Shown here: piece after piece, positions 1-64,000 of the stretch
Layout of the letters: the number at the start of each line of letters is the position of its first letter
Position numbering within the stretch: the first letter of the stretch is position 1
Assembly: GCA_965116885.1 (NCBI GenBank)
Contig: OZ220741.1
Coordinates: 1,440,001 to 1,504,000 of the forward strand
Direction: 5' to 3'
Source: Candidatus Latescibacterota bacterium
GTDB lineage: Bacteria > Latescibacterota > UBA2968
DNA length: 64,000 nt
Program-made: the position numbers and the translations under genes
Notes under the pieces: generated by a model
The model's input: only the letters and a program-made list of their open reading frames with translations
What the model was told of the DNA's origin: nothing
Database searches by the model: none

Positions 1-980
1 ATGATCGCACAGGCGATTTTGTGCCTTATGATTATGCCTATAATATTATGGCTACCTGTGACGAAAACGCCATTTTGTTTACAAATGGGGATAACGATAC
101 GTATCCCCTGTGGTTCTTGCAGGGCGTTGAGGGTGTGCGAAACGATATTCAAATTGTCAATCTCAGTCTGATCAAGACGTCGTGGTACATTAAACAACTG
201 AAGCGGTACGGTATTGAAGTCGGTCTTGAAGATGATGAGATTGAAGGATTGCTCGGGGCTTATCCCTGGGACTACGACAGGGGCATAGAAGTGGCAGGTC
301 TTAAACTCGAGGCGGGGGATCTTCCCATAATGGAGTATCCCACGGGTAGAGGCAGAGAGACGGTGTCCGTTTTGGAACCCCATACTTTAATGATATGGCG
401 CATTGTGAAATACAACTGGGAAAAGCGGCCCATTTATTTTGCCGTGACCGTGCCCGATATCAATATGGCGGGTTTGAAGCCCTATTTGTCTATGGAGGGG
501 ATGGCGTATAAACTGGTCAAGTCCCGTGGATACGAGCAGTTTGAGGAGGAGAAGATCAAACGCAATTTGCTCGAGGTTTATCGGTACACAGGTGTTGCGG
601 ATAGTACGGTTCACAAAGACCCGGTTGCTCGCCGTCTGCTCGGCAATTATTTGATTCTCTTTGATGGGCTTGTCCGCGCGTACATTCGGCAGGGTATGCA
701 CAGAGAGGCTTATGAGGTTCTCATGGAAGTCGAAAAACGCGTGCCCCCCTACGCGCTCGATTTCCCGGAGACCTGGCAACTCGTTGGTGCACACTATCGC
801 GATATAGCCCTTTATTTTTACGAATCGGGTGATGTGACTCGCGCTGTTTCTGCGCTTGAAAACCTGCTCCGCCTCGGTCCGCCAATAGAAAATCCCGAAG
901 ATATACACGCGATTATAGAACAATGGAAACGGGGGGCGACATCGAGGGATGTAGATAGTGTGGGATCTCTTGAGCGGTGA
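1..980 (+). CDS. DUF2723-family membrane protein, C-terminal part (5'-truncated by window edge)
   Basis: Frame is open from base 3. Motif DYAYNIM...ILFTNGDNDTYPLW...VNLSL is typical of the DUF2723 (putative GT-C) C-terminal region. Confidence 0.8.
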   Translation, partial: DRTGDFVPYDYAYNIMATCDENAILFTNGDNDTYPLWFLQGVEGVRNDIQIVNLSLIKTSWYIKQLKRYGIEVGLEDDEIEGLLGAYPWDYDRGIEVAGLKLEAGDLPIMEYPTGRGRETVSVLEPHTLMIWRIVKYNWEKRPIYFAVTVPDINMAGLKPYLSMEGMAYKLVKSRGYEQFEEEKIKRNLLEVYRYTGVADSTVHKDPVARRLLGNYLILFDGLVRAYIRQGMHREAYEVLMEVEKRVPPYALDFPETWQLVGAHYRDIALYFYESGDVTRAVSALENLLRLGPPIENPEDIHAIIEQWKRGATSRDVDSVGSLER

Positions 981-987
981 TCCGCTT

Positions 988-1674
988 TCAATACTCCCAC
1001 TGCTCATATACTCTTTTGGCCGGAATTTTGTTTTTCCACTGGCGCATGAGTATATAGCCTACGACAAATCCGGCGATGTGGGCGAACCAGGCCACGTCGC
1101 TTGTGCCGCTGGCACTTGAGGCATTGAGCAACTGAATGACAAACCATCCACCGAGTACGATCAAGGCTGGTACGCGAAGGATAAAATAAAATACGAGTAC
1201 CAATATTCGCGTGCCGGGAAATGCCGCCAGATAGCCTCCCAATATTCCCGCTATCGCACCGCTGGCACCCACCATTGGTATGGTGGATTCCGGTTCGGAA
1301 ATCACATGTGATAGTGTTGCGATCACTCCGCAAAACAAATAGAAGAACAAGAATCGCGCATGCCCCAGTGCGGCTTCTATATTGTTCCCAAAGATCCACA
1401 GATACAGCATGTTGCCGCCCAGATGTAATATGCCGCCGTGCATAAACATCGACGATAATAGCGTGAGATATATCGGGATGGGCGTGGGGGAAATTGCGTC
1501 AATGCCGTGCATTATTTCAAAGGGGATTGTCCCATATCGCGCGTTGAGTACATGAAATCCAATGTCGCCCAATAACCACCCGTACACAAAGATGCCCACG
1601 TTGGTCAGCAAAATGCCGATCATCAATACGGGGACACGACCGGAAGGCGTTTCGTCTTTGAGGGGGATCATCAT
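988..1674 (-). CDS. Rhomboid intramembrane serine protease
   Basis: SMFMHGGILHLGGNM, catalytic GASG and AHIAGF motifs; multiple TM helices. Confidence 0.95.
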   Translation of the reverse strand: MMIPLKDETPSGRVPVLMIGILLTNVGIFVYGWLLGDIGFHVLNARYGTIPFEIMHGIDAISPTPIPIYLTLLSSMFMHGGILHLGGNMLYLWIFGNNIEAALGHARFLFFYLFCGVIATLSHVISEPESTIPMVGASGAIAGILGGYLAAFPGTRILVLVFYFILRVPALIVLGGWFVIQLLNASSASGTSDVAWFAHIAGFVVGYILMRQWKNKIPAKRVYEQWEY

Positions 1675-1676
1675 GG

Positions 1677-3689
1677 CTATTTGATCCTGAATGTGGTGGT
1701 GCGCCGCGATTCATTGCCACAGATGTCGCGTACGATGACTTCCAGTTTATGCGCTCCGGGAGTCAGGGGTTTTCGCGGTTTGGCAAAGATGCGATTTTCT
1801 TCCGGGTCGTATTCCACAATGAGCGCTTTGCCGTCGATGCGCATGATCATATCTTTCTCTCGCCAAATACCCGAAGATGTATCCCATACAGAAGCTGCAA
1901 CTCTGGGTTGGCGCTGTGCGATTACTGTGCCGTTAGCAGGGGTTATGCTGGCAATTCTGGGGGGTACAGTGTCGGCGAGCAATGCAAATACACCAAAGTT
2001 TCGCACGTTTCCCGTTATAGTACTCTGCTTTGAATTGTGTTCCTTATCGACAAAGGTCCAGCTATTTCTTCCGTTCCATTTATAGATGCCGAGTTTGTCT
2101 ATATTGGGATGATCAGGAGGGTAGATAAACGCGATTTCTGCCCCTTTGAATGCCACATCCCCGGGCGTGATCCGAAACGCGGTTCCCACCATGCGTTTGT
2201 CCTTTATCTGGCTTTCGGACACGATGCGTCCAAATAGGGTTTCGTAAACGCCTTCTTTCTCAAATCGCACCCGCACCAATCCGTTATCCGAGCGCATTTC
2301 TCCACCGTCTTGTGTGACGGTTTGCTGGATGATTTGCAGTTTCTGTGTTTGTCCGTTTGTTTCAATTTGTACGTCTATGTCGTCGGTGTGCTTTTCGTCA
2401 AATGGAATGACAACCTGATATGTTTGCGAACCGGTCTGTTGAACTGCGAGGGATCGTGTCCATTGTTTGGAAAGTTGTGCTCGCGCGGTTGGCGTTTCTG
2501 ACAGGGTCTGATTGGCTGTGATGTAGATAACCGCGAAGGTGGGGAAATACGATGTTTTGCAGGTTATGTGTTGTGATGAGTTTTTGGAGGAGACAGACGC
2601 TCGAAATAATCTATCCGCGTTCTGCACCCGCAGAAATACGACTGCTGTTGCGCGATTTCCCTTTACGTCCTCGGCAATGACCTGCAGGCGATGTACGCCC
2701 GGCGAGAGTTCCTGCCCTGCACCGTCGGTTTTTATCCCCGCGAATAATACGCCTGATCCCACTTTGTGATCGCCGTAGAAAGGCAGGCGATTGCCCGGTT
2801 TGAGATACAGGCTGTGAAATCGCCCCAGGCCGCGACGGCTCATATAAAAGTCATAGGCGAGTTCTCCGTGGCGCGTTACGTCGTATCCAAACAGACCACA
2901 GGTTTTTTGAAATATCTCTTCGCCATTTATCAGGAGTCGTATGCGATAAGGGGCCAATCGATTTGTTAGCCGAGAGTCATCTGCGCGGTCAAATACTTTC
3001 AAGCCCACACCAATGCGACCCCAGACTGCTATGGTATCGGGATGTGTGAAGACTTTTTTTCTTGTACGATAGGCAAGGCGGTATGACACTGGTTTGTGTC
3101 CGCCTTTGACCCGTGCATCTGCGTTTAAGGGTACAAGGCCGATTGCCTGTATGGTTGGGGGCAGTGTGTCTTTGATATCAAATCCATGGAGCAGGGGATT
3201 TATGGGGCGATGTTTCGCGTCGCGCAATTCGAAATGCAGATGCGGTACGCCAATGCCCGTGCTGCCCGAATATCCCACTATTTCTCCGCGCTTGACGGGG
3301 ATTTGGTCGGGGCGAAAATACAGATTTACGCTGTATGTCCCGCGGCGGTCTTGCTCTTGCTGGACGTATTTTTCAATGAGTTTGGAAAATCCCGACAAGT
3401 GCGCCCAGAGCGCGAATAGCCCATTGTCGAGTTGAACATATACCACCCTGCCGTATCCCCAGGGCGATGTGCGGACCCGCCAGACGTATCCATCGGCAAT
3501 CGCTGTTATGGGATATCCTTCTTTGCCATAGGTTTTCAAGTCGATTGCCGCGTGCAATCGTCCACCCCGATATTCGCCAAAGGTCGATGTCAACGCCGGG
3601 GGGGCATCCATGGGCCAGTGATAATTTTCTGTGTGTGCAGTTGTGAGAAGGGATAGGATAATACAACTTATGGCAGATAGACGGAGCAT
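1677..3689 (-). CDS. M23 family metallopeptidase with C-terminal Ig-like domains
   Basis: HAAIDL (HxxxD) and PHLHFE (HxH) M23 motifs; signal peptide from MLRLSAI. Start is uncertain (ORF extends to 3731). Confidence 0.88.
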   Translation of the reverse strand: MLRLSAISCIILSLLTTAHTENYHWPMDAPPALTSTFGEYRGGRLHAAIDLKTYGKEGYPITAIADGYVWRVRTSPWGYGRVVYVQLDNGLFALWAHLSGFSKLIEKYVQQEQDRRGTYSVNLYFRPDQIPVKRGEIVGYSGSTGIGVPHLHFELRDAKHRPINPLLHGFDIKDTLPPTIQAIGLVPLNADARVKGGHKPVSYRLAYRTRKKVFTHPDTIAVWGRIGVGLKVFDRADDSRLTNRLAPYRIRLLINGEEIFQKTCGLFGYDVTRHGELAYDFYMSRRGLGRFHSLYLKPGNRLPFYGDHKVGSGVLFAGIKTDGAGQELSPGVHRLQVIAEDVKGNRATAVVFLRVQNADRLFRASVSSKNSSQHITCKTSYFPTFAVIYITANQTLSETPTARAQLSKQWTRSLAVQQTGSQTYQVVIPFDEKHTDDIDVQIETNGQTQKLQIIQQTVTQDGGEMRSDNGLVRVRFEKEGVYETLFGRIVSESQIKDKRMVGTAFRITPGDVAFKGAEIAFIYPPDHPNIDKLGIYKWNGRNSWTFVDKEHNSKQSTITGNVRNFGVFALLADTVPPRIASITPANGTVIAQRQPRVAASVWDTSSGIWREKDMIMRIDGKALIVEYDPEENRIFAKPRKPLTPGAHKLEVIVRDICGNESRRTTTFRIK

Positions 3690-3861
3690 ATAAAAAAGCA
3701 GTAAGGGGTAAGAGGTAAGATGTGAGTACATCGCTCAGTATATGACTTTTGCTCATCTTCGTCAAGAAGCTGAATGGGTCTGTATTTATGGAAAAAAACC
3801 TTGCCAGTACAAAGTCCAACAAGTAGATTACAAAATTGGTGTGGCTGGGCGGCATCCTGCA

Positions 3862-3890
3862 TAATCCTGTAAATCCTGTAAATCCTGATC
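3862..3890. repeat. Short intergenic tandem repeat (AATCCTGTA-like x3)
   Basis: taatcctgtaaatcctgtaaatcctgatc lies directly upstream of the PpiD gene RBS. Confidence 0.6.
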
Positions 3891-3911
3891 CTATCTGAAG
3901 GAGAAGTCCCA

Positions 3912-5735
3912 ATGCTCGCTCAAATGCGTAGTGCTACTTTTATCAAGGCTATGATGATTATTGTTGCGGTTGCTTTTGTCGGCCTTATGGTGTTTGAATG
4001 GGGTGCTGATTTTAGCAGTCGGGGTTTTGCCGCTGTTGGTGATAATGTCGGTTCTGTGAATGGTCAGGACATTTCTGTGAAGCAGTTTGAAGCCGAAATC
4101 CAAAATGACCTTCAACAGGCCAGGGCGCGTGGCAATCAAGATCCCGATGTGAGCCAGATTATCTCTCAGACCTGGGAGCGCGTGGTTACGCAAACCCTGT
4201 TCGGGCAACAAATTGCGAAGTACGGCATTGCCGTTACCGATGCTGAGGTCGATCATATCAATCGCACGCAGCCCGCCGAGTGGATACAACAACAAGAATT
4301 TTTCCATACTAATGGCACTTTTGATCCCGCTAAATATAACCAATTTCTCGACGATCCCAGCACGTACAGCGACCCTCGAATGAAGCAATTTGTTCTGTTT
4401 GCCGAAGAGAATGCGCGAAATCAGTTGCTTTCCCAAAAGCTCGAAACGCTCATTGTAGGTTCGGTGAAAGTCTCCGATGCGGAGATTGAGAAAGCGTATA
4501 TTGAACAGAACGAAAAAGTGCGCGTGTCTTATATTGGGTTCGATGCCAACGCCATTCCCGATTCGCTCGCGCTGGTCGCCGATACTGAGATTCAAACTTA
4601 TTACGAAGGCCATCGGGACGAATATCAGGAAGATGCCGCCGTGCGCGTCGCTTTTGTTTCTTTGCCGAAAACAGCGACCGCACGCGATGAAGCCGAAGCC
4701 AAAGCCGAGATTGATCGGGTTTTCTCCGAAGCCAAAGCCGGTGATGATTTTGCCGAACTCGCCAGAGCGTATTCCGATGGGCCAAGTGGCCCGCGCGGTG
4801 GCGATCTCGGTTTCTTTGGAAGGGGGCGCATGGTCAAGCCTTTTGAAGATGCGGCTTTCGCGCTCAATGCGGGGGAAATATCCGATCCCGTTAAAACTCA
4901 GTTTGGCTGGCATGTTATTAAGGTGGAGGAGACGAGAGGCGCAGCGGATAGTCTCGAGGTTCACGCGCGGCATATCCTCATTGAGGTGCGCCCCGGGCGC
5001 GATACGCTCGACAGTTTGCGCGTGCTTGCCGAAGAGTTTGCAGAAATAGCCGAGGATGTCGGGTTTGACTCGGCTGTCAACCAGAGGGATTTGCGGAGTC
5101 AGGACTCGGAGTTTATTACCGCTGGTAGCTTTTTCCCACTGCTGGGCAATAGCACGTCGGGGCTGGTGAACAAATTTTTGCGCGGTTCTCCTGGCGATGT
5201 TTCCAGTGTTTATGAAAATGACCAGGGCATCCACGTTTTTGCTTTGCGAGAGATTCGCGAGGCGGGTCCCCAGCCTCTGGATGAGGTTAAACCGCAGATT
5301 GAGGCGAGTCTGAAAACGAAAAAGAAGGTCGAGGTTGCAGCCGGTCGGCTGACCGAGGTGATGGGGCAGATCAAGACGGGTAAATCACTCGAAGAGACAG
5401 CCGAGTTTTTCAATCTCACGGTTCAGACGCCGGAGTCTTTTGCGCGCACGGGCTTTGTTCCCAGTGTGGGCAGTCGCAACGCTTTTGTGGGCGCGGCATT
5501 TCGTTTGTCAACGGGTCAGACGAGTGAGATCGTCAAAACTGACCGCGGGGCTTATATTTTGCGCGTGGAGGAAAGACAATCTGTTGATGAAACGGGTTTA
5601 GAATCGGCAAAAGGGACGTTGTTGCAGCAGGTGCTTTCACAAAAGCGCCAGGAGGTTTTCACTGTCTGGTTTGCCGATTTGCGAGAGAATGCCGATATTG
5701 TCGATTATCGTCACTTCTTCTACTCCGATTATTAG
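3912..5735 (+). CDS. PpiD/SurA-type periplasmic peptidyl-prolyl isomerase (parvulin)
   Basis: N-terminal TM anchor, SurA-N domain, parvulin motif [22 protein letters not shown]...[12 protein letters not shown]. Confidence 0.9.
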
Positions 5736-5747
5736 AGGACCGGACAC

Positions 5748-7475
5748 GTGATTCGCCTTGCCCTATCGCAAATTAATGTCACCGTTGGTGATCTTGCGGG
5801 CAACCGTGAAAAAATTCTCGACCATATTCACAGGGCGCGCGATTTTGGGGCGCATATTGTCGTTTTTCCCGAACTCGCGATCCCGGGCTATCCGCCCGAG
5901 GATTTGCTTTTTAAGCCTCGGTTTATCCAATCCAACCTCGATGTGTTGAATGAACTCGTTCGGGCGACGCAGGGTGTTGCTGCGGTTTTCGGATTTGTGG
6001 ATCGTCACGACGATATCTACAATGCCGCAGCGATTGCTTGCGACGGGCGCTTGATCGATGTTTATCACAAGACCTATTTGCCCAATTACGGCGTCTTTGA
6101 CGAAGACCGCTATTTCCAATCTGGGAAGACCGCAGGGGTGTATCGTCTCAATGGTATCACTTTTGGGGTTACGATCTGCGAAGATATCTGGTATCCCGGC
6201 GGTCCCGCTCGGGAGCAAGCACTTGCTGGCGATGCCGAGGTGCTCATCAATATTTCTTCCTCCCCTTTCCACGATGGCAAAGAGTTGTTGCGCGAGCAGA
6301 TGATTGCTACGCGCGCGACGGATAACAGTGCAGTTCTGGCTTTTTGCAATCTCGTCGGTGGGCAGGATGAGTTGATTTTTGATGGGGGCAGCCTGATTGT
6401 CGATCAAGAAGGGCGTGTTATTGCGCGGTCTCCCCGGTTTGAGGAAGACCTGCTGGTGGCGGATGTTGATGTTGAAGCTGTTTTTCGCAACCGCCTGCAC
6501 GATTCACGCCGGCGCAAGGAAAAACGCGATGTTTCTTCTCCCGTCGCCGTTGATCTGCCGGATCTGAAACCCAAAGCTGTCTGTCTTTCTCCGTCTGAGA
6601 GACCGGATTTTCCGCGTCCTGATGAGCGTCTCAAGAATATTTACGATGCGCTTGTTCTGGGTACGCGCGATTATGTTTTGAAGAATGGGTTTGAGAAGGT
6701 TTTTATCGGGTTGTCCGGCGGGATTGACTCGGCGCTTGTCACGGCTGTTGCCTATGATGCGCTGGGGAGAGAGAATGTGGTGTGTGTGACGATGCCCACT
6801 CAATTTTCTTCAGAGGGCACGTTTAACGATGCCTTGCAGATGGCGGGCAATCTCGATATTCGCATTCTGACGTTGCCGATTCAAACGTTGTTCGACCAGT
6901 ATCTCGGTCTTCTTGCCGATGAGTTTGGCGATTTGCCTTCTGATACGGCAGAGGAGAATATTCAGCCGCGCATTCGGGGTACTTTGCTGATGGCGCTTGC
7001 CAATAAGTTCCGCGCGCTGGTGCTGGCGCCGGGGAATAAGAGCGAGTTGAGCATGGGGTATGCGACGCTTTACGGCGATATGGCGGGTGGGTTTGCGGTT
7101 ATTAAAGATATTTACAAAACCGTTGTCTATGATCTGGCGCATTATCGCAATAGCCTGTCGGATCATCCCGTTATTCCCGTTTCGATTATTGAGCGACCGC
7201 CTACGGCGGAGTTGCGCGATAACCAGAAAGATACGGATAGTTTGCCACCTTATTCTGTGCTTGATCCCATTCTCAAAGCGTATGTGGAGGACGATACCAG
7301 TTTGCAAGATATTATTGCGCTGGGCTATGACGAGGAACTCGTTACGCGGGTTATCCGCACGGTGGATATCAACGAGTACAAACGCCGCCAGGCGCCTCCG
7401 GGTATCAAGATTACGCCCCGCGCATTCGGTCGCGATAGGCGCTTGCCGATTACGAATCGGTGTCGGGAGTATTAG
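5748..7475 (+). CDS. nadE: Glutamine-dependent NAD+ synthetase
   Basis: N-terminal nitrilase domain (FPEL, K, ICEDIW) plus synthetase domain (SGGIDS, NIQPRIRG, EYKRRQAPPG). Confidence 0.97.
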   Translation: MIRLALSQINVTVGDLAGNREKILDHIHRARDFGAHIVVFPELAIPGYPPEDLLFKPRFIQSNLDVLNELVRATQGVAAVFGFVDRHDDIYNAAAIACDGRLIDVYHKTYLPNYGVFDEDRYFQSGKTAGVYRLNGITFGVTICEDIWYPGGPAREQALAGDAEVLINISSSPFHDGKELLREQMIATRATDNSAVLAFCNLVGGQDELIFDGGSLIVDQEGRVIARSPRFEEDLLVADVDVEAVFRNRLHDSRRRKEKRDVSSPVAVDLPDLKPKAVCLSPSERPDFPRPDERLKNIYDALVLGTRDYVLKNGFEKVFIGLSGGIDSALVTAVAYDALGRENVVCVTMPTQFSSEGTFNDALQMAGNLDIRILTLPIQTLFDQYLGLLADEFGDLPSDTAEENIQPRIRGTLLMALANKFRALVLAPGNKSELSMGYATLYGDMAGGFAVIKDIYKTVVYDLAHYRNSLSDHPVIPVSIIERPPTAELRDNQKDTDSLPPYSVLDPILKAYVEDDTSLQDIIALGYDEELVTRVIRTVDINEYKRRQAPPGIKITPRAFGRDRRLPITNRCREY

Positions 7476-7487
7476 GTGGAGGATGCT

Positions 7488-7988
7488 ATGAGATCCCGTG
7501 TGATTTTAGCAACACTATGTTTCTTTTGGGTGATGTCGCATACGTCATCCATCCGAGCAGAAGAATCATGGAAAAAAGTAGAGGTGGGGCCAGATAAGGG
7601 GAGCTATAAGGGGAAGTTGTGGGGTTTGGACGCGCTTGCCAGGTTTAAAAATGATCAAAAGTTTGTCACATTTACTGTTAATCAGCAATATTCCTCTGTG
7701 AAAGCCGCTGTCGAGACCTGTAGGCGAGTGGGTGGCCTGGCTGAGGGCGTCATGAGCGAGTACGGTTCCTTTGACATTGTTCGCGAGATTAATCAACGCG
7801 CAGTGATTAATATTTTTCCCGGTCTCGTTGAGATCAACCAACAAGCCCACCGACAGGTGATATTTTCAGCCCCTTGTAATATATCAATCAAAAATAAAGA
7901 CAATCCCAAAATCCGCACTGATCTTAGCGTCGAAGACAAAAGCACCACGTTCAGGATGCAACTTATATTGCCAATAAAGACTCAGTAG
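7488..7988 (+). CDS. Hypothetical exported protein
   Basis: GGAGG RBS before ATG 7488; signal-peptide-like N-terminus; no recognisable family. Confidence 0.6.
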   Translation: MRSRVILATLCFFWVMSHTSSIRAEESWKKVEVGPDKGSYKGKLWGLDALARFKNDQKFVTFTVNQQYSSVKAAVETCRRVGGLAEGVMSEYGSFDIVREINQRAVINIFPGLVEINQQAHRQVIFSAPCNISIKNKDNPKIRTDLSVEDKSTTFRMQLILPIKTQ

Positions 7989-7991
7989 TTG

Positions 7992-8031
7992 CAAAAGGGT
8001 GTCAACGAGCCGTATTAAATTATGCCCCGCG
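7992..8031. repeat. 40-bp imperfect direct repeat, left copy (possible island boundary)
   Basis: CAAAAGGGTGTCAACGAGCCGTATTAAATTATGCCCCGCG matches 34098-34137 at 35/40. Confidence 0.8.
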
Positions 8032-8041
8032 CAGCACATTT

Positions 8042-9364
8042 CTACCCCTCGAAGTCACTGACAAAGATTAAAAAGTCTGGGAACGCAACCTGACCATCGC
8101 CATCCAAATCAGCCTCAGCGACGTAGCCGGGAAATATGTCTCTTGTGCCGAAGGCATTAGCGAAAAATAAGAAATCGGTAAAATCGACATTGCCATCGCT
8201 ATTGAAATCAGAGCGTTTCCTGTGGCGTATCACCAGTATCGCTTGCATTTCAGTCTCGGAGATAGGCGTACCAAAAATGGAGATGATATCGCCTGTCATC
8301 AAGTCTGAAAAAGGGATCACAAAATTGAGAAAGTCATCGAAGTTACCAGACAGAAATACCGGGACAATATCCTGAATAGACTTCTGGATGTTGACAATGA
8401 GAGCCTGTGACGCATCCACAGTCATATTTGAGCGACGATAAGGAAACTGGACAGAAAACGAATGGCTTTCAGCATCGACGCTATCAATGCGGACTTCTGA
8501 GAAATCAATGGCTTCTGGCTCTGGCTCTCCCTCCAACATGATTTGCAAACCCGTTACGCTTTGACCATCGACAACCTGAACGAGTGCTGTGGAATCAACG
8601 CCGCCTGTCAGGGCGTTTAGCCCTCTCAAAATGCCCACATCTTCCCTGTTTCCCTCTGCGTCAACCACTTCTTGAAACGCAAGTATCGCATAAGCCCCAT
8701 CAGGCACATGCTTCAACCTGAATTCAAATTGTTCATTGAACCACGCAACGCGAACAATGGCAAGCTGGAACAGGTCAAAATCCTGTTCACTTTCCAGAGC
8801 TTTCAAATATCGTTCAGAGTCAAGCAAGGTAATCCCACCATCTCCCATTGGAAGCGGCACGACACCTTCTGGCAAAATAGCCTTACCAGAAACTTCGGCA
8901 TCTGACAATTCTTCTGTGCCCCAAAAATACTGCTGTGTCTCATCAACGGGATCTAAATCGTTGGGACTGATAAGCATCTGATAGGTCGCACCTGCGGACA
9001 GGTCAACCATCCCTGTCAATGTCATGCGGTCTTCGCTGACCGCCACACCTGGCCCTTGCGTGGCATTGTAAAGCGATATGGCAAATTCAAAAGGATATGA
9101 GTGAATCTGCAAACCTGCAATCCTGTACCTGAATTTTTCCTCCTCCTCCTCACGCGTTATGGGCGTGTTATATGTAATCTCAAACTTCTGCATGCCACTC
9201 GGCACGGGTGGATTCTTCACATCTTCCTGGAGTGTCACGCCACCTATCACAAATGAAGTCACAGCTGGCTCAATCTCCTGCCCCCATATAGGGCTTCCCA
9301 TCACACCAGTAGTCAGTGCTACTACGAGGATCAGGCGAATATATGTTGACATGACAGATTTCAT
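8042..9364 (-). CDS. Secreted protein with C-terminal EF-hand/dockerin-like Ca-binding module
   Basis: RBS GGAGG before ATG 9364; signal peptide; C-terminal DFNSDGNVDFTDF...DLDGDGQVAFPDF duplicated motif. Confidence 0.8.
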   Translation of the reverse strand: MKSVMSTYIRLILVVALTTGVMGSPIWGQEIEPAVTSFVIGGVTLQEDVKNPPVPSGMQKFEITYNTPITREEEEEKFRYRIAGLQIHSYPFEFAISLYNATQGPGVAVSEDRMTLTGMVDLSAGATYQMLISPNDLDPVDETQQYFWGTEELSDAEVSGKAILPEGVVPLPMGDGGITLLDSERYLKALESEQDFDLFQLAIVRVAWFNEQFEFRLKHVPDGAYAILAFQEVVDAEGNREDVGILRGLNALTGGVDSTALVQVVDGQSVTGLQIMLEGEPEPEAIDFSEVRIDSVDAESHSFSVQFPYRRSNMTVDASQALIVNIQKSIQDIVPVFLSGNFDDFLNFVIPFSDLMTGDIISIFGTPISETEMQAILVIRHRKRSDFNSDGNVDFTDFLFFANAFGTRDIFPGYVAEADLDGDGQVAFPDFLIFVSDFEG

Positions 9365-9365
9365 T

Positions 9366-10013
9366 TTATCCTCCCGTTCTTCGCCCATAAGGAAAACCGA
9401 GGCCGACACAGGCAGAGATCGCTCGGTTTTTGATACTGGTTTCAGCATTGAAGTTAGGATCATAGAGAGCGGTTTTGTTGATGGATCGAATGCCCTCGGT
9501 GTATAGCAATTCTGCTTTGATTATCATCGCTTCAGAAAATGTCATTTGCGTGCCAAGTCCTACAATGATACCAAAGTCTGTGGTCTTGAACTCGAAGCGG
9601 TCTCTCCAGTGTCTTCTCGCTAACTGTTCGCCCTCGCTCCTAACTTTGAATGCTACTGATGGCCCTGCGAGTATAAATAAAGAAGGTGCATGATAGGGGG
9701 AGATAAGTGTGATATTGACTAGCCCAGAAAACTCAATATAGTCAACTTCTATGATGAAATCGTATAAGAAGTCATGGGCACCTTTTTGCACATAGTCACC
9801 ATTGAGTTGAAAGCCAAATCTGCCCCGTACTGGAAAAGTCCCGGAAAGACCCAGCTTGAGGGTGGCGCGTGCATTTACTGGATGCCTATCCATTATCTCT
9901 CCGCTCAGGGTTGCCAGATTCAGGCCCTCCCTAATAGAGAGTGTCGGTTGCCCAAGCATTGAGGCGGGATAGGACAGGACTGCAAATATCAGAATACCCA
10001 TAAAGTATCTCAT
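9366..10013 (-). CDS. Outer-membrane beta-barrel (porin/PorT-like) protein
   Basis: Signal peptide; GLN.A.L, YVQKGA, DYIE, AGPSVAF and DFGIIVGLG strand pattern. Confidence 0.7.
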   Translation of the reverse strand: MRYFMGILIFAVLSYPASMLGQPTLSIREGLNLATLSGEIMDRHPVNARATLKLGLSGTFPVRGRFGFQLNGDYVQKGAHDFLYDFIIEVDYIEFSGLVNITLISPYHAPSLFILAGPSVAFKVRSEGEQLARRHWRDRFEFKTTDFGIIVGLGTQMTFSEAMIIKAELLYTEGIRSINKTALYDPNFNAETSIKNRAISACVGLGFPYGRRTGG

Positions 10014-10215
10014 ATCTCCCCCCTGTACATTCAGTTCCGAAAAAACGTTTAGATGCTGTTGCCGAATTGGTATTGGTGGGAAGGGAGTCTGCGATTACAA
10101 AAAAGGCTATTTGTGGCCTGAATGCAGGCTCTGTAAGCCCTATGTTTAGTTGCATCGAGACAGATTCGAAATTCGGCAACAGCATCGTTTTGGCGGAGAG
10201 TTTAGGGCTTGTTTT

Positions 10216-10383
10216 TCAAGCCTGTGATTGTACTGATCGCTGCTTTATCTCTCTATTTTGTTGGTTTATTCTACTCATCATCGTGCGCAAGGCCTCGGAT
10301 CGAACTTTATCGCCCCAGATAGCATAGAGTAAGGCGAGATGAGCCAAATGATCGCGTTTTGTTATCTGTGTCTGAACATTCAT
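10216..10383 (-). CDS. Small protein (55 aa), paralog of 29106..29294; absent from the ORF track
   Basis: Manual translation MNVQTQITKRDHLAHLALLYAIWGDKVRSEALRTMMSRINQQNREIKQRSVQSQA; GAGGTG RBS; first ORF after a sigma-54 promoter. Confidence 0.7.
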   Translation of the reverse strand: MNVQTQITKRDHLAHLALLYAIWGDKVRSEALRTMMSRINQQNREIKQRSVQSQA

Positions 10384-10434
10384 AAGTCACCTCAGTAAAA
10401 TCTGATTGTTATTATTCTCTCGCACATTCTATAA

Positions 10435-10450
10435 AGCAAGATGCGTGCCA
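10435..10450 (-). promoter_or_regulatory. Sigma-54 (-24/-12) promoter, copy 1
   Basis: Minus strand TGGCACGCATCTTGCT fits the consensus TGGCAC-N5-TTGC; it lies downstream of an NtrC-type activator gene. Confidence 0.85.
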
Positions 10451-10465
10451 TAAATTTGTTGAAAT

Positions 10466-10497
10466 AAAAAAAAGCACTTAAAAATGCTCAAGTGCTT
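10466..10497 (-). terminator. Probable intrinsic terminator of the response-regulator gene
   Basis: AAGCACTT...AAGTGCTT stem followed by a T-tract on the minus strand; conserved at 29378-29409. Confidence 0.6.
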
Positions 10498-10551
10498 GAA
10501 AAACAAAAAGATAAAATGTTTATGTTTTAAATTCTATAAGTTGTCGCTTTC

Positions 10552-10614
10552 TGTGAAGTGTATAATTTTTTATACGATTGAAAAAGAAACCACGAAAAAA
10601 TTATATACCTCACA
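10552..10614. promoter_or_regulatory. Putative enhancer (UAS) for the copy-1 sigma-54 activator
   Basis: Inverted repeat TGTGAAGTGTATAATTTTTT / AAAAAATTATATACCTCACA (18/20), 100-165 bp upstream of the -24 element. Confidence 0.5.
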
Positions 10615-10631
10615 AGGTCACGTCCAATTTG

Positions 10632-11987
10632 CTAACGCATCTTTAGACGCTCCATCTTTTTTATTAACCCATCGCGGGTCAACCCCAATTCTTTAGCCGC
10701 ATGCGTGATATTGCCTGCGTGTTTCTTGAGCACATCCTGGATTATATGTTTTTCAAACACTGCGACTCTCGCTTTTAAATGGCCTTTAGTCTGTGTCTCT
10801 ATCCCCAGGCTACCCCCAATAGGCTTTGGGAACAAATCAGGCGTAATTTCACGACCTTCTTCTGACAGGGCAACGGCTCGCTCCATCACATGCATCAATT
10901 CCCGCACATTGCCTGGCCAGGTATATTCGCACAATACATCCATCGCCTCGGTGGAAATCCCTTGAACCACTTTTTCAGAGGTCTCGGCAAAGTCGTTCAA
11001 AAAGTGATGGGCAAGAAGTTGAATATCTCCATGCCGATCCCTGAGAGGTGGCAGGTGAATCTCAAAGGTGTTAAGTCGATAAAATAAATCTTCTCGAAAC
11101 CTGCCTGCTTCAATCAATGCCTCGATATTCTGATTGGTCGCTGAGATGAGACGGATGTTGATCTCTATCTCCTTATTGCTTCCCAGCCTGCGAATTTTGT
11201 GATCTTCCAAAACCCGCAAGAACTTCACTTGAAGGGGCATGGGCAATTCCCCGATTTCATCGAGAAAAAATGTCCCACCCTTCGCGTGTTCGATTAACCC
11301 GACGCGGTTCTGTTTCGCATCTGTGAATGCCCCCTTTGTATGGCCAAATATCTCACTTTCAATTAGAGGCTCTGGCAAGCCCCCGCAGTTGAGCGGCACA
11401 AACGGCTTATGGCTGCGCTTGCTATTTGCATGAATACACTGGGCCACCAGTTCTTTTCCTGTTCCGCTCTCCCCTGTGATCAGGACATTGGCAGGTGTAT
11501 TACTGATTTTTCGCATCAAATCAAATACCTGAGAGATTGCCTCACTATTCCCGATGATGTTTTCGTACCGAAACCGCGTATCCAGCATTTCCTTTAAAGC
11601 TATGTTCTCCTCCCTCACATGTCGCAGTTTCAATGCCCGTTCTATTACGATTAAAAATGCATCTGGATCAAATGGTTTCCGAACAAAGTCGAACGCGCCT
11701 GCTCTGATCGCTTTCACTGCACTCTCAATGGTTCCATATCCGGTAAAGACGATTACAACAGCCTCTTGATCGCGTGCCATAATGCTTTCAAGTACAGCCA
11801 TCCCGTCCATTCCGGGCATTTTTAAATCCACTATGACCAGATCGGGGTTTTCAGTCTCGAATAACGCGAGACCCGCCTCACCCGAATCTGTCACGACAAC
11901 AGCGTACCCTGCTGTCTCCAGAAACTTCTGGCAACCGCGCAACATATCCGGTTCGTCATCTATTACGAGGATCTTATCTTTTTGCAT
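10632..11987 (-). CDS. Sigma-54-dependent response regulator (NtrC/AtoC family), copy 1
   Basis: REC domain (DDE, DLKMPG), AAA+ domain (GESGTGKE, GAFTDA, FLDEIGE), Fis-type HTH. Confidence 0.96.
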   Translation of the reverse strand: MQKDKILVIDDEPDMLRGCQKFLETAGYAVVVTDSGEAGLALFETENPDLVIVDLKMPGMDGMAVLESIMARDQEAVVIVFTGYGTIESAVKAIRAGAFDFVRKPFDPDAFLIVIERALKLRHVREENIALKEMLDTRFRYENIIGNSEAISQVFDLMRKISNTPANVLITGESGTGKELVAQCIHANSKRSHKPFVPLNCGGLPEPLIESEIFGHTKGAFTDAKQNRVGLIEHAKGGTFFLDEIGELPMPLQVKFLRVLEDHKIRRLGSNKEIEINIRLISATNQNIEALIEAGRFREDLFYRLNTFEIHLPPLRDRHGDIQLLAHHFLNDFAETSEKVVQGISTEAMDVLCEYTWPGNVRELMHVMERAVALSEEGREITPDLFPKPIGGSLGIETQTKGHLKARVAVFEKHIIQDVLKKHAGNITHAAKELGLTRDGLIKKMERLKMR

Positions 11988-11992
11988 ATCTC

Positions 11993-13144
11993 TTACTCTG
12001 TTATGGGAAGATAAATCTGGAACTCACTGCCTTTGTCCGGTTGACTCCTCACTTCAATTCGGCCTCCATGCTCTTGAATTAAACCATAACTGACCGAAAG
12101 ACCCAGGCCGGTTCCTTCCCCCACTTCTTTGGTTGTAAAAAAAGGATCAAATAGATGGCTGAGATGTTCTTCCTCAATGCCTGTGCCTGTATCTCTTATC
12201 CGGACCACCACCCAATCTCGATCTGTTTGGTCTGTCTCCAGTGTCGTTGATACGGTCAGAACACCGCCATCGGGCATCGCTTCAATCGCATTGTTAAACA
12301 GATTCAACAACACCTGCTCAATGCGTATGGGATCCAAAAACACTTTGGGCAAACTGTCTGCCAATTCGGCTTGATACACAATGTCCTGATTTTGCAGCGT
12401 ATTTTCAACCAGTCTCGAGGCAGTATGCACGGTCTGGTTGACATTGATCCAGTCAGGGCTGAAAGATCCCTGCCTGGAAAAAGCCTGTAGCCCCGATATG
12501 ATCTGCCCGATCTTATTGTTCTGGCGTTGAATGACCCTTAGTGTCTCGATCAGGTCTTCTGGCAATTTTTGACTTTCGATATTTTGCATCACATTGGCGA
12601 TATGGAGTTTGATAATGCTCACGGGGTTGTTCACCTCATGTGCAATCCCGCTAATCAATCTACCCACGGCTGCGAGTTTGGTTGATTGTACCAATTGCTC
12701 CTCCAAAAGTATGCGCTCTGTCATGTCGCGGATAATGCCAGCAAATAATCGCTTGTCTTTTAAGGGTACCTCACTGACAGCCAGATCCATTGGAAATTCA
12801 GTTCCATCTTTACGCAGGCCGTTCACTTGACGTCCTGCTCCGATAATTTTGGGCACGCCGGTTTTGAGATATCTACCGATATAGCCATCGTGTTCACTCT
12901 GGTAAGGCTCGGGCATCAGCATGTTGACCTTGTTTCCGATAACTTCCTCAGCCCGGTAGCCGAATATCTTCTCGGCAGCGGAATTGAATGTTTGTACAAT
13001 CCCCTGAGTGTCAATCGTAATAATCGCGTCAACAGTCGTTTCCAGGATCGCCTTGTAATGGCTTGCCGCCTCCTCAAGTGCTGTGAGCCTACCTGCCGTC
13101 GCACTGGCAGGGATTTGGTCTCTGTGCTCGCTTTGCGTGTTCAT
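11993..13144 (-). CDS. PAS (FixL-like) sensor histidine kinase
   Basis: PAS LMPEPYQSEHDGYIGRY...IIG.GR; H-box AHEVNNP; N-box QVLLNLFNNA; G boxes DTGTG and GTGLGLS. RBS GAGGTGG before ATG 13144. Confidence 0.93.
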   Translation of the reverse strand: MNTQSEHRDQIPASATAGRLTALEEAASHYKAILETTVDAIITIDTQGIVQTFNSAAEKIFGYRAEEVIGNKVNMLMPEPYQSEHDGYIGRYLKTGVPKIIGAGRQVNGLRKDGTEFPMDLAVSEVPLKDKRLFAGIIRDMTERILLEEQLVQSTKLAAVGRLISGIAHEVNNPVSIIKLHIANVMQNIESQKLPEDLIETLRVIQRQNNKIGQIISGLQAFSRQGSFSPDWINVNQTVHTASRLVENTLQNQDIVYQAELADSLPKVFLDPIRIEQVLLNLFNNAIEAMPDGGVLTVSTTLETDQTDRDWVVVRIRDTGTGIEEEHLSHLFDPFFTTKEVGEGTGLGLSVSYGLIQEHGGRIEVRSQPDKGSEFQIYLPITE

Positions 13145-13391
13145 CGTACCACCTCGAGATTCTGGTCTCATCAGGACGGCTATATTTTGTCTTGAATTGT
13201 GGGGCATTACATGATATGCTTATTTTGCGGAAGAAAAAATAAAAATAAAAGGCATACTTCACCCGTCAAAGCAAAGTATGCCTCCGACCATATCACCAAC
13301 CCATAAGCGAGTTGGCTTGATAAATAATTTCTATTCTTCGATGCTCGTTGTCGAAATTTTTTTTATACAATTCACACAGTTGAGGGACGCG

Positions 13392-13526
13392 ATGGTGAAT
13401 GAGGTCGTGACCATCAGGGTCTCCACACACCTTAAACAACATTGCGGCACACTTGTAATGATGATGACCAGGCATTTTAATAAAAAAAGAGCGGGTCCTT
13501 TTTGGCTCGCTCTTTTCAATACTTAA
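13392..13526 (+). pseudogene. 5' remnant of the HTH-pentapeptide-repeat gene
   Basis: MVNEVVTIRVSTHLKQ matches the N-terminus of 31636..32682 (MVNEVVATRISKHLKQ), then homology stops abruptly. Confidence 0.7.
13482..13516 (-). terminator. Intrinsic terminator at the end of the RiPP/sugar cluster
   Basis: AAAAGAGCG...CGCTCTTTT hairpin with a minus-strand T-tract, downstream of the dehydrogenase gene. Confidence 0.65.
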
Positions 13527-13596
13527 CGCAGAACTAAAGATGCTTGAGATGTTATCAGTGAGGTCCTAACAGGAAGGCCCACAGAGATCTCCAATG

Positions 13597-14943
13597 CTAT
13601 AATTTAAAGACGTGATCTTTCTTTCCCGATACAACCTGCGTGGCATTGCGCGTATCGACAATATAGCGCGCGTGCTTTACTATCCATTCATAATCCCAAT
13701 CGCTGTGATGGGTCACAATCACCACACAATGGGCTTCTGTTATATTTTTTTTATTCAAAGAGGTACTCTTCAAGTCCAAACTTTCTGTCTGCAAGTGATC
13801 TACAAACGGATCGCAATACGAGACTTTCGCCCCTTTCTCCTGAAGCATTTCTATAATATCCAATGCCGGCGACTCGCGAATATCGCGTACATCGGGTTTG
13901 TACGTCACGCCCAATATCAGGATGTTCGCGCTCTTCAAACACCGCTCGTATTCGTTGAGTGCGTCGGTGATTTTTTCGACCACATAGCCCGGCATGCTGC
14001 GCGTCACTTCGCTGGCCAATTCGATAAAGCGCGCATTGTAATTTAAGGTCTTGAGCTTCCAGGCCAGAAAGTGAGGATCAACTGGAATACAATGCCCGCC
14101 CAACCCAGGACCGGGATAAAACGGCATAAACCCAAACGGCTTGGTCGCTGCGGCATCGATTACTTCCCAAACATCCACCCTTAGCCGGTCACACATCAGG
14201 GCCACTTCATTGACGAGGCCGATATTTACACTGCGAAAAGTATTTTCGAGCAACTTGGTCATTTCAGCAGCCTGGGTCGATGAGACCGGTACGACTTCGC
14301 CGATCAATTGTCGGTAAAAATGCGTGCCTATTTCTGTGCAAGACGGGGTAATACCCCCCACGACTTTGGGCGTATTGGTGATGGTATAAACTTTATTGCC
14401 CGGATCGACGCGCTCTGGAGAAAATACCAGAAAAAAATCTCGACCAACTTTCAAGCCACTTTCTTCGAGCAGGGGCAATACCAGTTCATGGGTCGTACCT
14501 GGATACGTCGTGCTCTCCAAAATCACCAGTTGTCCGCAGCGCAGTCGGTCTTTGATTGCATCACATGCTTGTACAATAAATGAGACATCCGGATCGCGTG
14601 CTTTATTCAAGGGTGTGGGCACACATACCACGACCACATCGGCTTCATTGAGCACATTGAATTCTTGTGTTGCTGTCAGTTTTCCCACAGCTTTAAGACT
14701 TGTCACCTCAAATTCCGATACACCCTGCACATCGGACTTTCCCGATTCTACTATCTTTACTTTGCGGGCGGATGTATCGATTCCCGTGGTGGAAAATCCC
14801 GCCTTACCTAATGCCACAGATAAAGGCAATCCCACATACCCCAATCCCATCACTGCCACCTGTGCCTCGTGTGACGCGATCTTCTCCTCCAGAATCTGTC
14901 TGGAATCGACGCTTCCCCAGGGTAATCTTTCTGTCAGGGCCAT
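13597..14943 (-). CDS. UDP-N-acetylhexosamine 6-dehydrogenase (WecC/WbpA family)
   Basis: GLGYVG Rossmann motif, CVPTP, ESTTYPG, SPER, KLLENTFR, catalytic GGHCIPVDP. Confidence 0.93.
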   Translation of the reverse strand: MALTERLPWGSVDSRQILEEKIASHEAQVAVMGLGYVGLPLSVALGKAGFSTTGIDTSARKVKIVESGKSDVQGVSEFEVTSLKAVGKLTATQEFNVLNEADVVVVCVPTPLNKARDPDVSFIVQACDAIKDRLRCGQLVILESTTYPGTTHELVLPLLEESGLKVGRDFFLVFSPERVDPGNKVYTITNTPKVVGGITPSCTEIGTHFYRQLIGEVVPVSSTQAAEMTKLLENTFRSVNIGLVNEVALMCDRLRVDVWEVIDAAATKPFGFMPFYPGPGLGGHCIPVDPHFLAWKLKTLNYNARFIELASEVTRSMPGYVVEKITDALNEYERCLKSANILILGVTYKPDVRDIRESPALDIIEMLQEKGAKVSYCDPFVDHLQTESLDLKSTSLNKKNITEAHCVVIVTHHSDWDYEWIVKHARYIVDTRNATQVVSGKKDHVFKL

Positions 14944-14988
14944 TGTGTCATCCTCTCAGAATAAATCTATTTGATTTTCAGGACAGGA

Positions 14989-16095
14989 TTAACTTTTTAA
15001 TTCAGCAACGATTCGCTCTGCGGCATTGCCATCCCACAACTCAGGTAAGCGACCAGATTTATAGTGCCCATTCAAAACAGATTCAGCCTTTGCGACAATG
15101 CGTTCGGGACAAACGCCCACCAGTGTGTTCGTCCCAATATCTATAGTCTCTGGTCGTTCTGTATTCTCTCTAAGCGTCAAACACGACACACCCAAAGCCG
15201 TCGTCTCTTCTTGCAATCCCCCTGAATCTGTCATCACAAATTTTGCATTCTTCTGAAGTTTCAAAGAATCGAGATAGCCCACCGGATCCATAAGTTTGAT
15301 ATGGTCCATCATCTCAAGCTTTTGCAAAAAACCGAATCCGGACAGGCGATTGCGGGTTCTCGGATGCAAAGGCCACGCGATGGGACATTTGAGGGCTTGC
15401 AACGCGGATGCAATACCAGCCAACGTATCTGAACAATCGACATTTGAGGCGCGATGGAGGGTTAGAAAAACGTATTCTCGAATCGATAAACCGTGTATGT
15501 CCAGAATGCGGGATTCATCGGCTTTGGGGGATAGCAACATCAGAGAATCTATCATCACATTGCCCACAAAATGAATGCGGCTCTCTTCTATGCCTTCGCG
15601 CCTCAGATTTTCACATGCCTGCATTGAAGGTGCAAACAGAAGATCGGATATAGCATCCACCACAATTCGATTGATCTCTTCGGGCATTGACCGATCCCAA
15701 CTTCGCAACCCCGCCTCTATGTGTCCAACGGGAATTTGCAATTTCGCGGCATCCATCGCACAGGCTAAAGTGGAATTTACGTCACCGACGACAAGCACCC
15801 AATCTGGTTTTTCCGACAATAAAACCTCCTCAAAGCCCATCATGATCTGCGCTGTCTGGTGCGCGTGACTGCCCGACCCCACATTCAATTCATAATGCGG
15901 TCTGGGTAGATTTAAGTCTCGAAAGAAAATATCGGACATCAGATCATCGTAGTGTTGTCCCGTATGGACCAGAATCGGCTCAAACCAATCGGGTGTCTCG
16001 GTCAGTTGATTCCACAGCGGGGCAACTTTCATAAAATTGGGTCGCGCACCTGCAACAAGGATAATTTTCACCTGTGTTCTCCTCAATGGTGTCAT
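14989..16095 (-). CDS. wecB: UDP-N-acetylglucosamine 2-epimerase (non-hydrolysing)
   Basis: GARPNFMK, HTGQHYD, HIEAGLRS, PEEINR, TDSGGLQEE, TERPET. Confidence 0.95.
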   Translation of the reverse strand: MTPLRRTQVKIILVAGARPNFMKVAPLWNQLTETPDWFEPILVHTGQHYDDLMSDIFFRDLNLPRPHYELNVGSGSHAHQTAQIMMGFEEVLLSEKPDWVLVVGDVNSTLACAMDAAKLQIPVGHIEAGLRSWDRSMPEEINRIVVDAISDLLFAPSMQACENLRREGIEESRIHFVGNVMIDSLMLLSPKADESRILDIHGLSIREYVFLTLHRASNVDCSDTLAGIASALQALKCPIAWPLHPRTRNRLSGFGFLQKLEMMDHIKLMDPVGYLDSLKLQKNAKFVMTDSGGLQEETTALGVSCLTLRENTERPETIDIGTNTLVGVCPERIVAKAESVLNGHYKSGRLPELWDGNAAERIVAELKS

Positions 16096-17282
16096 TTATT
16101 TAACACACGATTATAGATGTCAAGCCACTGTGCTGTTTCTTGAGTTGGAGAAAATTGGTTTTCCACTTTATGTTTTGCGGTCTTCCCAAGCCTTTTTCTC
16201 AGTTCTGTATCCTCAAGTAATAGTTGCAATTTTTGGGATAACATATTGGCGTCACCAGAGGCAACAAGAAGGCAATCCCTATTATCTTCAACTATATCAA
16301 GAATACCACCAACTTGAGAGGCCACAATGGGCAGTTCGCAGGCCATCGCCTCCAAGAGTGCATTTGGTGAACCTTCATGAAGCGAAGGGAAGGCAAAAAT
16401 ATCCATCTCCCTCATCCACGCCATCACTTCTCGATGTGGAATATAACCCGTAAATACAATGTGCCTTTTTATCCCCAGATCACTGATCTGCTGCAACATA
16501 TCTCTTTTATAGGATTCTTGTGCAAACTGACCTACAACGAGCAAATAAGAATCGGGATAAACTTTAACAATCTCTCCAAATGCCTGTAAGAGAATGTGAA
16601 ACCCCTTTATAGGCCGCAAAAATCCAGCAGTTCCAATGACTGTGCCACCTTGTGATTTCATCCGTAAAAAGGTTTCAGTAAGTACTTGCAGTCTATTATT
16701 ATGCTCTCCTGTTATTTCTGGCAGTGCGCGTACATCAAATATTGACACATCAAAAACATTGGGGATGACCTTTCCTGCTTTGATGCTTACCGTTCGACGC
16801 ATTTTTTGCATGAGTTCAGATGATACTGACGTTACATAATCGGCCCGTTCTAATACCCACCTTAGATTTGCTAAGTGTTGGATGCTATAGCGCAAGACTT
16901 CCCAATCGCTACCTCGAACACTGGCGATGAAAGGTCGCTCAATTTCAGCAGCCACGACTGCACCTAAAAAGCCAGGAGGCATAAGAAAAGCTGCATGAAC
17001 CAGGTCAAAACGCTGTTTCTGATGGAGTTTTACAATGTAGTTACCAAGCACCTGTAAACCATGCGGATCAGCATGATAATCTGATAATATTGAAAAAGTC
17101 CGATGTACTGTCACCCCATCTTCTACGACAGGTGAAATTTTATCTCTTAATTGATGGGGACCCGGCGCAATAATATGGATATTGACATCCCTTTTTGCCA
17201 GATTCTGGGCAATCCGATAAATTGCACTTCCCACTCCTCCTGGGTATGGTGGATATTGGTAGGTAACCAAGCAGATGTTCAT
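16092..17282 (-). CDS. Glycosyltransferase family 4
   Basis: YPPYPGG N-terminus, KG(F), and EGSPNALLEAMA (EX7E) signature. Confidence 0.92.
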   Translation of the reverse strand: MNICLVTYQYPPYPGGVGSAIYRIAQNLAKRDVNIHIIAPGPHQLRDKISPVVEDGVTVHRTFSILSDYHADPHGLQVLGNYIVKLHQKQRFDLVHAAFLMPPGFLGAVVAAEIERPFIASVRGSDWEVLRYSIQHLANLRWVLERADYVTSVSSELMQKMRRTVSIKAGKVIPNVFDVSIFDVRALPEITGEHNNRLQVLTETFLRMKSQGGTVIGTAGFLRPIKGFHILLQAFGEIVKVYPDSYLLVVGQFAQESYKRDMLQQISDLGIKRHIVFTGYIPHREVMAWMREMDIFAFPSLHEGSPNALLEAMACELPIVASQVGGILDIVEDNRDCLLVASGDANMLSQKLQLLLEDTELRKRLGKTAKHKVENQFSPTQETAQWLDIYNRVLNK

Positions 17283-17292
17283 GCTTACCTCC

Positions 17293-18600
17293 TCAGTGTA
17301 TGCCTGGTGTTCTTGGCTTTCGTATCACCAGCAGGCCCCATCGCACTATTGTCTTAGTTGATCTCATCAGCCTTTTCATCATTCGATATATAGCAAAACT
17401 TAACATCAAGATGAGTAGAGAAGGAAAAAAGAACCTTGACAGGGCACTCCCAATATTTTTCCAATCTCCAGCGGCAAAGCCGCTTATTATCTCGCTAAAA
17501 GTCTTATATACAAGACCGGGATAGTTTGAAATCAAATCGGGAAAGAGAAAAAAAATCTTGTAAAAGAACAAGACGAAGAAGCTGGCACTGACAATTCCAT
17601 ACACGCAGAGAAACGATTTTATCTTCCCACTGATGCGTAAAAAAATAGGTTCAGCAATCTCTCTCTCTCTTAAAATGAAACGCTTGACAAAGTATTTCAG
17701 AATTTCTAAAGATCTTTTTCTGAGATTTGGCACGCCTGCTATATCTGAAAAAAGCCAATACCCATCAAATCGGAAAATTGGATTCAAGTTAAACAGTGCT
17801 GACCCGTAGTTAAAAAGAATCAAAAATAAAAACACGCTACTTGCTGTCGTCAGATACAGTATGAAGAGTATAGGAATAAAAATAAGCTGAAAATATATAC
17901 CTCCGAAATCCACCATCGCACGTTGCATTCTCGGTAGCCTCCAGGCATCCGTTACATTAGAATAAAGAACGGGAAAGCGCAGATACAATCCTATCCCAAT
18001 CTCTCCGGGTGACGCGCCATAATAAGCACAAGCTGAAGCATGACCTAACTCGTGGAAAATCCCTAAAACACCAAAAATTATCAGCGTTAGAATCGTATCT
18101 TGAAACGAAATATCATAAATAGTAAAGTCTATGACTTGGAGTTGAAAAAAATAGAAATACCCAAAAAAGACAAAAGAGAAAAAAATAAAAGAGATCAAAA
18201 TTTTTGGATAAAAAAGAGTCTTGAGAATATTACTAACGGCATGAACCGCATTCGCCCGCATAAAAGGGTATTGAAAATAAAAATACGAATTGCTTGTTTG
18301 AGCATCTACATCTGAGGTTGTATTTTCAAGGATTCCGTAGGGTTTTAGAAATGAATGGATAATTGCAGCAATGTCTTTGGCAGAGTATGTCTTATTCCTG
18401 ATAGAAGAGTATGCGCTTGCAATTTCAGACAGCGTTTTTTTGCCGTCTATCAACTCGATGATTTGATAGACACCCTCGCTTATTTCAAACCGTTTCGTGC
18501 CTATGCACAAAACATAACTTTCCTCTACTAAAGCGGTATCGAATTTATACATAGAGATTTTCGGAACCAACTTAATCGGATCTGGTAGGGATTCTTGCAT
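17293..18600 (-). CDS. M50-type membrane zinc metalloprotease with N-terminal PqqD/RRE-like domain
   Basis: HELGH and NLNPIFRFDGY motifs within TM segments; N-terminal IIELIDGKKTLSEIA resembles the RRE/PqqD winged helix. Confidence 0.85.
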   Translation of the reverse strand: MQESLPDPIKLVPKISMYKFDTALVEESYVLCIGTKRFEISEGVYQIIELIDGKKTLSEIASAYSSIRNKTYSAKDIAAIIHSFLKPYGILENTTSDVDAQTSNSYFYFQYPFMRANAVHAVSNILKTLFYPKILISFIFFSFVFFGYFYFFQLQVIDFTIYDISFQDTILTLIIFGVLGIFHELGHASACAYYGASPGEIGIGLYLRFPVLYSNVTDAWRLPRMQRAMVDFGGIYFQLIFIPILFILYLTTASSVFLFLILFNYGSALFNLNPIFRFDGYWLFSDIAGVPNLRKRSLEILKYFVKRFILREREIAEPIFLRISGKIKSFLCVYGIVSASFFVLFFYKIFFLFPDLISNYPGLVYKTFSEIISGFAAGDWKNIGSALSRFFFPSLLILMLSFAIYRMMKRLMRSTKTIVRWGLLVIRKPRTPGIH

Positions 18601-18750
18601 GGTGTATTCCTGTCTTGACTCTAAGAGACTATTTTAAAAATCCTTCCGGGAGCGCAGGCGTCACGCTGTTTTCACCCATCGCCTATTTGGTCCCAAATGG
18701 ACATGAGAATGCTTTGTCTATGCAAGTCTCTGAGGGTTTTAAAATAGCTT

Positions 18751-19752
18751 CTAAGGGTTTTCGGTTTCCATTACAAGTTTACTCACTCGATCAATTTCTT
18801 GCTCCTTATGTTTTTGCAGATTGCGGAGCAAAACGGACATTTCAGATATGCTATGGTCAATCGCAATCTCCCAGTCCGTGCAGGGTACCTGATGAACATA
18901 AGACAATGCCTGTCTATAGCAATCTATTGCATGATCGAGAATTTCTTCTGCCAGCCCTGTAAAGTAAATCATACGCGCAAGTTCTTCCAGGGTAACGGAT
19001 TCTAATTTTTCGTGAAGCTCCTTTCTGTCAATGATTTGAGACAAAAGGTACGAATATCTGCCAGCGATAAAGTCATCTCTCCAATTTTTAAGATCATTAT
19101 GAAATTGTAAGCCCGTAAAAAAGGCATCTAAGGATTTTTCAAGAAGACGGATCAATTCCGGTGAGTCAGACAAACAGGCTAAAGCAGTTGTCACCATCTG
19201 GATTGTGGCGGCTTTACCAGAGGCAATATCAAACGCCTCATCCAATGAATAAAATGTGGGATTATTCCATTTTGTTCTTTCTTGTAGTGTTGCAGCAATG
19301 GCGCGACGCTGATACTTTTTGGCAAAGGCCCAAAAATCCGAACCTGGGGGGAATAAGTCATTGAGAAGACCAAACGCATGATCTCTCAAAAGAGAAGCAA
19401 AAAAATAGGCATCTACTTTGAGAGTCTCCCGCTCATCAAAAACATCATCCATATACGATGTGTAGATGTATAATGACCGATTGACAAAATACAATTTCTG
19501 CTGTGTGTCTTCGTCCAGGACAAATACCTCCGAGAACTGCGATGTAAAGGAAGTATGTACATCAGTGGATAGAAATACGGGATATTGTTTTAGGGCAGCC
19601 TCCAGATCATATTCTTCACATATCTGAGACATAAATTGATAAAATTCGACTTCGGATTTTTTGATTGAGATATCATCTTGAAGACCAAAGTTCAGTGAAG
19701 CAATTTCATCCTCAATAGAGGCAAAGGGGTCTGATGGCAAATGTGTATTCAT
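18751..19752 (-). CDS. Class I isoprenoid-synthase-fold protein (ComQ-like putative peptide prenyltransferase)
   Basis: DDVFD (DDxxD), SGKAA, and a second degenerate motif LQFHNDLKNWRDD; helical character. Confidence 0.7.
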   Translation of the reverse strand: MNTHLPSDPFASIEDEIASLNFGLQDDISIKKSEVEFYQFMSQICEEYDLEAALKQYPVFLSTDVHTSFTSQFSEVFVLDEDTQQKLYFVNRSLYIYTSYMDDVFDERETLKVDAYFFASLLRDHAFGLLNDLFPPGSDFWAFAKKYQRRAIAATLQERTKWNNPTFYSLDEAFDIASGKAATIQMVTTALACLSDSPELIRLLEKSLDAFFTGLQFHNDLKNWRDDFIAGRYSYLLSQIIDRKELHEKLESVTLEELARMIYFTGLAEEILDHAIDCYRQALSYVHQVPCTDWEIAIDHSISEMSVLLRNLQKHKEQEIDRVSKLVMETENP

Positions 19753-19809
19753 GTCAAGGTCCTTTTTGAAAACTTTAAAAAGAGATAGGTTTCTGAATCA
19801 ATTCATAAA

Positions 19810-22440
19810 CTACTGCAGGGATATTGAATCACCATTGACAGGCGCGTGACTATGCTGACGTGTCTCCTTGAGGAGTGTATTATTCCCCAAAAGATTGGTG
19901 CAGCCCGAAAGGCTATCAATAAATGAAAGCGTCTGTTCTGTACCATTTAGGTTAAGCTCGTGGGTAAGAGATTTTTGATGGGATAAATGCTGCATAATAC
20001 TGTCTGCGACGCTATCAGGCGTCAGGTCAACCGGATCAATTTTCTTTACCAGTCCCAAATCGGACAGCCTACTTGCTCTGATATCTTGATCTTCAGAGAG
20101 TAAACTCGGTACAAGGAGTGCTGGAGTACTGGTTTCCAGAATATTGACACAAGTATTGTAACCCGCCCGGCTGATTACAAGATTGGCTGCCTGCATCCAT
20201 TGAAGAAAATCAGGTGTATATCGCCTTATATAGAACGGGCCCATTTCACACATTCGTTCCAAAGTCTCGTATTGGTCATCATTGATAAACGGGCCAGGAA
20301 ATATGACCATTTTCCAACCATCCATCTTTCCCTGTTTATGCAGCAATTTCCAGGCTTTGATACAAGGCACAATAAGCTCGTAACCGTCAACACCACCACC
20401 TGCGCTAACCATCACAAAGTTCTCTATGTTCTCATCTGGTTTTCTACATATCCCGTCATGCGGCTTTTCAGAGACATATCCAGTATATACAATCGGTATG
20501 ACAATATCTTCTATCCAGGGGAAATATTCTTTTAGTTGGGTCACGCTCGGATCTCCATGAACAAGCAAGGCATCAAAGTAAGCATTTAATGTCGGACAAA
20601 CTTCCTCATAGTATCTTTTAGCTTTATATAGGTCCTGGTCTTGAGGGGTCAGGAGGTCAGGTCTTTCTACATTAATACTCGAATGAGGCTTAAAAATATC
20701 AGCCGTTCTCGCCCGTAGCGGAATATCGCGCAAAGAGCAGATGATATGAATATCCGGAATTTTTGATTTAACCATTCCCAACAGGTATTGTAATTCTGGG
20801 CGTAGCTTCCATCGACCAAAGGGAAAATGTTCAATCATAATTACATCTGGCTGGATGTCTGTAACCGTCTCTGTCAATTTAATTAGCCTTTTCTCGAAAG
20901 TCTCCCGGATACCTTGATCCTCGTCTTCAGAGGCTAATCCCTCCGGCGTAAGTGAAATAGGCATTAATTGGATTAAATTAATGGATCCCTGCATTTTGAA
21001 ATCGGGAATTGGGCGTCCCCCATTCACAAAGTGAACGTCGTAATTTTGGGATAGTTCACGAGCGATTTGAAGGTTGCGAAAGTGATGGCCCATGCCAACG
21101 AGATGCTGGCTATACAGGATGATACGCTTCCTGCGGGATCTTGATAGTGGCTTGGATGCCCGATGTCGTTTTCCCTGGGTCGCGTGCTTGTATATGGGTT
21201 CATAATTTGCCACTACTTGCTGCCAATCTTTGTGTTCCGAAATCCACTGTCGTGCCCGATGCCCAAGTTCCGCTCTAAGTTGTGTATCTTCAATTAAAGC
21301 CGAGCATTTCTGCGCGAGATTCTCTGGATCATCAGCATTACATATACGCCCCGTCGTGCCGTCATCTATAATTTCCCGAAGCGCAGCCACATCGCTGACA
21401 ATGACGGCTTTTCCCATTGCCATGGCTTCATACGGCTTAATAGGGGTCACCAATTCCGTTACGCGGCTTCGTACTCTGGGTATGACAAAAATATCAATCA
21501 AGGCATAATAGTCGAAAACATCTTCGTGTGGTACCTGTCCTGTAAAGTGTACAACCGAGTCTAAACCCAATTCTGTTGCAAGCCGCTGAAGTGGTTCTAC
21601 CTCATCTCCACCACCAACAATGAGAATTTTAATCTGAGGATGACGAGATAGGAGCATTTTTCCTGCTTTGAGAAGCCAACGAAGACCTTCAAGTTTTCTG
21701 ATTGAACCAATATGTCCGATGGTTACGCTATCGGAACCAAGCCCTAATCGCTCTGCCAAATGGGTTGGGTACGGTCTCGGTGTAAATTTCGATGTATCTA
21801 CACCATTGGGAACAATGAAAATTTTGTCTTCAGGAATCCCTTCTCGGATAAACTCCTCTTTCATTGTTTCAGCCAATGTGACGACCTGATCGGCTCGTTT
21901 CATGGCCTCTACAAACAAAAAGTGTCGGTGCTGATATGCTTTTGAAGAAGTATCAAGGGTTCCTGCAACCACGCCCGTTTCATGCCATAATCCGCGCACT
22001 TCATAGATCACAGGTAGGTTGTATTTGTGTCCGACTTTAGCTGATATTAATGCATTCTGGGCAGGAGAAGCAACATGGATCACCTCGGGTTTGTGAACTT
22101 CGACAACACGAGAAATATGATTCTGAAACTGCCGTTGCAATCCCTCACGATGTAATGCAGCAGAATATCGTGTCTGACGAAAACCAAGGTCATGGAAATG
22201 TTGATCAAGCAATGCCTGGGTCATGTCGTTCAAGTACAATACCCCATCCAGATACTCCTCTTCAACAAGAAATTTACTGTCTATAAGATGAGTGTCTTTG
22301 AAGCGGGTTGCTACAATAGGTTCAAGCCCTATTCTACTCTGGGTATCAAAGATATATTTGCTTCTGATTGTGTAACCCGCCTGTCGAGATCGCAGAGAAT
22401 AATCCAAAACATGTAGGACCTTCATAACTAAACCTTTCAT
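19810..22440 (-). CDS. Fused bi-domain glycosyltransferase (GT4 + COG4671/GT28-like)
   Basis: N-domain KVLHVLDYS...AGYTIRS...TPIKPYEAMA; C-domain YSQHLVGMGHHFRN...SAGGG...SRAGYNT...EDQDIRA. Confidence 0.88.
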   Translation of the reverse strand: MKGLVMKVLHVLDYSLRSRQAGYTIRSKYIFDTQSRIGLEPIVATRFKDTHLIDSKFLVEEEYLDGVLYLNDMTQALLDQHFHDLGFRQTRYSAALHREGLQRQFQNHISRVVEVHKPEVIHVASPAQNALISAKVGHKYNLPVIYEVRGLWHETGVVAGTLDTSSKAYQHRHFLFVEAMKRADQVVTLAETMKEEFIREGIPEDKIFIVPNGVDTSKFTPRPYPTHLAERLGLGSDSVTIGHIGSIRKLEGLRWLLKAGKMLLSRHPQIKILIVGGGDEVEPLQRLATELGLDSVVHFTGQVPHEDVFDYYALIDIFVIPRVRSRVTELVTPIKPYEAMAMGKAVIVSDVAALREIIDDGTTGRICNADDPENLAQKCSALIEDTQLRAELGHRARQWISEHKDWQQVVANYEPIYKHATQGKRHRASKPLSRSRRKRIILYSQHLVGMGHHFRNLQIARELSQNYDVHFVNGGRPIPDFKMQGSINLIQLMPISLTPEGLASEDEDQGIRETFEKRLIKLTETVTDIQPDVIMIEHFPFGRWKLRPELQYLLGMVKSKIPDIHIICSLRDIPLRARTADIFKPHSSINVERPDLLTPQDQDLYKAKRYYEEVCPTLNAYFDALLVHGDPSVTQLKEYFPWIEDIVIPIVYTGYVSEKPHDGICRKPDENIENFVMVSAGGGVDGYELIVPCIKAWKLLHKQGKMDGWKMVIFPGPFINDDQYETLERMCEMGPFYIRRYTPDFLQWMQAANLVISRAGYNTCVNILETSTPALLVPSLLSEDQDIRASRLSDLGLVKKIDPVDLTPDSVADSIMQHLSHQKSLTHELNLNGTEQTLSFIDSLSGCTNLLGNNTLLKETRQHSHAPVNGDSISLQ

Positions 22441-22565
22441 AATGAACTCTGAATAAACCGTGAGTGAGGTTTTTTAGGGATGATGTCCCGCTATCATCAC
22501 GATAAGGCCGTCTGCCTTGGTGAAATACAAATTCGGATAGTGCATCGCCTATAGACACCGGAATA

Positions 22566-25500
22566 TTATGGCGCGAAAGGGTGGCGTGGTGTGATTTTAT
22601 CCACAAAACGCCATCGTACCGCATCGGCATACAAGGTCCCCTTTGCGCGGTCAGACAATTCGACTACAGCCTCTACTCCCTCGACAAATTTGTATCGCCC
22701 CAGGTGATTCCAGCCCGCTTTCATAAGATCGCGCTCCATTTCAAGCGTATCGACCTTATCCGCGTGAAAAACAGTAAGTGTAAAGGTCGTACCAATGCCC
22801 TCGCGCCTGGCTATTGCGGGATCGGGAAAATAGAAGCCCACATCAAACTCGCCATCTCTGGGGATTCGCGCGGCCCACACAGCCGGCTGTGCGCCATCGC
22901 CCGGTTTCTTTTGCCGATAATTTTTTGTATACCGCCCATAAGCTGTCGGCAGGCTACGCTCGCGCCAGTTGCCCCCTTCAAGACCGGGACGAGAGTAGCG
23001 CGTCGTTCGCCGAATCGGCATTGAAAATCCCTTGTCGTCATTATCTACAATGATCTCAAAAGGCCCCATATCTGCACGGATTACATCCCCTTCTCCTGTC
23101 ACATCTTTGAGATAGGCCATGGGAGTCCCCCCTGTAACCTGTTCAGGAACGCGCACAGGAGAGATAAGCGGTTGGCGATTGCGTGCAAAAAAGGGTTCGA
23201 CGATCACCCGCAAGGGTTGCTCCCACAGCACCATCGAAACTTCGATTTCCTGACCGCCTTCAATCTCTACGCCCTTTACTGCCTCATCATTTTGACCAAT
23301 GGCCGTGATTTGCACATAGCCCCTGCCGGGTTCGCTATTCTTAATGCGCACAATCAGTTGGTAAACTAGCGTTCCGGAGCCATCGTCTACCTTCAAGGCT
23401 TTTACACTTGTCAATTTATAGCCCGGGATTTCCGTGCTATATATCCAATCTTTAACCAGACGCTGTAATCTCTGGCGATTTTCATCTTCGGTGTAGCCTG
23501 CGGCGGCACGTTCAAAGGTCGAAAAATCGATGTCCTTGTATTTGTAATTCTGGCTAATGTCGGCCAAGAAGGTGCGGAATGTTTCTTCACCCAAAAAGGA
23601 GGCGAACATCCCAAAGAGTGCAGGCCCCTTGGCGTCGAGAGCCTGGCGATAAAGGTCCGCCTCCTGTTCGGGATCTAAATCGGCAAATGACTTGCCCTGC
23701 ATCTCGGCAATCAGCTTGTTCCAAGCTCTCGTTTTTCTTCTGCTTATAAACGCCGCCTCGCGCGCCCTGTCACTGTTGCGTCGTTGGCTTGGGTAAAAAG
23801 CGGCTGTTAGATCGGTTCTCAAGTCATTCTGTAGATACATGGGCAGACCCTTTTTAAGCAGGGCATAATGGTCGCCCACAAACTGCTTGTCATAAGCCCA
23901 GAGTTGAAAAACAGGGCTACGAAACAGTCCATTGGATTTTATTGCCGCGTTTTCTTCAGAAAAAAAAGTTGAAAAAATGGCGCGTATCAAAATATCCTTT
24001 TTAACATTTTTGGGATCTTGATTCGATTGCTTTTGTTTCTTTTGGATAACCACCTGCCGCAAGAGCACATCTTCTTCAATCATCAACACGCCCGGCTGTG
24101 TCAGGCCGCCCTTTTCTTCCCAGCCTTCGTAATACCACTGAATATGGAACGGAACTTCCACCAGTGAAAGGCTCGGATAGGGATATTTCATGCCAGATTC
24201 CTGTTCCATGAGATCCACGATTTGCCCGAGCGCACGCACAATCTCTTTTTTTGCACCTTCAAAAAATTTAATCGGACGCAGATGTGAAGGATGCACGTAA
24301 AGGGCACATTCGATGTCGTGAATGGTGGCGCGATACACGCGATATACACCAGCATTGAGCGATAGGACAGGCACGGGATTTTCAACAACCCATTGGCGGG
24401 TCACTTGTGTGCCGAGGGTATCGGTCTTGCCGATCTGCCCCTGGGTAATGACTTCGAGACCTTTGGGAAATGTGATATGCAAGTTGGCCGTTGAAAAAGA
24501 GACCGGGCGCGCATTTTTATAGCCATAATCAACGCCCGTGACGGGATACCAGCGGCTTCGCGGCGGCAAAAAGATGGACTTGTCGCGAATCCACGCCGTC
24601 AAAGAGCCACTGTACCCCTTATCTTTCCGCAACCTCGGTTTGCCTTTTTCTCGCTTGAGATCAAAACCATCCGTGTTAATATCACCCGCATATGCTAACG
24701 TCAGATCGAGTTTTTGTTCCGATTGCAGGGGGGTAGTGGGCACGACACTAATCACGCTTTCCGTCCGCTCCCATGCTATTGCTCTGCCATCAGCGTGCGT
24801 CAGACTTTGGATTTTGAATCCGGGATTGAGTGAAAGAATCAACGTATCGAGCGGGGATTCGTGAGGATTTCTCAAGCTAATCGTGCCAGAGGTTGTAAGT
24901 AGCTCCTCTCCCAAAAGCGTCAATGCCAGATCGTAATGGGTGATTTCCGCTACGGAAATATGTGCAATCGCTTCCTGCTGCGCGAGCAAGGACTGGCGAT
25001 ACGCTTGCCTATTTCGAGCTTCCGCATCCACATAAAAGTAAAGACCAGCAGCCAATCCAAAACCGGTCAACGCACATCCCCAGCCAAACCACCGCGCAGT
25101 CGCAGAATGTGCAAGACGGGGATATCGATCAATCGCAAATCCCAAAAAACTTATGCCGAGCAAAATGTAAAACACGCGTTGCAAACCCACTTGCGTCATA
25201 TTCCCTATGCCCATCAGGTCCGAATAATCCATGTGGGTCGCAAGAGAAATGAAATCGAAGAGGTCGGGATATTGTTTGCCCAGATATAATATCACAGCGA
25301 GCGAATACGCTGTTGCGACCAAGGCAGCCGCTATTGGACGACGCAGCAAGACGCCTAAAAAAAATGTCAGAGAAGACATAAAAACCAAGGCGGGTAGGTT
25401 CAAGAGCACGAGGTATAAAATATAAGGTTTGACTGTCAGTGGATTGCCCGTCATGCTGATCGTTGCTGCCTGAAGGCCCAGAGTCAAAAACAGGATCCCA

Positions 25501-25856
25501 AGGCTAAAAAAGAAAAGCGCGCTAACCGTGCCCAGATACTTACCCGCAACCAGTTCTGCCGTTGAAATAGGACGCCCGGCAACTACTTCATAAATGTGGG
25601 CATTTTCGTCAGCCGCTCTAAAAGACCCCGCCATAAATGGAATGACAAGGGTTTGAAATAAAGTGTATATAAGAAAAAGAAAGTAAGATTCTTTTCCCGG
25701 AGGCATTCCAAATTCAGTATCTATGGCAAGACGAATGCCGTAATAAACGAAAATGCCCAAGGGGAAGATGCCCAAAATGCGAAATTTTGTAGTTCTCAAA
25801 AGCATTTTGCGCTCATAGCGTGCAACACCAAGTATATTGTTGAGAATAGAGAACAT
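22566..25856 (-). CDS. ABC-2 permease fused to M1-aminopeptidase-like domain and golvesin-like C-terminal domain
   Basis: N-terminal TM helices (VAGKYLG); M1-like WYP and YPYPSLSLVEVP but no HEXXH; C-terminal IIVDNDD...ADAVRW. RBS AGGAG before ATG 25856. Confidence 0.8.
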   Translation of the reverse strand: MFSILNNILGVARYERKMLLRTTKFRILGIFPLGIFVYYGIRLAIDTEFGMPPGKESYFLFLIYTLFQTLVIPFMAGSFRAADENAHIYEVVAGRPISTAELVAGKYLGTVSALFFFSLGILFLTLGLQAATISMTGNPLTVKPYILYLVLLNLPALVFMSSLTFFLGVLLRRPIAAALVATAYSLAVILYLGKQYPDLFDFISLATHMDYSDLMGIGNMTQVGLQRVFYILLGISFLGFAIDRYPRLAHSATARWFGWGCALTGFGLAAGLYFYVDAEARNRQAYRQSLLAQQEAIAHISVAEITHYDLALTLLGEELLTTSGTISLRNPHESPLDTLILSLNPGFKIQSLTHADGRAIAWERTESVISVVPTTPLQSEQKLDLTLAYAGDINTDGFDLKREKGKPRLRKDKGYSGSLTAWIRDKSIFLPPRSRWYPVTGVDYGYKNARPVSFSTANLHITFPKGLEVITQGQIGKTDTLGTQVTRQWVVENPVPVLSLNAGVYRVYRATIHDIECALYVHPSHLRPIKFFEGAKKEIVRALGQIVDLMEQESGMKYPYPSLSLVEVPFHIQWYYEGWEEKGGLTQPGVLMIEEDVLLRQVVIQKKQKQSNQDPKNVKKDILIRAIFSTFFSEENAAIKSNGLFRSPVFQLWAYDKQFVGDHYALLKKGLPMYLQNDLRTDLTAAFYPSQRRNSDRAREAAFISRRKTRAWNKLIAEMQGKSFADLDPEQEADLYRQALDAKGPALFGMFASFLGEETFRTFLADISQNYKYKDIDFSTFERAAAGYTEDENRQRLQRLVKDWIYSTEIPGYKLTSVKALKVDDGSGTLVYQLIVRIKNSEPGRGYVQITAIGQNDEAVKGVEIEGGQEIEVSMVLWEQPLRVIVEPFFARNRQPLISPVRVPEQVTGGTPMAYLKDVTGEGDVIRADMGPFEIIVDNDDKGFSMPIRRTTRYSRPGLEGGNWRERSLPTAYGRYTKNYRQKKPGDGAQPAVWAARIPRDGEFDVGFYFPDPAIARREGIGTTFTLTVFHADKVDTLEMERDLMKAGWNHLGRYKFVEGVEAVVELSDRAKGTLYADAVRWRFVDKITPRHPFAP

Positions 25857-25933
25857 GGGATTACTCCTGTTTAAGCGATCAGCTTTCAGCCTCTCCCTCC
25901 ACATCTAAAGGCGAGAAGCGAGCCTTGTTTTCT

Positions 25934-26833
25934 TCATCCCGCGATTTCATCAGCGGTGTTGCTGCCCATAAAATAGAGATATGCATCTTCGAGATTGGGT
26001 GCGACCACTTTGGCATCAGCGGGTGGCTCGCCATCGCCCACCATCCGAACACTCAGGCGATCACCTTCAACATTGACCGTCACCACATGAAACACACGCG
26101 ACAGCTTTTCAAAGTGAGGCTCATCAACACGTATTTGCCACGTCTTGCCATCGGCCTTTGAAATGAGGTCTGATGGAGAGCCGCGAAAGATCAGTTGTCC
26201 ACGATTCAAAATCGCGAGATACTTGCAAGTGCTCGAAATATCACCCACAATATGCGTAGAGATCAAAATTACACGATCGCTGCTCAAGCGACCTAAAATG
26301 CCTCGAAACCGGATGCGTTCTTCCGGGTCAAGCCCCACAGTCGGTTCATCGACAATCAGAAAACCTGGATCGGTCAAAATGGCCTGTGCAATGCCAAGAC
26401 GCCGTATCATGCCACCGGAAAACGTACCCGTGCGCCGCTTGCGTGCATCGTACAACCGGACTTCATTCAATGCTTGTTCAACACGCGCCAAACGCTCGCT
26501 CTTATTGTGGATGCCACCCAAAACAGCCATATAATCAAGAAATTCCCAGGCGGTTAGTTGTCGATAGGTGCCAAAATTTTGTGGCAAATATCCAAGGCGT
26601 CGGCGAATTTCTGTGCGGTCTTTTACCAGATCGAACTCATCCATGGTCACGCTGCCACTCGATGAGTCCATTTGGGTCGATAAAATTTTAATCAGTGTTG
26701 TTTTGCCCGCGCCATTGGGTCCCAGTAGGCCAAATGTTCCGTGAGGAATGCTCAAGGTGATATCGTCCAGGGCAGGCGCATCGCCGCGCCGATATGTTTT
26801 TGTCAGGTTTGAGATGCGAATGACCATCAGCAT
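25934..26833 (-). CDS. ABC transporter ATP-binding protein
   Basis: GPNGAGKT, FSGGM, IVDEPT, STH. Confidence 0.96.
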   Translation of the reverse strand: MLMVIRISNLTKTYRRGDAPALDDITLSIPHGTFGLLGPNGAGKTTLIKILSTQMDSSSGSVTMDEFDLVKDRTEIRRRLGYLPQNFGTYRQLTAWEFLDYMAVLGGIHNKSERLARVEQALNEVRLYDARKRRTGTFSGGMIRRLGIAQAILTDPGFLIVDEPTVGLDPEERIRFRGILGRLSSDRVILISTHIVGDISSTCKYLAILNRGQLIFRGSPSDLISKADGKTWQIRVDEPHFEKLSRVFHVVTVNVEGDRLSVRMVGDGEPPADAKVVAPNLEDAYLYFMGSNTADEIAG

Positions 26834-26872
26834 GCCTCCTGAATATTTTACGCGATCAAAAAAGTATAAGAA

Positions 26873-26921
26873 TGGTCAAGACCACCTATCTTTTGACAAA
26901 CAATATAAGTGGTCTTGACCA
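26873..26921. promoter_or_regulatory. Stem-loop downstream of the precursor gene
   Basis: Perfect 13-bp inverted repeat TGGTCAAGACCAC / GTGGTCTTGACCA with a 23-nt loop. Confidence 0.7.
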
Positions 26922-27013
26922 GCAAACTAAGCAAAGACCTCTAACAATAACTTCTACGGCTTGCTCCTACAGTCCTCAATACCACAATATTATTACTGCC
27001 GTAGAGCTCGCTA

Positions 27014-27250
27014 TTAGCTGTCGATCGTGCAGTCGTGTTCTCCACAAGAGCCTCCGCCGATGTCTTTTCCACAGTCATGCCACAGACAAAAGCCATCATC
27101 ATCATCCGTGGTGCAGTCATGAGTGATGCACCACATTTCCAACCTTTCTTCAAGCGCATCAACGACCAGATCCTCATAGAGTTCAGGATACGACGCGATG
27201 TGTGCTTTGAGTTCAATCTCTGAAGAGATGTGAGCAGACAAATTAGCCAT
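27014..27250 (-). CDS. Putative RiPP precursor peptide (78 aa) with 3x CxxHDCxxD core
   Basis: AGGAGG RBS; Cys-free acidic leader ending LEERLEM; core WCITHDCTTD-DDDGF-CLWHDCGKD-IGGGS-CGEHDCTIDS; adjacent to the rSAM/SPASM gene. Confidence 0.85.
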   Translation of the reverse strand: MANLSAHISSEIELKAHIASYPELYEDLVVDALEERLEMWCITHDCTTDDDDGFCLWHDCGKDIGGGSCGEHDCTIDS

Positions 27251-27345
27251 GATACTACCCTCCTGGTGTTGAAACGTGAACAGATAACATCGGCGTTTCT
27301 ACTACTTATCACACATAATGCCTCCTTTCTCGAGCGTTATACTTA

Positions 27346-29052
27346 CTATAAAGTTTGTTGTTTGTACTCCTCAAATACCTCAGGCACGACCGTATGGAAA
27401 ACCTTGGGATACTCATCGCAATAGGACGTTTTGATATTGCCATCATTTTTTACATAAGCATGTGCAGCACATCCACCGCCACAAAAGAATGCATATTTGC
27501 ACTTACTGCAAGATGGCACATTAGAAATATTCCGATCATACCATTCTGATAAATGTTCATCATTGAATTCAACTTTATCCAAATAATTTCCAACTTTGTA
27601 CCGGTCTACACCCACCAATTCCCAACACGTATAGAGGTCTCCATAAGGATCAAGGATCAACATACCGTTCTGTGCGCCACAGAAGATGGGCCTAAAACTT
27701 AATAGCCCTTTACCATCAAGAGCTCGCTTGAAGGTCTGTCTAATGCCAGCATCTTGGCAAGAAATTTGGTGCATTAAGTCGGGATTTTCTTTTACAAACT
27801 GATAGTATTTGCGAGTAAACTCTCTTCTTGGCATCACCGAAACTTCTCCATTTTCAGAACGTACGGATTCCATTTCAAGCACAATGGGGCTTGTGCCTTT
27901 GCGGTAGTTCGAAAAAATTTCTTCCTCTCGTTCCACATCGATATATTGCTCTTCATCTATGTACACTCCAGGATCAAAAATTTCCTGTTCCTGGGGCTCA
28001 TTGTCCTTGAAAGATATGACAGAGGCAACAGACTCGGAGGGTTCAGAATCTGATGTTGGTGCTTCAATTGAAATAAGAGGTGCCGTCTGACCATAATTGC
28101 CTGGCGTCTTTTTACCAGACATTGTAGCACTACACGACATGCCTTCTTCAATCTGATGTACCAAGGCAGAATAGGCCGAAAATTTCGGATACTCTGTAAA
28201 TCCTCTATCTTTGAACAAATCAAATAATGCAGGTAAAATATCCACATTGTCGTAATCTGTATTGATTCGCATTGAAACTTGCACATCAAGCGACAGAGCA
28301 AGTGCCACATTTTTCATGATCGCACCAAAACTATCTCCTGCACGATAATGTGGACGCTTGCGATTGTGATTTTCTTCTTCGCCATCTAAGGTAATCTGGA
28401 GGCGTCTGATTTTTTGGGGACCTAATAAATCCGTGAAATGATGAAGGTCATAGCCATTTGTAATCGCAGAAAAGATGTAATCGCGTTTCAAACCTTCATC
28501 TACAATATACCGCACGATCGCTTTATTTTTTGCTAACAAAGGTTCTCCCCCATACAGAGTAATGTTCTTGCTATGCATGGCTCTGTTGGGTTGAATTTCG
28601 CACATGGCCTGGTATGCCCGGTCAACCATCTCCTTTGTAAAGACTTGCTTTGACCAGCCCTTGCCATGAGATGAAATGTCATTTTCAAAACAATAAGGAC
28701 AGCGGAAGTTGCAATCGTAGGCCACCAAGAATAAGAAAGATGCAGAGCTTTGGCTTGAGTTGTGGTGGAGAAAATTCGCCATGCTATGCACGTATTCTCG
28801 TTCTTCCACAGGAGAACGACTGGTCAGATAGCCACGCTTCATTAAGGTTTGGATCGTTTCTTTTGAACAAGGCAGTTCATCAAACATATCTTCCGAGAGA
28901 ACAACCTTGCTTTTGATCATCTGAGCGACTTTTTTATTTACTCTATCTATTGCGCCTGTATAGCCATGAACGAGCAAAGTGTAATCTGGATCTTCAGGCA
29001 GCTTGACACAAATCGTATAGGACGATACGCGATATAATTCTGAATTTGCCAT
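27346..29052 (-). CDS. Radical SAM/SPASM peptide maturase with N-terminal RRE-like region
   Basis: CNFRCPYC, YGGEPLL, ITNG, ITLDG; SPASM C..G...C...CxxCxxxxxCxGGC...C; about 100-aa N-terminal extension. Confidence 0.93.
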   Translation of the reverse strand: MANSELYRVSSYTICVKLPEDPDYTLLVHGYTGAIDRVNKKVAQMIKSKVVLSEDMFDELPCSKETIQTLMKRGYLTSRSPVEEREYVHSMANFLHHNSSQSSASFLFLVAYDCNFRCPYCFENDISSHGKGWSKQVFTKEMVDRAYQAMCEIQPNRAMHSKNITLYGGEPLLAKNKAIVRYIVDEGLKRDYIFSAITNGYDLHHFTDLLGPQKIRRLQITLDGEEENHNRKRPHYRAGDSFGAIMKNVALALSLDVQVSMRINTDYDNVDILPALFDLFKDRGFTEYPKFSAYSALVHQIEEGMSCSATMSGKKTPGNYGQTAPLISIEAPTSDSEPSESVASVISFKDNEPQEQEIFDPGVYIDEEQYIDVEREEEIFSNYRKGTSPIVLEMESVRSENGEVSVMPRREFTRKYYQFVKENPDLMHQISCQDAGIRQTFKRALDGKGLLSFRPIFCGAQNGMLILDPYGDLYTCWELVGVDRYKVGNYLDKVEFNDEHLSEWYDRNISNVPSCSKCKYAFFCGGGCAAHAYVKNDGNIKTSYCDEYPKVFHTVVPEVFEEYKQQTL

Positions 29053-29105
29053 AAGAAAACCTCCCTTGGATTGCGTGGGTATTATATTTTTTTATCCATA
29101 TACGC

Positions 29106-29294
29106 TTATTTTGCGAAATAGAGACATATTTCACCAGCCAATAACGATTGTTGTTCTATCTCTCTATTTTGCTGGCTCATTCTACGCATCATCGCGCGCA
29201 AGGCTTCAGATCGAACTTCATCGTTCCAGATAGCATAGAGTAAGGCGAGATGAGCCAAATGATCGCGTTTTGTTATCTGTGTCTGAGCATTCAT
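29106..29294 (-). CDS. Small protein (62 aa), first ORF of the sigma-54 operon
   Basis: GAGGTG RBS; paralog at 10216..10383. Confidence 0.7.
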   Translation of the reverse strand: MNAQTQITKRDHLAHLALLYAIWNDEVRSEALRAMMRRMSQQNREIEQQSLLAGEICLYFAK

Positions 29295-29345
29295 AAGTCA
29301 CCTCAGTAAATTCTGATGTCGTTATTGTCTTTGCACGTTATATAT

Positions 29346-29361
29346 GGCAAGATGCGTGCCA
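29346..29361 (-). promoter_or_regulatory. Sigma-54 (-24/-12) promoter, copy 2, heading the RiPP cluster
   Basis: Minus strand TGGCACGCATCTTGC, identical to copy 1. Confidence 0.85.
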
Positions 29362-29377
29362 TAAACTCGTTCGAAAT

Positions 29378-29409
29378 AAAAAAAAGCACTTGAATACGCT
29401 CAAGTGCTT
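29378..29409 (-). terminator. Probable intrinsic terminator of response regulator copy 2
   Basis: Perfect 10-bp stem AAGCACTTGA/TCAAGTGCTT plus a T-tract on the minus strand. Confidence 0.65.
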
Positions 29410-29465
29410 GAAAAATAAAAAGATAAAACTTTTATGTTTTAAGTGCTATAAGAGCAAAAGGGATT

Positions 29466-29509
29466 AAGTGCAACATTCATGTTACACTTTTGGAACATTC
29501 ATGTGGCAC
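29466..29509. promoter_or_regulatory. Putative tandem enhancer sites for the copy-2 activator
   Basis: Palindrome AAGTGCAACAT-TC-ATGTTACACTT (10/11); core AACATTCATGT repeated 22 bp later; 105-150 bp upstream of -24. Confidence 0.55.
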
Positions 29510-29578
29510 CTGCTGCTGTCGGTTGACCAACCATGACCGCTAAAAAGCGAGAGGCTGGTGGTGGCTGACGGCTGGTCG

Positions 29579-30967
29579 CTATCTGTAAGTGGATACATCT
29601 ATGGTATATTTGGAGATTAACCGTTGCAGCCTGTGGCGATTCATTCCATTCTGTCTGGCTGCACGGGACACATTGCCGTTGTGCGCTTTGAGGAGGCGGT
29701 CAATAAAAGTCCGCTCAAATTTCTCAATCACGGCATCTTTGGCGTCCTGGAAAGGTAAATCGGTCTGCGCGGAAACAATGGTATCTCCGGTCTGAGCGAT
29801 TAAATTTTCAGGTAAATCCTCGATCTGGATCGCATCCGCATCTGATAGGGCCATGGCTCGCTCCATCACATGCATCAGTTCTCGCACATTGCCTGGCCAG
29901 ATATATTCGCACAATACATCCATCGCCTCGGTTGAAATACCTTGAATCGCCTTTTCAGAGGTCTCGGCAAAGTCGTTCAAAAAGTGATGAGCAAGAAGTT
30001 GAATATCTCCATGCCGATCCCTCAGAGGTGGCAGGTGAATCTCAAAGGTGTTAATCCGATAAAACAAGTCCTCTCGAAACCTGCCCTCTCCAATCAATGC
30101 CTCGATATTCTGATTGGTAGCCGAGATGAGACGGATGTCGATTTCTATCTCCTCATTGCTTCCCAGCCTGCGAATTTTGTGATCTTCCAGAACGCGCAAG
30201 AACTTCACCTGAAGGGGCATGGGCAATTCCCCGATTTCATCGAGAAAAAATGTCCCGCCCTTAGCGTGTTCGATTAACCCAACGCGGTTCTGTTTCGCAT
30301 CTGTGAACGCCCCTTTCGCATGACCAAACAGTTCACTTTCAACCAGATGCTCTGGCAGGCCCCCACAGTTGAGCGGAACAAACGGCTTATGGCTGCGCTT
30401 GCTATTTGCGTGAATACACTGAGCCACCAGTTCTTTTCCCGTTCCACTTTCTCCCGTGATCAGGACATTGGCATCTATATCGCTGATTTTTCGTATTAAA
30501 TCAAAGACCTGGGTGATCGCTACACTATTCCCGATGATGTTTTCGAACCGGAATCGCGTATCCAGCATTTGTTTGAGATCTCTGTTCTCCAACCTCACAC
30601 GCCGCAGTTTCAGTGCCCGTTCTATGACGATTAAAAATTCCTCTGGATCAAACAGCTTTTGAAGAAAGTCGAATGCGCCTGCCTTTATGGCTTCAACAGC
30701 ACCTTCGATGGTTCCATATCCCGTAAAGACGATCACAATAGCCTCTTGATCGCGTGCCATAATGCTTTGGAGCACAGCCATCCCGTCCATTCCGGGCATT
30801 TTCAAATCTACAATGACCAGATCGGGATTTTCCGTCTCGAACAACGCGAGACCTGCCTCACCCGACTCTGCTACGACAACAGCGTACCCCGCTGCCTCCA
30901 GAAACTTCTGGCAACCGCGCAACATATCCTGCTCGTCATCTATTACGAGGATTTTCTCTTTGTCCAT
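29579..30967 (-). CDS. Sigma-54-dependent response regulator, copy 2
   Basis: Same REC and AAA+ domains as 10632..11987, but a different linker and HTH. Confidence 0.96.
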   Translation of the reverse strand: MDKEKILVIDDEQDMLRGCQKFLEAAGYAVVVAESGEAGLALFETENPDLVIVDLKMPGMDGMAVLQSIMARDQEAIVIVFTGYGTIEGAVEAIKAGAFDFLQKLFDPEEFLIVIERALKLRRVRLENRDLKQMLDTRFRFENIIGNSVAITQVFDLIRKISDIDANVLITGESGTGKELVAQCIHANSKRSHKPFVPLNCGGLPEHLVESELFGHAKGAFTDAKQNRVGLIEHAKGGTFFLDEIGELPMPLQVKFLRVLEDHKIRRLGSNEEIEIDIRLISATNQNIEALIGEGRFREDLFYRINTFEIHLPPLRDRHGDIQLLAHHFLNDFAETSEKAIQGISTEAMDVLCEYIWPGNVRELMHVMERAMALSDADAIQIEDLPENLIAQTGDTIVSAQTDLPFQDAKDAVIEKFERTFIDRLLKAHNGNVSRAARQNGMNRHRLQRLISKYTIDVSTYR

Positions 30968-30995
30968 CTCTCTTACTCCGTTACGGGTTGACTGC

Positions 30996-31391
30996 TTACC
31001 TCAATTCTTTACGCAGGCCGATCACTTGACGTCCTATTCCGATAATTTTGGGCACGCCGGTTTTGAGATATCTACCGATATAGCCATCGTGTTCACTTCG
31101 GTAGGGTTCGAGCATCAGCATTTTGACATTGTTTCCGATCACTTCCTCAGCGCGGTAGCCGAATATCTTCTCGGCAGCAGCATTGAATGTTTGTACAATC
31201 CCCTGAGTGTCAATCGTAATAATCGCGTCAATGGTCGTTTCCAGGATCGCCTTGTAAATGGCTTGTCGTCTCTTCAAGTGCGGTGAGCCTGCCTGCGTCG
31301 CCGCAGAGGCAGGGATTTGGTCTCTGTGTCCATCCCTGCTTACACCCGCAGGTACATGCCTATTAATCTGTGGTTCTCCACGAGCGTTCAT
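30996..31391 (-). pseudogene. Internally deleted copy of the PAS histidine kinase (PAS-only remnant)
   Basis: PAS nearly identical to 11993..13144 up to GLRK, then joined directly to the last kinase codons; HisKA and HATPase domains absent. Confidence 0.85.
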
Positions 31392-31635
31392 TATCTTACC
31401 TTGAGATTTTGGCCTAATGGACAGGTCCATTTTTGTCTTGAATTGCGGGGCATTACATGATATGCTTGTTTTGAGGAAAAAATAAAAATAGAAGGCATAC
31501 TTCACCGTCCAAAGCAAAGTATGCCTCCGACCTTATCACCAACCCGTAAGAAAGTTGGCTTAAAAACAATTTGTATTCTTTAATACTCGTTGTCGAGAAT
31601 TTCTTTTCACACAATTCACACAGTTGAGGTACGCG

Positions 31636-32682
31636 ATGGTGAATGAGGTTGTGGCGACCAGGATATCCAAACATCTGAAACAACTCTATAGCAAGAGCAA
31701 AAATGGACAGAATGGCTGGCTGAAATTAGAGGTTATGGAGTCTGAAACAGACGTCAGTCGCCAAACGCTAAGCAGAATCCTTAATGGAAAGGCGAACAGG
31801 CTTTATGACAGAACAGCAATGAATTTAGCCGACTATATTGAAAAGGAAACAGAGGGAGAATTATCTGCTGACTATCTACTCAATGAATCTCAAAAGAATT
31901 ATATTGGAGCAGATTTGACAGGGACGGATTTCTCAGGTGAGGATTTAACGCACTTCAATTTTGCTCAAGCAGATCTTACCGGAGCGAACTTTGAAGGAGC
32001 AACGCTTGACCACTCAGATTTTACCGCTACGAGGTTGAAGGATGCAAATTTTAATCGTGTAACAGGGACAGGCACAAATTTTATTGGAGCAGTTGCAACA
32101 GGTGCTACTTTTAAAAACTTTCAAGCACGGTTTTGGAATATGACTGGATTGCGAATGAGTCGTGGCGAAATGTTAGCAGGAAATATAAATGCCAGCATGC
32201 ATGGCGCAAATATGCAAGGCGTAAAGATCAATCAGATGAAATGGCGGATACGAGGCTCTGCCTCGATTGGATTATGTTTGCCTTACGATATTGACTTTTC
32301 GGGATTTATCCGGGGACTTACGAATAACTCGCTGGTGGCTATACTTGTCTATCAATTATTCCACAATCACTCATCATGGAATAAATTCAGTCAGATTATC
32401 GATTTCATTCTCGGGCAACAATTCAGAACTACGGAACCCGGTCATCTACCCTGTTACAATGGTCTGGTTCACTTTATGCAGACCGAGTTACCAGAGGTAG
32501 AAGATGAGTTATTAGAGGGATTTCAAAGTTATCCGGCGATGCAAATATACGAACGATATATGTTGGCAAAAATCGAGCGCAATATAAGAAATTTAGATCA
32601 AGCATTGGATTTGAACAATTCTTCTTATGCTGTCATTTTTCCCAATATTGTCAAGTCAATAATCCGAAAGTTTAGAAATTAA
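31636..32682 (+). CDS. XRE-like HTH + pentapeptide-repeat protein
   Basis: ETDVSRQTLSRILNG HTH-like helix pair, then ADLTG/TDFSG/ADLTG/ANFEG pentapeptide repeats; GAGGT RBS. Confidence 0.8.
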   Translation: MVNEVVATRISKHLKQLYSKSKNGQNGWLKLEVMESETDVSRQTLSRILNGKANRLYDRTAMNLADYIEKETEGELSADYLLNESQKNYIGADLTGTDFSGEDLTHFNFAQADLTGANFEGATLDHSDFTATRLKDANFNRVTGTGTNFIGAVATGATFKNFQARFWNMTGLRMSRGEMLAGNINASMHGANMQGVKINQMKWRIRGSASIGLCLPYDIDFSGFIRGLTNNSLVAILVYQLFHNHSSWNKFSQIIDFILGQQFRTTEPGHLPCYNGLVHFMQTELPEVEDELLEGFQSYPAMQIYERYMLAKIERNIRNLDQALDLNNSSYAVIFPNIVKSIIRKFRN

Positions 32683-32701
32683 AATAAAATGGGAATACAC
32701 C

Positions 32702-32890
32702 ATGGCAACCGGCGTAAATCAAGCAGCGCTCGCCAATCTGAGAAGACAGATCGCACAGCTAAGTCGTGATCTGGAGGAGTTCAGGATTGATCATGTTGCC
32801 GCTATAGACTACGACAAGTTGACCAAATTGACGGAATCAGAGCATCATCTCTATAATCTGGATGCAGAACTAAAGGTGTTTAAGAAGTAA
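32702..32890 (+). CDS. Small hypothetical coiled-coil protein
   Basis: 62-aa amphipathic ORF directly after the HTH-pentapeptide gene and before a terminator. Confidence 0.55.
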   Translation: MATGVNQAALANLRRQIAQLSRDLEEFRIDHVAAIDYDKLTKLTESEHHLYNLDAELKVFKK

Positions 32891-32909
32891 GGGGACATGA
32901 GCGGTACAG

Positions 32910-32943
32910 AAAAAAAGCACGCTATAGACAAAGCGTGCTTTTT
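32910..32943. terminator. Bidirectional intrinsic terminator
   Basis: AAAAAAGCACGCT...AGCGTGCTTTTT between convergent genes. Confidence 0.8.
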
Positions 32944-32961
32944 GGTTGGTGTTTCTCCGAT

Positions 32962-33987
32962 TTACTTTACGTTGTGATAATCCTTATACCACGCGACAAA
33001 ATTTGCAAGTCCTGTTTCTATGGGTGTCGAGGGATTGTAGCCCACATCTCGCATTAGATCCGAAACGTCTGCTGCATTATCCTGTACATCTCCGGGCTGC
33101 ATGGGCAAATCTTTTCGGATGGCTTTTTTGCCCAATAAACCTTCTAATGATGATAAAAAATAATCCAGTTCTATGACATTGGGATTGCCGATATTGTAAA
33201 TTCGGTAAGGGCTGGAACTCGATCCCGGTTCGGGACATTGTCCCGTCCATTCGGGATCTGGCACTGCGGGATTTGACAAGACGCGAGTCACGCCTTCTAC
33301 AATGTCGCTGACGTACGTAAAGCTGCGGCGCATTTTTCCGTGATTATAGACTTTGATTGGTCGATTTTCCAATATGGCTCTGGTCCACAAGTAGGCGACA
33401 AAATCAGGACGTCCCCAGGGTCCATAGACAGAGAAGAAGCGCAATCCTGTGGTCGGAATGCCGTATAGATGGCTATACACATGCGCCATTAGTTCATCTG
33501 ATTTTTTTGTCGCGGCGTACAGGCTGATCGGGTGATCGACGTTTTGACGGACGCCATGAGGCGTGGTGGCGTTCAAGCCATAAACAGAACTGGAGGATGC
33601 ATAGACCAGATGTTCGATGCGACAGTGGCGACATCCTTCCAGGATGTTGAGGAAGCCCAGGACATTGCTTTTGACAAATGCCTGGGGATTTTTCAGGCTA
33701 TACGGCATACCCGCCTGAGCTGCGAGATTGACGACATGAGAAAAGTTCTCTGCGCGGAAGAGGTTTGCTATTCCCGCTTCGTCCTCGAGGTGCATGCGAA
33801 CAAATTTGAATCCGCTTTCCCGTTTTAGAATGGATAGGCGATCTTCTTTGAGCTGGGTGTTGTAATAATCGTTTAAATTGTCCAAACCGACCACCGAATG
33901 ACCCATTTCGAGCAGTCGTTTGGAAAGATGAAAGCCAATGAATCCCGCTGCACCTGTTACGAGTACGCGTCGCGCAACATCAGTCAT
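32962..33987 (-). CDS. NAD-dependent epimerase (UDP-glucuronate 4-epimerase-like)
   Basis: TGAAGFIG, NLAAQAG, ASSSSVYG, YAATK, YGPWGRPD, MQPGDV. Confidence 0.92.
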   Translation of the reverse strand: MTDVARRVLVTGAAGFIGFHLSKRLLEMGHSVVGLDNLNDYYNTQLKEDRLSILKRESGFKFVRMHLEDEAGIANLFRAENFSHVVNLAAQAGMPYSLKNPQAFVKSNVLGFLNILEGCRHCRIEHLVYASSSSVYGLNATTPHGVRQNVDHPISLYAATKKSDELMAHVYSHLYGIPTTGLRFFSVYGPWGRPDFVAYLWTRAILENRPIKVYNHGKMRRSFTYVSDIVEGVTRVLSNPAVPDPEWTGQCPEPGSSSSPYRIYNIGNPNVIELDYFLSSLEGLLGKKAIRKDLPMQPGDVQDNAADVSDLMRDVGYNPSTPIETGLANFVAWYKDYHNVK

Positions 33988-34097
33988 GTTTAATTCTTAT
34001 CCTTTCAATAGTAAATATAATCTCTCCGATAGAGTTCTTTTGAGGACATGCCTTCAGTATATGCCCTCCCACGATCATCCACAATATAGTCCAGAGC

Positions 34098-34137
34098 CAA
34101 AAGGGTGTCAACGAACCATCTTAAATTATACCTCGCG
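34098..34137. repeat. 40-bp imperfect direct repeat, right copy
   Basis: CAAAAGGGTGTCAACGAACCATCTTAAATTATACCTCGCG matches 7992-8031 at 35/40. Confidence 0.8.
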
Positions 34138-34291
34138 TCAGCGCAAAGTATCGATCTGATGATTTGCGACACAGAAGCCCAACACGAAAAACGCCACCAG
34201 CAAAATAGCTGATGGCGTTTGTGCTTACCTCTTCATCGTAATATTTCAAAGGTAACGATTGAAACGCAAGAGCAGAATCTATGCTCTTGCT

Positions 34292-34834
34292 CTACCTTAG
34301 ACGCACGAGTTGAAAAGAATAATTAGTTGGGGTGGATTGCCCTCTGGTATTGGCTTTCAGAGAATCCAAAAAAGATGCGAATTCCTCTGTACTCATTGAC
34401 ATTATAGTTGGGCCAATACCTGTTGTATCAGGTAAATTAAGTATTCCCCGAACATAGGTCTCAGGCACATTGCGAAATGAGAGAATACTATCCGTTACTG
34501 TCGCCGAGTAAAGGTAATAGCGGTCTTCGGGATACTCTCTCCTAAGTCCCCAACCGAATGTGCCCCTTATACCAATGTACGGATCATTGAGGAAATATTT
34601 GCCAGAGAAATTCTCATAAAATCCCATGGGTGGAGGATGGATATAACCACAAGAACTATCAGCACGGGTGCCAAAAAAATAAAAGAAATTAGAATTTACC
34701 CAGTTACCTACGAGGTTTTCATAACTCAGTTCTTTATACTGAAGTTCTGGTTCCTTTATTGGTTCTGGCCCTGTACTATTACCACCACAACTCAGGATGA
34801 AAAACGCAAGCAGAATGCACCAAAAGCACCTCAT
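34292..34834 (-). CDS. Hypothetical lipoprotein
   Basis: Lipobox ILS-C; GGAGG RBS; N-terminus shared with 37591..38361; hairpins follow at about 34190-34290. Confidence 0.75.
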   Translation of the reverse strand: MRCFWCILLAFFILSCGGNSTGPEPIKEPELQYKELSYENLVGNWVNSNFFYFFGTRADSSCGYIHPPPMGFYENFSGKYFLNDPYIGIRGTFGWGLRREYPEDRYYLYSATVTDSILSFRNVPETYVRGILNLPDTTGIGPTIMSMSTEEFASFLDSLKANTRGQSTPTNYSFQLVRLR

Positions 34835-34929
34835 GCCAACCTCCGCTAAATAATACGCTCCTCAGGTCTTCTCTCCACAACATTCATAGCGTGAGATGTC
34901 CTTATAAGGACGACTCAAACGCTGCAGAT

Positions 34930-37548
34930 TTACTTCAAGATCAACATCTTGCGCGTGTCCAAAAATTCACCTGCGGTGATCTGATAAAAATAAACCCCGC
35001 TGGACACCGAACGTCCGAAGTCGTCCTTACTGTTCCATACCACGCGATAGCGACCTGCGGGTTTGAACGCATTGACCAGCGTGCGAATCTCCTGACCCAA
35101 CACATTGTATATCACAAGTTTGACCTGTTCACTTTGGGGTAGAGCATAGGAGATAATGGTTTCTGGATTGAAGGGATTTGGCGCGTTCTGAGATAATGAA
35201 AATACCAGAGGCGTATCTTCTGTTTTCAAGACAGTGGGTTTTGTGCTACTTTCGCCACCACTGGACACAGACGTATATTCCGCAGTCCCACCATATCTGC
35301 CCATGTTGATTGTTGAATCATCAGCCTCTGTCATGGTTGGATCACCTTTATCGATCAATTTTGAAGTAGCCTGAAGGTGAAAATCATCTTCATCTTCATC
35401 GACAAACTTCGGATCATAGGCGAGATTGTCGTTATTGCCAGAATGGTCACTGCTACTGGGAGGTACAGACCATGTGCTCAAGTCACCGTGTAAGTCTGTC
35501 GTGTTAGCATAGAAATCTGAGTATTTGACATTGACAGCAGGTGATTCTTCATAGTTAGCATTTATACCATAATAATTGTTGTCAATAATGGTATTTTTGA
35601 CGGTGAACCGATGAGCGCTGGTGCCGCTTGAAACCACTGATATGCCATAATAGTTGCCTGCAATTGTGGCGTTGACCAGATCCGTCTCATTTTTTTGACT
35701 GGAATAAGAATGAATGTCCAGACCATTCGTGTTGTCGTGATATAACACATTGTCCAGGATCACTTCTAAGAACTGATTTTGATAATCGAGTTTGACGCCT
35801 GTATAATTGCCAATAAAATCGGTTTCTGCAATATCAATGGTCGTTATGGTGCTGGTGCTCTGTTCAACATCCACACCGACTTCGGCGTCATAAATCTCGC
35901 AATGCTGAAGGGTCAAGCTACCACCTTCATCAACTCTGATACCACCCCAATCGTCTTTGCCGGGATTGTAAAGGATGTCCAGGGTGTCGCCATTTACGAC
36001 CCTGATGCCCTTCCAACCCTCTCCGCTGGGATCCGTGCCATCAGCCCTGAATGATGACCGAAAAATAATGGGATTCTGGATCGTCCCATTTGCATTTAAA
36101 GTGCCACCATTCTGCACAATAATTTCAGAGATGTTTGTGTCCAAACCCGACTCGTAAACATCCGTATCCGGGCGAAAGTTAATCACCGTCCCGGCCTGAA
36201 TGGTCACAGTCACACCACTGGGAATAACGACATCGCCGATGAGATAAATCTCGCCACTCCAGGTTGTGGTTCTTGGCACAGTGTGTCCTGTTAAAGGTGT
36301 GCCGGTTGCAGATAGTATATTGGCAATAAACTCACGCTCCCATTTGTTGTGATAATTTGTTGCAGCATTATACCCCCAATCCCCTTCACGGCCTTCTTCC
36401 CACAAACGTGCGGGATAGGTCTGGCCATTAGGCCAGGGAATGGCACCCGTGGGAGCGGGACCAGAAATGTCCTGGGTGAAGTGTAAATTTTTGGCCTTTA
36501 CAGGAGTGGTAATCGTTGCATAATAAAATGAAGGATAATATCCAACGGGATAATTGCCGCCAAAATGTGATGATCCTTCTTCGCTTGCTGCTTTGAAATG
36601 TCTCGCCAATTCGCGAAAATCATTCCAGTAAAGATGATATACATTTCGATATGGAAGGTCGCCGCGATGGTGATATTGGATGACAACGGGCTTTCCATTT
36701 GTACTGTCTCTGACATTATCAATCTCTCGTTTACCTCCACTCGCGTACAGCTTGAGATCTTCAAGATTTGGGATCCACCTCCTGACCCCAGGTGTTGGAC
36801 TGTATTCTTCTGATATCACCGAGACCGTTGGCGTCTGAAAACTAATTGTAGCGACATCAATCGCATAAGTACCTGATGTCAAAGCGTTCCAATCGCACCC
36901 AAACCCTTCATAATGCTTATAGTTGGTTCCTTTTGCACTGAAAACCCAGAGTCTTGGATATGAACCGATTGCATGGTTGGCTTTTTTCAATGAATCGCAT
37001 ACTTCGTGGATTGTGCGCTGATAATTTTTGACGATTAACGTCATAGTATCTGTCAATGCCTGAACCCGCCTGGTACTATCGGGATACCTGTCTGTATAAA
37101 ACTTTTCCGCATATTCCATATTAAAGTGGAAGGCAGATATATCAAGGCTGTATGTACCGAGCCAATTTGCCAACGAGTCTCGAAATGCGGACAGTGCGGC
37201 ATCCATTGTATCGCCAGGCCAGGGTCTTGCACCATCGACAAGTCTATCATCTGGAATGACATTATGACCTAATCCGATCATCAGTTTGAGATTGAGGGTG
37301 TCTCTAACATATTTCATGTGAGATTTTGGTCTGTCACTCGTCATACGGATCACCTCAAACCCAGTCTGCGATGCAGTGCGATTTGCCACCCACTGATCTC
37401 CCAAAAACAAGATTCGATCACCCGGACCGATCTCTGTCACGGCTTCAACAGAAGAAATAGCATTTATCCCAAGAACTACACTGACTATGAGGGCACCACA
37501 TAAAATCTGAAACTTCCCCAAAATAGGTTTTGACCTGTTACAACGCAT
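34930..37548 (-). CDS. Secreted protein with beta-helix region and C-terminal FlgD-Ig/T9SS-like sorting domain
   Basis: Signal peptide; GDVVIPSGVTVTIQAGT, WGGI and DFHLQ..S..ID.G beta-helix motifs; C-terminus FSLSQNAPNPFNPET...SGVYFY...RKMLILK. Confidence 0.82.
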   Translation of the reverse strand: MRCNRSKPILGKFQILCGALIVSVVLGINAISSVEAVTEIGPGDRILFLGDQWVANRTASQTGFEVIRMTSDRPKSHMKYVRDTLNLKLMIGLGHNVIPDDRLVDGARPWPGDTMDAALSAFRDSLANWLGTYSLDISAFHFNMEYAEKFYTDRYPDSTRRVQALTDTMTLIVKNYQRTIHEVCDSLKKANHAIGSYPRLWVFSAKGTNYKHYEGFGCDWNALTSGTYAIDVATISFQTPTVSVISEEYSPTPGVRRWIPNLEDLKLYASGGKREIDNVRDSTNGKPVVIQYHHRGDLPYRNVYHLYWNDFRELARHFKAASEEGSSHFGGNYPVGYYPSFYYATITTPVKAKNLHFTQDISGPAPTGAIPWPNGQTYPARLWEEGREGDWGYNAATNYHNKWEREFIANILSATGTPLTGHTVPRTTTWSGEIYLIGDVVIPSGVTVTIQAGTVINFRPDTDVYESGLDTNISEIIVQNGGTLNANGTIQNPIIFRSSFRADGTDPSGEGWKGIRVVNGDTLDILYNPGKDDWGGIRVDEGGSLTLQHCEIYDAEVGVDVEQSTSTITTIDIAETDFIGNYTGVKLDYQNQFLEVILDNVLYHDNTNGLDIHSYSSQKNETDLVNATIAGNYYGISVVSSGTSAHRFTVKNTIIDNNYYGINANYEESPAVNVKYSDFYANTTDLHGDLSTWSVPPSSSDHSGNNDNLAYDPKFVDEDEDDFHLQATSKLIDKGDPTMTEADDSTINMGRYGGTAEYTSVSSGGESSTKPTVLKTEDTPLVFSLSQNAPNPFNPETIISYALPQSEQVKLVIYNVLGQEIRTLVNAFKPAGRYRVVWNSKDDFGRSVSSGVYFYQITAGEFLDTRKMLILK

Positions 37549-37590
37549 TCTGTTCTCCTTTTAAGTTCAAATGGTTATTTTTTATCTTTT

Positions 37591-38361
37591 TTATGGCTGC
37601 GAGACTTTTGGGCCTTCGCGCAATATGCGTACACCAAATTCTGGATGGCGCAAGCCAGCGGGGAATTCGATAAAAGATATAGAACTTACCTTCCATGCTG
37701 GCGTCGTATTATAACCGCCACCTTTCACAAGAAAAACTAAACCCAATGGATACCCACTGGTGTGTCCCTCTGTCCCTGTCCATTCCGCCACATTGCCATA
37801 TATATCATAAAATCCCCAGGGATTGGGCAATTTAGTACCCACTGTGTGAACCCTACCTTCAGAATTGCCGCTCCACCAGGCGTAGTCACTCAGAGAATCA
37901 GAGCTACTGCCAAAGAACCAGGTGGATGTTGTACCTGCTCGACAAGCATATCTCCATTCCTTTAAAGTCGGTAATCGGTATATGCCGCCGTCATTTTGAA
38001 GGGCTGTCAACTTTTTCGTAAAATTTGCTGCATCACCCCAGGAAATATTGTAGGCGGGATAATCCAGTTCAGGGAAACCGTCCCCGTCCTCGTCTCTCCG
38101 GGGCCAATGCGAGGTGTGCATCACATTCTCCCACTGTCGCTGCGTGAGTTCATACTTCCCAAGATAATAGCCTTTACCAAGCGCGCCCGCCGGTTCAACC
38201 CATATAAAGGCCATTTTAGCTCTACCCGGCAGGTCAATGACCAGATCTCCTGCCGCGTGATTGGGGATGGGTTCTGGTTCCGTTATTGGCTCAGGTCCTG
38301 TACTATTACCACCACAACTCAGGATGCAAAACGCAAGCAGAATACACCAAAAGCACCTCAT
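37591..38361 (-). CDS. Lipoprotein with formylglycine-generating-enzyme (SUMF1)-like domain
   Basis: Lipobox; KYELTQ, YRLPT..EW.YACRAG, PNPWGFYDIYGNVAEW, KGG, FGVR. Confidence 0.85.
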   Translation of the reverse strand: MRCFWCILLAFCILSCGGNSTGPEPITEPEPIPNHAAGDLVIDLPGRAKMAFIWVEPAGALGKGYYLGKYELTQRQWENVMHTSHWPRRDEDGDGFPELDYPAYNISWGDAANFTKKLTALQNDGGIYRLPTLKEWRYACRAGTTSTWFFGSSSDSLSDYAWWSGNSEGRVHTVGTKLPNPWGFYDIYGNVAEWTGTEGHTSGYPLGLVFLVKGGGYNTTPAWKVSSISFIEFPAGLRHPEFGVRILREGPKVSQP

Positions 38362-38574
38362 CGCAACCTCCGCTATTTAGCGGCTTGTCACATCGGTTTT
38401 CAATCCATTGACCAAACCGCGAAAGTCGCTCACCAGCCAACTGTCTCCTACACGCAACATTCGCAGTGTGAGAGACCCTGGTGAGCGATTTTTATAAGGA
38501 CTACTCAACCGCGTGGCATGACCCACGATGTCATACTTCCATTGTGCTGTGACCGTAGCTGTTTGACCGTGATA

Positions 38575-39138
38575 CTATATGCTTACCAATTCAATCACGA
38601 TGCGCACATCCCGGGGCAAGCCATCAAACATGCTCAGAAAGGTCTTGCGAATCTCTCGACGCTCCGCCTCAGTATAATCTTGCTCGGCGGTGGTAGTCAC
38701 CGCATGTCTTTCAATGAAGAATATAGAGCGACGGTCAATGCGCTGGGTGATGGTCCTGATCGTGTCAGATTCACTTACGACAACAGAAGAGGTATCTCCT
38801 GAAGTTATGCCACCGGGAATATTACCGGGACCTATGGGCGTTGCTGTACTGTCAGTGGTTGAACCCACTGGTCCAGGTACTGTGCGGTAGCTATCTTCGT
38901 CAATTGGTCCTGTCAATGCCCCCAACTCGAAATTTCTGAATTGTTTGGCAAAGGTTTTTGCGGTATGCCAGATGAGTCCTTCGTCGTAAATCTGTTGGGG
39001 TGACTTCTCGCTATTGGGAAATTATTCTGCAATCTGGGCGATTGCCTTTGCGCGAGAAGATTGTTGTGCATCGGCGGTATGGCTCAGCACAATGAAGCCC
39101 AGAATGGGTATTGTCCATCGCGTCAAAAATCGTTTCAT
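38575..39138 (-). pseudogene. Secreted-protein gene interrupted by an in-frame TAA
   Basis: ATG 39138 gives MKRFLTRWTIPILGFIVLSHTADAQ (signal peptide); TAA at codon 39 (39022-39024); the same frame continues into ORF 38575..38925. Confidence 0.7.
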
Positions 39139-39469
39139 CTATAATTTCCTTGTTTGGGTTATCCGTGTCAAAAAGTATTTATCCTGTCTCCGCAAAGTAT
39201 AGACAGGCCAGCCATATCTATCATTTATCGCTCAAAGTTAGCTCGTGTCACGTTTCCGTTGTCATGTTATCCTCCTTTAGAGTAAAGGCATATTTTTTGA
39301 GAAGATGAATGGGGAGTGCGGCGAGAAGTTCTTTTGTTTTCAGATATTTGCTTGTATTTCTATTTTCCATTTTTACGCATGCATGATTATCATTTATTCT
39401 TATAGTATAAATGAATTATAGAAGTCTAATTCATTGTTTGAGAAATAGGCTACATTCTTTGCTTCTCTT

Positions 39470-39634
39470 TGTCGAGTATTTCCTTTCACACAATTCACAC
39501 GTTTGTGGTACACAGTGGTTAATGAGGTTGTGGCTATCAGTATATCCACGCGTCTAAAACAGCGATATACCATGAGCAAAAGGGGAAGAATGGCTGAAAT
39601 AGAAACGCCCTTCCTCACTTCCATCGGGAAGTAA
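39470..39634 (+). pseudogene. Third remnant of the HTH-pentapeptide gene 5' end and its upstream region
   Basis: TTGTCGAG..TTTCACACAATTCACAC and VVNEVVAISISTRLKQRY.MSK match 31590-31720. Confidence 0.65.
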
Positions 39635-39752
39635 AGAAGGGCGAAATGCGAGGGTTTTTTGTGTTTACCAATCCGATCTTTGAAGTTATAGAGATCGGGT
39701 TTTATAGAGATTTATATGCTGTGATCGGAATTTGATCGTCTCTTGATCAGAG

Positions 39753-39785
39753 AAAAAAAAGCACGCTCTAAACAGAGCGTGCTTT
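39753..39785 (-). terminator. atp operon terminator
   Basis: AAAGCACGCTCT-AAAC-AGAGCGTGCTTT with a T-tract on the minus strand. Confidence 0.85.
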
Positions 39786-39807
39786 CTCATTTCTATTTAT
39801 AGCAATA

Positions 39808-40212
39808 TTACTCAGAGCCTGACACGCGCAGGCGCATAAATGCCCGGCCCAGTGCAGCTTGTGCGCGTTCTACATCTACGTCTGGCGTGCGATTGTCCAG
39901 TCGCTCTTGTGCGCGGTCTCGCGCTGCGCGGGCGCGTTCTATGTCGATCTCATCGCCAAATTCGGCTGCTTCTGCGAGGATTGTTGCGCCATCACCCGAT
40001 ATATTGGCGAATCCTCCGCTGATGGCGAGGGTGCGCTCGGTGCCGTCTGCTTCTCGGAAGCCGACCCGACCGATGCCGAGTGCAGCCAGCATGGGTTGGT
40101 GGCGCGCCAGTACGCCAAAACTGCCGTCAACGCCCGGCGCTTGAAAATGCTCAATTTCACCGGAGTACACGGTTTTTTCGGGTGTTACGATGTCTAATTG
40201 GAAAGAGGCCAT
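39808..40212 (-). CDS. atpC: ATP synthase F1 epsilon
   Basis: LDIVTPE, GVLARHQP, SGGF; C-terminal helical hairpin. Confidence 0.96.
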   Translation of the reverse strand: MASFQLDIVTPEKTVYSGEIEHFQAPGVDGSFGVLARHQPMLAALGIGRVGFREADGTERTLAISGGFANISGDGATILAEAAEFGDEIDIERARAARDRAQERLDNRTPDVDVERAQAALGRAFMRLRVSGSE

Positions 40213-40222
40213 TTTAGAAAGC

Positions 40223-40282
40223 AATTAGGAATTAGGAATTAAGAATTAGGAATACCGTTTCTTAATTTTTCATTTTTAATTC

Positions 40283-40283
<1 letters not shown>
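40223..40283. repeat. Heptamer tandem repeat (AATTAGG-like) forming an imperfect intergenic hairpin
   Basis: aattagg aattagg aattaag aattagg aat ... ttcttaatt tttcatt tttaatt between atpD and atpC. Confidence 0.65.
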
Positions 40284-42519
<2,236 letters not shown>

Positions 42520-42536
42520 ATCCGGTCCTTTGTCGC

Positions 42537-42607
42537 GGGCGACCACAGGGGGTCGCCCCTACATGCAATGGTCGTATCCGTGTAGGGGACGGCACAGGGG
42601 CCGTCCC
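42537..42607. repeat. Inverted pair of GTAG-type REP elements
   Basis: Minus GTAGGGGCGACCCCCTGTGGTCGCCC and plus GTAGGGGACGGCACAGGGGCCGTCCC; each has a GTAG foot and a GC-rich hairpin. Confidence 0.75.
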
Positions 42608-42612
42608 AGTTT

Positions 42613-44130
42613 TTATACCGATACGCGGAAGCCGCGCTTGAAGTTCTCAATTATTTCTGTGAGTTTTTCGGCATTTTCGTCGCTCAAGTCTTCGCTTTCG
42701 CGGATTTCTTCCATCAACTCACTGTGGCCTATGTGCGCCAGCAATTCTCGCTCAAAGCGACGCACATCTTCAGTGGGCAAATCATCGACCAGATTGGCGG
42801 CAAAAAGTGCCACGGTCTGTTCTTGTAGAGACATCGGCGAGTATTGATCTTGCTTGAGAACATCGATTAACTTTTCGCCGTGGTTCAGCAAATTCTGAGT
42901 TGAGGCATCCAGACCTTCTGTGCCGAACATCGCAAAGGCTTTGACTTCGTTGTAGCGCGAGATATCGGCTTTGATGGTTCTGGCAACGGCTTTCATTGCG
43001 CTCGTCTGTGCCGAACTGCCCACGCGCGATACGGACGCGCCCACGTCCATGGCAGGGCGGATACCCGCGTAGAACAATTCGGGTTTGAGCAGGATTTGTC
43101 CGTCGGTGATCGATATCACATTGGTGGGCACAAAGGTCGATACATCGCCTTCCAGAATTTCAATGACGGGCAATGCGGTGAGCGAGCCCGCGCCCTGTTC
43201 ATCGCTCATCTTGGCGGCGCGCTCGAGCAGGCGCGAGTGCAAATAAAATACGTCGCCGGGATAGGCTTCGCGGCCCGGCGGGCGGCGCAATACCAGGGAC
43301 ATTTCGCGGTAAGCCCACGCCTGTTTGGACAAGTCGTCGTAAATAATCAGCGCGTGTTCGCCCTTGTCGCGGAAATACTCGCCCATTGAGCAGCCCGAAT
43401 AGGGCGATAGGAATTGAAGCGGGGCGGGTTCACTGGCTGTGGCCGATACGACAATGGTGTATTCCATTGCGCCATTGGCTTCCAATTCGGCCACGACTTT
43501 GGCCACCGTAGAGGCTTTTTGCCCGATGGCGACATAGATGCACTTTACGTCGCTGTCTTTCTGGTTGATGATGGTATCGACGCCAATCGCCGTCTTGCCC
43601 GTTTGCCGGTCGCCGATGATCAGTTCGCGCTGTCCTCGCCCGATTGGCACGGTTGAGTCGATTACTTTTAATCCGGTCATCAGGGCTTCGGTTACGGGCT
43701 GTCGCTCGATGACGCCGGGTGCCTTGCGTTCAATGGGAAGCGTTGCTTCGGGATTGATTGGGCCTTTGCCGTCTATTGGCATGCCGAGTGGGTTTACCAC
43801 GCGACCGAGGAGGGCTTCGCCTACGGGCACTTCGGCAATGCGTCCGGTGCGTTTGGCCTCGTCGCCTTCGCGGATCAATGTGTCATCGCCAAATAGCACA
43901 CAACCTACGTTGTCTTCTTCGAGGTTGAGCGCCATCCCCATAATGCCGTTGGGAAATTCGACCAGTTCGCTGGTTTGCACATTGCCCAGCCCTTGCACGC
44001 GGGCCACGCCGTCGCCCACCTGCTGTACGGTGCCGCTTTCATAGACGTCTATTTCAGTCCTGGAGTCCAGGATCTGCTGTTTGAGCAGTGCCGAAATTTC
44101 GTCGGGGCGAATCTGTAAATTCGTCGCCAT
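42613..44130 (-). CDS. atpA: ATP synthase F1 alpha
   Basis: [30 protein letters not shown]. Confidence 0.98.
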
Positions 44131-44147
44131 GTTTTGCCTGCCTTCTT

Positions 44148-44687
44148 TTAATCAGACACAAGGCGCTGTCGCAACCGATTGAGTTGCGTCGCCAGTGTGC
44201 CATCAAATACACGGTCACCGAGTCGCACCACAAACCCGGCTTTTAATTGTTCGTCTATTGTGGTTTCCAATCGCACCTGCTTGCCAGAATAGGTCGAGAG
44301 TTTTGCAATCAATTGCGTTTCCTGTTCAGAGGACAGGGGCGCAGCGACCGTTACCTGAGCCGTGGCCTGGCCGCGCCGGTCTTCCAGAACGGATAGGAAG
44401 TCCGACAAGATCTCGGGCAGTACGCGCTCGCGGCGATTATCGCACAGTAAGAGCAAAAATCTGAGGGTTATGTCCTCGATTTTCCCGGCGAGCATATTGT
44501 TCAACACCGCGCGCTTTTGTGCGGATTGCATCATCGGATCTGCAACAAATCCCCGCAGGTCTTCCGAGGCGTGTAATAAGTCCAATAATGCCTGTACATC
44601 GGCTTCAACCCGATCCAATACCCCGCTGTCTTGCGCGGCATCGATCAATGCGCTGGTGTATCGGATGGAAACGGCTGACTGGCTCAC
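44148..44687 (-). CDS. atpH: ATP synthase delta
   Basis: RYTSAL N-terminus, G.VVR.GD..FDG C-terminus; operon position. Confidence 0.93.
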
Positions 44688-44701
44688 GAAAAACTCCGAA
44701 C

Positions 44702-45196
44702 TCAGGAATGTTCTGGCATGCGGTTGATGAAGTCATCTACGATTTTTTTGTTGTGCTCGTCGTCCAAATTTTCCTCCAGCAATTGTCCGGCAGCGAGAAT
44801 GGCCAGTTCGGCTGTTTGCTGACGCAGTTCCTGGAGGGCCTGATTGCGCTCTTGTTGAATGGTGCGGCGCGCCTGTTCGAGGAGCTGTTGGGCGTCGGCT
44901 TCGGCGCGTTCTTGCACGTCTCGAGCAACTTGTTCGGCGTCTTCGCGCGCTTTGTTAATCGCGGCCTGCGCCTCGGCCTGCGCCTGTGCGAGTGCCTGTC
45001 TGTTCTCTTCGGCGGACCTTTCGGCTTCGGCACGCGCTTTATCGGATTGCTCAAGTGCTTCGCGGATGCGCGTTTCTCGCTGGTCGAGTGCCGATAATAA
45101 CGGTCCCCAGACAAATTTTTTCAAGACGAACAAGACGAGCACAAATGTGATGAGCGTCCATACAATCAAGCCGGGGTTTGGACTCAACAAATCCAT
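44702..45196 (-). CDS. atpF: ATP synthase Fo b
   Basis: N-terminal TM helix (W.P) followed by a coiled coil. Confidence 0.94.
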   Translation of the reverse strand: MDLLSPNPGLIVWTLITFVLVLFVLKKFVWGPLLSALDQRETRIREALEQSDKARAEAERSAEENRQALAQAQAEAQAAINKAREDAEQVARDVQERAEADAQQLLEQARRTIQQERNQALQELRQQTAELAILAAGQLLEENLDDEHNKKIVDDFINRMPEHS

Positions 45197-45234
45197 TGTT
45201 ATGTCTCTCTTTCACCGCGTTTGGTTCGCGCGGT

Positions 45235-45498
<264 letters not shown>

Positions 45499-46296
45499 TC
45501 AATGCTCCTGATGAATACACAGGCCCACAAACAGGGCGGTCAGGAGCGTGAATACATAAGCTTGAAGAAAAGCGATGAAAATTTCGAACATGTACATTGC
45601 CAGTGTAAAGGCAATGGAAATGGGGGCGACAAAATATCCGAGAAGAAAAATAATGCCGATCAAAGACAATATTACGACATGACCGGCCAGCATATTGGCA
45701 AAGAGACGAATGCACAGTGCAAATGGTTTGGTCAACAGGCCCAGAAATTCCAGGGGGATCATGAGCGGCAGCAATGCAATTGGCAAATTGGGGGGGATCA
45801 AGCCTTTGAAAAAACCGAACAGGCCGTTGTGTTTGATCCCGGCTCCGAGCATCATGGCAAACGAGATGCCCGCCAGTGTAGCCGTGACGTTGATATTGCC
45901 GGTTGCGGTTTGTCCAAAAGGTATCAAGCCCAAGAGATTACAGAAGAGGATGAAGAAGAAGACGGTCATTAAGAACGGCATGTATTTCGGCCCGTCTCGC
46001 TCTCCCAGGTTGGGCCGGGCGATGTCGTCGCGGATAAATATGGCGATGGCTTCAATTGCATTGGCAAAGCCCGAGGGGATGAGTCCGCGTCGTTTTGTGG
46101 AAATAATCAGGGTGAGAATGAGTAATAGAGAGGCGACCCACATCATGACCAGATGGCTGGTGATGGACATATCAATGCCAAAAAGTTCAATATGGGGTAG
46201 GGGAATATGGAGTGGACCGAGATGTAGCTCGTGATGGTCTGTGATATGCTCGAGGATAAAACTGCCGCTGCTTTGCTCCTCTGCCTGTGCTGCCAT
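45499..46296 (-). CDS. atpB: ATP synthase Fo a
   Basis: NLLGLIP, IRLFANMLAGH, LQAYVF. Confidence 0.97.
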   Translation of the reverse strand: MAAQAEEQSSGSFILEHITDHHELHLGPLHIPLPHIELFGIDMSITSHLVMMWVASLLLILTLIISTKRRGLIPSGFANAIEAIAIFIRDDIARPNLGERDGPKYMPFLMTVFFFILFCNLLGLIPFGQTATGNINVTATLAGISFAMMLGAGIKHNGLFGFFKGLIPPNLPIALLPLMIPLEFLGLLTKPFALCIRLFANMLAGHVVILSLIGIIFLLGYFVAPISIAFTLAMYMFEIFIAFLQAYVFTLLTALFVGLCIHQEH

Positions 46297-46299
46297 CCG

Positions 46300-46689
46300 T
46301 CAGACTCCTGAATTATTGGCTTTGTCAGGCGGGCGCCCGACGAAGAACCGAATCTCTAAAATCTGAAATACTACATAAAATAAAAATAGTGAAAGAGTCA
46401 AGCTAAAAACGTGAAGTTTAACTAATTTTAGTGCGACAAAAAAGAAAATCAGTACAATAATTAGGCGAATCCCCATTCCGCCGAATACGATGGTCATAAA
46501 TGTGCGGTTATCTCGACGCATGCCCCATATTGCGAGATAGGCACCGGCGAGTGCATTTAGCGTGCAGATTGCACAACCAACGCCTGTGGCAATGAGTACA
46601 TTTGTTCCTTGCCAAAGGTAGAGTGGGTAGCCTCCGAGGACCCAGAATACCAGCAGGACGACGGCGATTTGTTTGACAAAAGACCTCAC
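46300..46689 (-). CDS. ATP synthase protein I-like membrane protein
   Basis: Four TM helices; located upstream of atpB. Confidence 0.75.
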   Translation of the reverse strand: MRSFVKQIAVVLLVFWVLGGYPLYLWQGTNVLIATGVGCAICTLNALAGAYLAIWGMRRDNRTFMTIVFGGMGIRLIIVLIFFFVALKLVKLHVFSLTLSLFLFYVVFQILEIRFFVGRPPDKANNSGV

Positions 46690-46940
46690 GTATCTTCCTC
46701 CGATTTGCGGTCCATTTTTAAGACGGCTTTAAAGAAGTGGTAAAAGCCCGCGGCAATGCCTAACAGGCCACCGATTAAGGTCCACAGGGGCGCGGTGTCA
46801 AATTTGCCGTCTGCCCAGTGTCCCGCAAATACACATAGCAATATTGTGGCGATGAGTTGAATGCCCAGGGTTAAATAGGGGCCTACACTGCGATAGGCCT
46901 GGGCGAGGGATGAGGGTTTGTGAGTATTGGGGTCTTTCAT
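46686..46940 (-). CDS. AtpZ/AtpI family protein
   Basis: G.WAD.KFDT.P...G motif with two TM helices; first gene of the atp operon. Confidence 0.85.
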   Translation of the reverse strand: MKDPNTHKPSSLAQAYRSVGPYLTLGIQLIATILLCVFAGHWADGKFDTAPLWTLIGGLLGIAAGFYHFFKAVLKMDRKSEEDT

Positions 46941-46946
46941 TTTGAA

Positions 46947-48932
46947 TTACCAATGGTGAACCGAATGCCCGCTGCCAGGGAACCAGATGGTATCTACTGT
47001 TGCCGAGATTGCCACGCCGAGGATGAACCCGACGAGGATACCGAGAAATAAGGGTTGGCCTTTGCGGTATAAGGCTATGCCGCCGATTTGCAAGATGAGC
47101 AATTTGCACAGCCATACGAGAAAGATGGTGAAGATCGTTCCCCGCACGGCCTGGGTTTCCATGATGGCGAATCCAACCGGGTGCAAGGGCCACCAGGATA
47201 CGCGATACCGCAGGAATGTCAATAGTGCCATTCCGGCTGCGCCAAAGCCGAAAAAGCCTATTCGCTTCCAGTCGGGTGGGTTAAAGGTTTGCATCTGTCG
47301 GATCCAGTAATCGAAGATCCGCGGGTGTGTGCGAAATTCAAATGCTCTGAAGTTATATGCGCCCGTTTCATAGCCCAGATACAGTGTGAATGCGACTGAT
47401 GAGATCGCGGCTGTAATGCCGGCCAATACGAGGGCAATCGCGACCATGCGTTTGCGTCCTTTTATGGCTGCTGTGATCCACGAGCAATGCGCCATGCTGG
47501 CCATGGCGAGGCTTTTGGCGTCTGTAAAGTACGCGAAGGAGAACGCGAAATTTGCCATGCTCGCCGCCGGGATATTCGCGGAGCCGAGGGTGTAGAGGGC
47601 GAAGGTTGGGGGCATCATGGAGCCGCGCAGATAGACCAGTCCGCTTTCGGCTATGACCCGGGCGATGCCGACGTATAAGATTCCCATGCCGATTGTGAAG
47701 GGGACAATTACATACCAGGCCATGCCCGCGGTGTGCAGCCATCCGATGATGAATAATAATCCGGCCAGGCCACCTATGCCCGCTGTGCGGTAGGACATGA
47801 GTTCTTCGGCGTCGTCTGATTTTTTTCGTCCTCTGATGGCCTGCCAGACGCCTTTGAGATGCTCGCGCCCCATCCACAATCCCAGGCATAGCATACAGGC
47901 GAGTGCGCCAAATGCCTGCCACGCATTGGCCGCGTGTGTTGAGGACCACAAGCCGGGTGTTCCAATGGTGTATCCGATGCGGTTAAAGGTATAGACTTCG
48001 GCTACGACGAGTAAGTAAAAAAACCAGATTGAAAAGAGTACGTCCAGGCTGGTCCAGTAGGCAAATCCCGCGATAAAAAATTGTATTCCGATATAGAAGT
48101 ACCGATCTGGAATGTATCGGCTGATGTGCAAAAATGTGACGCCGTCGCCCGCTCGCGTGATTGGTATTTTTGGGAAGTCGGGCATGAAATACGATAGGAT
48201 ATTCCAGCATATTACGGTGAGTGGAATTGCCATGCCGATCCAGAATGCCGGGCGTCCTACGAGGGGGGGCCATATTTTTTTGCTTTCTTCTCGCACGAGT
48301 TCCAGCGCGACCTGTGCCGCGGGAAAGGGCAGTTTTTCGTGTTCGGACCACTGTCGTCGCAAAATTACGGCGATGCACAAGCAGGTCCAGATGATTGCGC
48401 CTGCAAATGCAAACCACCAGAATAGGGGGACGATCCAGACTTCCCACGGTATTGCATGGCCGGGCGGCAGGCCTTCGAAGAAGAGGCGCATGGCCCCGTT
48501 TTCATCTGTGGGGAATAACCAGTGCGGCAAGTGGGGATGGAGAAATTCGGACCACCGGTTTTGCGCGGAGGCAAAATAATAGGGGGTTGCGAGGTGCCCC
48601 ATGATCAGGCCGGTGAAATTCATGAGGGGGAATAATGCGCCCACCAGTCCCATGGAGAAGACGATGGCCATTTCGAGGGGGGAAAACGCGGCGCGGGGCC
48701 AGAATTTTCGCAAGAGTACGTTCAGCCCCAACGATAGCAGTACAAATGGGATCATGAGTGCCATCGCCATGTAGCTGAATACCATCTGGTTGATGTGGAT
48801 TACATAGAGTCCGTAGATGGGCCAGGTGTTTACGCTTATGACGAGTCCCAATCCCAGGAGGACACAACGCGCGGTTACGCGGTCGCGATTGGGCAAGGCT
48901 TCGGTGTTGTTTACGGGTTGCGCGAGTGCCAT
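46947..48932 (-). CDS. Polytopic membrane protein (DUF6785/DUF6784-like, putative transporter)
   Basis: RRQW..EKL.FP, RVIAESG and WWPLHPVG motifs; many TM helices. Confidence 0.75.
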   Translation of the reverse strand: MALAQPVNNTEALPNRDRVTARCVLLGLGLVISVNTWPIYGLYVIHINQMVFSYMAMALMIPFVLLSLGLNVLLRKFWPRAAFSPLEMAIVFSMGLVGALFPLMNFTGLIMGHLATPYYFASAQNRWSEFLHPHLPHWLFPTDENGAMRLFFEGLPPGHAIPWEVWIVPLFWWFAFAGAIIWTCLCIAVILRRQWSEHEKLPFPAAQVALELVREESKKIWPPLVGRPAFWIGMAIPLTVICWNILSYFMPDFPKIPITRAGDGVTFLHISRYIPDRYFYIGIQFFIAGFAYWTSLDVLFSIWFFYLLVVAEVYTFNRIGYTIGTPGLWSSTHAANAWQAFGALACMLCLGLWMGREHLKGVWQAIRGRKKSDDAEELMSYRTAGIGGLAGLLFIIGWLHTAGMAWYVIVPFTIGMGILYVGIARVIAESGLVYLRGSMMPPTFALYTLGSANIPAASMANFAFSFAYFTDAKSLAMASMAHCSWITAAIKGRKRMVAIALVLAGITAAISSVAFTLYLGYETGAYNFRAFEFRTHPRIFDYWIRQMQTFNPPDWKRIGFFGFGAAGMALLTFLRYRVSWWPLHPVGFAIMETQAVRGTIFTIFLVWLCKLLILQIGGIALYRKGQPLFLGILVGFILGVAISATVDTIWFPGSGHSVHHW

Positions 48933-48956
48933 GAGATGCCGTGCTCCTGAATAGAT

Positions 48957-50354
48957 CTATCGCTCTGCACTCAGGGTTAAGCGCAAAATTATATCGGGCT
49001 GGTTGAGGACGACGTACACTGCGCCGTCTGGTCCGGATATAGCTTCGCGCACCCGTCCCGCATTTTTCAGGATTACTTCTTCGTGCAGGACGCGGTCTCC
49101 GTCAACGGAGAGGACTCGCACATCTTCGTATTTCAGGGATGCTACGAGCAATTTGTTTTGCCATTTGGAGAACATGTTGCCCTGGTAAAAGTTGATGCCG
49201 CAGATGGCGATTGATGGTCTCCAATAGAGGGTTGGCTGTTCCATTCCCGGTTGGCTTACGCGGTCGGATACTATTGTGCCGTTGTAGTTGAGGCCGTAGG
49301 TGATTTCAGGCCATCCGTAGTTTTTTCCTCTGGCTACGACGTTGAGTTCGTCACCGCCCATTGGTCCGTGTTCGCCGTCCCATATTTTTCCGGTGACTGG
49401 ATTGACTGCCATGCCCTGGGGATTGCGGTGGCCATAGGAATAGATGGTTTTGAGGGCGCCTTCCTGGCTCATAAAGGGATTGTCTTTGGGGATGCGTCCG
49501 TCTGTGTGGATGCGGTGGACTTTGCCGTTTGGTCGGGTCAGATCCTGTGCCTGGTTTTGCAAGCCCCGGTCTCCTATTGCAAAGTAGAGGTATCCGTTTG
49601 CGTCGAATACGATGCGCGTGCCGTAGTGATGCCGGGTTGTGAGATAGGTTTCATGGGGGGCTTCGTAGATTACTTGTTGGTTGGTCCAGGTGTTGTTCTC
49701 GATGTGGCCGCGTACGATGCGGGTCATCGCCGGAGAGCGACGTTGCCCTTCAATGTGGGCAATTTCATGGCTGTAGGCGAGGTATATCCAGCCGTTTTCA
49801 GCGTAATTCGGGTCTATTGCTACGTCCATTAATCCGCCCTGTCCCTCATGGAGGACCTGGGGTGTTCCCGCGACGGGGTTGAGGAGTTGCCCGTTTTTTA
49901 CCATTCGCAGCGTGCCGGGACGCTCGGTGATCAATGCTGTTTGTGGGTCGATAAAGTCGATTCCCCACGGGATTTGCAGGCCCTGAACCCAGATATCGAC
50001 GTTTATGTCGTAGTCGAGTGTTTGTATGAAGTCAGGTGGCGGGGGTTTGGGTTGGCCCACTTCTTTTTCTTTTTGTTCGATAAAATCTACGATCATTGCG
50101 ATCTGTCTGTTTGTGAGCTGTTTTTCATAGCCGGGCATGCCCAGTTCGGTGAGTCCGTTTTTGATGTTGCGGATGCGGTAGCCGCGTCCGTCTCCGTATT
50201 TCCAGATGCCATCGACCATGCTCGGTGCATTGCCCCCTCTCAGGTCGGGTCCGTGACACTGCGCACAATGTATCGCGTACAGGGCTTTTCCGTCCTGTGC
50301 GAATGCCGGGTGATGTACGAAGCTCAAGATACAGATCAGGATAAGGTGTTTCAT
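48957..50354 (-). CDS. PQQ-dependent glucose/sorbosone dehydrogenase with N-terminal cytochrome c
   Basis: Signal peptide, CAQCH heme motif, GQGGLMDV, GHRNPQG, HGPMGGDELN, NYGWP. Confidence 0.9.
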   Translation of the reverse strand: MKHLILICILSFVHHPAFAQDGKALYAIHCAQCHGPDLRGGNAPSMVDGIWKYGDGRGYRIRNIKNGLTELGMPGYEKQLTNRQIAMIVDFIEQKEKEVGQPKPPPPDFIQTLDYDINVDIWVQGLQIPWGIDFIDPQTALITERPGTLRMVKNGQLLNPVAGTPQVLHEGQGGLMDVAIDPNYAENGWIYLAYSHEIAHIEGQRRSPAMTRIVRGHIENNTWTNQQVIYEAPHETYLTTRHHYGTRIVFDANGYLYFAIGDRGLQNQAQDLTRPNGKVHRIHTDGRIPKDNPFMSQEGALKTIYSYGHRNPQGMAVNPVTGKIWDGEHGPMGGDELNVVARGKNYGWPEITYGLNYNGTIVSDRVSQPGMEQPTLYWRPSIAICGINFYQGNMFSKWQNKLLVASLKYEDVRVLSVDGDRVLHEEVILKNAGRVREAISGPDGAVYVVLNQPDIILRLTLSAER

Positions 50355-50376
50355 GCGGGTTCTCCAATTTGGAAAG

Positions 50377-51555
50377 TCAAGATAAAAGAGGCGCGAGTTC
50401 GCGGGCGAGCAGTCGTTCGAGGCTGGGTTTGATGTGCCAGAAGTCGCGCAGGGTGCAATATTCCCGAACGAGGGTTGGATCACTTGTTCGGGTGGTTTTT
50501 TTTGCGCGGATGAGGATGTTTTTGGGCGTGTGTTTAGAGTCGATAAATTCTATGAGTTCGGTGCGATAGCCCAGTATGCGCAGGAGTTGTGCGCGGCAGG
50601 CGTCGGTGAGGATGTCGGCGGTGCGCCCTTTGAGGATGCCGTGTGCCATTACGGGTGCGAAGACATAAGCGTCGAGTTGTGGACGCAGTTCGTGCTGGCA
50701 GCAGGGGGCTGCGAGGATGACGGGGCTGTTCCACTGTACGGCGCGGGCAATGGCGTCGTCGGTTGCTGTGTCGCAGGCGTGCAGGCTAAAGACGATGTCG
50801 GGCGGTGTTTGGGGTGTGAAGTCGGCGATGCTGGAATTGTGAAAGGCGAGGTCTGTCCAGCCGAGGTCACGGGCGAGGGTGCGACATTTGGCGATGAGGG
50901 ATGGGTTGTGGTCAATGCCGATGAGTCGCGCGGGGATGTTTTGGATGTTGTTCAGGTAGTGATACGCTGCGAATGTGAGATACGCGTTGCCGCAGCCGCA
51001 GTCCATGAGGGTTAGGGGGCGATTTGTTTCTGGTATGATGGGTTGTAAGTGGTGGAGAAAGGCGTTGATTTGTTTGAATTTGTCGCGCCTGGATGCGCGT
51101 ACGCGGCCGTTGTGGTCCATGATGCCGAGGCCCTGCAGGAAGGCGTCTGGACGGTTGTCGGATAGGGGGTGGTGTTTGACGCGGTTGTGCGATAGCGCGG
51201 GTTGGATGTTTGGACGCGAGGGTTTTGCGCGTTTGAATAGTGCGCGGCCTTTTTTTGTGATGCGAATGTGCAGGTCTTCGTGACTATTTTGTACGTGAAT
51301 TTGTGCGAAGGGCAAGGCGAGTAGTTCGCCGAGCGCGGTGTTCGCGTCGGTCAGTGGAATGTTTTCTGTGATGTCTTGCGTGCGGCTATATCGCGCGATC
51401 TGGAGGTGGGGCGCGTTTTTGATCTGGACCATGCGGACGGCGATTTTGTTCCATTTTGTGCCGCGACGCGGATGACTCAGGGTAAGCCTGAGAAAGGTTT
51501 CGGGGTTTGATACCGCATTGAGAATGGCGGTTTTGTAATTTGTTTCACACCGCAT
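50377..51555 (-). CDS. SAM-dependent methyltransferase
   Basis: DCGCGNAYLTF, SLHACDTATD, PCCQHE, HTPKN. Confidence 0.88.
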   Translation of the reverse strand: MRCETNYKTAILNAVSNPETFLRLTLSHPRRGTKWNKIAVRMVQIKNAPHLQIARYSRTQDITENIPLTDANTALGELLALPFAQIHVQNSHEDLHIRITKKGRALFKRAKPSRPNIQPALSHNRVKHHPLSDNRPDAFLQGLGIMDHNGRVRASRRDKFKQINAFLHHLQPIIPETNRPLTLMDCGCGNAYLTFAAYHYLNNIQNIPARLIGIDHNPSLIAKCRTLARDLGWTDLAFHNSSIADFTPQTPPDIVFSLHACDTATDDAIARAVQWNSPVILAAPCCQHELRPQLDAYVFAPVMAHGILKGRTADILTDACRAQLLRILGYRTELIEFIDSKHTPKNILIRAKKTTRTSDPTLVREYCTLRDFWHIKPSLERLLARELAPLLS

Positions 51556-52672
51556 ACGCGATTGATCCGTCCTCTCGTCTGGGTGTATTGACTTTGGTCA
51601 AGGGGGCAAAGGGCGTGTCGGGAATTTTGGTGTCGTCGAGTTCAACGCCAAGGCCAGGTGCTTCGGGAAGGGGGATATAACCGCCTTCGCGTTTGTGCGC
51701 GCATTTGTACACGGCGTTGCGTTCGCTTTCGTCGTTTTTGGAGTATTCCTGTGTGATGAAGTTGGGGATGCTGGCGTCGAGGTGAAGGGATGCGGCTGTG
51801 CCCAGGGGACTGAGAAAGTTGTGGGTGACGACCGCGCAGTGATAGGATTCGGCAATGGCGGCAATTTTTTTGCAGTGGGTCAGGCCACCTGCCAGGGCGA
51901 TGTCTGGACGAACGTATTGGGGTCCGCCGTGTTCGAGGAGTTCGCGAAATTCCCATATTGAGGTGAAGCGCTCGCCATTGCCCAGGGGTACGGGGATGCG
52001 TTTGGCGATTTCTGCCTGGGTGGTGATGGTGTCTATCTGGATGGGGTCTTCCATGAAGTAGAGGTGATAGGGAATGAGGGCTTCGCCCAGGGCTACGGCG
52101 ACCATTGGGGTGAGTTTGCGGTGGACTTCGACGATGAGATCCACATCGGGTCCGGCACCTTCTCGGGCAGCGGCGACGATTTCGACGGCGTTTTGTATGA
52201 TGCGCGATTGCGCCTGGTTCTGGTACCCGCCTGTGATGGGGTCGAATTTGATGGCGGTGAAGCCTTCGGCAACCGCGGCTTTTGCGTTTTTATACATTTG
52301 TTCGGGTGTGGGACCGCCCGCGAGGAGGTGCAGGCGAATTTTGTCGCGGCAGTTGCCACCGAGGAGTTCCCAGACCGGGACTTGAAAGTGTTTGCCTTTG
52401 ATGTCGTATAGGGCGATGTCCATTGCGCTGACTGCGCCGCAAAGCGCGGTGCCGCGAAAGGGTGCCATGCGGTAGAGGTGCTGCCAGTGGTGCTCAATGC
52501 GCATGGGGTTTTGTCCAATGAGGTATTCTTTGAAGACTCTGGCGATGGCTCGAATGGCTTCGGGATAGCCCCAGCAGGCAGAGGTTCCAATGCCGGAGAT
52601 GCCGGTGTCGGTGGTGAGGCGGACGACGTAGCTGTTGCCGAGCAGGAAGTGTTCGACCTGGTCGATTTTCAT
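51545..52672 (-). CDS. Mandelate racemase/galactonate dehydratase-like enolase-superfamily enzyme
   Basis: SAMDIALYDIKGK, EDP, GER, RPD, HN, PGLGVE. Confidence 0.9.
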   Translation of the reverse strand: MKIDQVEHFLLGNSYVVRLTTDTGISGIGTSACWGYPEAIRAIARVFKEYLIGQNPMRIEHHWQHLYRMAPFRGTALCGAVSAMDIALYDIKGKHFQVPVWELLGGNCRDKIRLHLLAGGPTPEQMYKNAKAAVAEGFTAIKFDPITGGYQNQAQSRIIQNAVEIVAAAREGAGPDVDLIVEVHRKLTPMVAVALGEALIPYHLYFMEDPIQIDTITTQAEIAKRIPVPLGNGERFTSIWEFRELLEHGGPQYVRPDIALAGGLTHCKKIAAIAESYHCAVVTHNFLSPLGTAASLHLDASIPNFITQEYSKNDESERNAVYKCAHKREGGYIPLPEAPGLGVELDDTKIPDTPFAPLTKVNTPRREDGSIAYAV

Positions 52673-52767
52673 ATTCTACTCCTTGTATTCAGGTATGGAA
52701 TTGAACGCAATCTGGGTTATATTAACCGATGAGACGATAATGGGCAATAGAATACGAGGAGGGTGAG

Positions 52768-53526
52768 ATGTCGAATTTGCGTTTTGCAGCGGAAAAGGAA
52801 CGGCGGGTTGCGCTTGTTACAGGGGGGGCGCGAGGTATTGGTGGGGCAACGGCGGTTCGGATTGCGGAGGAAGGGCGGGATGTTGTGATTGCCGATGTTC
52901 TGGCAAGAGAGGGGGCGGAGACGGTTGAAAAGATTGAGACATTGGGACAGGAGGCGTTGTTTGTGGAGACTGATGTGACGGATGAGTCCGCTGTTCAGGC
53001 GTGTGTGGCACAAGCGGTTGCGCGTTTTGGGAGATTGGATATTCTGGTGTGTTGTGCCGGTATTTTGGGCTGGGAGAAGCCGTTTTTTGAGCAGCCCGTG
53101 GCGCAGTTTGATAAGGTGATGCGTATCAATGTGTACGGGGTTTATCATTTTCACCAGGCGGCAATTCCCCATATGCTGGAAGGGGGTTGGGGGCGCTGTG
53201 TGACGATTACTTCGGGTGCGCGAAATGGCAGTCCAAATCAGGTGCCGTATTCGGTGTCGAAGGGGGCTGTGTATTCATTTATCGGCGCGCTGGGCAATGC
53301 GTATTGCAAAGAGGGGGTGTTTGTCAATGGCGTGGAGCCGGGGCGGGCGTTGACGGATATGGTGGTACCGAGATTTTCGCCTGAGTATATTGCCAGTCCC
53401 CCAGGGCAGGCGATGGGGCGGTATTCGGATCCGGAAGAGGTGGCCGAGGTGATTGAGTTTTTGTGTTCTGAACGCAATACTTATACGTCGGGCTCGGTGT
53501 GGAGTGTGAAGGGGGGGAGAGGGTAA
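52768..53526 (+). CDS. Short-chain dehydrogenase/reductase
   Basis: TGGARGIG, YSVSK. Confidence 0.93.
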   Translation: MSNLRFAAEKERRVALVTGGARGIGGATAVRIAEEGRDVVIADVLAREGAETVEKIETLGQEALFVETDVTDESAVQACVAQAVARFGRLDILVCCAGILGWEKPFFEQPVAQFDKVMRINVYGVYHFHQAAIPHMLEGGWGRCVTITSGARNGSPNQVPYSVSKGAVYSFIGALGNAYCKEGVFVNGVEPGRALTDMVVPRFSPEYIASPPGQAMGRYSDPEEVAEVIEFLCSERNTYTSGSVWSVKGGRG

Positions 53527-53529
53527 GGG

Positions 53530-54801
53530 TCAGGTTACAGAAGCGTACCATTCGTTGAGGCGGGTGAGGAGGTCGTTTGTCAGGTCGGGTTCGTCGCCCG
53601 CGATGTTGGTGGTTTCGTTGGGGTCGGTGTTGAGGTTGGAGAGGTGTATTTCGTTTTGGTCGAGGAGGAGTTTGTAGCGGTCGCGTTGTATCACACGGGT
53701 GTTGCCTTTGGGTCCTTGCGTCCAGAAGAGGTCGCCGTGCGGTGAGGGGGCATTGTCGGCGATCATGGAGAGAATGTCCGTGCCGTCGAGGTTGTATTGT
53801 TCGGGGTCGCCACCTGCGGCGGTGAGGATGGTGGGGAAGATGTCCATGCCGATGCCGATTTCGTCGATGGTTTTTCCGCCCTGTACGCACGCGGGCCAAC
53901 TCATGAGGGTGGGGACGCGAATGCCGCCTTCCCAGAGGGTGCCTTTGTGTCCGCGCAGGCCCCCTGTGTCGCCGCCGGGATAGGGGAGGTCTGTGCCGTC
54001 GGTCCAGTTGCGCGGTTCGCGCGAGGGTCCGTGATCGGGTTGAAAGAAGATACAGGTGTTGTCAAAGAGGTCCAGTCGCTCGAGTTCGTCGAGGATTTTG
54101 CCGATGGCGTCGTCCATGACGGTGAGCATGGCGGTCATGAGTTGTCGCGAGCGAGATAGATGTGCATAGCGTTCCATGTATTCTTCTGGCGCGTGCAGGG
54201 GATAGTGTGGGGTGTTGAATGGGATGTACATGAAGAAGGGTCGTCCATCGTTTTTGGCTTTTTGGATGTATTCAATGGCTTTGTCGCGCATGAGATCGAC
54301 GAAATAGGTGCCGTTGCGATATATTTCTCGGCCGTCTTCCCAGAGGTCGTGCCGCGCCTGGTTTTTCGAGGATAGTGCCCAGTAGAAGATGTGCGAGTAG
54401 TAGTCGATACAGCCGTTGGTGAAGCCAAACCAGTGGTCAAAGCCGTGGTTGTGCGGCAAGAAGGGTTCGCGGTTGCCCAGGTGCCATTTGCCCGACATAT
54501 AAGTTTGATAGCCCAGTTTTTTGAGTGCTTTGGGTATGGTGGGCAAGTCCGGTGACAGGCCATCGGCATCTACGCCTACGTTGCCGGGAATGCCCGCGGC
54601 AATGGGATAGCGTCCGGTGAGTATGCCGCAGCGCCCGGCGGAGCAGATCGGGGCATTGGAATACCAGCGGGTGAGTTTGGCACCCCGAGATGCGATGCGG
54701 TCAAAGTTGGGGGTTTGGAAGTCGGTCGCGCCCATGCAAGAGAGGTCGCGGTGTCCCTGATCGTCACTCATGAATACGATGAAGTTGGGTTTGTCAGACA
54801 T
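53530..54801 (-). CDS. Sulfatase (arylsulfatase-like)
   Basis: PNFIVFMSDD, CSAGR..LTGR, GKWHLG, PH.P, DHG, GHKG..WEGG. Confidence 0.93.
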   Translation of the reverse strand: MSDKPNFIVFMSDDQGHRDLSCMGATDFQTPNFDRIASRGAKLTRWYSNAPICSAGRCGILTGRYPIAAGIPGNVGVDADGLSPDLPTIPKALKKLGYQTYMSGKWHLGNREPFLPHNHGFDHWFGFTNGCIDYYSHIFYWALSSKNQARHDLWEDGREIYRNGTYFVDLMRDKAIEYIQKAKNDGRPFFMYIPFNTPHYPLHAPEEYMERYAHLSRSRQLMTAMLTVMDDAIGKILDELERLDLFDNTCIFFQPDHGPSREPRNWTDGTDLPYPGGDTGGLRGHKGTLWEGGIRVPTLMSWPACVQGGKTIDEIGIGMDIFPTILTAAGGDPEQYNLDGTDILSMIADNAPSPHGDLFWTQGPKGNTRVIQRDRYKLLLDQNEIHLSNLNTDPNETTNIAGDEPDLTNDLLTRLNEWYASVT

Positions 54802-54812
54802 GGAGGTTCCTT

Positions 54813-55811
54813 TTAAGACGTTTGAGTTTCTCGAAATCGCTTTGCGATCTGTTCGGGCGAGGCTGTGCCGGTTGTGCCGATTTGTTGTATGGTGATGGAT
54901 GAGGCCAATACGCCTATTTGAGCGGCGTCGGATAGTGATGCGCCAGCACAAAGGGCGGAGACCACAGATGCCGAGACGCTGTCGCCTGCGCCAACTATAT
55001 CAATGGGGGGTGGAACTTTTATACCGGGAATATGCGTGAGATTTTCGTTGTTGGCAACGAGAATGCCGTCGGGTCCAAGGGTGATGAAGACGGGTTTACC
55101 GGTGCGTTGGGAAAAGATGCGGGCACATTGGTTGAGGTCGCGTTCTCCCATGGCGTGAATGGCTTCGTCGCGGTTGGCTTTGAGTATGACGTTTTTGAAG
55201 TTGGTGATGCGGGTGCGGGAGTCGGCAAAGCAGATGGTGCTGGGATGGGGTTTGGAGAGGCTTGCGAGTTCGGCGATGACGCGATCTGTGAGTACGCCGC
55301 AGTTGGGTTCCTGTACCTGGTCGAGGGCTATGACGCCATCTACCTGGGGGAGGAGATGGCGCAGGGTTTTGATGAGTTGATTTTCGAGGTCGAGGGGTAA
55401 TGGCGTTCGATTTTTTATGTCCAGGCGTTCCATTTCAGCGCCGGTTTTTTTGTTTACGGGTTTGGTATAAGTCGGGGTGAAGCGGTCGGGTGTTTCGATG
55501 AGGTGGGTGATATCTACACCCGTGGCGCGCAGTCCCTGTTTGAGGTCATAGCCCTGACCGTCGCGACCGATTACGCTCAGGGCATAGATATGTCCAATGC
55601 CGAGGGCGCTGAGGTTGGAGGTGATGGTGCCAGCTGCGCCGGGCTGGTTGCGAATGGCGATTATTTGGCGCGCTTCAAGGCCGGTTTCGATGGATGTTTC
55701 GGCGAGGTCGGGGTCCGTGATGAGATAGCGGTCCAGGAAGTAGTCGCCGATGACCAGGATGGCGCGGTTGCGGAATTTGGAGAGGATGTGGTTCAGGGTT
55801 TTGAGGGTCAT
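54813..55811 (-). CDS. PfkB-family kinase (HldE/RfaE domain I-like)
   Basis: VIGDYFLDRY, PGAAG, DIVGAGD. Confidence 0.88.
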   Translation of the reverse strand: MTLKTLNHILSKFRNRAILVIGDYFLDRYLITDPDLAETSIETGLEARQIIAIRNQPGAAGTITSNLSALGIGHIYALSVIGRDGQGYDLKQGLRATGVDITHLIETPDRFTPTYTKPVNKKTGAEMERLDIKNRTPLPLDLENQLIKTLRHLLPQVDGVIALDQVQEPNCGVLTDRVIAELASLSKPHPSTICFADSRTRITNFKNVILKANRDEAIHAMGERDLNQCARIFSQRTGKPVFITLGPDGILVANNENLTHIPGIKVPPPIDIVGAGDSVSASVVSALCAGASLSDAAQIGVLASSITIQQIGTTGTASPEQIAKRFRETQTS

Positions 55812-55817
55812 TAAATC

Positions 55818-58800
55818 TTACTTCATATCGTGGTGTAGTCTGAAATAGGCGTGGTGACCGTATGTATCGAGGCTGCCTTCAAGGCGGAGGATGATGTGTT
55901 GCGTGTGCATGCCCGCGCGAACCCGCAGGGCAAGATCCTGGTTGTGTTGCATGCCCTCGACTGCGAGACCGAACAACGAACCTCTGTGCAGGCCGACGCC
56001 GATCCGTTTGTGCCTGTCTTGTAGTCCGACAAATGGGGTTGCAACTAATTTATCGCTCAGCGGCACGCCATAAGCTACTTCGGTGGATACGCGGTTAGAT
56101 GCATAGACTTCCGAGTTGCGACCAGATGCGATGTCGCTCATGTCGGGTCTCGACCACAGGGCACGCGCGCTGCCAGATGCGTTGCCCCATGTTGGCGATA
56201 TCCGAAGCGATAGCCCCTCGCCTGACGGATTTGGAGACAGGCGGATTGTGCCCGATCCGCCCCATTCTTCATAACTGCTTTCCCGGTGTGCTATGAGGCC
56301 GCGCACCCGACCTTCAATCATCAGGCCCAGCGAGGTCAGTGTATAGCGCATCCCGGCACCAATTTCTATCCCCATGCCCGTGTCTGCATCGCCGCCATCA
56401 TACCGCATTCCCACCTCGGCCAATGGTTGCAGTGATCCCCCGGCGACCCAGAGTACGTGTGATCCCTCTAATAATACGCGTACGCGGCTCGCTGTGCCCT
56501 TGTTTTCCAGCAAATCCCTCAGATCATCCGCATTCGCACGCGATAGCATCATATCAGACGCCAGTGATAATGAGAATCCGTCATGATAGGTCGATCCGAT
56601 TAAGTCGGTGCGGGTACCAATGGCTCCCATGACCATGTTTGCGTCTGTCTCTAATTGCTTGATGCCCTCGAGCGATAGGGGCAGGTCGCCTCCTCCATAG
56701 CCCAGCATTCCCCATACGGAGAATCGGTTTGTCAGTGCGAGGCGCGCCCAGGGGTAAATACCTGTCAGCGTTGTCTCTACTGACCATTCGTCACGGGTAT
56801 TGGCGATGGTGCCCAGTATGCCATCGCCCATGGTGTAGGATAGGACAAGTCCGCCCTGGAAATTGTTATCTCCGTAGTCGATGCCCAGCATGACCGATGT
56901 TACGTCGCCTTCTACTGTCTGATCGTCGTCGGTGCCGCTAAAGCGCGTTGTTGCGCCCCGGCCCCACACTGCCCATCGAGGTTCGCTATACGGTCCCATT
57001 GTGCCAGACAGGGCAAATGATGTACTCGATATGATTTGCTTCAATATCTCTTTGTTTTGATCGCTCTGCGCGGCCTCAATGCTAAATCTCATTGGGGATT
57101 CGCCCGGCCTCAATGCCGAATTAAAAAATAGTCCGTTGTAATTCATTTGATCCAGATTGTATCCGCCAATCACCACATGGTTGGTGCCCACGTGCCCCCT
57201 CACGCGTTCGCGTACTGTTTCGATTACGTGATTCGATGCTGTTCGCCCAAATCGCGCCAGCCATCCGTCTAATTTTACCACGCGGGGTTCCTCTGGTGTA
57301 ATAACTGCTGTCCAAACGCTTTCCAGTTCTTCGGCATAGCCCAGGTCGTCGGTGAAGTTCACCCGGACTTTTAGCTGGCGATCAACATCGGTTATTGTGA
57401 CTACGTATGTCACATCTGTGGCGCCGATGATTTCGGTTTCAGCACTGCCTACCAGACGGATCCACTGATAGATGTATGATACATTGGTGAGGCCATTGGC
57501 ATCCTGGATGTTCGAGATGTCCGCGGTTAGTGTTTGACCTACTTGCGGTGTGCCGGTGATTGTTGGGGCGCCTGTGGCTGGCGAGTTCGAGGGGATGTCG
57601 TTGTCGTTTACGGTGACGCTCGCCGAGGATGGTGTGCCCAACGTGTAGCCTGTTCCGGCTTGTAGTGCTGCGGTTATTGCGCTGGCTTCTTCATCTGTAT
57701 TGTCGTCGGCTGTTGCGACGGTTAGAGAGGTCTGGTTGGTGCTGATGGTGACGGTTGAGGGCGGTGTGCCGCTGATGACGTTGCCGGTTTCGCTGATGTT
57801 CACATTGACGGTCAGTTCGGCTGTGGATGCAGGGGTCGCTGTGATTGTGAAGGTTGCAGCCGCGCCTTCGGTGATGGGTGTGGTACTTGTTGTGATTGTC
57901 AAGACTGGCACTACTGGGGCAACGACGAGTGCTGTCAAGTCGCTTTCCAATTCTTCGGCGTTGCCCAAATCATCGTTGAAGTTCACCCGGACTTTTATCT
58001 GGGAACCAATGTCGGCTGTTGCGACTTCGTATGTCACACCTGTGGTGCCTGAGATTTCGGTTTCCACACCGCCTATTACGCGGATCCACTGGTAGATATA
58101 GGTGACATTTTTGAGGCCATCGGCATCCTGGATGTTAGAGACATCGGCTGTCAGTGTTTCTCCCACTTCGGGTGTGCCGGTGATTGTTGGGGCGCCTGTG
58201 GCTGGATTGTTGGGGGCAGCGTCGTTGTCGTTGACGTTGACGGTTGCCGAAGATGGATCGCCTACTGTATAGCCTGTGTCTGTTTGTAGTGCTGCGGTTA
58301 TTGCGCTGGCTTCTTCATCTACATTGTCATCTTCTGTTGCGACTGTGAGGGTAGCGGTGGTCTGGTTGGCGTTGATGGTGATGGTTGAGGGTGGTGCGTC
58401 GCTGATGACGTTGCCGGTTTCACTGATGTTCACATTGATGGTCAGTTCGGCTGTGGATGCAGGGGTCGCTGTGATTGTGAAGGTTGCAGCCGCGCCTTCG
58501 GTGATGGGTGTGGTGCTTGCCGAGATGGTCACCTGTGGGACCGGTGCTTCGCGGGTGACTGTGATGGTGTAAGTCACCTGGGTGGTGCCGTCTTCGGCTG
58601 TTACTACTACTGTGATGGTGTTCGTGCCTTCGACAAGTGATACGTCCAATGTGGTCGCGGTCTGCCCGTTGATGGTTGCGGTTGCGTCTGTGTGATTGGG
58701 TATTGCTGTGACTGTTACCGTAGAGGCCGCGTGCGGCACTGTGGCAGTGTAGGTGTGTGTGTCGGGATCGAATGCCGGATTCAGTGTACCGGGGTTGATG

Positions 58801-61800
58801 GTCAGGTTGTTCAGCGTTGCGTCTGTCGATAACACCACTTCGTCGTCCAGCACGAGTACGCTCGCCAGGGATGGATCGCCTATTGTATAGCCTGTTCCGG
58901 CTCGCACTTGTGCGGTTATCACGCTGGCGTGTTCGTCTATATCGTCATCGTGCGTTGCGACTGTCAGCGTTGCGGTGGTTTGGCCAGCGCTGATGGTGAC
59001 GGTTGATGGCGGTGTGCCGCTGAGGGTATTGGCGGTTTCGGTTACGTTCACGTTCACGGTCAGGTCGGTTACCGATTTTGCTGTGATTGTGAAGGTTGCA
59101 GCCGTGCCTTCGGTGACGGGTGTCGTGTTCGCTTTAATGGTCACCTGTGGGAGCCCTGCTGGCGCACGGTTGACTGTGATGGTGTAGGTCAATTGGGTGA
59201 TGCCATCCACGGCTGTTACTGTTACTGCGACGTCCTTCGTGTCACCGGTAAATAGTATGTTCAGTGTGGTGGTGTTCTGGCCGTTGATGGCCACGGTTGC
59301 GTCCGGATTTTTGGGTGTTGCTGTGACTGTTACGGCTGAGGTCGCGTTCGGCACTAATGCGGTGTAGGACAATGTTTCCGGGACGAATGTCGGGGTCATC
59401 ACGCCGGGGGTGATGGTGAGGTTGCTCAGGGTTGCGTCTATCGCGGGCGGCAAGTCGTTATCCAGGACGAGTACTCTGGCTGAGGATGGTGTGCCTACTA
59501 CATAGCCAACTCCGGTTTGTACTTGTGCGGTTACGACACTGGCGTGTTCGTCTGTCTTATCGTTGTCTGTTGCGACTGTCAGTGTGGTTTGACCGGCACT
59601 GATGATGACGGTTGATGGCGGTGTGCCGCTGAGGGTATTGGCGGTTTCGGTTACGTTCACGTTCACGGTGAGTGTGATTGTGGGTGCAGGGGTCGCTGTG
59701 ATCGTGAATGTCGCAGGCGTGCCTTCGGTGACACCTGGGGGGTCCGCTGTGATTGTTATGACCGGCGTTACGCCAGGGATGACTACCATCGCTGTCAATG
59801 CGCTTTCGAGTTCTTCGGGATAGCCCACATCGTCGGTGAAGTTGACCCGAACTTTTAGCTGGTAACCGCTATCGTCTCCTGCGATTTCGTATATCGAATC
59901 CGTGGCTCTGGGGATTTCCATTTCCACACTGTCCATGACGCGGATCCACTGATAGGTGTATGACACGTTGGTGAGGCCGTTGGCATCCCGGATGTTCGAG
60001 ACGTCCGCTGTTAGTGTTTCTCCTAACGCGGGTGTGCCGATGATTATTGGGGCGCCTATGGCTGGATGGTTGGGGGGTGTGTCGTTGTCGTTGACGGTGA
60101 CGGTTGCCGAGGATGGTGTGCCTGCTGTGTAGCCTGTTCCGGCCTGTACCTCCGCGGTTATTTCGCTGGCGTCTTCTCGTACATTATCGTCGTCCGTTGC
60201 GACTGTTAGTATGGCCTGACCAGTGGTGCCGATGGTGATGGTTGCGTCCGGTGTGCCGCTGATGACCTCGCTGTCCTCGCTGACGTTTACACTCACGGTT
60301 ATTGTGGCTGACGGTGCAGGAGATGCTGTGAGTGTAAATGTGGCATCCGTGCCTTCGGTGACGGGCGAGGTTCCTGCCAGGATGGTCACCTGAGGGGTGG
60401 TTATAGGTGGCGGTGGCTGCGGGTTTTGTGGATTTTGTGGGTTCTGCGGGTTTTGCGGGTTTTGCGGGTTTTGTGGGTTTTGTGGGTTTTGCGGGTTTTG
60501 TGGATTTTGCGGATTTTGTGGGTTTTGTGGGTTTTGTGGGTTTTGCGGGTTCAGTGGGTTCTGGCCTCCAGATCCGTCGTTGTCTTGAACGATGACGGTT
60601 GCGATGTCTGGGTCGCCTACTTCATAGCCTGTTCTCTTCAATAGTTCCGCGCTTATCTCGCCATCTTCTTCATCTACTTGATCATCTTCAGTATCGACTG
60701 TTAGTGTAGCGGTGGACTGGTTGGCGTTGAAGTGGACCGTGTGAATGCCCGGTGAGCCTCTGATGAAATCGCCGATCTGGCTGACGCGCACTTCTGCATT
60801 TAGTGGAGCCGTCGGGGCAGGGTTCATTGTGATTCTGAATCTCTTGGTCTGACCTTCGATGATGGTTGGAGGATTCGTGTCAATTGTCCCGATTGGCATT
60901 CCTCCACCCACGACTGCTGTCAACGCGCTGTCCCAATAGCACAGGCCGTTATTTATGGTTACCCGAACTTTTATTCGGTGACCGACATCATCTGTTGATA
61001 ATGTGTATGTGTTACCCGTCTCACCGGAGATGGGATTTGAACCCCGGTACCATTGAATGCCTGTCGCACCGCTGAGGCTATGGGAGACTGTTAATGTTTC
61101 GCCCTCGTCGAGCGTGCCGCTGATTGTTGGGGCTCCTGTTGGTCGCCAGCCTGAGGGAGCATAAACATCTATGGTCACCGAAGATGGATCGCCTACTTTG
61201 TAAGCCGAATCTCCAGTACGTGATGCCTGTGGAATGTTATCTCCATAGTAGTAGGCATCAAAGAGATAGGCTTCAATTTTGCGTCCCGACGTGTGCCCAC
61301 AGGTCTCTTCCTGCACGCGGAAAGAATACGATCTCTCGCCCGGCGCATGTCTGTTTGCCGACTGCGGATGAAGGATTTCCACCATCGGTTCCCAGTCGGT
61401 AATATCCGGCAAGTGTCCGCCCACCCGGAAATCCACCCGATGCCTGTAGTCGTGAGGTGTGGTGCGCTTCATTGTGAGCGTCACTCTGTCGCCTATTGCG
61501 ACCCGCGTTTGGTTTGTGTGAAGTGTTATTACCGGAAGCGGAGCATTTGTCGCTGGCGGATTCTCATTCGCCTCATCGTCAATCACCTGCACGGATGCAT
61601 TATCCTGGTCCTCATCGATCGTGTAGCCATCCCCTTCTTTTATTCGCACGTCTACGTTGCCCCAGTTTTTGTCATCCGGATCCTCTGTGAAATCTCTGGT
61701 TGGTACTGTCAGAGTGTACTGGCCGGAGGTACCGACGGTGATTCTTGTAGGACGCGTGTAGCTGGTGGAGATGGTATTGCCCGTCACTTCTATGTTCACC

Positions 61801-62033
61801 GTCAGGTTGCTGGTTGGGGCTGGTGTCACCGATATGATAAATGTGGCGCTCTTGCCTTCCATGACGCTGGTAGGGCTTGACGTAATTGAAACCTCCTGCG
61901 CATCTGCCGCGATTGGCAGAGCCAGCATGAGCATAAAGAATGTCAGGCGGGTGCGGATGATGTGCGAGAAGATTGGTTCAATTTGTGAGAACATTTTTTC
62001 GGTCCGTAAAAGCTCTCTTGAGGCGTGTTTCAC
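55818..62033 (-). CDS. Large autotransporter adhesin (Calx-beta-like and cadherin-like repeats, NPQ linker, C-terminal beta-barrel)
   Basis: Repeated VTEG.ATFTITA...DD..DE and [10 protein letters not shown]...YQWIR modules; WLARFGRT linker followed by barrel strands. Start is uncertain. Confidence 0.85.
60417..60560 (-). repeat. 9-bp coding tandem repeat encoding NPL(NPQ)15
   Basis: 15 copies of AAY CCR CAR with synonymous variation, preceded by NPL. Confidence 0.95.
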
Positions 62034-62437
62034 GACTCTTCATCGCGGTCCAGATCAATGGCTACAGAGTTGATGCAATAGCGCAGGCCCGTGGGGGCGG
62101 GGCCGTCGTCGAAGATGTGGCCCAGGTGAGCATCGCAGCGGGCGCAGGTGACTTCGATGCGGCGCATGCCAAAGCTCAGGTCTTCGTGCTGGTTGATGCG
62201 TTCGGGGTCAATGGCGTCAAAAAAGCTGGGCCATCCGCAGTGGGAATCGAATTTTTGGTCTGAGCGGAAGAGTTCGGCATTGCAGCATACACAGCGATAT
62301 ACGCCTTCTTCACGGCAGTCCCAGTACATGCCGGTGAAGGCGCGTTCCGTGCCTTTTTGACGGCAGACGTAGTATTGTTCGGGCGTGAGTTGTTCCCGCC
62401 ATTCTCGGTCTGTTTTGGTGATTTTTTCGTCGTTCAT
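62030..62437 (-). CDS. msrB: Peptide-methionine (R)-S-oxide reductase
   Basis: GTERAF, CxxC, GWPSF, HLGHIF.DGP, RYCINS. Confidence 0.97.
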
Positions 62438-62449
62438 GTAGATCCTTTT

Positions 62450-62959
62450 TTATTTACTAATTCTTTTTAAGATGCGTTCGATAGCGCCATCGGCGAGTGC
62501 CTGCATTTCTTCGTCGGTGCGATCCTGGATGGGATGGGCGACAAAGACGCGAGCGGGATTAAATCCCAGGGCGGTCGATTGGGCATCGGCTGCTTCGCGG
62601 AACGGCTCGGATGCGACAAAGACGGTGGGTATGCCGCGCGCTTCCAGGTTGGTCGTGTCGTGCACACTGCACGTTGTGCAAGACCCTCAATCGGCCAGGC
62701 CCTCGACGACGATATCGCATTCAGTGGCAATTTGTTGCTGGAGTTCGATGGGGGCCGGGCGCGTGAATGTGGGTTTGATGTAGCGGTTGACTTTGAGGTT
62801 GCGCTGCGCGAGGTGCGTTTCGATGCGGTCGAGGAATACGTCGCCCCGGCTTTTTGATATGTCGAGGAGCCCAATGGTCAGTCCGTCGAGTGATTGCGGG
62901 CGTTTTACGCGTTCTCTTTGTGCTGGTTTTTGCTCGGATGTGGGGTCGAGTATTTTCAT
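62450..62959 (-). CDS. UGSC-motif selenoprotein (169 aa, Sec91)
   Basis: In-frame TGA at 62687-62689 reads LAD-U-GSCTTCSVHD and joins two ORF-track fragments; ATGA overlap with the upstream gene. Confidence 0.88.
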
Positions 62960-64000
62960 GGTGTGATCTCCTTTGTGATGGGTTGGCTGCCTCCCCAACT
63001 GCTGATGAGGGCAGAGAATAAGCCCGCGTCTCCGCCCGCGCGGACGATGTGCAATGTGTTGTTGCGAAATTTGGGTAGTATTTCGTTGTCTTTTGTCCGC
63101 TGTTCGGAAATGCCTTCCGGGATGCCGCCCGCGCCTTCGAGGAGTTCTGCGACGGGGAGTTGGAGATACTGATTTAGTGTGTCGCGGAATCGGGTTTTTG
63201 ACCAGCCTGCGTCTGCATAGCGGCGGGTGTGTTCTGGCGATATGACCAGTACGGGGGGCGGGCTGTTTGCGTGTTTGGGATGGCCAGCGGCTTTGAGGCA
63301 GGCGGCGAAGGATCGGCACAGGGCGTCGGGATCTCGGGATGCCTGGTCCATGATGGGGGTGACGCCGCTGGCTGCAAAGAGGGAGACTGTGGATACGTCG
63401 GGTGAAAATTCCCTTTCGACGGCGAGGGATTCCCAGGGGGAATCGTCTTCGCGTTCGGCAAAGCAGAAGGTGTATTTGCCCGGGTTGCCGAGCGTGGCGC
63501 GGTCAATGCCACCGGGGATGCCGCCGCCGATGTTGCGGATGACGAGTTGAAGGGCGCGTCCGATGGTCGCGTTGGCGCGGTTGCCCTGCCCGAGCGCGTT
63601 GACCCGTGCGTTCATGCCGATTTCGCGTGTGATCGGTCCGTTGACGACGATCATGGGTCCTGCAAAAAATGTCGTGGCGAGCAGTCCGTGCATGCAAAAG
63701 GCTTCTGTGAGTGCGGTTTCAACCGCTGCGAGTACGACGGGGAGGTACTCGGGTTTGCATCCGGCGAGTACGGCGTTGATGGCGACTTTTTCTACGGTGC
63801 ATTTGTTGTAATTGGGAGGGACGATGCCCACCAATTCGTCGGGGGAGCGGGTTGTTCCCGATAGCATGCGCAATACGCGTTCTTCGGTGGGCGGGACGAC
63901 GGGCAGGCCGTCGCTCCAGTCGCGTGCAAAACAGGTTTCTATTTCGTCTTCGAGAGATCCGACTTCAATGCGTCGGGCTGTGAGTACGGTTTCGCCAAAT
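62956..64000 (-). CDS. Conserved protein usually adjacent to UGSC proteins (5'-truncated)
   Basis: WSDGLPVVPPTEERV, KVAINAVLAGC, GNRANATIGRAL; frame is open to the window end. Confidence 0.75.
   Translation of the reverse strand, partial: FGETVLTARRIEVGSLEDEIETCFARDWSDGLPVVPPTEERVLRMLSGTTRSPDELVGIVPPNYNKCTVEKVAINAVLAGCKPEYLPVVLAAVETALTEAFCMHGLLATTFFAGPMIVVNGPITREIGMNARVNALGQGNRANATIGRALQLVIRNIGGGIPGGIDRATLGNPGKYTFCFAEREDDSPWESLAVEREFSPDVSTVSLFAASGVTPIMDQASRDPDALCRSFAACLKAAGHPKHANSPPPVLVISPEHTRRYADAGWSKTRFRDTLNQYLQLPVAELLEGAGGIPEGISEQRTKDNEILPKFRNNTLHIVRAGGDAGLFSALISSWGGSQPITKEITP

Follow-up and report, generated by a model that had tools for sequence, protein, structure and literature searches.

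We analysed a 64,000-nucleotide stretch of Candidatus Latescibacterota DNA (the window) and found that its cluster of eleven co-oriented genes is real, under purifying selection and layered: four genes make up the core, and the sugar genes are a putative tailoring layer. The evidence supports its identification as a RiPP cluster, and somewhat favours a sigma-54-controlled RiPP pathway built of these two layers. The intact gene set would most likely turn a small Cys-rich peptide into one carrying a ladder of sulfur bridges and an isoprenyl tag, and probably a sugar as well.

Architecture and control of the locus

All eleven minus-strand ORFs of the original prediction were recovered in the same order (13597-29294; table 1), with intergenic gaps of -4 to 180 bp. 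Ten of the genes have dN/dS values of 0.09-0.23 (for the precursor, the leader only), and the locus is covered at high identity by public DNA contigs from two runs. The core, that is, the radical SAM (rSAM)/SPASM enzyme, the precursor with its LEERLEM leader, the stand-alone prenyltransferase and the RRE-M50 protease, is found complete in five of six related DNA-read loci; at the G091 locus the prenyltransferase, M50 and GT4b genes are jointly absent. The original prediction had named as evidence against itself that rSAM/precursor homologues never occur with glycosyltransferase (GT) or prenyltransferase genes. Because homologous loci do carry a prenyltransferase (5/6) and a GT (5/6), this objection does not hold. 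The proposed "new class", on the other hand, was an overstatement, since in the chemistry that defines its class the cluster most likely falls with the ranthipeptides; in the literature we found no description of the cross-linked, prenylated and glycosylated combination, each modification being known separately.

The predicted sigma-54 promoter is present as an exact consensus. An identical site lies at 10436-10450, and with one mismatch the window holds 8 sites against 5.5 expected, so that the motif by itself is weak; context backs it, a site being located 5' of the rSAM gene in three of five other loci (exact in G083a and G091, one mismatch in G087; none found in G083b or L014). The preceding NtrC-type gene, outside the span first described and with a paralogue at 10632-11987, is judged from its domains to be the probable activator. 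Folding also bore out the terminator proposed at 13482-13516, a hairpin that a simple terminator scan missed. The strong hairpin 3' of the precursor gene, unmentioned in the original prediction, may be an mRNA stabiliser or a partial terminator. It could also terminate transcription there, which counts against the favoured pathway. The small first ORF did not survive as a pathway gene: it belongs to a repeated sigma-54 cassette, with three copies in the genome, each downstream of a sigma-54 site, occurs in 2/6 rSAM loci, has a dN/dS of 0.33-0.57, gave no match in a family search, and probably stands outside the pathway.

Table 1. Features of the locus, in order along the minus strand
Feature	Position	Strand	Evidence and remarks
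NtrC-type sigma-54 activator (receiver, AAA+, HTH)	29579..30967	-	Pfam Response_reg and Sigma54_activat
Terminator-like hairpin closing the activator gene	29375..29415	-	folding z -5.6
Sigma-54 -24/-12 consensus TGGCAC-N5-TTGC	29347..29361	-	exact match, directly after the NtrC-type activator gene
62-aa ORF	29106..29294	-	part of repeated sigma-54 promoter cassette
Radical SAM/SPASM maturase, 568 aa	27346..29052	-	C114/C118/C121; SPASM Cys 458, 476, 515, 518, 524, 528, 545
Precursor, 78 aa	27014..27250	-	conserved leader ending LEERLEM (M39); core WCITHDCTTDDDDGFCLWHDCGKDIGGGSCGEHDCTIDS
Strong hairpin 3' of the precursor gene	26850..26935	-	z -5.3, 0/200 shuffles
ABC ATPase	25934..26833	-	2/6 loci; 83% paralogue elsewhere in genome
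ABC-2 permease, M1-like domain without HExxH and Golvesin-C domain, fused	22566..25904	-	3/6 loci
GT4a (TIGR04063-like, below cut-off) fused to GT28-C-type GT-B domain	19810..22440	-	family profiles, trees
Stand-alone trans-IDS-fold prenyltransferase, 333 aa	18751..19752	-	D102/D106, K180, Q216, pseudo-SARM N219-D220-x-x-N223
RRE-like domain and M50 intramembrane protease	17293..18600	-	HELGH 183, NPIFRFDG 273; 5/6 loci
GT4b (BshA-like, below cut-off)	16092..17282	-	starts 10 bp after the M50 gene
WecB, UDP-GlcNAc 2-epimerase	14989..16095	-	TIGR00236 340.6, cut-off 210.15
UDP-HexNAc 6-dehydrogenase, WbpA-like, not WecC	13597..14943	-	two 92% paralogues in genome
Terminator hairpin with U-run	13470..13530	-	folding z -4.5, 0/200 shuffles

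Predicted chemistry of the core

Ten Cys of the rSAM enzyme, in the CxxxCxxC motif and the auxiliary-cluster sites, are invariant among 55 aligned relatives, and among solved structures 5WGG, presumably CteB, is the closest to it in sequence. Every curated maturase model scored below its cut-off; the best matches are maturases of the thioether type or of Cys-rich peptides. Two additional Cys, C307 and C432, are conserved. Thioether synthases are thought to use an open iron site; these two Cys could occupy it, which counts against a thioether synthase.

In the precursor, where we infer cleavage after the LEERLEM leader (dN/dS 0.13-0.20), the core holds the pairs C41-H44, C46-D49, C55-H58, C60-D63, C69-H72 and C74-D77, with Trp at 40 and 57. 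Across 34 distinct, hypervariable cores sharing one leader type, Asp, Asn or His follows at Cys+3 for 165 of 258 Cys (67 expected, 0/1000 shuffles), for 118/179 among 24 non-redundant cores and for 6/6 in the window core, the other 93/258 Cys having a different residue. At this position Ser is absent and Gly, Val, Ile and Thr are strongly under-represented, which suits a Cbeta-H2 acceptor. Cys also recur with a periodicity of five (71/229 against 39 expected), and Asp at Cys+4 is found for 27/253 Cys across the family (34 expected), the window core alone having 4/6. The enrichment at Cys+3 suggests Cys-to-Cbeta thioether rings with a spacing unlike that of freyrasin, and the enzyme is predicted to be a Cys-to-Cbeta(i+3) thioether synthase; the ranthipeptide hallmark, Cys donors paired to a fixed non-alpha core position, is present as a sequence pattern only. 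The enzyme would very probably act on this precursor, and would probably join each Cys sulfur to the Cbeta of the Asp, Asn or His at +3; as many as six small rings would result, with a loss of 12 Da from the 39-residue core (4231.6 Da).

The model of the prenyltransferase (pLDDT 90.8) superposes on a trans-IDS with Z 22.2 (rmsd 2.9, 281 aligned), on Ord1 with Z 18.9 and on MoeN5 with Z 18.6. A Gln before the SARM is not diagnostic alone, as chain-elongating synthases have one too; here FARM D102/D106, Q216 three residues before the SARM and an ND pseudo-SARM together form the ComQ/StheQ-type signature, so the isoprenoid-synthase-fold DDxxD protein that had been linked to ComQ is borne out in fold and active site. 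N219/N223, a departure within the group in that 78/80 relatives keep Asp in the motif, counts against the favoured pathway. In the portions available of the work on ComQ, StheQ, PalQ, Ord1 and ChrPC (PMC13290415, PMC10853753, PMC12510300, bioRxiv 10.64898/2026.08.29.745113), FARM, Gln(-3) and ND constitute the normal ComQ-type motif, Ord1 D219A is inactive, the SARM Asp residues of PalQ are dispensable, and the acceptor is Trp in all characterised trans-IDS-like peptide prenyltransferases. The window enzyme would quite probably move an isoprenyl group from a prenyl diphosphate to the peptide; the acceptor is likely Trp40 or Trp57, the residues at which we would, with somewhat less assurance, place the group. 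Against this, Trp-free precursors accompany the prenyltransferase at 3/5 DNA-read loci and in 3/6 further inferred pairs (6/11). The enzyme belongs to an 11-row stand-alone branch amid prenyltransferase-cyclase fusions; relatives are fused to an MstE/squalene-cyclase-like domain, and 87 of the best 150 exceed 550 aa. A ChrPC-type prenyltransferase-cyclase was rejected, the fused class II cyclase domain being absent from its 333 aa, and the chain would stay linear because there is no cyclase. In favour of the pathway, a Hymenobacter plasmid has, of these parts, only a prenyltransferase of the same type, an RRE-M50 protease and a peptide that lacks Cys and in which Ala-Trp comes directly after a similar leader.

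The RRE-M50 protease would probably remove the leader, and the ABC pair would export the product, the ATPase being predicted as an accessory exporter. The resulting lipo(glyco)peptide would be rigid and strongly acidic, and a role in signalling, at the cell surface or in metal binding is more probable for it than one as a cationic antibiotic.

The sugar layer and alternative readings

Glycosylation is less well supported than prenylation, the reverse of the emphasis in the original prediction. The rSAM-locus GT4a forms its own branch (3 of 16 rows, 100/100), and a 99/99 branch sets the rSAM-locus GT4b (four rows and one remnant) apart from 12 other paralogues; in dS, GT4b follows the core genes, and it occurs in 4/4 Latescibacterota loci with the prenyltransferase. 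These cluster-specific branches, with a GT in 5/6 loci, favour peptide glycosylation, and on balance GT4b, and GT4a/GT28 where present, would attach at least one HexNAc-type sugar to the peptide. Sister GTs of these branches also occur in glycan loci. The WecB and dehydrogenase genes are shared donor genes, found in 2/6 loci and equally close to unlinked paralogues and to the orthologous locus. A WecB plus WecC-type pair had been expected to make UDP-ManNAcA. WecB stood (TIGR00236); UDP-ManNAcA is unsupported because the dehydrogenase, at 254.9, falls short of the cut-off of 459 for the WecC (UDP-ManNAc dehydrogenase) model NF008286, and the named proteins that it matches best, on plasmids, are WbpA/UDP-GlcNAc 6-dehydrogenases. 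It looks WbpA-like rather than WecC, though with Cap5O as best PDB match the substrate assignment is tentative. WecB would supply UDP-ManNAc and the dehydrogenase UDP-GlcNAcA, and a uronic sugar on the product is doubtful.

It is rather unlikely, though well worth weighing, that the peptide is cross-linked and prenylated while the sugar genes form a genus-wide sigma-54-driven module for a surface or lipid-linked glycan or for producer protection, travelling with peptide-export islands. The GT28-like domain is found in 23/31 family genomes and 21/21 genus genomes searched, in up to 7 copies, as well as in rhizobial and Nitrospirota GT/ABC loci; with GT4b it lies in loci L073 and L075-L077 beside sulfotransferase, GT2 or heparinase genes and without a peptide exporter. 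G072 has NtrC, dehydrogenase, wecB and GT4 genes at the same chromosomal site and no rSAM gene, wecB and the dehydrogenase gene are no nearer the orthologous locus than unlinked paralogues, and GT content varies, L014 having the core and no GT within 10 kb. Against such a module stand the separate GT branches, the co-divergence of GT4b with the core and its start just behind the M50 gene. Sister loci, moreover, swap in GT1-like, methyltransferase and sulfotransferase genes, typical small-molecule tailoring enzymes, and none of the eleven proteins matched a family of flippases, polymerases or initiating phosphoglycosyl transferases, as originally claimed, so that a Wzx/Wzy polysaccharide locus was rejected. 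Also in favour of the two-layer pathway, GT4a-GT28 with WecB accompanies diverse double-Gly precursors and a C39 exporter elsewhere, where no other enzymes were recognised.

A separate glycolipid, assembled by the prenyltransferase and the GTs on a moenomycin-like logic, is highly improbable, as is an inactive N219/N223 enzyme: MoeN5 shares the fold, the SARM variant is rare and GT4b accompanies the prenyltransferase, but the latter remains with precursor and M50 at the GT-free loci L014 and L057, was not found in 28/31 family genomes, most of which carry the GT module, has a dN/dS of 0.16-0.18 and bears the usual ComQ-type ND. Distinctly unlikely, too, is other rSAM chemistry (S-Calpha sactionines, Cys-imidazole at His, yyd-type epimerisation) or a C-x-x-(D/N/H) ladder that is partly a free metal-binding motif. 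Cys, His and Asp are metal ligands too, no curated maturase family is satisfied, 93/258 Cys have a different residue at +3 and the enzyme has its extra Cys; yet the strict +3 preference, the depletion of Gly and beta-branched residues, the best matches and the beta-thioethers to Asp and Asn described in the available parts of PMC8172795 and PMC9389541 all point to thioethers. Beyond the favoured two-layer pathway, we consider it improbable that three bolder proposals hold together: a triply modified RiPP with six Cys-X2 beta-thioethers (three to His), prenylation at Trp and a glycan of ManNAc/GlcNAcA; a single pseudo-SARM change from DDxxD to NDxxN that decides, within this family, whether Tyr or Trp accepts the prenyl group; and GT4a-GT28-WecB as a portable peptide-glycosylation cassette, sole maturase of a second genus-wide double-Gly glycopeptide family.

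Significance and relation to known systems

If correct, the pathway would open three kinds of enzyme to testing, in a phylum that is uncultured and whose chemistry is little known. The first is a thioether synthase whose spacing is new and which may accept His, the second a prenyltransferase family perhaps not confined to Trp, and the third the peptide glycosyltransferases of GT4/GT28 type. That the cores vary so much behind a single leader hints at enzymes tolerant enough to serve in producing cyclic lipo- and glycopeptides, and all the parts are small soluble proteins, co-expressible in E. coli.

Among known systems, the ranthipeptides PapB/freyrasin, CteB/thermocellin and NxxcB share the rSAM/SPASM enzyme, Cys donors, Asp/Asn acceptors and several rings per core; in the available parts of PMC8172795 and PMC9389541, however, the spacing is Cys-X3-Asp, against Cys-X2-(Asp/Asn/His) here, PapB rejects Asn and mostly Cys-X2-Asp, and no His acceptor, prenyl or sugar partner is reported. 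A freyrasin/PapB type was rejected (NF047865, 115.7 against 340), Cys-X3-Asp not being enriched in the family. As far as the prenyltransferase papers cited above extend, ComQ, StheQ, PalQ, Ord1 and the ChrPC P domain share the fold, the FARM and the Gln three before the pseudo-SARM, and ChrPC is cyclase-fused like the relatives of our enzyme, whereas the latter is stand-alone, paired with rSAM and RRE-M50, and about half of its linked precursors lack Trp. The B. subtilis epipeptide locus yyd/epe, to which the original prediction compared the cluster, is alike in its layout of precursor, rSAM, M50 protease and ABC genes (PMC10885120, in part). The analogy held for the layout and not for the chemistry: the cores point to thioethers, no epimerase model was among the matches listed for the rSAM enzyme (25 of 60), the YydH-family model NF058609 gave 48.9 (cut-off 225), and the window adds prenyl and sugar enzymes.

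Cys periodicity of five recalls the NCBIfam-predicted CefA/CefB (Cys-every-fifth), geopeptide, TIGR04463 and TIGR04157 (GT beside rSAM, Bacteroidales) systems, and gene neighbourhoods that combine an rSAM with a GT4 already figure among the predictions listed in the part available of PMC10352776. All of these models score far below cut-off here and the leader is different; CefA/CefB (NF038107/NF038108) was rejected (CefB 129.5 against 600; CefA weak in 4/33 precursors, no match to the window precursor). We know of no prenyltransferase in these four systems. A glycocin was likewise rejected, the SunS-type GT2 peptide S-glycosyltransferase being absent. Glycosylated RiPPs (glycocins, cacaoidin, NAI-112) have their GTs encoded next to the peptide pathway, as in the window; the locus described here differs in that its GTs are of the GT4 and GT28 types, come together with a dehydrogenase and WecB, and are set on an rSAM scaffold.

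The eleven-gene cluster and its relatives

In this analysis, we followed the window's rSAM peptide cluster, part of a 5.56-Mb genome in a single contig, across related loci. The eleven ORFs are present as the original prediction held, its sigma-54 promoter was located as an exact consensus, and the terminator is there as a closing hairpin; a strong hairpin, at 26850-26935, also lies 3' of the precursor gene. Compared with the sister loci, purifying selection is clear in all cluster genes (dN/dS 0.09-0.23) but the first, a 62-aa ORF. Further copies of this ORF lie behind two other sigma-54 sites of the genome, ahead of unrelated genes, and it occurs in just two of the six rSAM loci; for these reasons we leave it out of the pathway to which it had been assigned. 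A duplicated cassette flanks the cluster (PAS histidine kinase, NtrC activator, terminator, identical sigma-54 site, small ORF), with the kinase truncated in the upstream copy; contig joints are seen between the two copies of this cassette. Upstream of the activator lie an HTH/pentapeptide-repeat gene and an NAD-dependent sugar epimerase, a flank also found in genome G083; the pentapeptide gene and activator recur in genome G072.

Coordinates of features in the window, its genome (G000) and other loci
Sequence	Coordinates	Feature
Window	29347-29361	sigma-54 promoter
Window	10228-13207, 29106-31517	flanking cassette copies
Window	31624-33987	HTH/pentapeptide and epimerase genes
L008 (G091)	2477-4472	tandem precursors
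L070 (G089)	10770-13354	truncated GT4b region
L058 (CP061010.1)	8974-13974	distant rSAM relative
L057 (NZ_CP040937.1)	8890-11217	prenyltransferase, RRE-M50, peptide
L011	1451-1702	Cys-poor core
G000:C1	4281495-4294296, 2397276-2409453, 3010079-3018826	second peptide system
L059-L068, L071, L072, L074		second peptide system
G000:C1	82427-84096, 258736-260409, 1924871-1926539	second sigma-54 rSAM system
L062		second sigma-54 rSAM system

Matches to the rSAM occur in 4 of the 168 genomes of the phylum, at five loci in total, to which a distant metagenome locus (L014, rSAM about 40% identity) was added as a sixth; all six were read at the DNA level for the gene-content counts. The rSAM and precursor are found in 6/6, the prenyltransferase and RRE-M50 protease in 5/6, and a genome-wide search of G091 returned neither of the latter. 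At least one GT is present in five loci, L014 having none within 10 kb; by type, GT4b occurs in four, GT4a in three and the GT28-like domain in two, with a GT1-like enzyme in G087. Both wecB and the dehydrogenase are present in two loci, as is the ABC ATPase, and the permease in three; extra genes in the sister loci encode a sulfotransferase or a methyltransferase. Of the genes to be checked for co-conservation with rSAM and precursor, the prenyltransferase and some GT recur in most loci, wecB and the dehydrogenase in two. The rSAM family itself is broad (672 proteins with E values no higher than 1e-40), its named members belonging to Bacteroidota and Balneolaceae.

Several regions beyond these counts deserve mention. 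G091 carries two tandem precursors with one leader and different cores, one closely matching that of the window. G089 holds a GT4b of the kind found in rSAM loci, truncated at its 5' end. Next to it lie an uncharacterised ORF and, as in three rSAM loci, an S41-peptidase-like gene; this region is probably a deleted cluster. On a Muribaculaceae plasmid, genes for an M50 protease and a large protein of outer-membrane type come after a distant rSAM relative, and no precursor was identified there.

Precursor cores and predicted ring chemistry

A precursor profile built from 7 sequences found 30 proteins; the 34 distinct cores, rich in Cys (18%) and Asp (15%), all lie behind an invariant RLEM. When Cys positions were kept and the remaining residues shuffled, the residue three after Cys (Cys+3, n=258) proved to be Asp in 104 cases (43.6 expected), Asn in 47 (19.9) and His in 14 (3.5); Glu is not enriched, and Gly, Val, Ile and Thr are almost never there. 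Among 24 cores below 45% identity, these three residues fill 118/179 positions against 48.9 expected, and neither +4 (35/258) nor -3 (57/230) shows a comparable share. All six Cys of the window core fit the rule, with His and Asp by turns. A PapB-type Cys-X3-Asp spacing would also suit the core in the window, yet it does not hold for the family as a whole, and "Trp or Tyr in every core" (32/34) was dropped as a signal, composition alone predicting about that. Asp, Asn and His all have a CH2 adjoining an sp2 carbon, the beta-thioether site in PapB and NxxcB according to two papers (PMC8172795, PMC9389541). In the rSAM, the radical triad is present together with seven SPASM Cys; among solved structures, 5WGG is closest to it in sequence, and every curated maturase model fell below cut-off. 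From sequence, we infer that its products would be S-Cbeta rings with a new i+3 spacing. A weak NCBIfam match to FlmE/OhkG was set aside, the DD(I/V)LF precursors described for those systems (PMC12703449) being unrelated. Some cores, at L011 and in P0310, have just 1-3 Cys and a long tail of Asp and Gly.

The prenyltransferase and its probable acceptor

A profile search of the full library recovered 842 prenyltransferase relatives. Among the best 150, 87 exceed 550 aa, and seven of nine long relatives scanned carry an MstE-like squalene-cyclase-like domain. This is the architecture that a review (PMC13290415) describes for ChrPC, a prenyltransferase with a fused squalene-cyclase-like domain. 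The window enzyme is stand-alone, and a quick tree of 80 rows places it in a branch of 11 stand-alone rows (SH-aLRT 97). It has no match in Pfam or NCBIfam, and the clusters returned by an Atlas search are mostly unnamed. Its model (pLDDT 90.8), which supersedes one from 21 close sequences (pLDDT 53.5), aligns with trans-IDS enzymes (Z 22) and with Ord1, which prenylates indoles (Z 18.9). The enzyme displays D102/D106, K180, Q216 and N219-D220-x-x-N223, and lacks the Arg pair that chain-elongating synthases carry after the first motif. Q216 and N219-D220 correspond to the Gln(-3) plus ND signature of ComQ/StheQ, as given in a preprint (bioRxiv 10.64898/2026.08.29.745113). Both Asp of the second motif (SARM) are dispensable in PalQ; D219A is not tolerated in Ord1. 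The enzyme treated in PMC12715784 has the ABBA fold.

On a Hymenobacter plasmid, a prenyltransferase relative lies beside an RRE-M50 protease and a 49-aa peptide, Cys-free and with one Trp, whose leader, similar to that of the window, is followed by Ala-Trp; no rSAM is annotated at this locus. Another relative (L015) occurs with an rSAM and a short Trp-containing ORF, and these pairings therefore tie the prenyltransferase to a peptide. Against a simple Trp model, Trp is absent in 3/5 DNA-read loci and in 3/6 pairs deduced from contigs of equal length, and the six precursors without it all contain Tyr. The N219 variant is found in 6/21 close relatives and 2/80 overall; NDxxN accompanies Trp-only cores in 3/3 cases, all from one branch, so that this pairing is only a lead. 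The Hymenobacter three-gene set, from a cultured strain, offers a minimal and simple test system.

Probable glycosylation and the proposed pathway

The sugar genes give evidence both for and against a dedicated role on the peptide. In favor, the rSAM-locus copies of GT4a, GT28 and GT4b each cluster apart from their paralogues (the GT28 tree a quick version, the GT4b tree with one GT4a cross-match as outgroup), and GT4b dS to three sister loci (0.43, 0.68 and 0.52) lies in the core-gene range. By hand comparison, 13/15 wecB copies of the genus lie at most 21 kb from a GT4a. Among 20 regions selected for carrying the sugar genes, 13 are peptide loci, with GT4a-GT28 or GT28-GT4b, usually another GT4, and double-Gly precursors with varied acidic cores; 12 of these have a C39 exporter and one a second rSAM system. 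Each of the six GT28-like copies in G000 adjoins exporter genes. On the other hand, four of the 20 are glycan-type without a peptide exporter (the others being one in G072 and two not clearly either type), the same chromosomal site in G072 has dehydrogenase, wecB and GT4 genes with no rSAM, and distant GT28-like genes occur in GT/ABC loci without annotated peptides. The donor genes also count against dedicated use, their dS to unlinked paralogues being similar to that for the orthologous locus (0.34 versus 0.24 for wecB, 0.22 versus 0.23 for the dehydrogenase). The dehydrogenase, originally predicted to be WecC-type, falls short of the WecC model; among named proteins it best matches UDP-GlcNAc dehydrogenases, although its best PDB match is Cap5O.

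Two further systems were encountered. One, genus-wide, combines GT4a-GT28, another GT4, CAAX proteins, a cNMP/C39 exporter, HlyD, a parvulin-like protein and wecB with several precursors bearing double-Gly leaders and highly varied acidic cores; GTs are the sole maturases recognised, making it a candidate glycopeptide family. The other, again a sigma-54 rSAM system, has short peptides that end with a tail rich in Pro and Asp; in G085 it is joined to the GT/wecB/dehydrogenase module.

Overall, we suggest that the activator and sigma-54 most likely turn on the putative operon, that the rSAM would then form up to six thioether rings, and that the prenyltransferase most likely attaches a linear isoprenyl group to Trp, while the GTs probably add a HexNAc-type sugar. 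The M50 protease (HELGH, NPxxxxDG) would most likely cut off the leader by analogy with EpeP, which does so in the epipeptide pathway (PMC10885120), and the ABC pair most likely exports the product. Among the papers listed by a literature search, none describes a RiPP combining rSAM, trans-IDS prenyltransferase and GT, and the pathway belongs to no curated subfamily among those tested; it resembles a ranthipeptide pathway joined to a ComQ-type prenyltransferase.

What the first reader, a model, noticed from the sequence alone, without database searches (positions are those of the whole stretch)
27014..27250. Precursor with three tandem CxxHDCxxD units
Seen: the core has CITHDCTTD, CLWHDCGKD and CGEHDCTID with an exact 14-residue period (5-residue linkers DDDGF and IGGGS). 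It follows a 39-aa Cys-free leader ending LEERLEM. Each unit contains a CX3D followed by a CX2D. Established: the ranthipeptide maturase PapB links Cys to Asp in CX3D motifs. Inference: up to six Cys-Asp thioethers could form, with an invariant His in each unit. Alternatives are His/Trp crosslinks or a metal-binding peptide. Two Trp residues are available for prenylation, and Thr/Ser for glycosylation.
Basis: partly seen in the sequence, partly recalled or inferred. Interest (0 to 1): 0.88.

Follow-up and report, generated by a model that had tools for sequence, protein, structure and literature searches.

The report
Cysteine-rich peptide precursor beside radical enzyme
A small gene in an uncultivated Latescibacterota bacterium encodes the starting peptide of a natural product that the neighbouring radical enzyme probably ties into small sulfur-bridged rings, and I found no description of this peptide family in the curated libraries or the papers I searched.

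Summary
Window 27014..27250 (minus strand) encodes a 78-aa peptide with a Cys-free 39-aa leader and three CxxHDCxxD units at an exact 14-residue period.

It is a real RiPP precursor:
- It sits directly after a radical SAM/SPASM gene in a sigma-54-driven operon that also carries an ABC exporter, glycosyltransferases and an HExxH membrane protease.
- The arrangement is syntenic in Latescibacterota genomes.
- Sixteen relatives share a near-invariant leader (87% identity) and hypervariable Cys-rich cores (29% identity).

The interpretation needs revision. Across the family the constrained position is Cys+3. It holds D, N, H or Y at 100 of 132 Cys, and 0 of 5000 shuffles reach that count. Asp at Cys+4 (the CX3D reading) is at chance. 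The ortholog keeps every Cys, His and CxxD Asp, but has T/E/D after His and lacks both Trp.

Best reading: leader-guided Cys-to-(i+3) thioether rings, with His occupying an acceptor position. The chemistry is not shown.

The enzyme reaches no curated family cut-off. Its closest structure is CteB.

Verdict: new variant of a known kind; interest 0.62.

The parts
27014..27250 (-). Precursor peptide gene, 78 aa. Leader = codons 1-39 (27134..27250). Core = codons 40-78 (27017..27133), with six Cys each followed at +3 by His or Asp. Stop codon at 27014..27016.
   Evidence: Translation. Shine-Dalgarno sequence. Homologs. Coding-type substitution pattern.
27346..29052 (-). Radical SAM/SPASM peptide maturase, 568 aa. 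It has a CNFRCPYC cluster motif, an N-terminal beta-sheet plus helices domain (residues about 1-100, RRE-like), a disordered acidic insert at about 300-405, and a C-terminal SPASM domain with 7 invariant and 1 nearly invariant Cys.
   Evidence: Pfam PF04055 and PF13353. NCBIfam SPASM TIGR04085 at 61.7 bits against a cut-off of 27; no maturase equivalog cut-off reached. Sequence. Conserved Cys. AF2 model, pLDDT 73.8. Foldseek top hit CteB, E 1.7e-15.
29346..29361 (-). Sigma-54-type -24/-12 promoter, TGGCACGCATCTTGCC, upstream of the operon and just after the terminator of the sigma-54 activator gene.
   Evidence: The same element lies upstream of the rSAM gene in L001 and L002, and upstream of the truncated precursor in L004. 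The window-wide count of the pattern at up to 2 mismatches is not above chance (39 against 36.6), so the case rests on position and conservation.
29106..29294 (-). Small 62-aa ORF between the promoter and the rSAM gene; function unknown.
   Evidence: 76% identical copy at the same place in L002. A paralog follows the second copy of the promoter at 10216..10383. No Pfam hit.
26855..26921 (-). 16-bp hairpin followed by a U-rich tract, directly after the precursor gene. Inferred to be a partial terminator or transcript stabiliser between the precursor and the exporter genes.
   Evidence: Fold of 26834..27016, minimum free energy -53.2 kcal/mol, z -2.93. No Rfam match. The role is inferred.
25934..26833 (-). 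ABC transporter ATP-binding subunit, 299 aa.
   Evidence: PF00005, E 4e-30. 86% identical and syntenic in L002.
22566..25904 (-). 1112-aa membrane protein: an N-terminal ABC-2-type permease, a large domain with a weak M1-peptidase-like match (no HExxH, no GxMEN), and Golvesin_C. Probable export partner of the ATPase.
   Evidence: Syntenic in L001 and L002.
19810..22440 (-). Fusion of a GT4 glycosyltransferase with a C-terminal GT28/GT1-like glycosyltransferase, 876 aa. Candidate tailoring enzyme.
   Evidence: Pfam. Syntenic in L002. L003 has a stand-alone EryCIII/UDPGT-like GT at the equivalent place.
18751..19752 (-). 333-aa protein of a lineage-restricted family. All-helical, with Asp-rich motifs (DDVFD at 101-105, NDLKNWRDD at 218-226). 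Weak lead to the prenyl-diphosphate-synthase/prenyltransferase fold.
   Evidence: No Pfam, NCBIfam or PDB sequence hit. 22 homologs at 65-93% identity only. Atlas lead PF00348 on 47% of one cluster. AF2 pLDDT 50.5. Foldseek gives no hit with E<=0.001 and TM about 0.3, but the listed hits are almost all trans-prenyl synthases or MoeN5.
17293..18600 (-). 435-aa intramembrane HExxH metalloprotease (HELGH at residue 183) with a weak PqqD-like N-terminal domain. Probable leader peptidase.
   Evidence: NCBIfam daptide_HExxH 120 bits (cut-off 300), YydH/LiaK 48.9 (cut-off 225), PqqD E 0.0038 over residues 17-85. Motif. Syntenic in L002 and L003.
16092..17282 (-). GT4 glycosyltransferase, 396 aa. Last gene syntenic with the cluster.
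   Evidence: Pfam. 80-90% identical in L002 and L003 after the protease gene.
29579..30967 (-). Sigma-54-dependent response regulator, 462 aa. Probable activator of the operon.
   Evidence: PF00158, E 1e-69, and PF00072. Adjacent to the rSAM gene in L002 and L003 too.
30996..31517 (-). 173-aa PAS-only protein. It looks like a truncated sensor when compared with the full kinase of the paralogous module at 11993..13207.

Best explanation
The ORF is the precursor of a radical-SAM-modified ribosomal peptide (RiPP).

Shown:
- A conserved leader joined to a hypervariable, Cys-rich core.
- A position directly after an rSAM/SPASM gene in a conserved operon.
- A family-wide motif C-x-x-[D/N, less often H/Y/F].

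Inferred mechanism:
1. A sigma-54 activator switches on the operon.
2. The rSAM's N-terminal RRE-like domain docks the leader (SSExDLKAHIASYPELYEDLxVDxLEERLEM).
3. The enzyme uses a 5'-deoxyadenosyl radical and its auxiliary Fe-S clusters to join each Cys sulfur to a carbon of the residue three positions downstream. The beta-carbon is most likely, because D, N, H, Y and F all carry a CH2 next to an sp2 centre.
4. This peptide would then carry six four-residue rings arranged as three bicyclic modules (C-I-T-H / C-T-T-D, and so on) joined by the flexible linkers DDDGF and IGGGS, with a mass change of -12 Da.
5. On this reading, three rings end on His rather than on the following Asp.
6. The HExxH membrane protease removes the leader after LEM, the glycosyltransferases (and possibly the prenyl-synthase-like protein) decorate the core, and the ABC system exports it.

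The biological activity is unknown. Given the hypervariable cores and the export system, I guess an antimicrobial or a signal.
For: - Gene order and domains.
- Synteny: rSAM followed by the precursor in L001, L002 and L003. The whole operon matches in L002 at 75-90% protein identity for the enzyme, transporter and regulator genes; the precursor is 51% and the PAS protein 49%.
- Leader against core: the last 30 leader residues are 87% identical on average across 17 sequences, the cores 29%.
- Cys+3: D, N, H or Y at 100 of 132 Cys. Shuffles give a mean of 40.7 and a maximum of 58; 0 of 5000 reach 100.
- His: 10 of 12 core His lie at Cys+3.
- C-terminus: 15 of 17 cores end in Cxx[D/N/H][S/T].
- The ortholog L001b keeps all six Cys, three His and three CxxD Asp despite 14 non-synonymous codon changes in the core.
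- rSAM features: CX3CX2C motif and a full SPASM domain.
- Best NCBIfam partial matches are peptide maturases, led by CefB 129.5, geopeptide 119.6 and PapB 115.7, with SCIFF at 99.1. PapB and SCIFF are named thioether-formers; CefB and the geopeptide maturase carry no stated chemistry.
- Nearest solved structure by sequence and by fold is the thioether-forming CteB.
- Precedents: PapB forms Cys-Asp beta-thioethers and accepts CX0-6D spacings (PMC9413430 passages). NxxcB forms a beta-thioether to Asn and tolerates Ala, Gln and Asp; the review states that any residue with a beta-carbon could in principle serve (PMC9389541 passages).
That suggests co-location, but adjacency was not seen.
Against: - No chemistry was or can be tested here.
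- The rSAM reaches no curated family cut-off.
- Fold neighbours include enzymes with other chemistries: TigE is a cyclopropyl synthase (abstract of PMC10878394), and anSME also appears. The fold does not fix the reaction.
- No radical-SAM Cys-His link came up in the papers I searched.
- In this window's peptide every His is followed by Asp, so the CX3D alternative cannot be excluded for this peptide itself.
- The 17 cores are related and internally repetitive, so the shuffle test overstates independence.
- About a quarter of family Cys, mostly the inner Cys of CxCD units, lack D/N/H/Y at +3.
- The roles of the glycosyltransferases, the protease and the 333-aa protein rest on synteny and weak matches.
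Confidence: 0.5

Rival explanations
1. One reading: a PapB-like ranthipeptide with six Cys-Asp thioethers, three in CX3D rings (C-x-x-H-D) and three in CX2D rings. His is an unmodified residue inside the ring.
For: All three His in this peptide are followed by Asp. PapB needs a thiol and a carboxylate and accepts CX0-6D (PMC9413430). PapB is among the best partial NCBIfam matches, at 115.7 bits. After aromatic or His residues at +3, the +4 residue is acidic in 12 of 28 family cases.
Against: Asp at Cys+4 is at chance in the family: 20 of 132, reached by 4177 of 5000 shuffles. The ortholog has T and E after His in two of three units while keeping His. The PapB cut-off is not reached, 115.7 against 340.
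Confidence: 0.2
2. The same i-to-i+3 ring topology, but with alpha-carbon (sactionine) links, as in streptosactin's pair of four-residue rings.
For: Streptosactin has two unnested four-residue sactionine macrocycles (PMC9389541 passages). The SPASM architecture is shared with sactisynthases. SkfB appears among the fold hits.
Against: An alpha-carbon link would not explain why the +3 residue is restricted to D, N, H, Y and F. The closest matches are non-alpha thioether enzymes: CteB by structure, PapB among the best partial family matches.
Confidence: 0.12
3. The rSAM does something other than thioether formation, such as C-C or C-N cyclophanes on the His/aromatic-x-Cys triads, epimerisation as in epipeptides, or another side-chain chemistry. 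The Cys then form disulfides or bind metal.
For: The gene set of precursor, rSAM, HExxH membrane protease and ABC transporter resembles the epipeptide operon, and the protease gives a YydH/LiaK match of 48.9 bits. Cyclophane maturases YhhB (67 bits) and FxsB (46.9 bits) give partial matches. TigE, a cyclopropyl synthase, is the second closest fold after CteB.
Against: Most +3 residues are D or N, which are not aromatic. The epimerase EpeE is a far weaker fold match than CteB: E 2.7e-5 and TM 0.36, against 1.7e-15 and 0.68. Cys is the one residue type invariant in number and register between the orthologs.
Confidence: 0.12
4. An exported metal-binding peptide whose Cys, His and Asp act as ligands, with little or no cross-linking.
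For: Cys, His and Asp at regular spacing are classical Zn, Cu and Fe ligands (what the sequence shows).
Against: Relatives replace His and Asp by Asn, Tyr and Phe, and vary the number of units from 2 to 12 Cys. A dedicated rSAM/SPASM gene is always adjacent.
Confidence: 0.05

Closest known systems
Freyrasin system PapA/PapB (ranthipeptide, Cys-Asp beta-thioethers)
   Same: A leader-dependent rSAM/SPASM maturase. The core has many Cys, each followed a few residues later by Asp. Multiple small in-line rings are expected. PapB is among the top three NCBIfam partial matches. The chemistry is documented in PMC9413430 and PMC12373016.
   Different: The family spacing is CX2[D/N/H/Y/F], not CX3D. The score of 115.7 is far below the PapB family cut-off of 340. 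The enzyme carries a disordered insert of about 100 aa. The cluster adds glycosyltransferases, an HExxH membrane protease and a 333-aa protein of unknown family.
CteA/CteB and the SCIFF family (Cys-Thr gamma-thioether)
   Same: CteB is the closest solved structure by sequence (E 2e-19 with one protein, 1e-26 with the profile) and by fold (E 1.7e-15, TM 0.68-0.71). The match includes an N-terminal leader-binding-type domain and the SPASM domain.
   Different: SCIFF model score is 99 against a cut-off of 425. Sequence identity in the structural alignment is 16-17%. The precursor has no SCIFF-type core.
NxxcA/NxxcB (streptococcal beta-thioether to Asn)
   Same: A radical beta-thioether to an Asn-type acceptor. 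The enzyme tolerates Asp, Gln and Ala at the acceptor (PMC9389541). This matches the D/N mix at the acceptor column here.
   Different: In NxxC the acceptor lies before the Cys; here it follows it. There is one link there, many here. No sequence comparison was made, because no NxxcB sequence was at hand.
Streptosactin (GggA/GggB)
   Same: Unnested four-residue thioether rings in series (PMC9389541). This is the ring size predicted here.
   Different: Those are alpha-carbon links in a 14-mer from Streptococcus. No homology test was made here.
Cys-every-fifth system CefA/CefB (NCBIfam NF038107; known to me only by its model name)
   Same: CefB is the best NCBIfam partial match for the rSAM, at 129.5 bits. 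Cys recurs at +5 for 38 of 117 family Cys.
   Different: The cut-off of 600 is not reached. The precursor matches no NCBIfam model. I found no paper on CefB.
Epipeptide operon yydFGHIJ, and daptide HExxH proteases
   Same: The same parts list: small precursor, rSAM, intramembrane HExxH protease, ABC transporter. The protease matches both protease models partially.
   Different: The protease scores are 120 against 300 and 48.9 against 225. The rSAM fold is much nearer to CteB than to the epimerase EpeE.
ComQ/PalQ all-helical Trp prenyltransferases of RiPPs (compared with the 333-aa neighbour only)
   Same: An all-helical protein with Asp-rich motifs. The Foldseek list is dominated by trans-prenyl synthases and MoeN5. 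ComQ and PalQ prenylate Trp of ribosomal peptides (abstracts in the listing).
   Different: The evidence is weak: pLDDT 50.5, TM about 0.3, and no hit with E<=0.001. The Trp residues of this core are not conserved in the ortholog.

Membership tests
RiPP precursor (general) | Conserved leader joined to a variable core; small ORF next to its maturase | tested here: met
   Leader 87% against core 29% mean pairwise identity in 17 sequences. The rSAM gene lies directly upstream in the window, L001, L002 and L003.
Radical SAM/SPASM peptide maturase (the neighbour gene) | CX3CX2C SAM-cluster motif | tested here: met
   CNFRCPYC at residues 114-121, invariant in 35 homologs. PF04055 at 40.9 bits against a cut-off of 29.5.
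Radical SAM/SPASM peptide maturase (the neighbour gene) | C-terminal SPASM domain with 7-8 Cys for two auxiliary clusters | tested here: met
   TIGR04085 at 61.7 bits against a cut-off of 27. C458, C476, C515, C518, C524, C528 and C545 are invariant, and C432 is conserved in at least 90%.
Radical SAM/SPASM peptide maturase (the neighbour gene) | N-terminal leader-recognition (RRE, winged-helix) domain | tested here: inconclusive
   The AF2 model has strands 6-9, 13-17, 24-29 and 35-39, then helices 40-47, 54-59 and 64-72, at pLDDT 74-92. The Foldseek alignment to CteB spans 570-589 columns, about the whole query. No RRE-specific profile was run, and Pfam gives nothing for residues 1-100.
Ranthipeptide, PapB family (NF047865) | The maturase reaches the family's curated score | tested here: not met
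   115.7 bits against a cut-off of 340. The same holds for 6 of 6 homologs tested.
Ranthipeptide, PapB family (NF047865) | Core built of conserved CX3D (or CX3E) motifs | tested here: not met
   Present in this peptide (3 of 6 Cys), but Asp at +4 is at chance in the family, 20 of 132, and is T/E/D in the ortholog.
Ranthipeptide (class definition) | Thioether from Cys sulfur to a non-alpha carbon | not testable with these tools
   Needs MS/MS and NMR on the modified peptide.
SCIFF/CteB family (TIGR03974) | The maturase reaches the curated score; the precursor is of SCIFF type | tested here: not met
   99.1 bits against a cut-off of 425. The precursor has no NCBIfam or Pfam hit.
Cys-every-fifth CefB (NF038107) | The maturase reaches the curated score | tested here: not met
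   129.5 bits against a cut-off of 600.
Geopeptide maturase (TIGR04280) | The maturase reaches the curated score | tested here: not met
   119.6 bits against a cut-off of 400.
Sactipeptide | Cys sulfur to alpha-carbon link | not testable with these tools
   Needs chemistry. Only a fold-level resemblance to SkfB and others was seen.
Epipeptide (YydF/YydG) | rSAM epimerase of the YydG/EpeE type; YydH/LiaK protease | tested here: not met
   EpeE fold match is weak, E 2.7e-5 and TM 0.36. The protease scores 48.9 bits against a cut-off of 225.
Triceptide (3-residue cyclophane) maturases | Aromatic-x-x motif as the conserved core unit; YhhB/FxsB-type enzyme | tested here: not met
   YhhB 67 bits against 445, FxsB 46.9 against 370. 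80 of 132 residues at the Cys+3 column are D or N, which are not aromatic.
Daptide HExxH protease (NF041824), for gene 17293..18600 | Reaches the curated score; HExxH present | tested here: inconclusive
   HELGH is present at residue 183, but the score is 120.4 against a cut-off of 300. It is a related metalloprotease, not an equivalog.

The most novel reading that the evidence does not exclude
The maturase makes a cross-link type not yet described for radical SAM enzymes: Cys sulfur to His, either at the His beta-carbon or on the ring. These links alternate with Cys-Asp beta-thioethers, so that one enzyme accepts D, N, H, Y and F at a fixed i+3 position. The product is a string of bicyclic modules that is further glycosylated, and perhaps prenylated, in an uncultivated phylum (Latescibacterota). 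A related rSAM clade of several hundred members across Bacteroidota is equally uncharacterised.
Probability: 0.22. Interest if true: 0.82.

Novelty: new variant of a known kind. Interest (0 to 1): 0.62.

Why it matters
It would define a new precursor and maturase family within the radical-SAM thioether peptides, with a fixed Cys-x-x-acceptor register and an unusually broad acceptor set.

- If His, Tyr or Phe really serve as acceptors, that widens the known chemistry of these enzymes. Enzymes of this kind are already used as peptide-stapling catalysts (PapB work).
- The family gives a natural experiment, namely orthologs that differ at the +4 residue. This makes the acceptor question directly testable.
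- It points to an unnamed rSAM clade common in Bacteroidota, including named isolates such as Elizabethkingia and Butyricimonas, where experiments are feasible.

Tried and rejected
- Complex prediction (rSAM residues 1-105 with the leader, residues 1-46): no verdict, score 0.00 against a mark of 0.32. It counts neither for nor against binding. Earlier hand-ins met a full queue or an unreachable machine.
- Pfam and NCBIfam on the precursor: no hit, even at E up to 10.
- ESM Atlas on the precursor: best score 0.82, which is chance level.
- Tandem Repeats Finder on the ORF: nothing.
- Rfam on 25800..29700: nothing.
- The 333-aa protein: Pfam, NCBIfam and PDB sequence searches are blank. Its AF2 model is poor (pLDDT 50.5), so the prenyl-synthase-dominated Foldseek list stays a lead only.
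- The M1-peptidase idea for the 1112-aa protein is rejected as a catalytic role, because it has no HExxH or GxMEN.
- Sigma-54 pattern count over the whole window: not above chance. Only the site's position and conservation carry weight.
- Literature: 'Cys-every-fifth/CefB/geopeptide' returned only unrelated papers. 'OhkG/FlmE' returned none. 'Latescibacter + RiPP + radical SAM' returned 4 papers, none on this cluster as judged from the three listed titles and abstracts. Leader strings returned none. Broader searches showed no paper on this family.
Full report
**1. The observation**

Window 27014..27250, read on the minus strand, is an ATG-started ORF of 78 codons. An AGGAGG lies 7 nt upstream of the start.

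- 0 of 200,000 shuffles of the 39-residue core reproduce three CxxHDCxxD units. Only 41 of 200,000 place D or H at +3 of all six Cys.
- The three units are not a recent DNA repeat. Tandem Repeats Finder finds nothing, and the unit parts share 14-15 of 27 bases.

**2. Context in the window**

All of these genes are on the minus strand. In order of transcription:

1. A PAS-only protein (30996..31517) and a sigma-54-dependent response regulator (29579..30967).
2. A terminator-like hairpin.
3. A near-consensus sigma-54 promoter, TGGCACGCATCTTGCC (29361..29346).
4. A 62-aa ORF (29106..29294).
5. A 568-aa radical SAM/SPASM protein (27346..29052) with CNFRCPYC and a complete SPASM Cys set.
6. The precursor.
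7. A 16-bp hairpin with a U-tract.
8. An ABC ATPase (25934..26833).
9. A 1112-aa ABC-2 permease fusion (22566..25904).
10. A GT4-GT28/GT1 fusion (19810..22440).
11. A 333-aa protein of no known family (18751..19752).
12. A 435-aa HExxH intramembrane metalloprotease with a weak PqqD-like N-terminus (17293..18600).
13. A GT4 glycosyltransferase (16092..17282).

**3. Relatives of the peptide**

- The word-index search found 6 proteins.
- A profile search of 1.84 billion representatives found 15 with E<=0.001. Eight of these had E<=1e-10, and one of the 15 is a 966-aa protein that I set aside.
- The genome scan found 4 loci, all in Latescibacterota MAG assemblies. L001 holds two precursors. L004 holds a truncated one that stops after leader residue 28 in the tblastn match.

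After removing one duplicate (P0153 = L003), I analysed 17 close-family sequences and kept 6 distant ones apart.

- The last 30 leader residues average 87% pairwise identity. The cores average 29%.
- No leader contains Cys. The cores contain 2-12 Cys.
- Nucleotide differences between leaders concentrate on third codon positions.

This is the signature of a translated RiPP precursor family.

**4. Synteny**

tblastn of the window's proteins against the four loci gives the following.

- L002: the whole operon, in the same order. The enzyme, transporter and regulator proteins are 75-90% identical, the precursor 51% and the PAS protein 49%.
- L003: regulator, rSAM and precursor, then an S41 peptidase and a stand-alone EryCIII/UDPGT-like glycosyltransferase, then the 333-aa protein, the HExxH protease and the GT4.
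- L001: permease fusion, rSAM, precursor, a Sel1-repeat gene, a second precursor, more Sel1-repeat genes, and a GT4.

The sigma-54 promoter recurs before the rSAM gene in L001 and L002, and before the truncated precursor in L004.

Several homologs share a longest-contig length:
- precursor with rSAM: P0002/P0008, P0003/P0020, P0155/P0010, P0159/P0024, P0161/P0027;
- precursor with the 333-aa protein: P0154 and P0167 with P0147 and P0148, and P0005 with P0144.

This suggests, but does not show, that the pairing extends to rSAMs only 49-58% identical.

**5. What is conserved in the core**

Across the 17 cores there are 132 Cys.

| Residue at Cys+3 | Count |
|---|---|
| D | 60 |
| N | 20 |
| H | 10 |
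| Y | 10 |
| F | 8 |

- D, N, H or Y together make 100 of 132. When the non-Cys residues are shuffled within each core, the mean is 40.7 and the maximum 58; 0 of 5000 shuffles reach 100.
- Asp at Cys+4, which is the CX3D reading, occurs 20 times, and 4177 of 5000 shuffles reach that.
- Ten of 12 core His lie at Cys+3.
- 15 of 17 cores end in Cxx[D/N/H][S/T].
- The sequences are related and internally repetitive, so these shuffles overstate independence.

The clearest single comparison is the ortholog L001:10001-10234. Its core is FCFSHTCGTDDDDGICISHECGRDSGGGGCGFHDCRIDS.

- All six Cys, all three His, all three CxxD Asp and both linkers are kept.
- The residue after His is T, E and D in the three units.
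- The two Trp of the window peptide are F and S.
- There are 14 synonymous and 14 non-synonymous codon differences in the core.

His therefore occupies the constrained column, and the Asp that follows it does not. In the six distant sequences the +3 column holds D13, Q9, L6, N5, A4 and Y4 of 51.

**6. The enzyme**

- No NCBIfam maturase model reaches its cut-off: CefB 129.5 against 600, geopeptide 119.6 against 400, PapB 115.7 against 340, TIGR04463 109 against 525, SCIFF 99 against 425.
- The same holds for 6 of 6 homologs tested.
- Of 693 homologs with E<=1e-10, 120 are listed. Sixteen of those are 81-93% identical, one is 58%, and the rest are 53% or less. The last group includes named Bacteroidota: Elizabethkingia, Saprospiraceae, Balneolaceae, Ferruginibacter, Rikenella, Bacteroides and Butyricimonas. 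All carry generic names.
- The closest solved structure is CteB, by sequence and by fold (AF2 model pLDDT 73.8; Foldseek E 1.7e-15, TM 0.68-0.71).
- The next fold neighbours are TigE, a cyclopropyl synthase according to the abstract of PMC10878394, then anSME and ChlB. The fold does not settle the chemistry.
- The epimerase EpeE is a much weaker fold match.
- The model shows an N-terminal sheet-plus-helices domain of RRE type and a disordered insert at 300-367 and 387-405.

**7. Mechanism**

From established knowledge:
- PapB joins Cys to the carbon next to the Asp or Glu carboxylate and accepts 0-6 intervening residues (PMC9413430 passages; PMC12373016 abstract).
- NxxcB makes a beta-thioether to Asn and tolerates Asp, Gln and Ala (PMC9389541 passages).
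- CteB makes gamma-thioethers to Thr (PMC10352776 and PMC9389541 passages).
- Streptosactin has serial four-residue sactionine rings (PMC9389541 passages).

The reading that best fits the family pattern is a leader-guided thioether from each Cys to the residue at i+3. My own chemical inference is that D, N, H, Y and F share a beta-CH2 next to an sp2 centre, which favours beta-hydrogen abstraction.

For this peptide the model gives six four-residue rings in three bicyclic modules.

Leader removal by the HExxH protease, glycosylation and export are inferred from conserved neighbours.

**8. Comparison and novelty**

It works like a ranthipeptide or SCIFF-type system, but it fails the membership tests that could be run: the curated scores, and conservation of CX3D. 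I found no paper describing the leader, the motif or the clade. bioRxiv supplements and papers outside the held library were not searchable. I file it as a new variant of a known kind.

**9. Left open**

- The chemistry itself.
- The metagenome and viral collections, which were closed.
- Leader binding: the complex job gave no verdict.
- The function of the 333-aa protein, for which there is only a weak prenyl-synthase-like lead.

Noticed in passing
window 8042..13207 (minus strand): A second, paralogous regulatory module. It has a full PAS-HisKA-HATPase kinase (11993..13207), a sigma-54 response regulator (10632..11987), the same terminator hairpin, an exact sigma-54 promoter TGGCACGCATCTTGCT (10450..10435) and a 55-aa paralog of the 62-aa ORF (10216..10383). 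This module leads into an OMP beta-barrel gene (9366..10013) and a dockerin/EF-hand protein (8042..9463). The copy next to the peptide cluster has only a 173-aa PAS fragment in place of the kinase.
   Followed up: partly
L001 8533..13216: Two precursor genes in one locus: a GCD-repeat type at 8533..8805 and the CxxH type at 10001..10234. They are interleaved with three tandem Sel1-repeat protein genes whose upstream regions are also repeated (Pfam Sel1 E 2e-74).
   Followed up: partly
L004 10001..10084: A truncated precursor. The leader matches for 28 residues, then the frame diverges and stops. A Sel1-type gene follows, and the sigma-54 promoter is still upstream at 9831. This is probably a decayed locus.
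   Followed up: no
window 27346..29052, residues about 300-405 of the rSAM: A poorly conserved, acidic, predicted-disordered insert of about 100 residues between the radical SAM core and the SPASM domain (pLDDT below 50 at 300-367 and 387-405). It is shorter or absent in many Bacteroidota homologs, to judge from their lengths of 416-503 aa.
   Followed up: no
window 22566..25904: An ABC-2 permease fused to a large domain with a weak M1-peptidase match but no HExxH or GxMEN, plus a Golvesin_C domain. The purpose of the extra domains is unknown.
   Followed up: partly
window 18751..19752: A 333-aa protein restricted to this lineage (22 homologs at 65-93% identity, one labelled Gemmatimonadetes MAG). 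It has Asp-rich motifs and a weak prenyl-synthase-like signal. It could be a peptide prenyltransferase of the ComQ/PalQ kind.
   Followed up: partly
L003 10461..13618: In place of the ABC transporter genes, this locus carries a 257-aa protein with no firm family, an S41 peptidase with a Tricorn_C1 domain, and a stand-alone EryCIII/UDPGT-like glycosyltransferase. Its sigma-54 regulator gene matches in two frames (6006..6470 and 6467..7471), which suggests a frameshift.
   Followed up: no
proteins P0007 (= L002 10001..10228) and P0156: Unusual cores within the family. P0007 has three CICDEFE heptad repeats and 12 Cys. P0156 has only 2 Cys, followed by proline-rich, poly-Gly and poly-Asp runs.
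   Followed up: no
window 13597..16095 (minus strand): A UDP-GlcNAc 2-epimerase and a UDP-sugar dehydrogenase directly follow the last GT4 of the cluster. They may supply an unusual sugar for the peptide or belong to a separate polysaccharide pathway. The GT4-GT28 fusion's best NCBIfam match is a PEP-CTERM/XrtA-system glycosyltransferase, at 336 bits against a cut-off of 442.
   Followed up: no
That genome probably holds a second cluster of this kind. Only one precursor was found there by the pattern scan.
   Followed up: no
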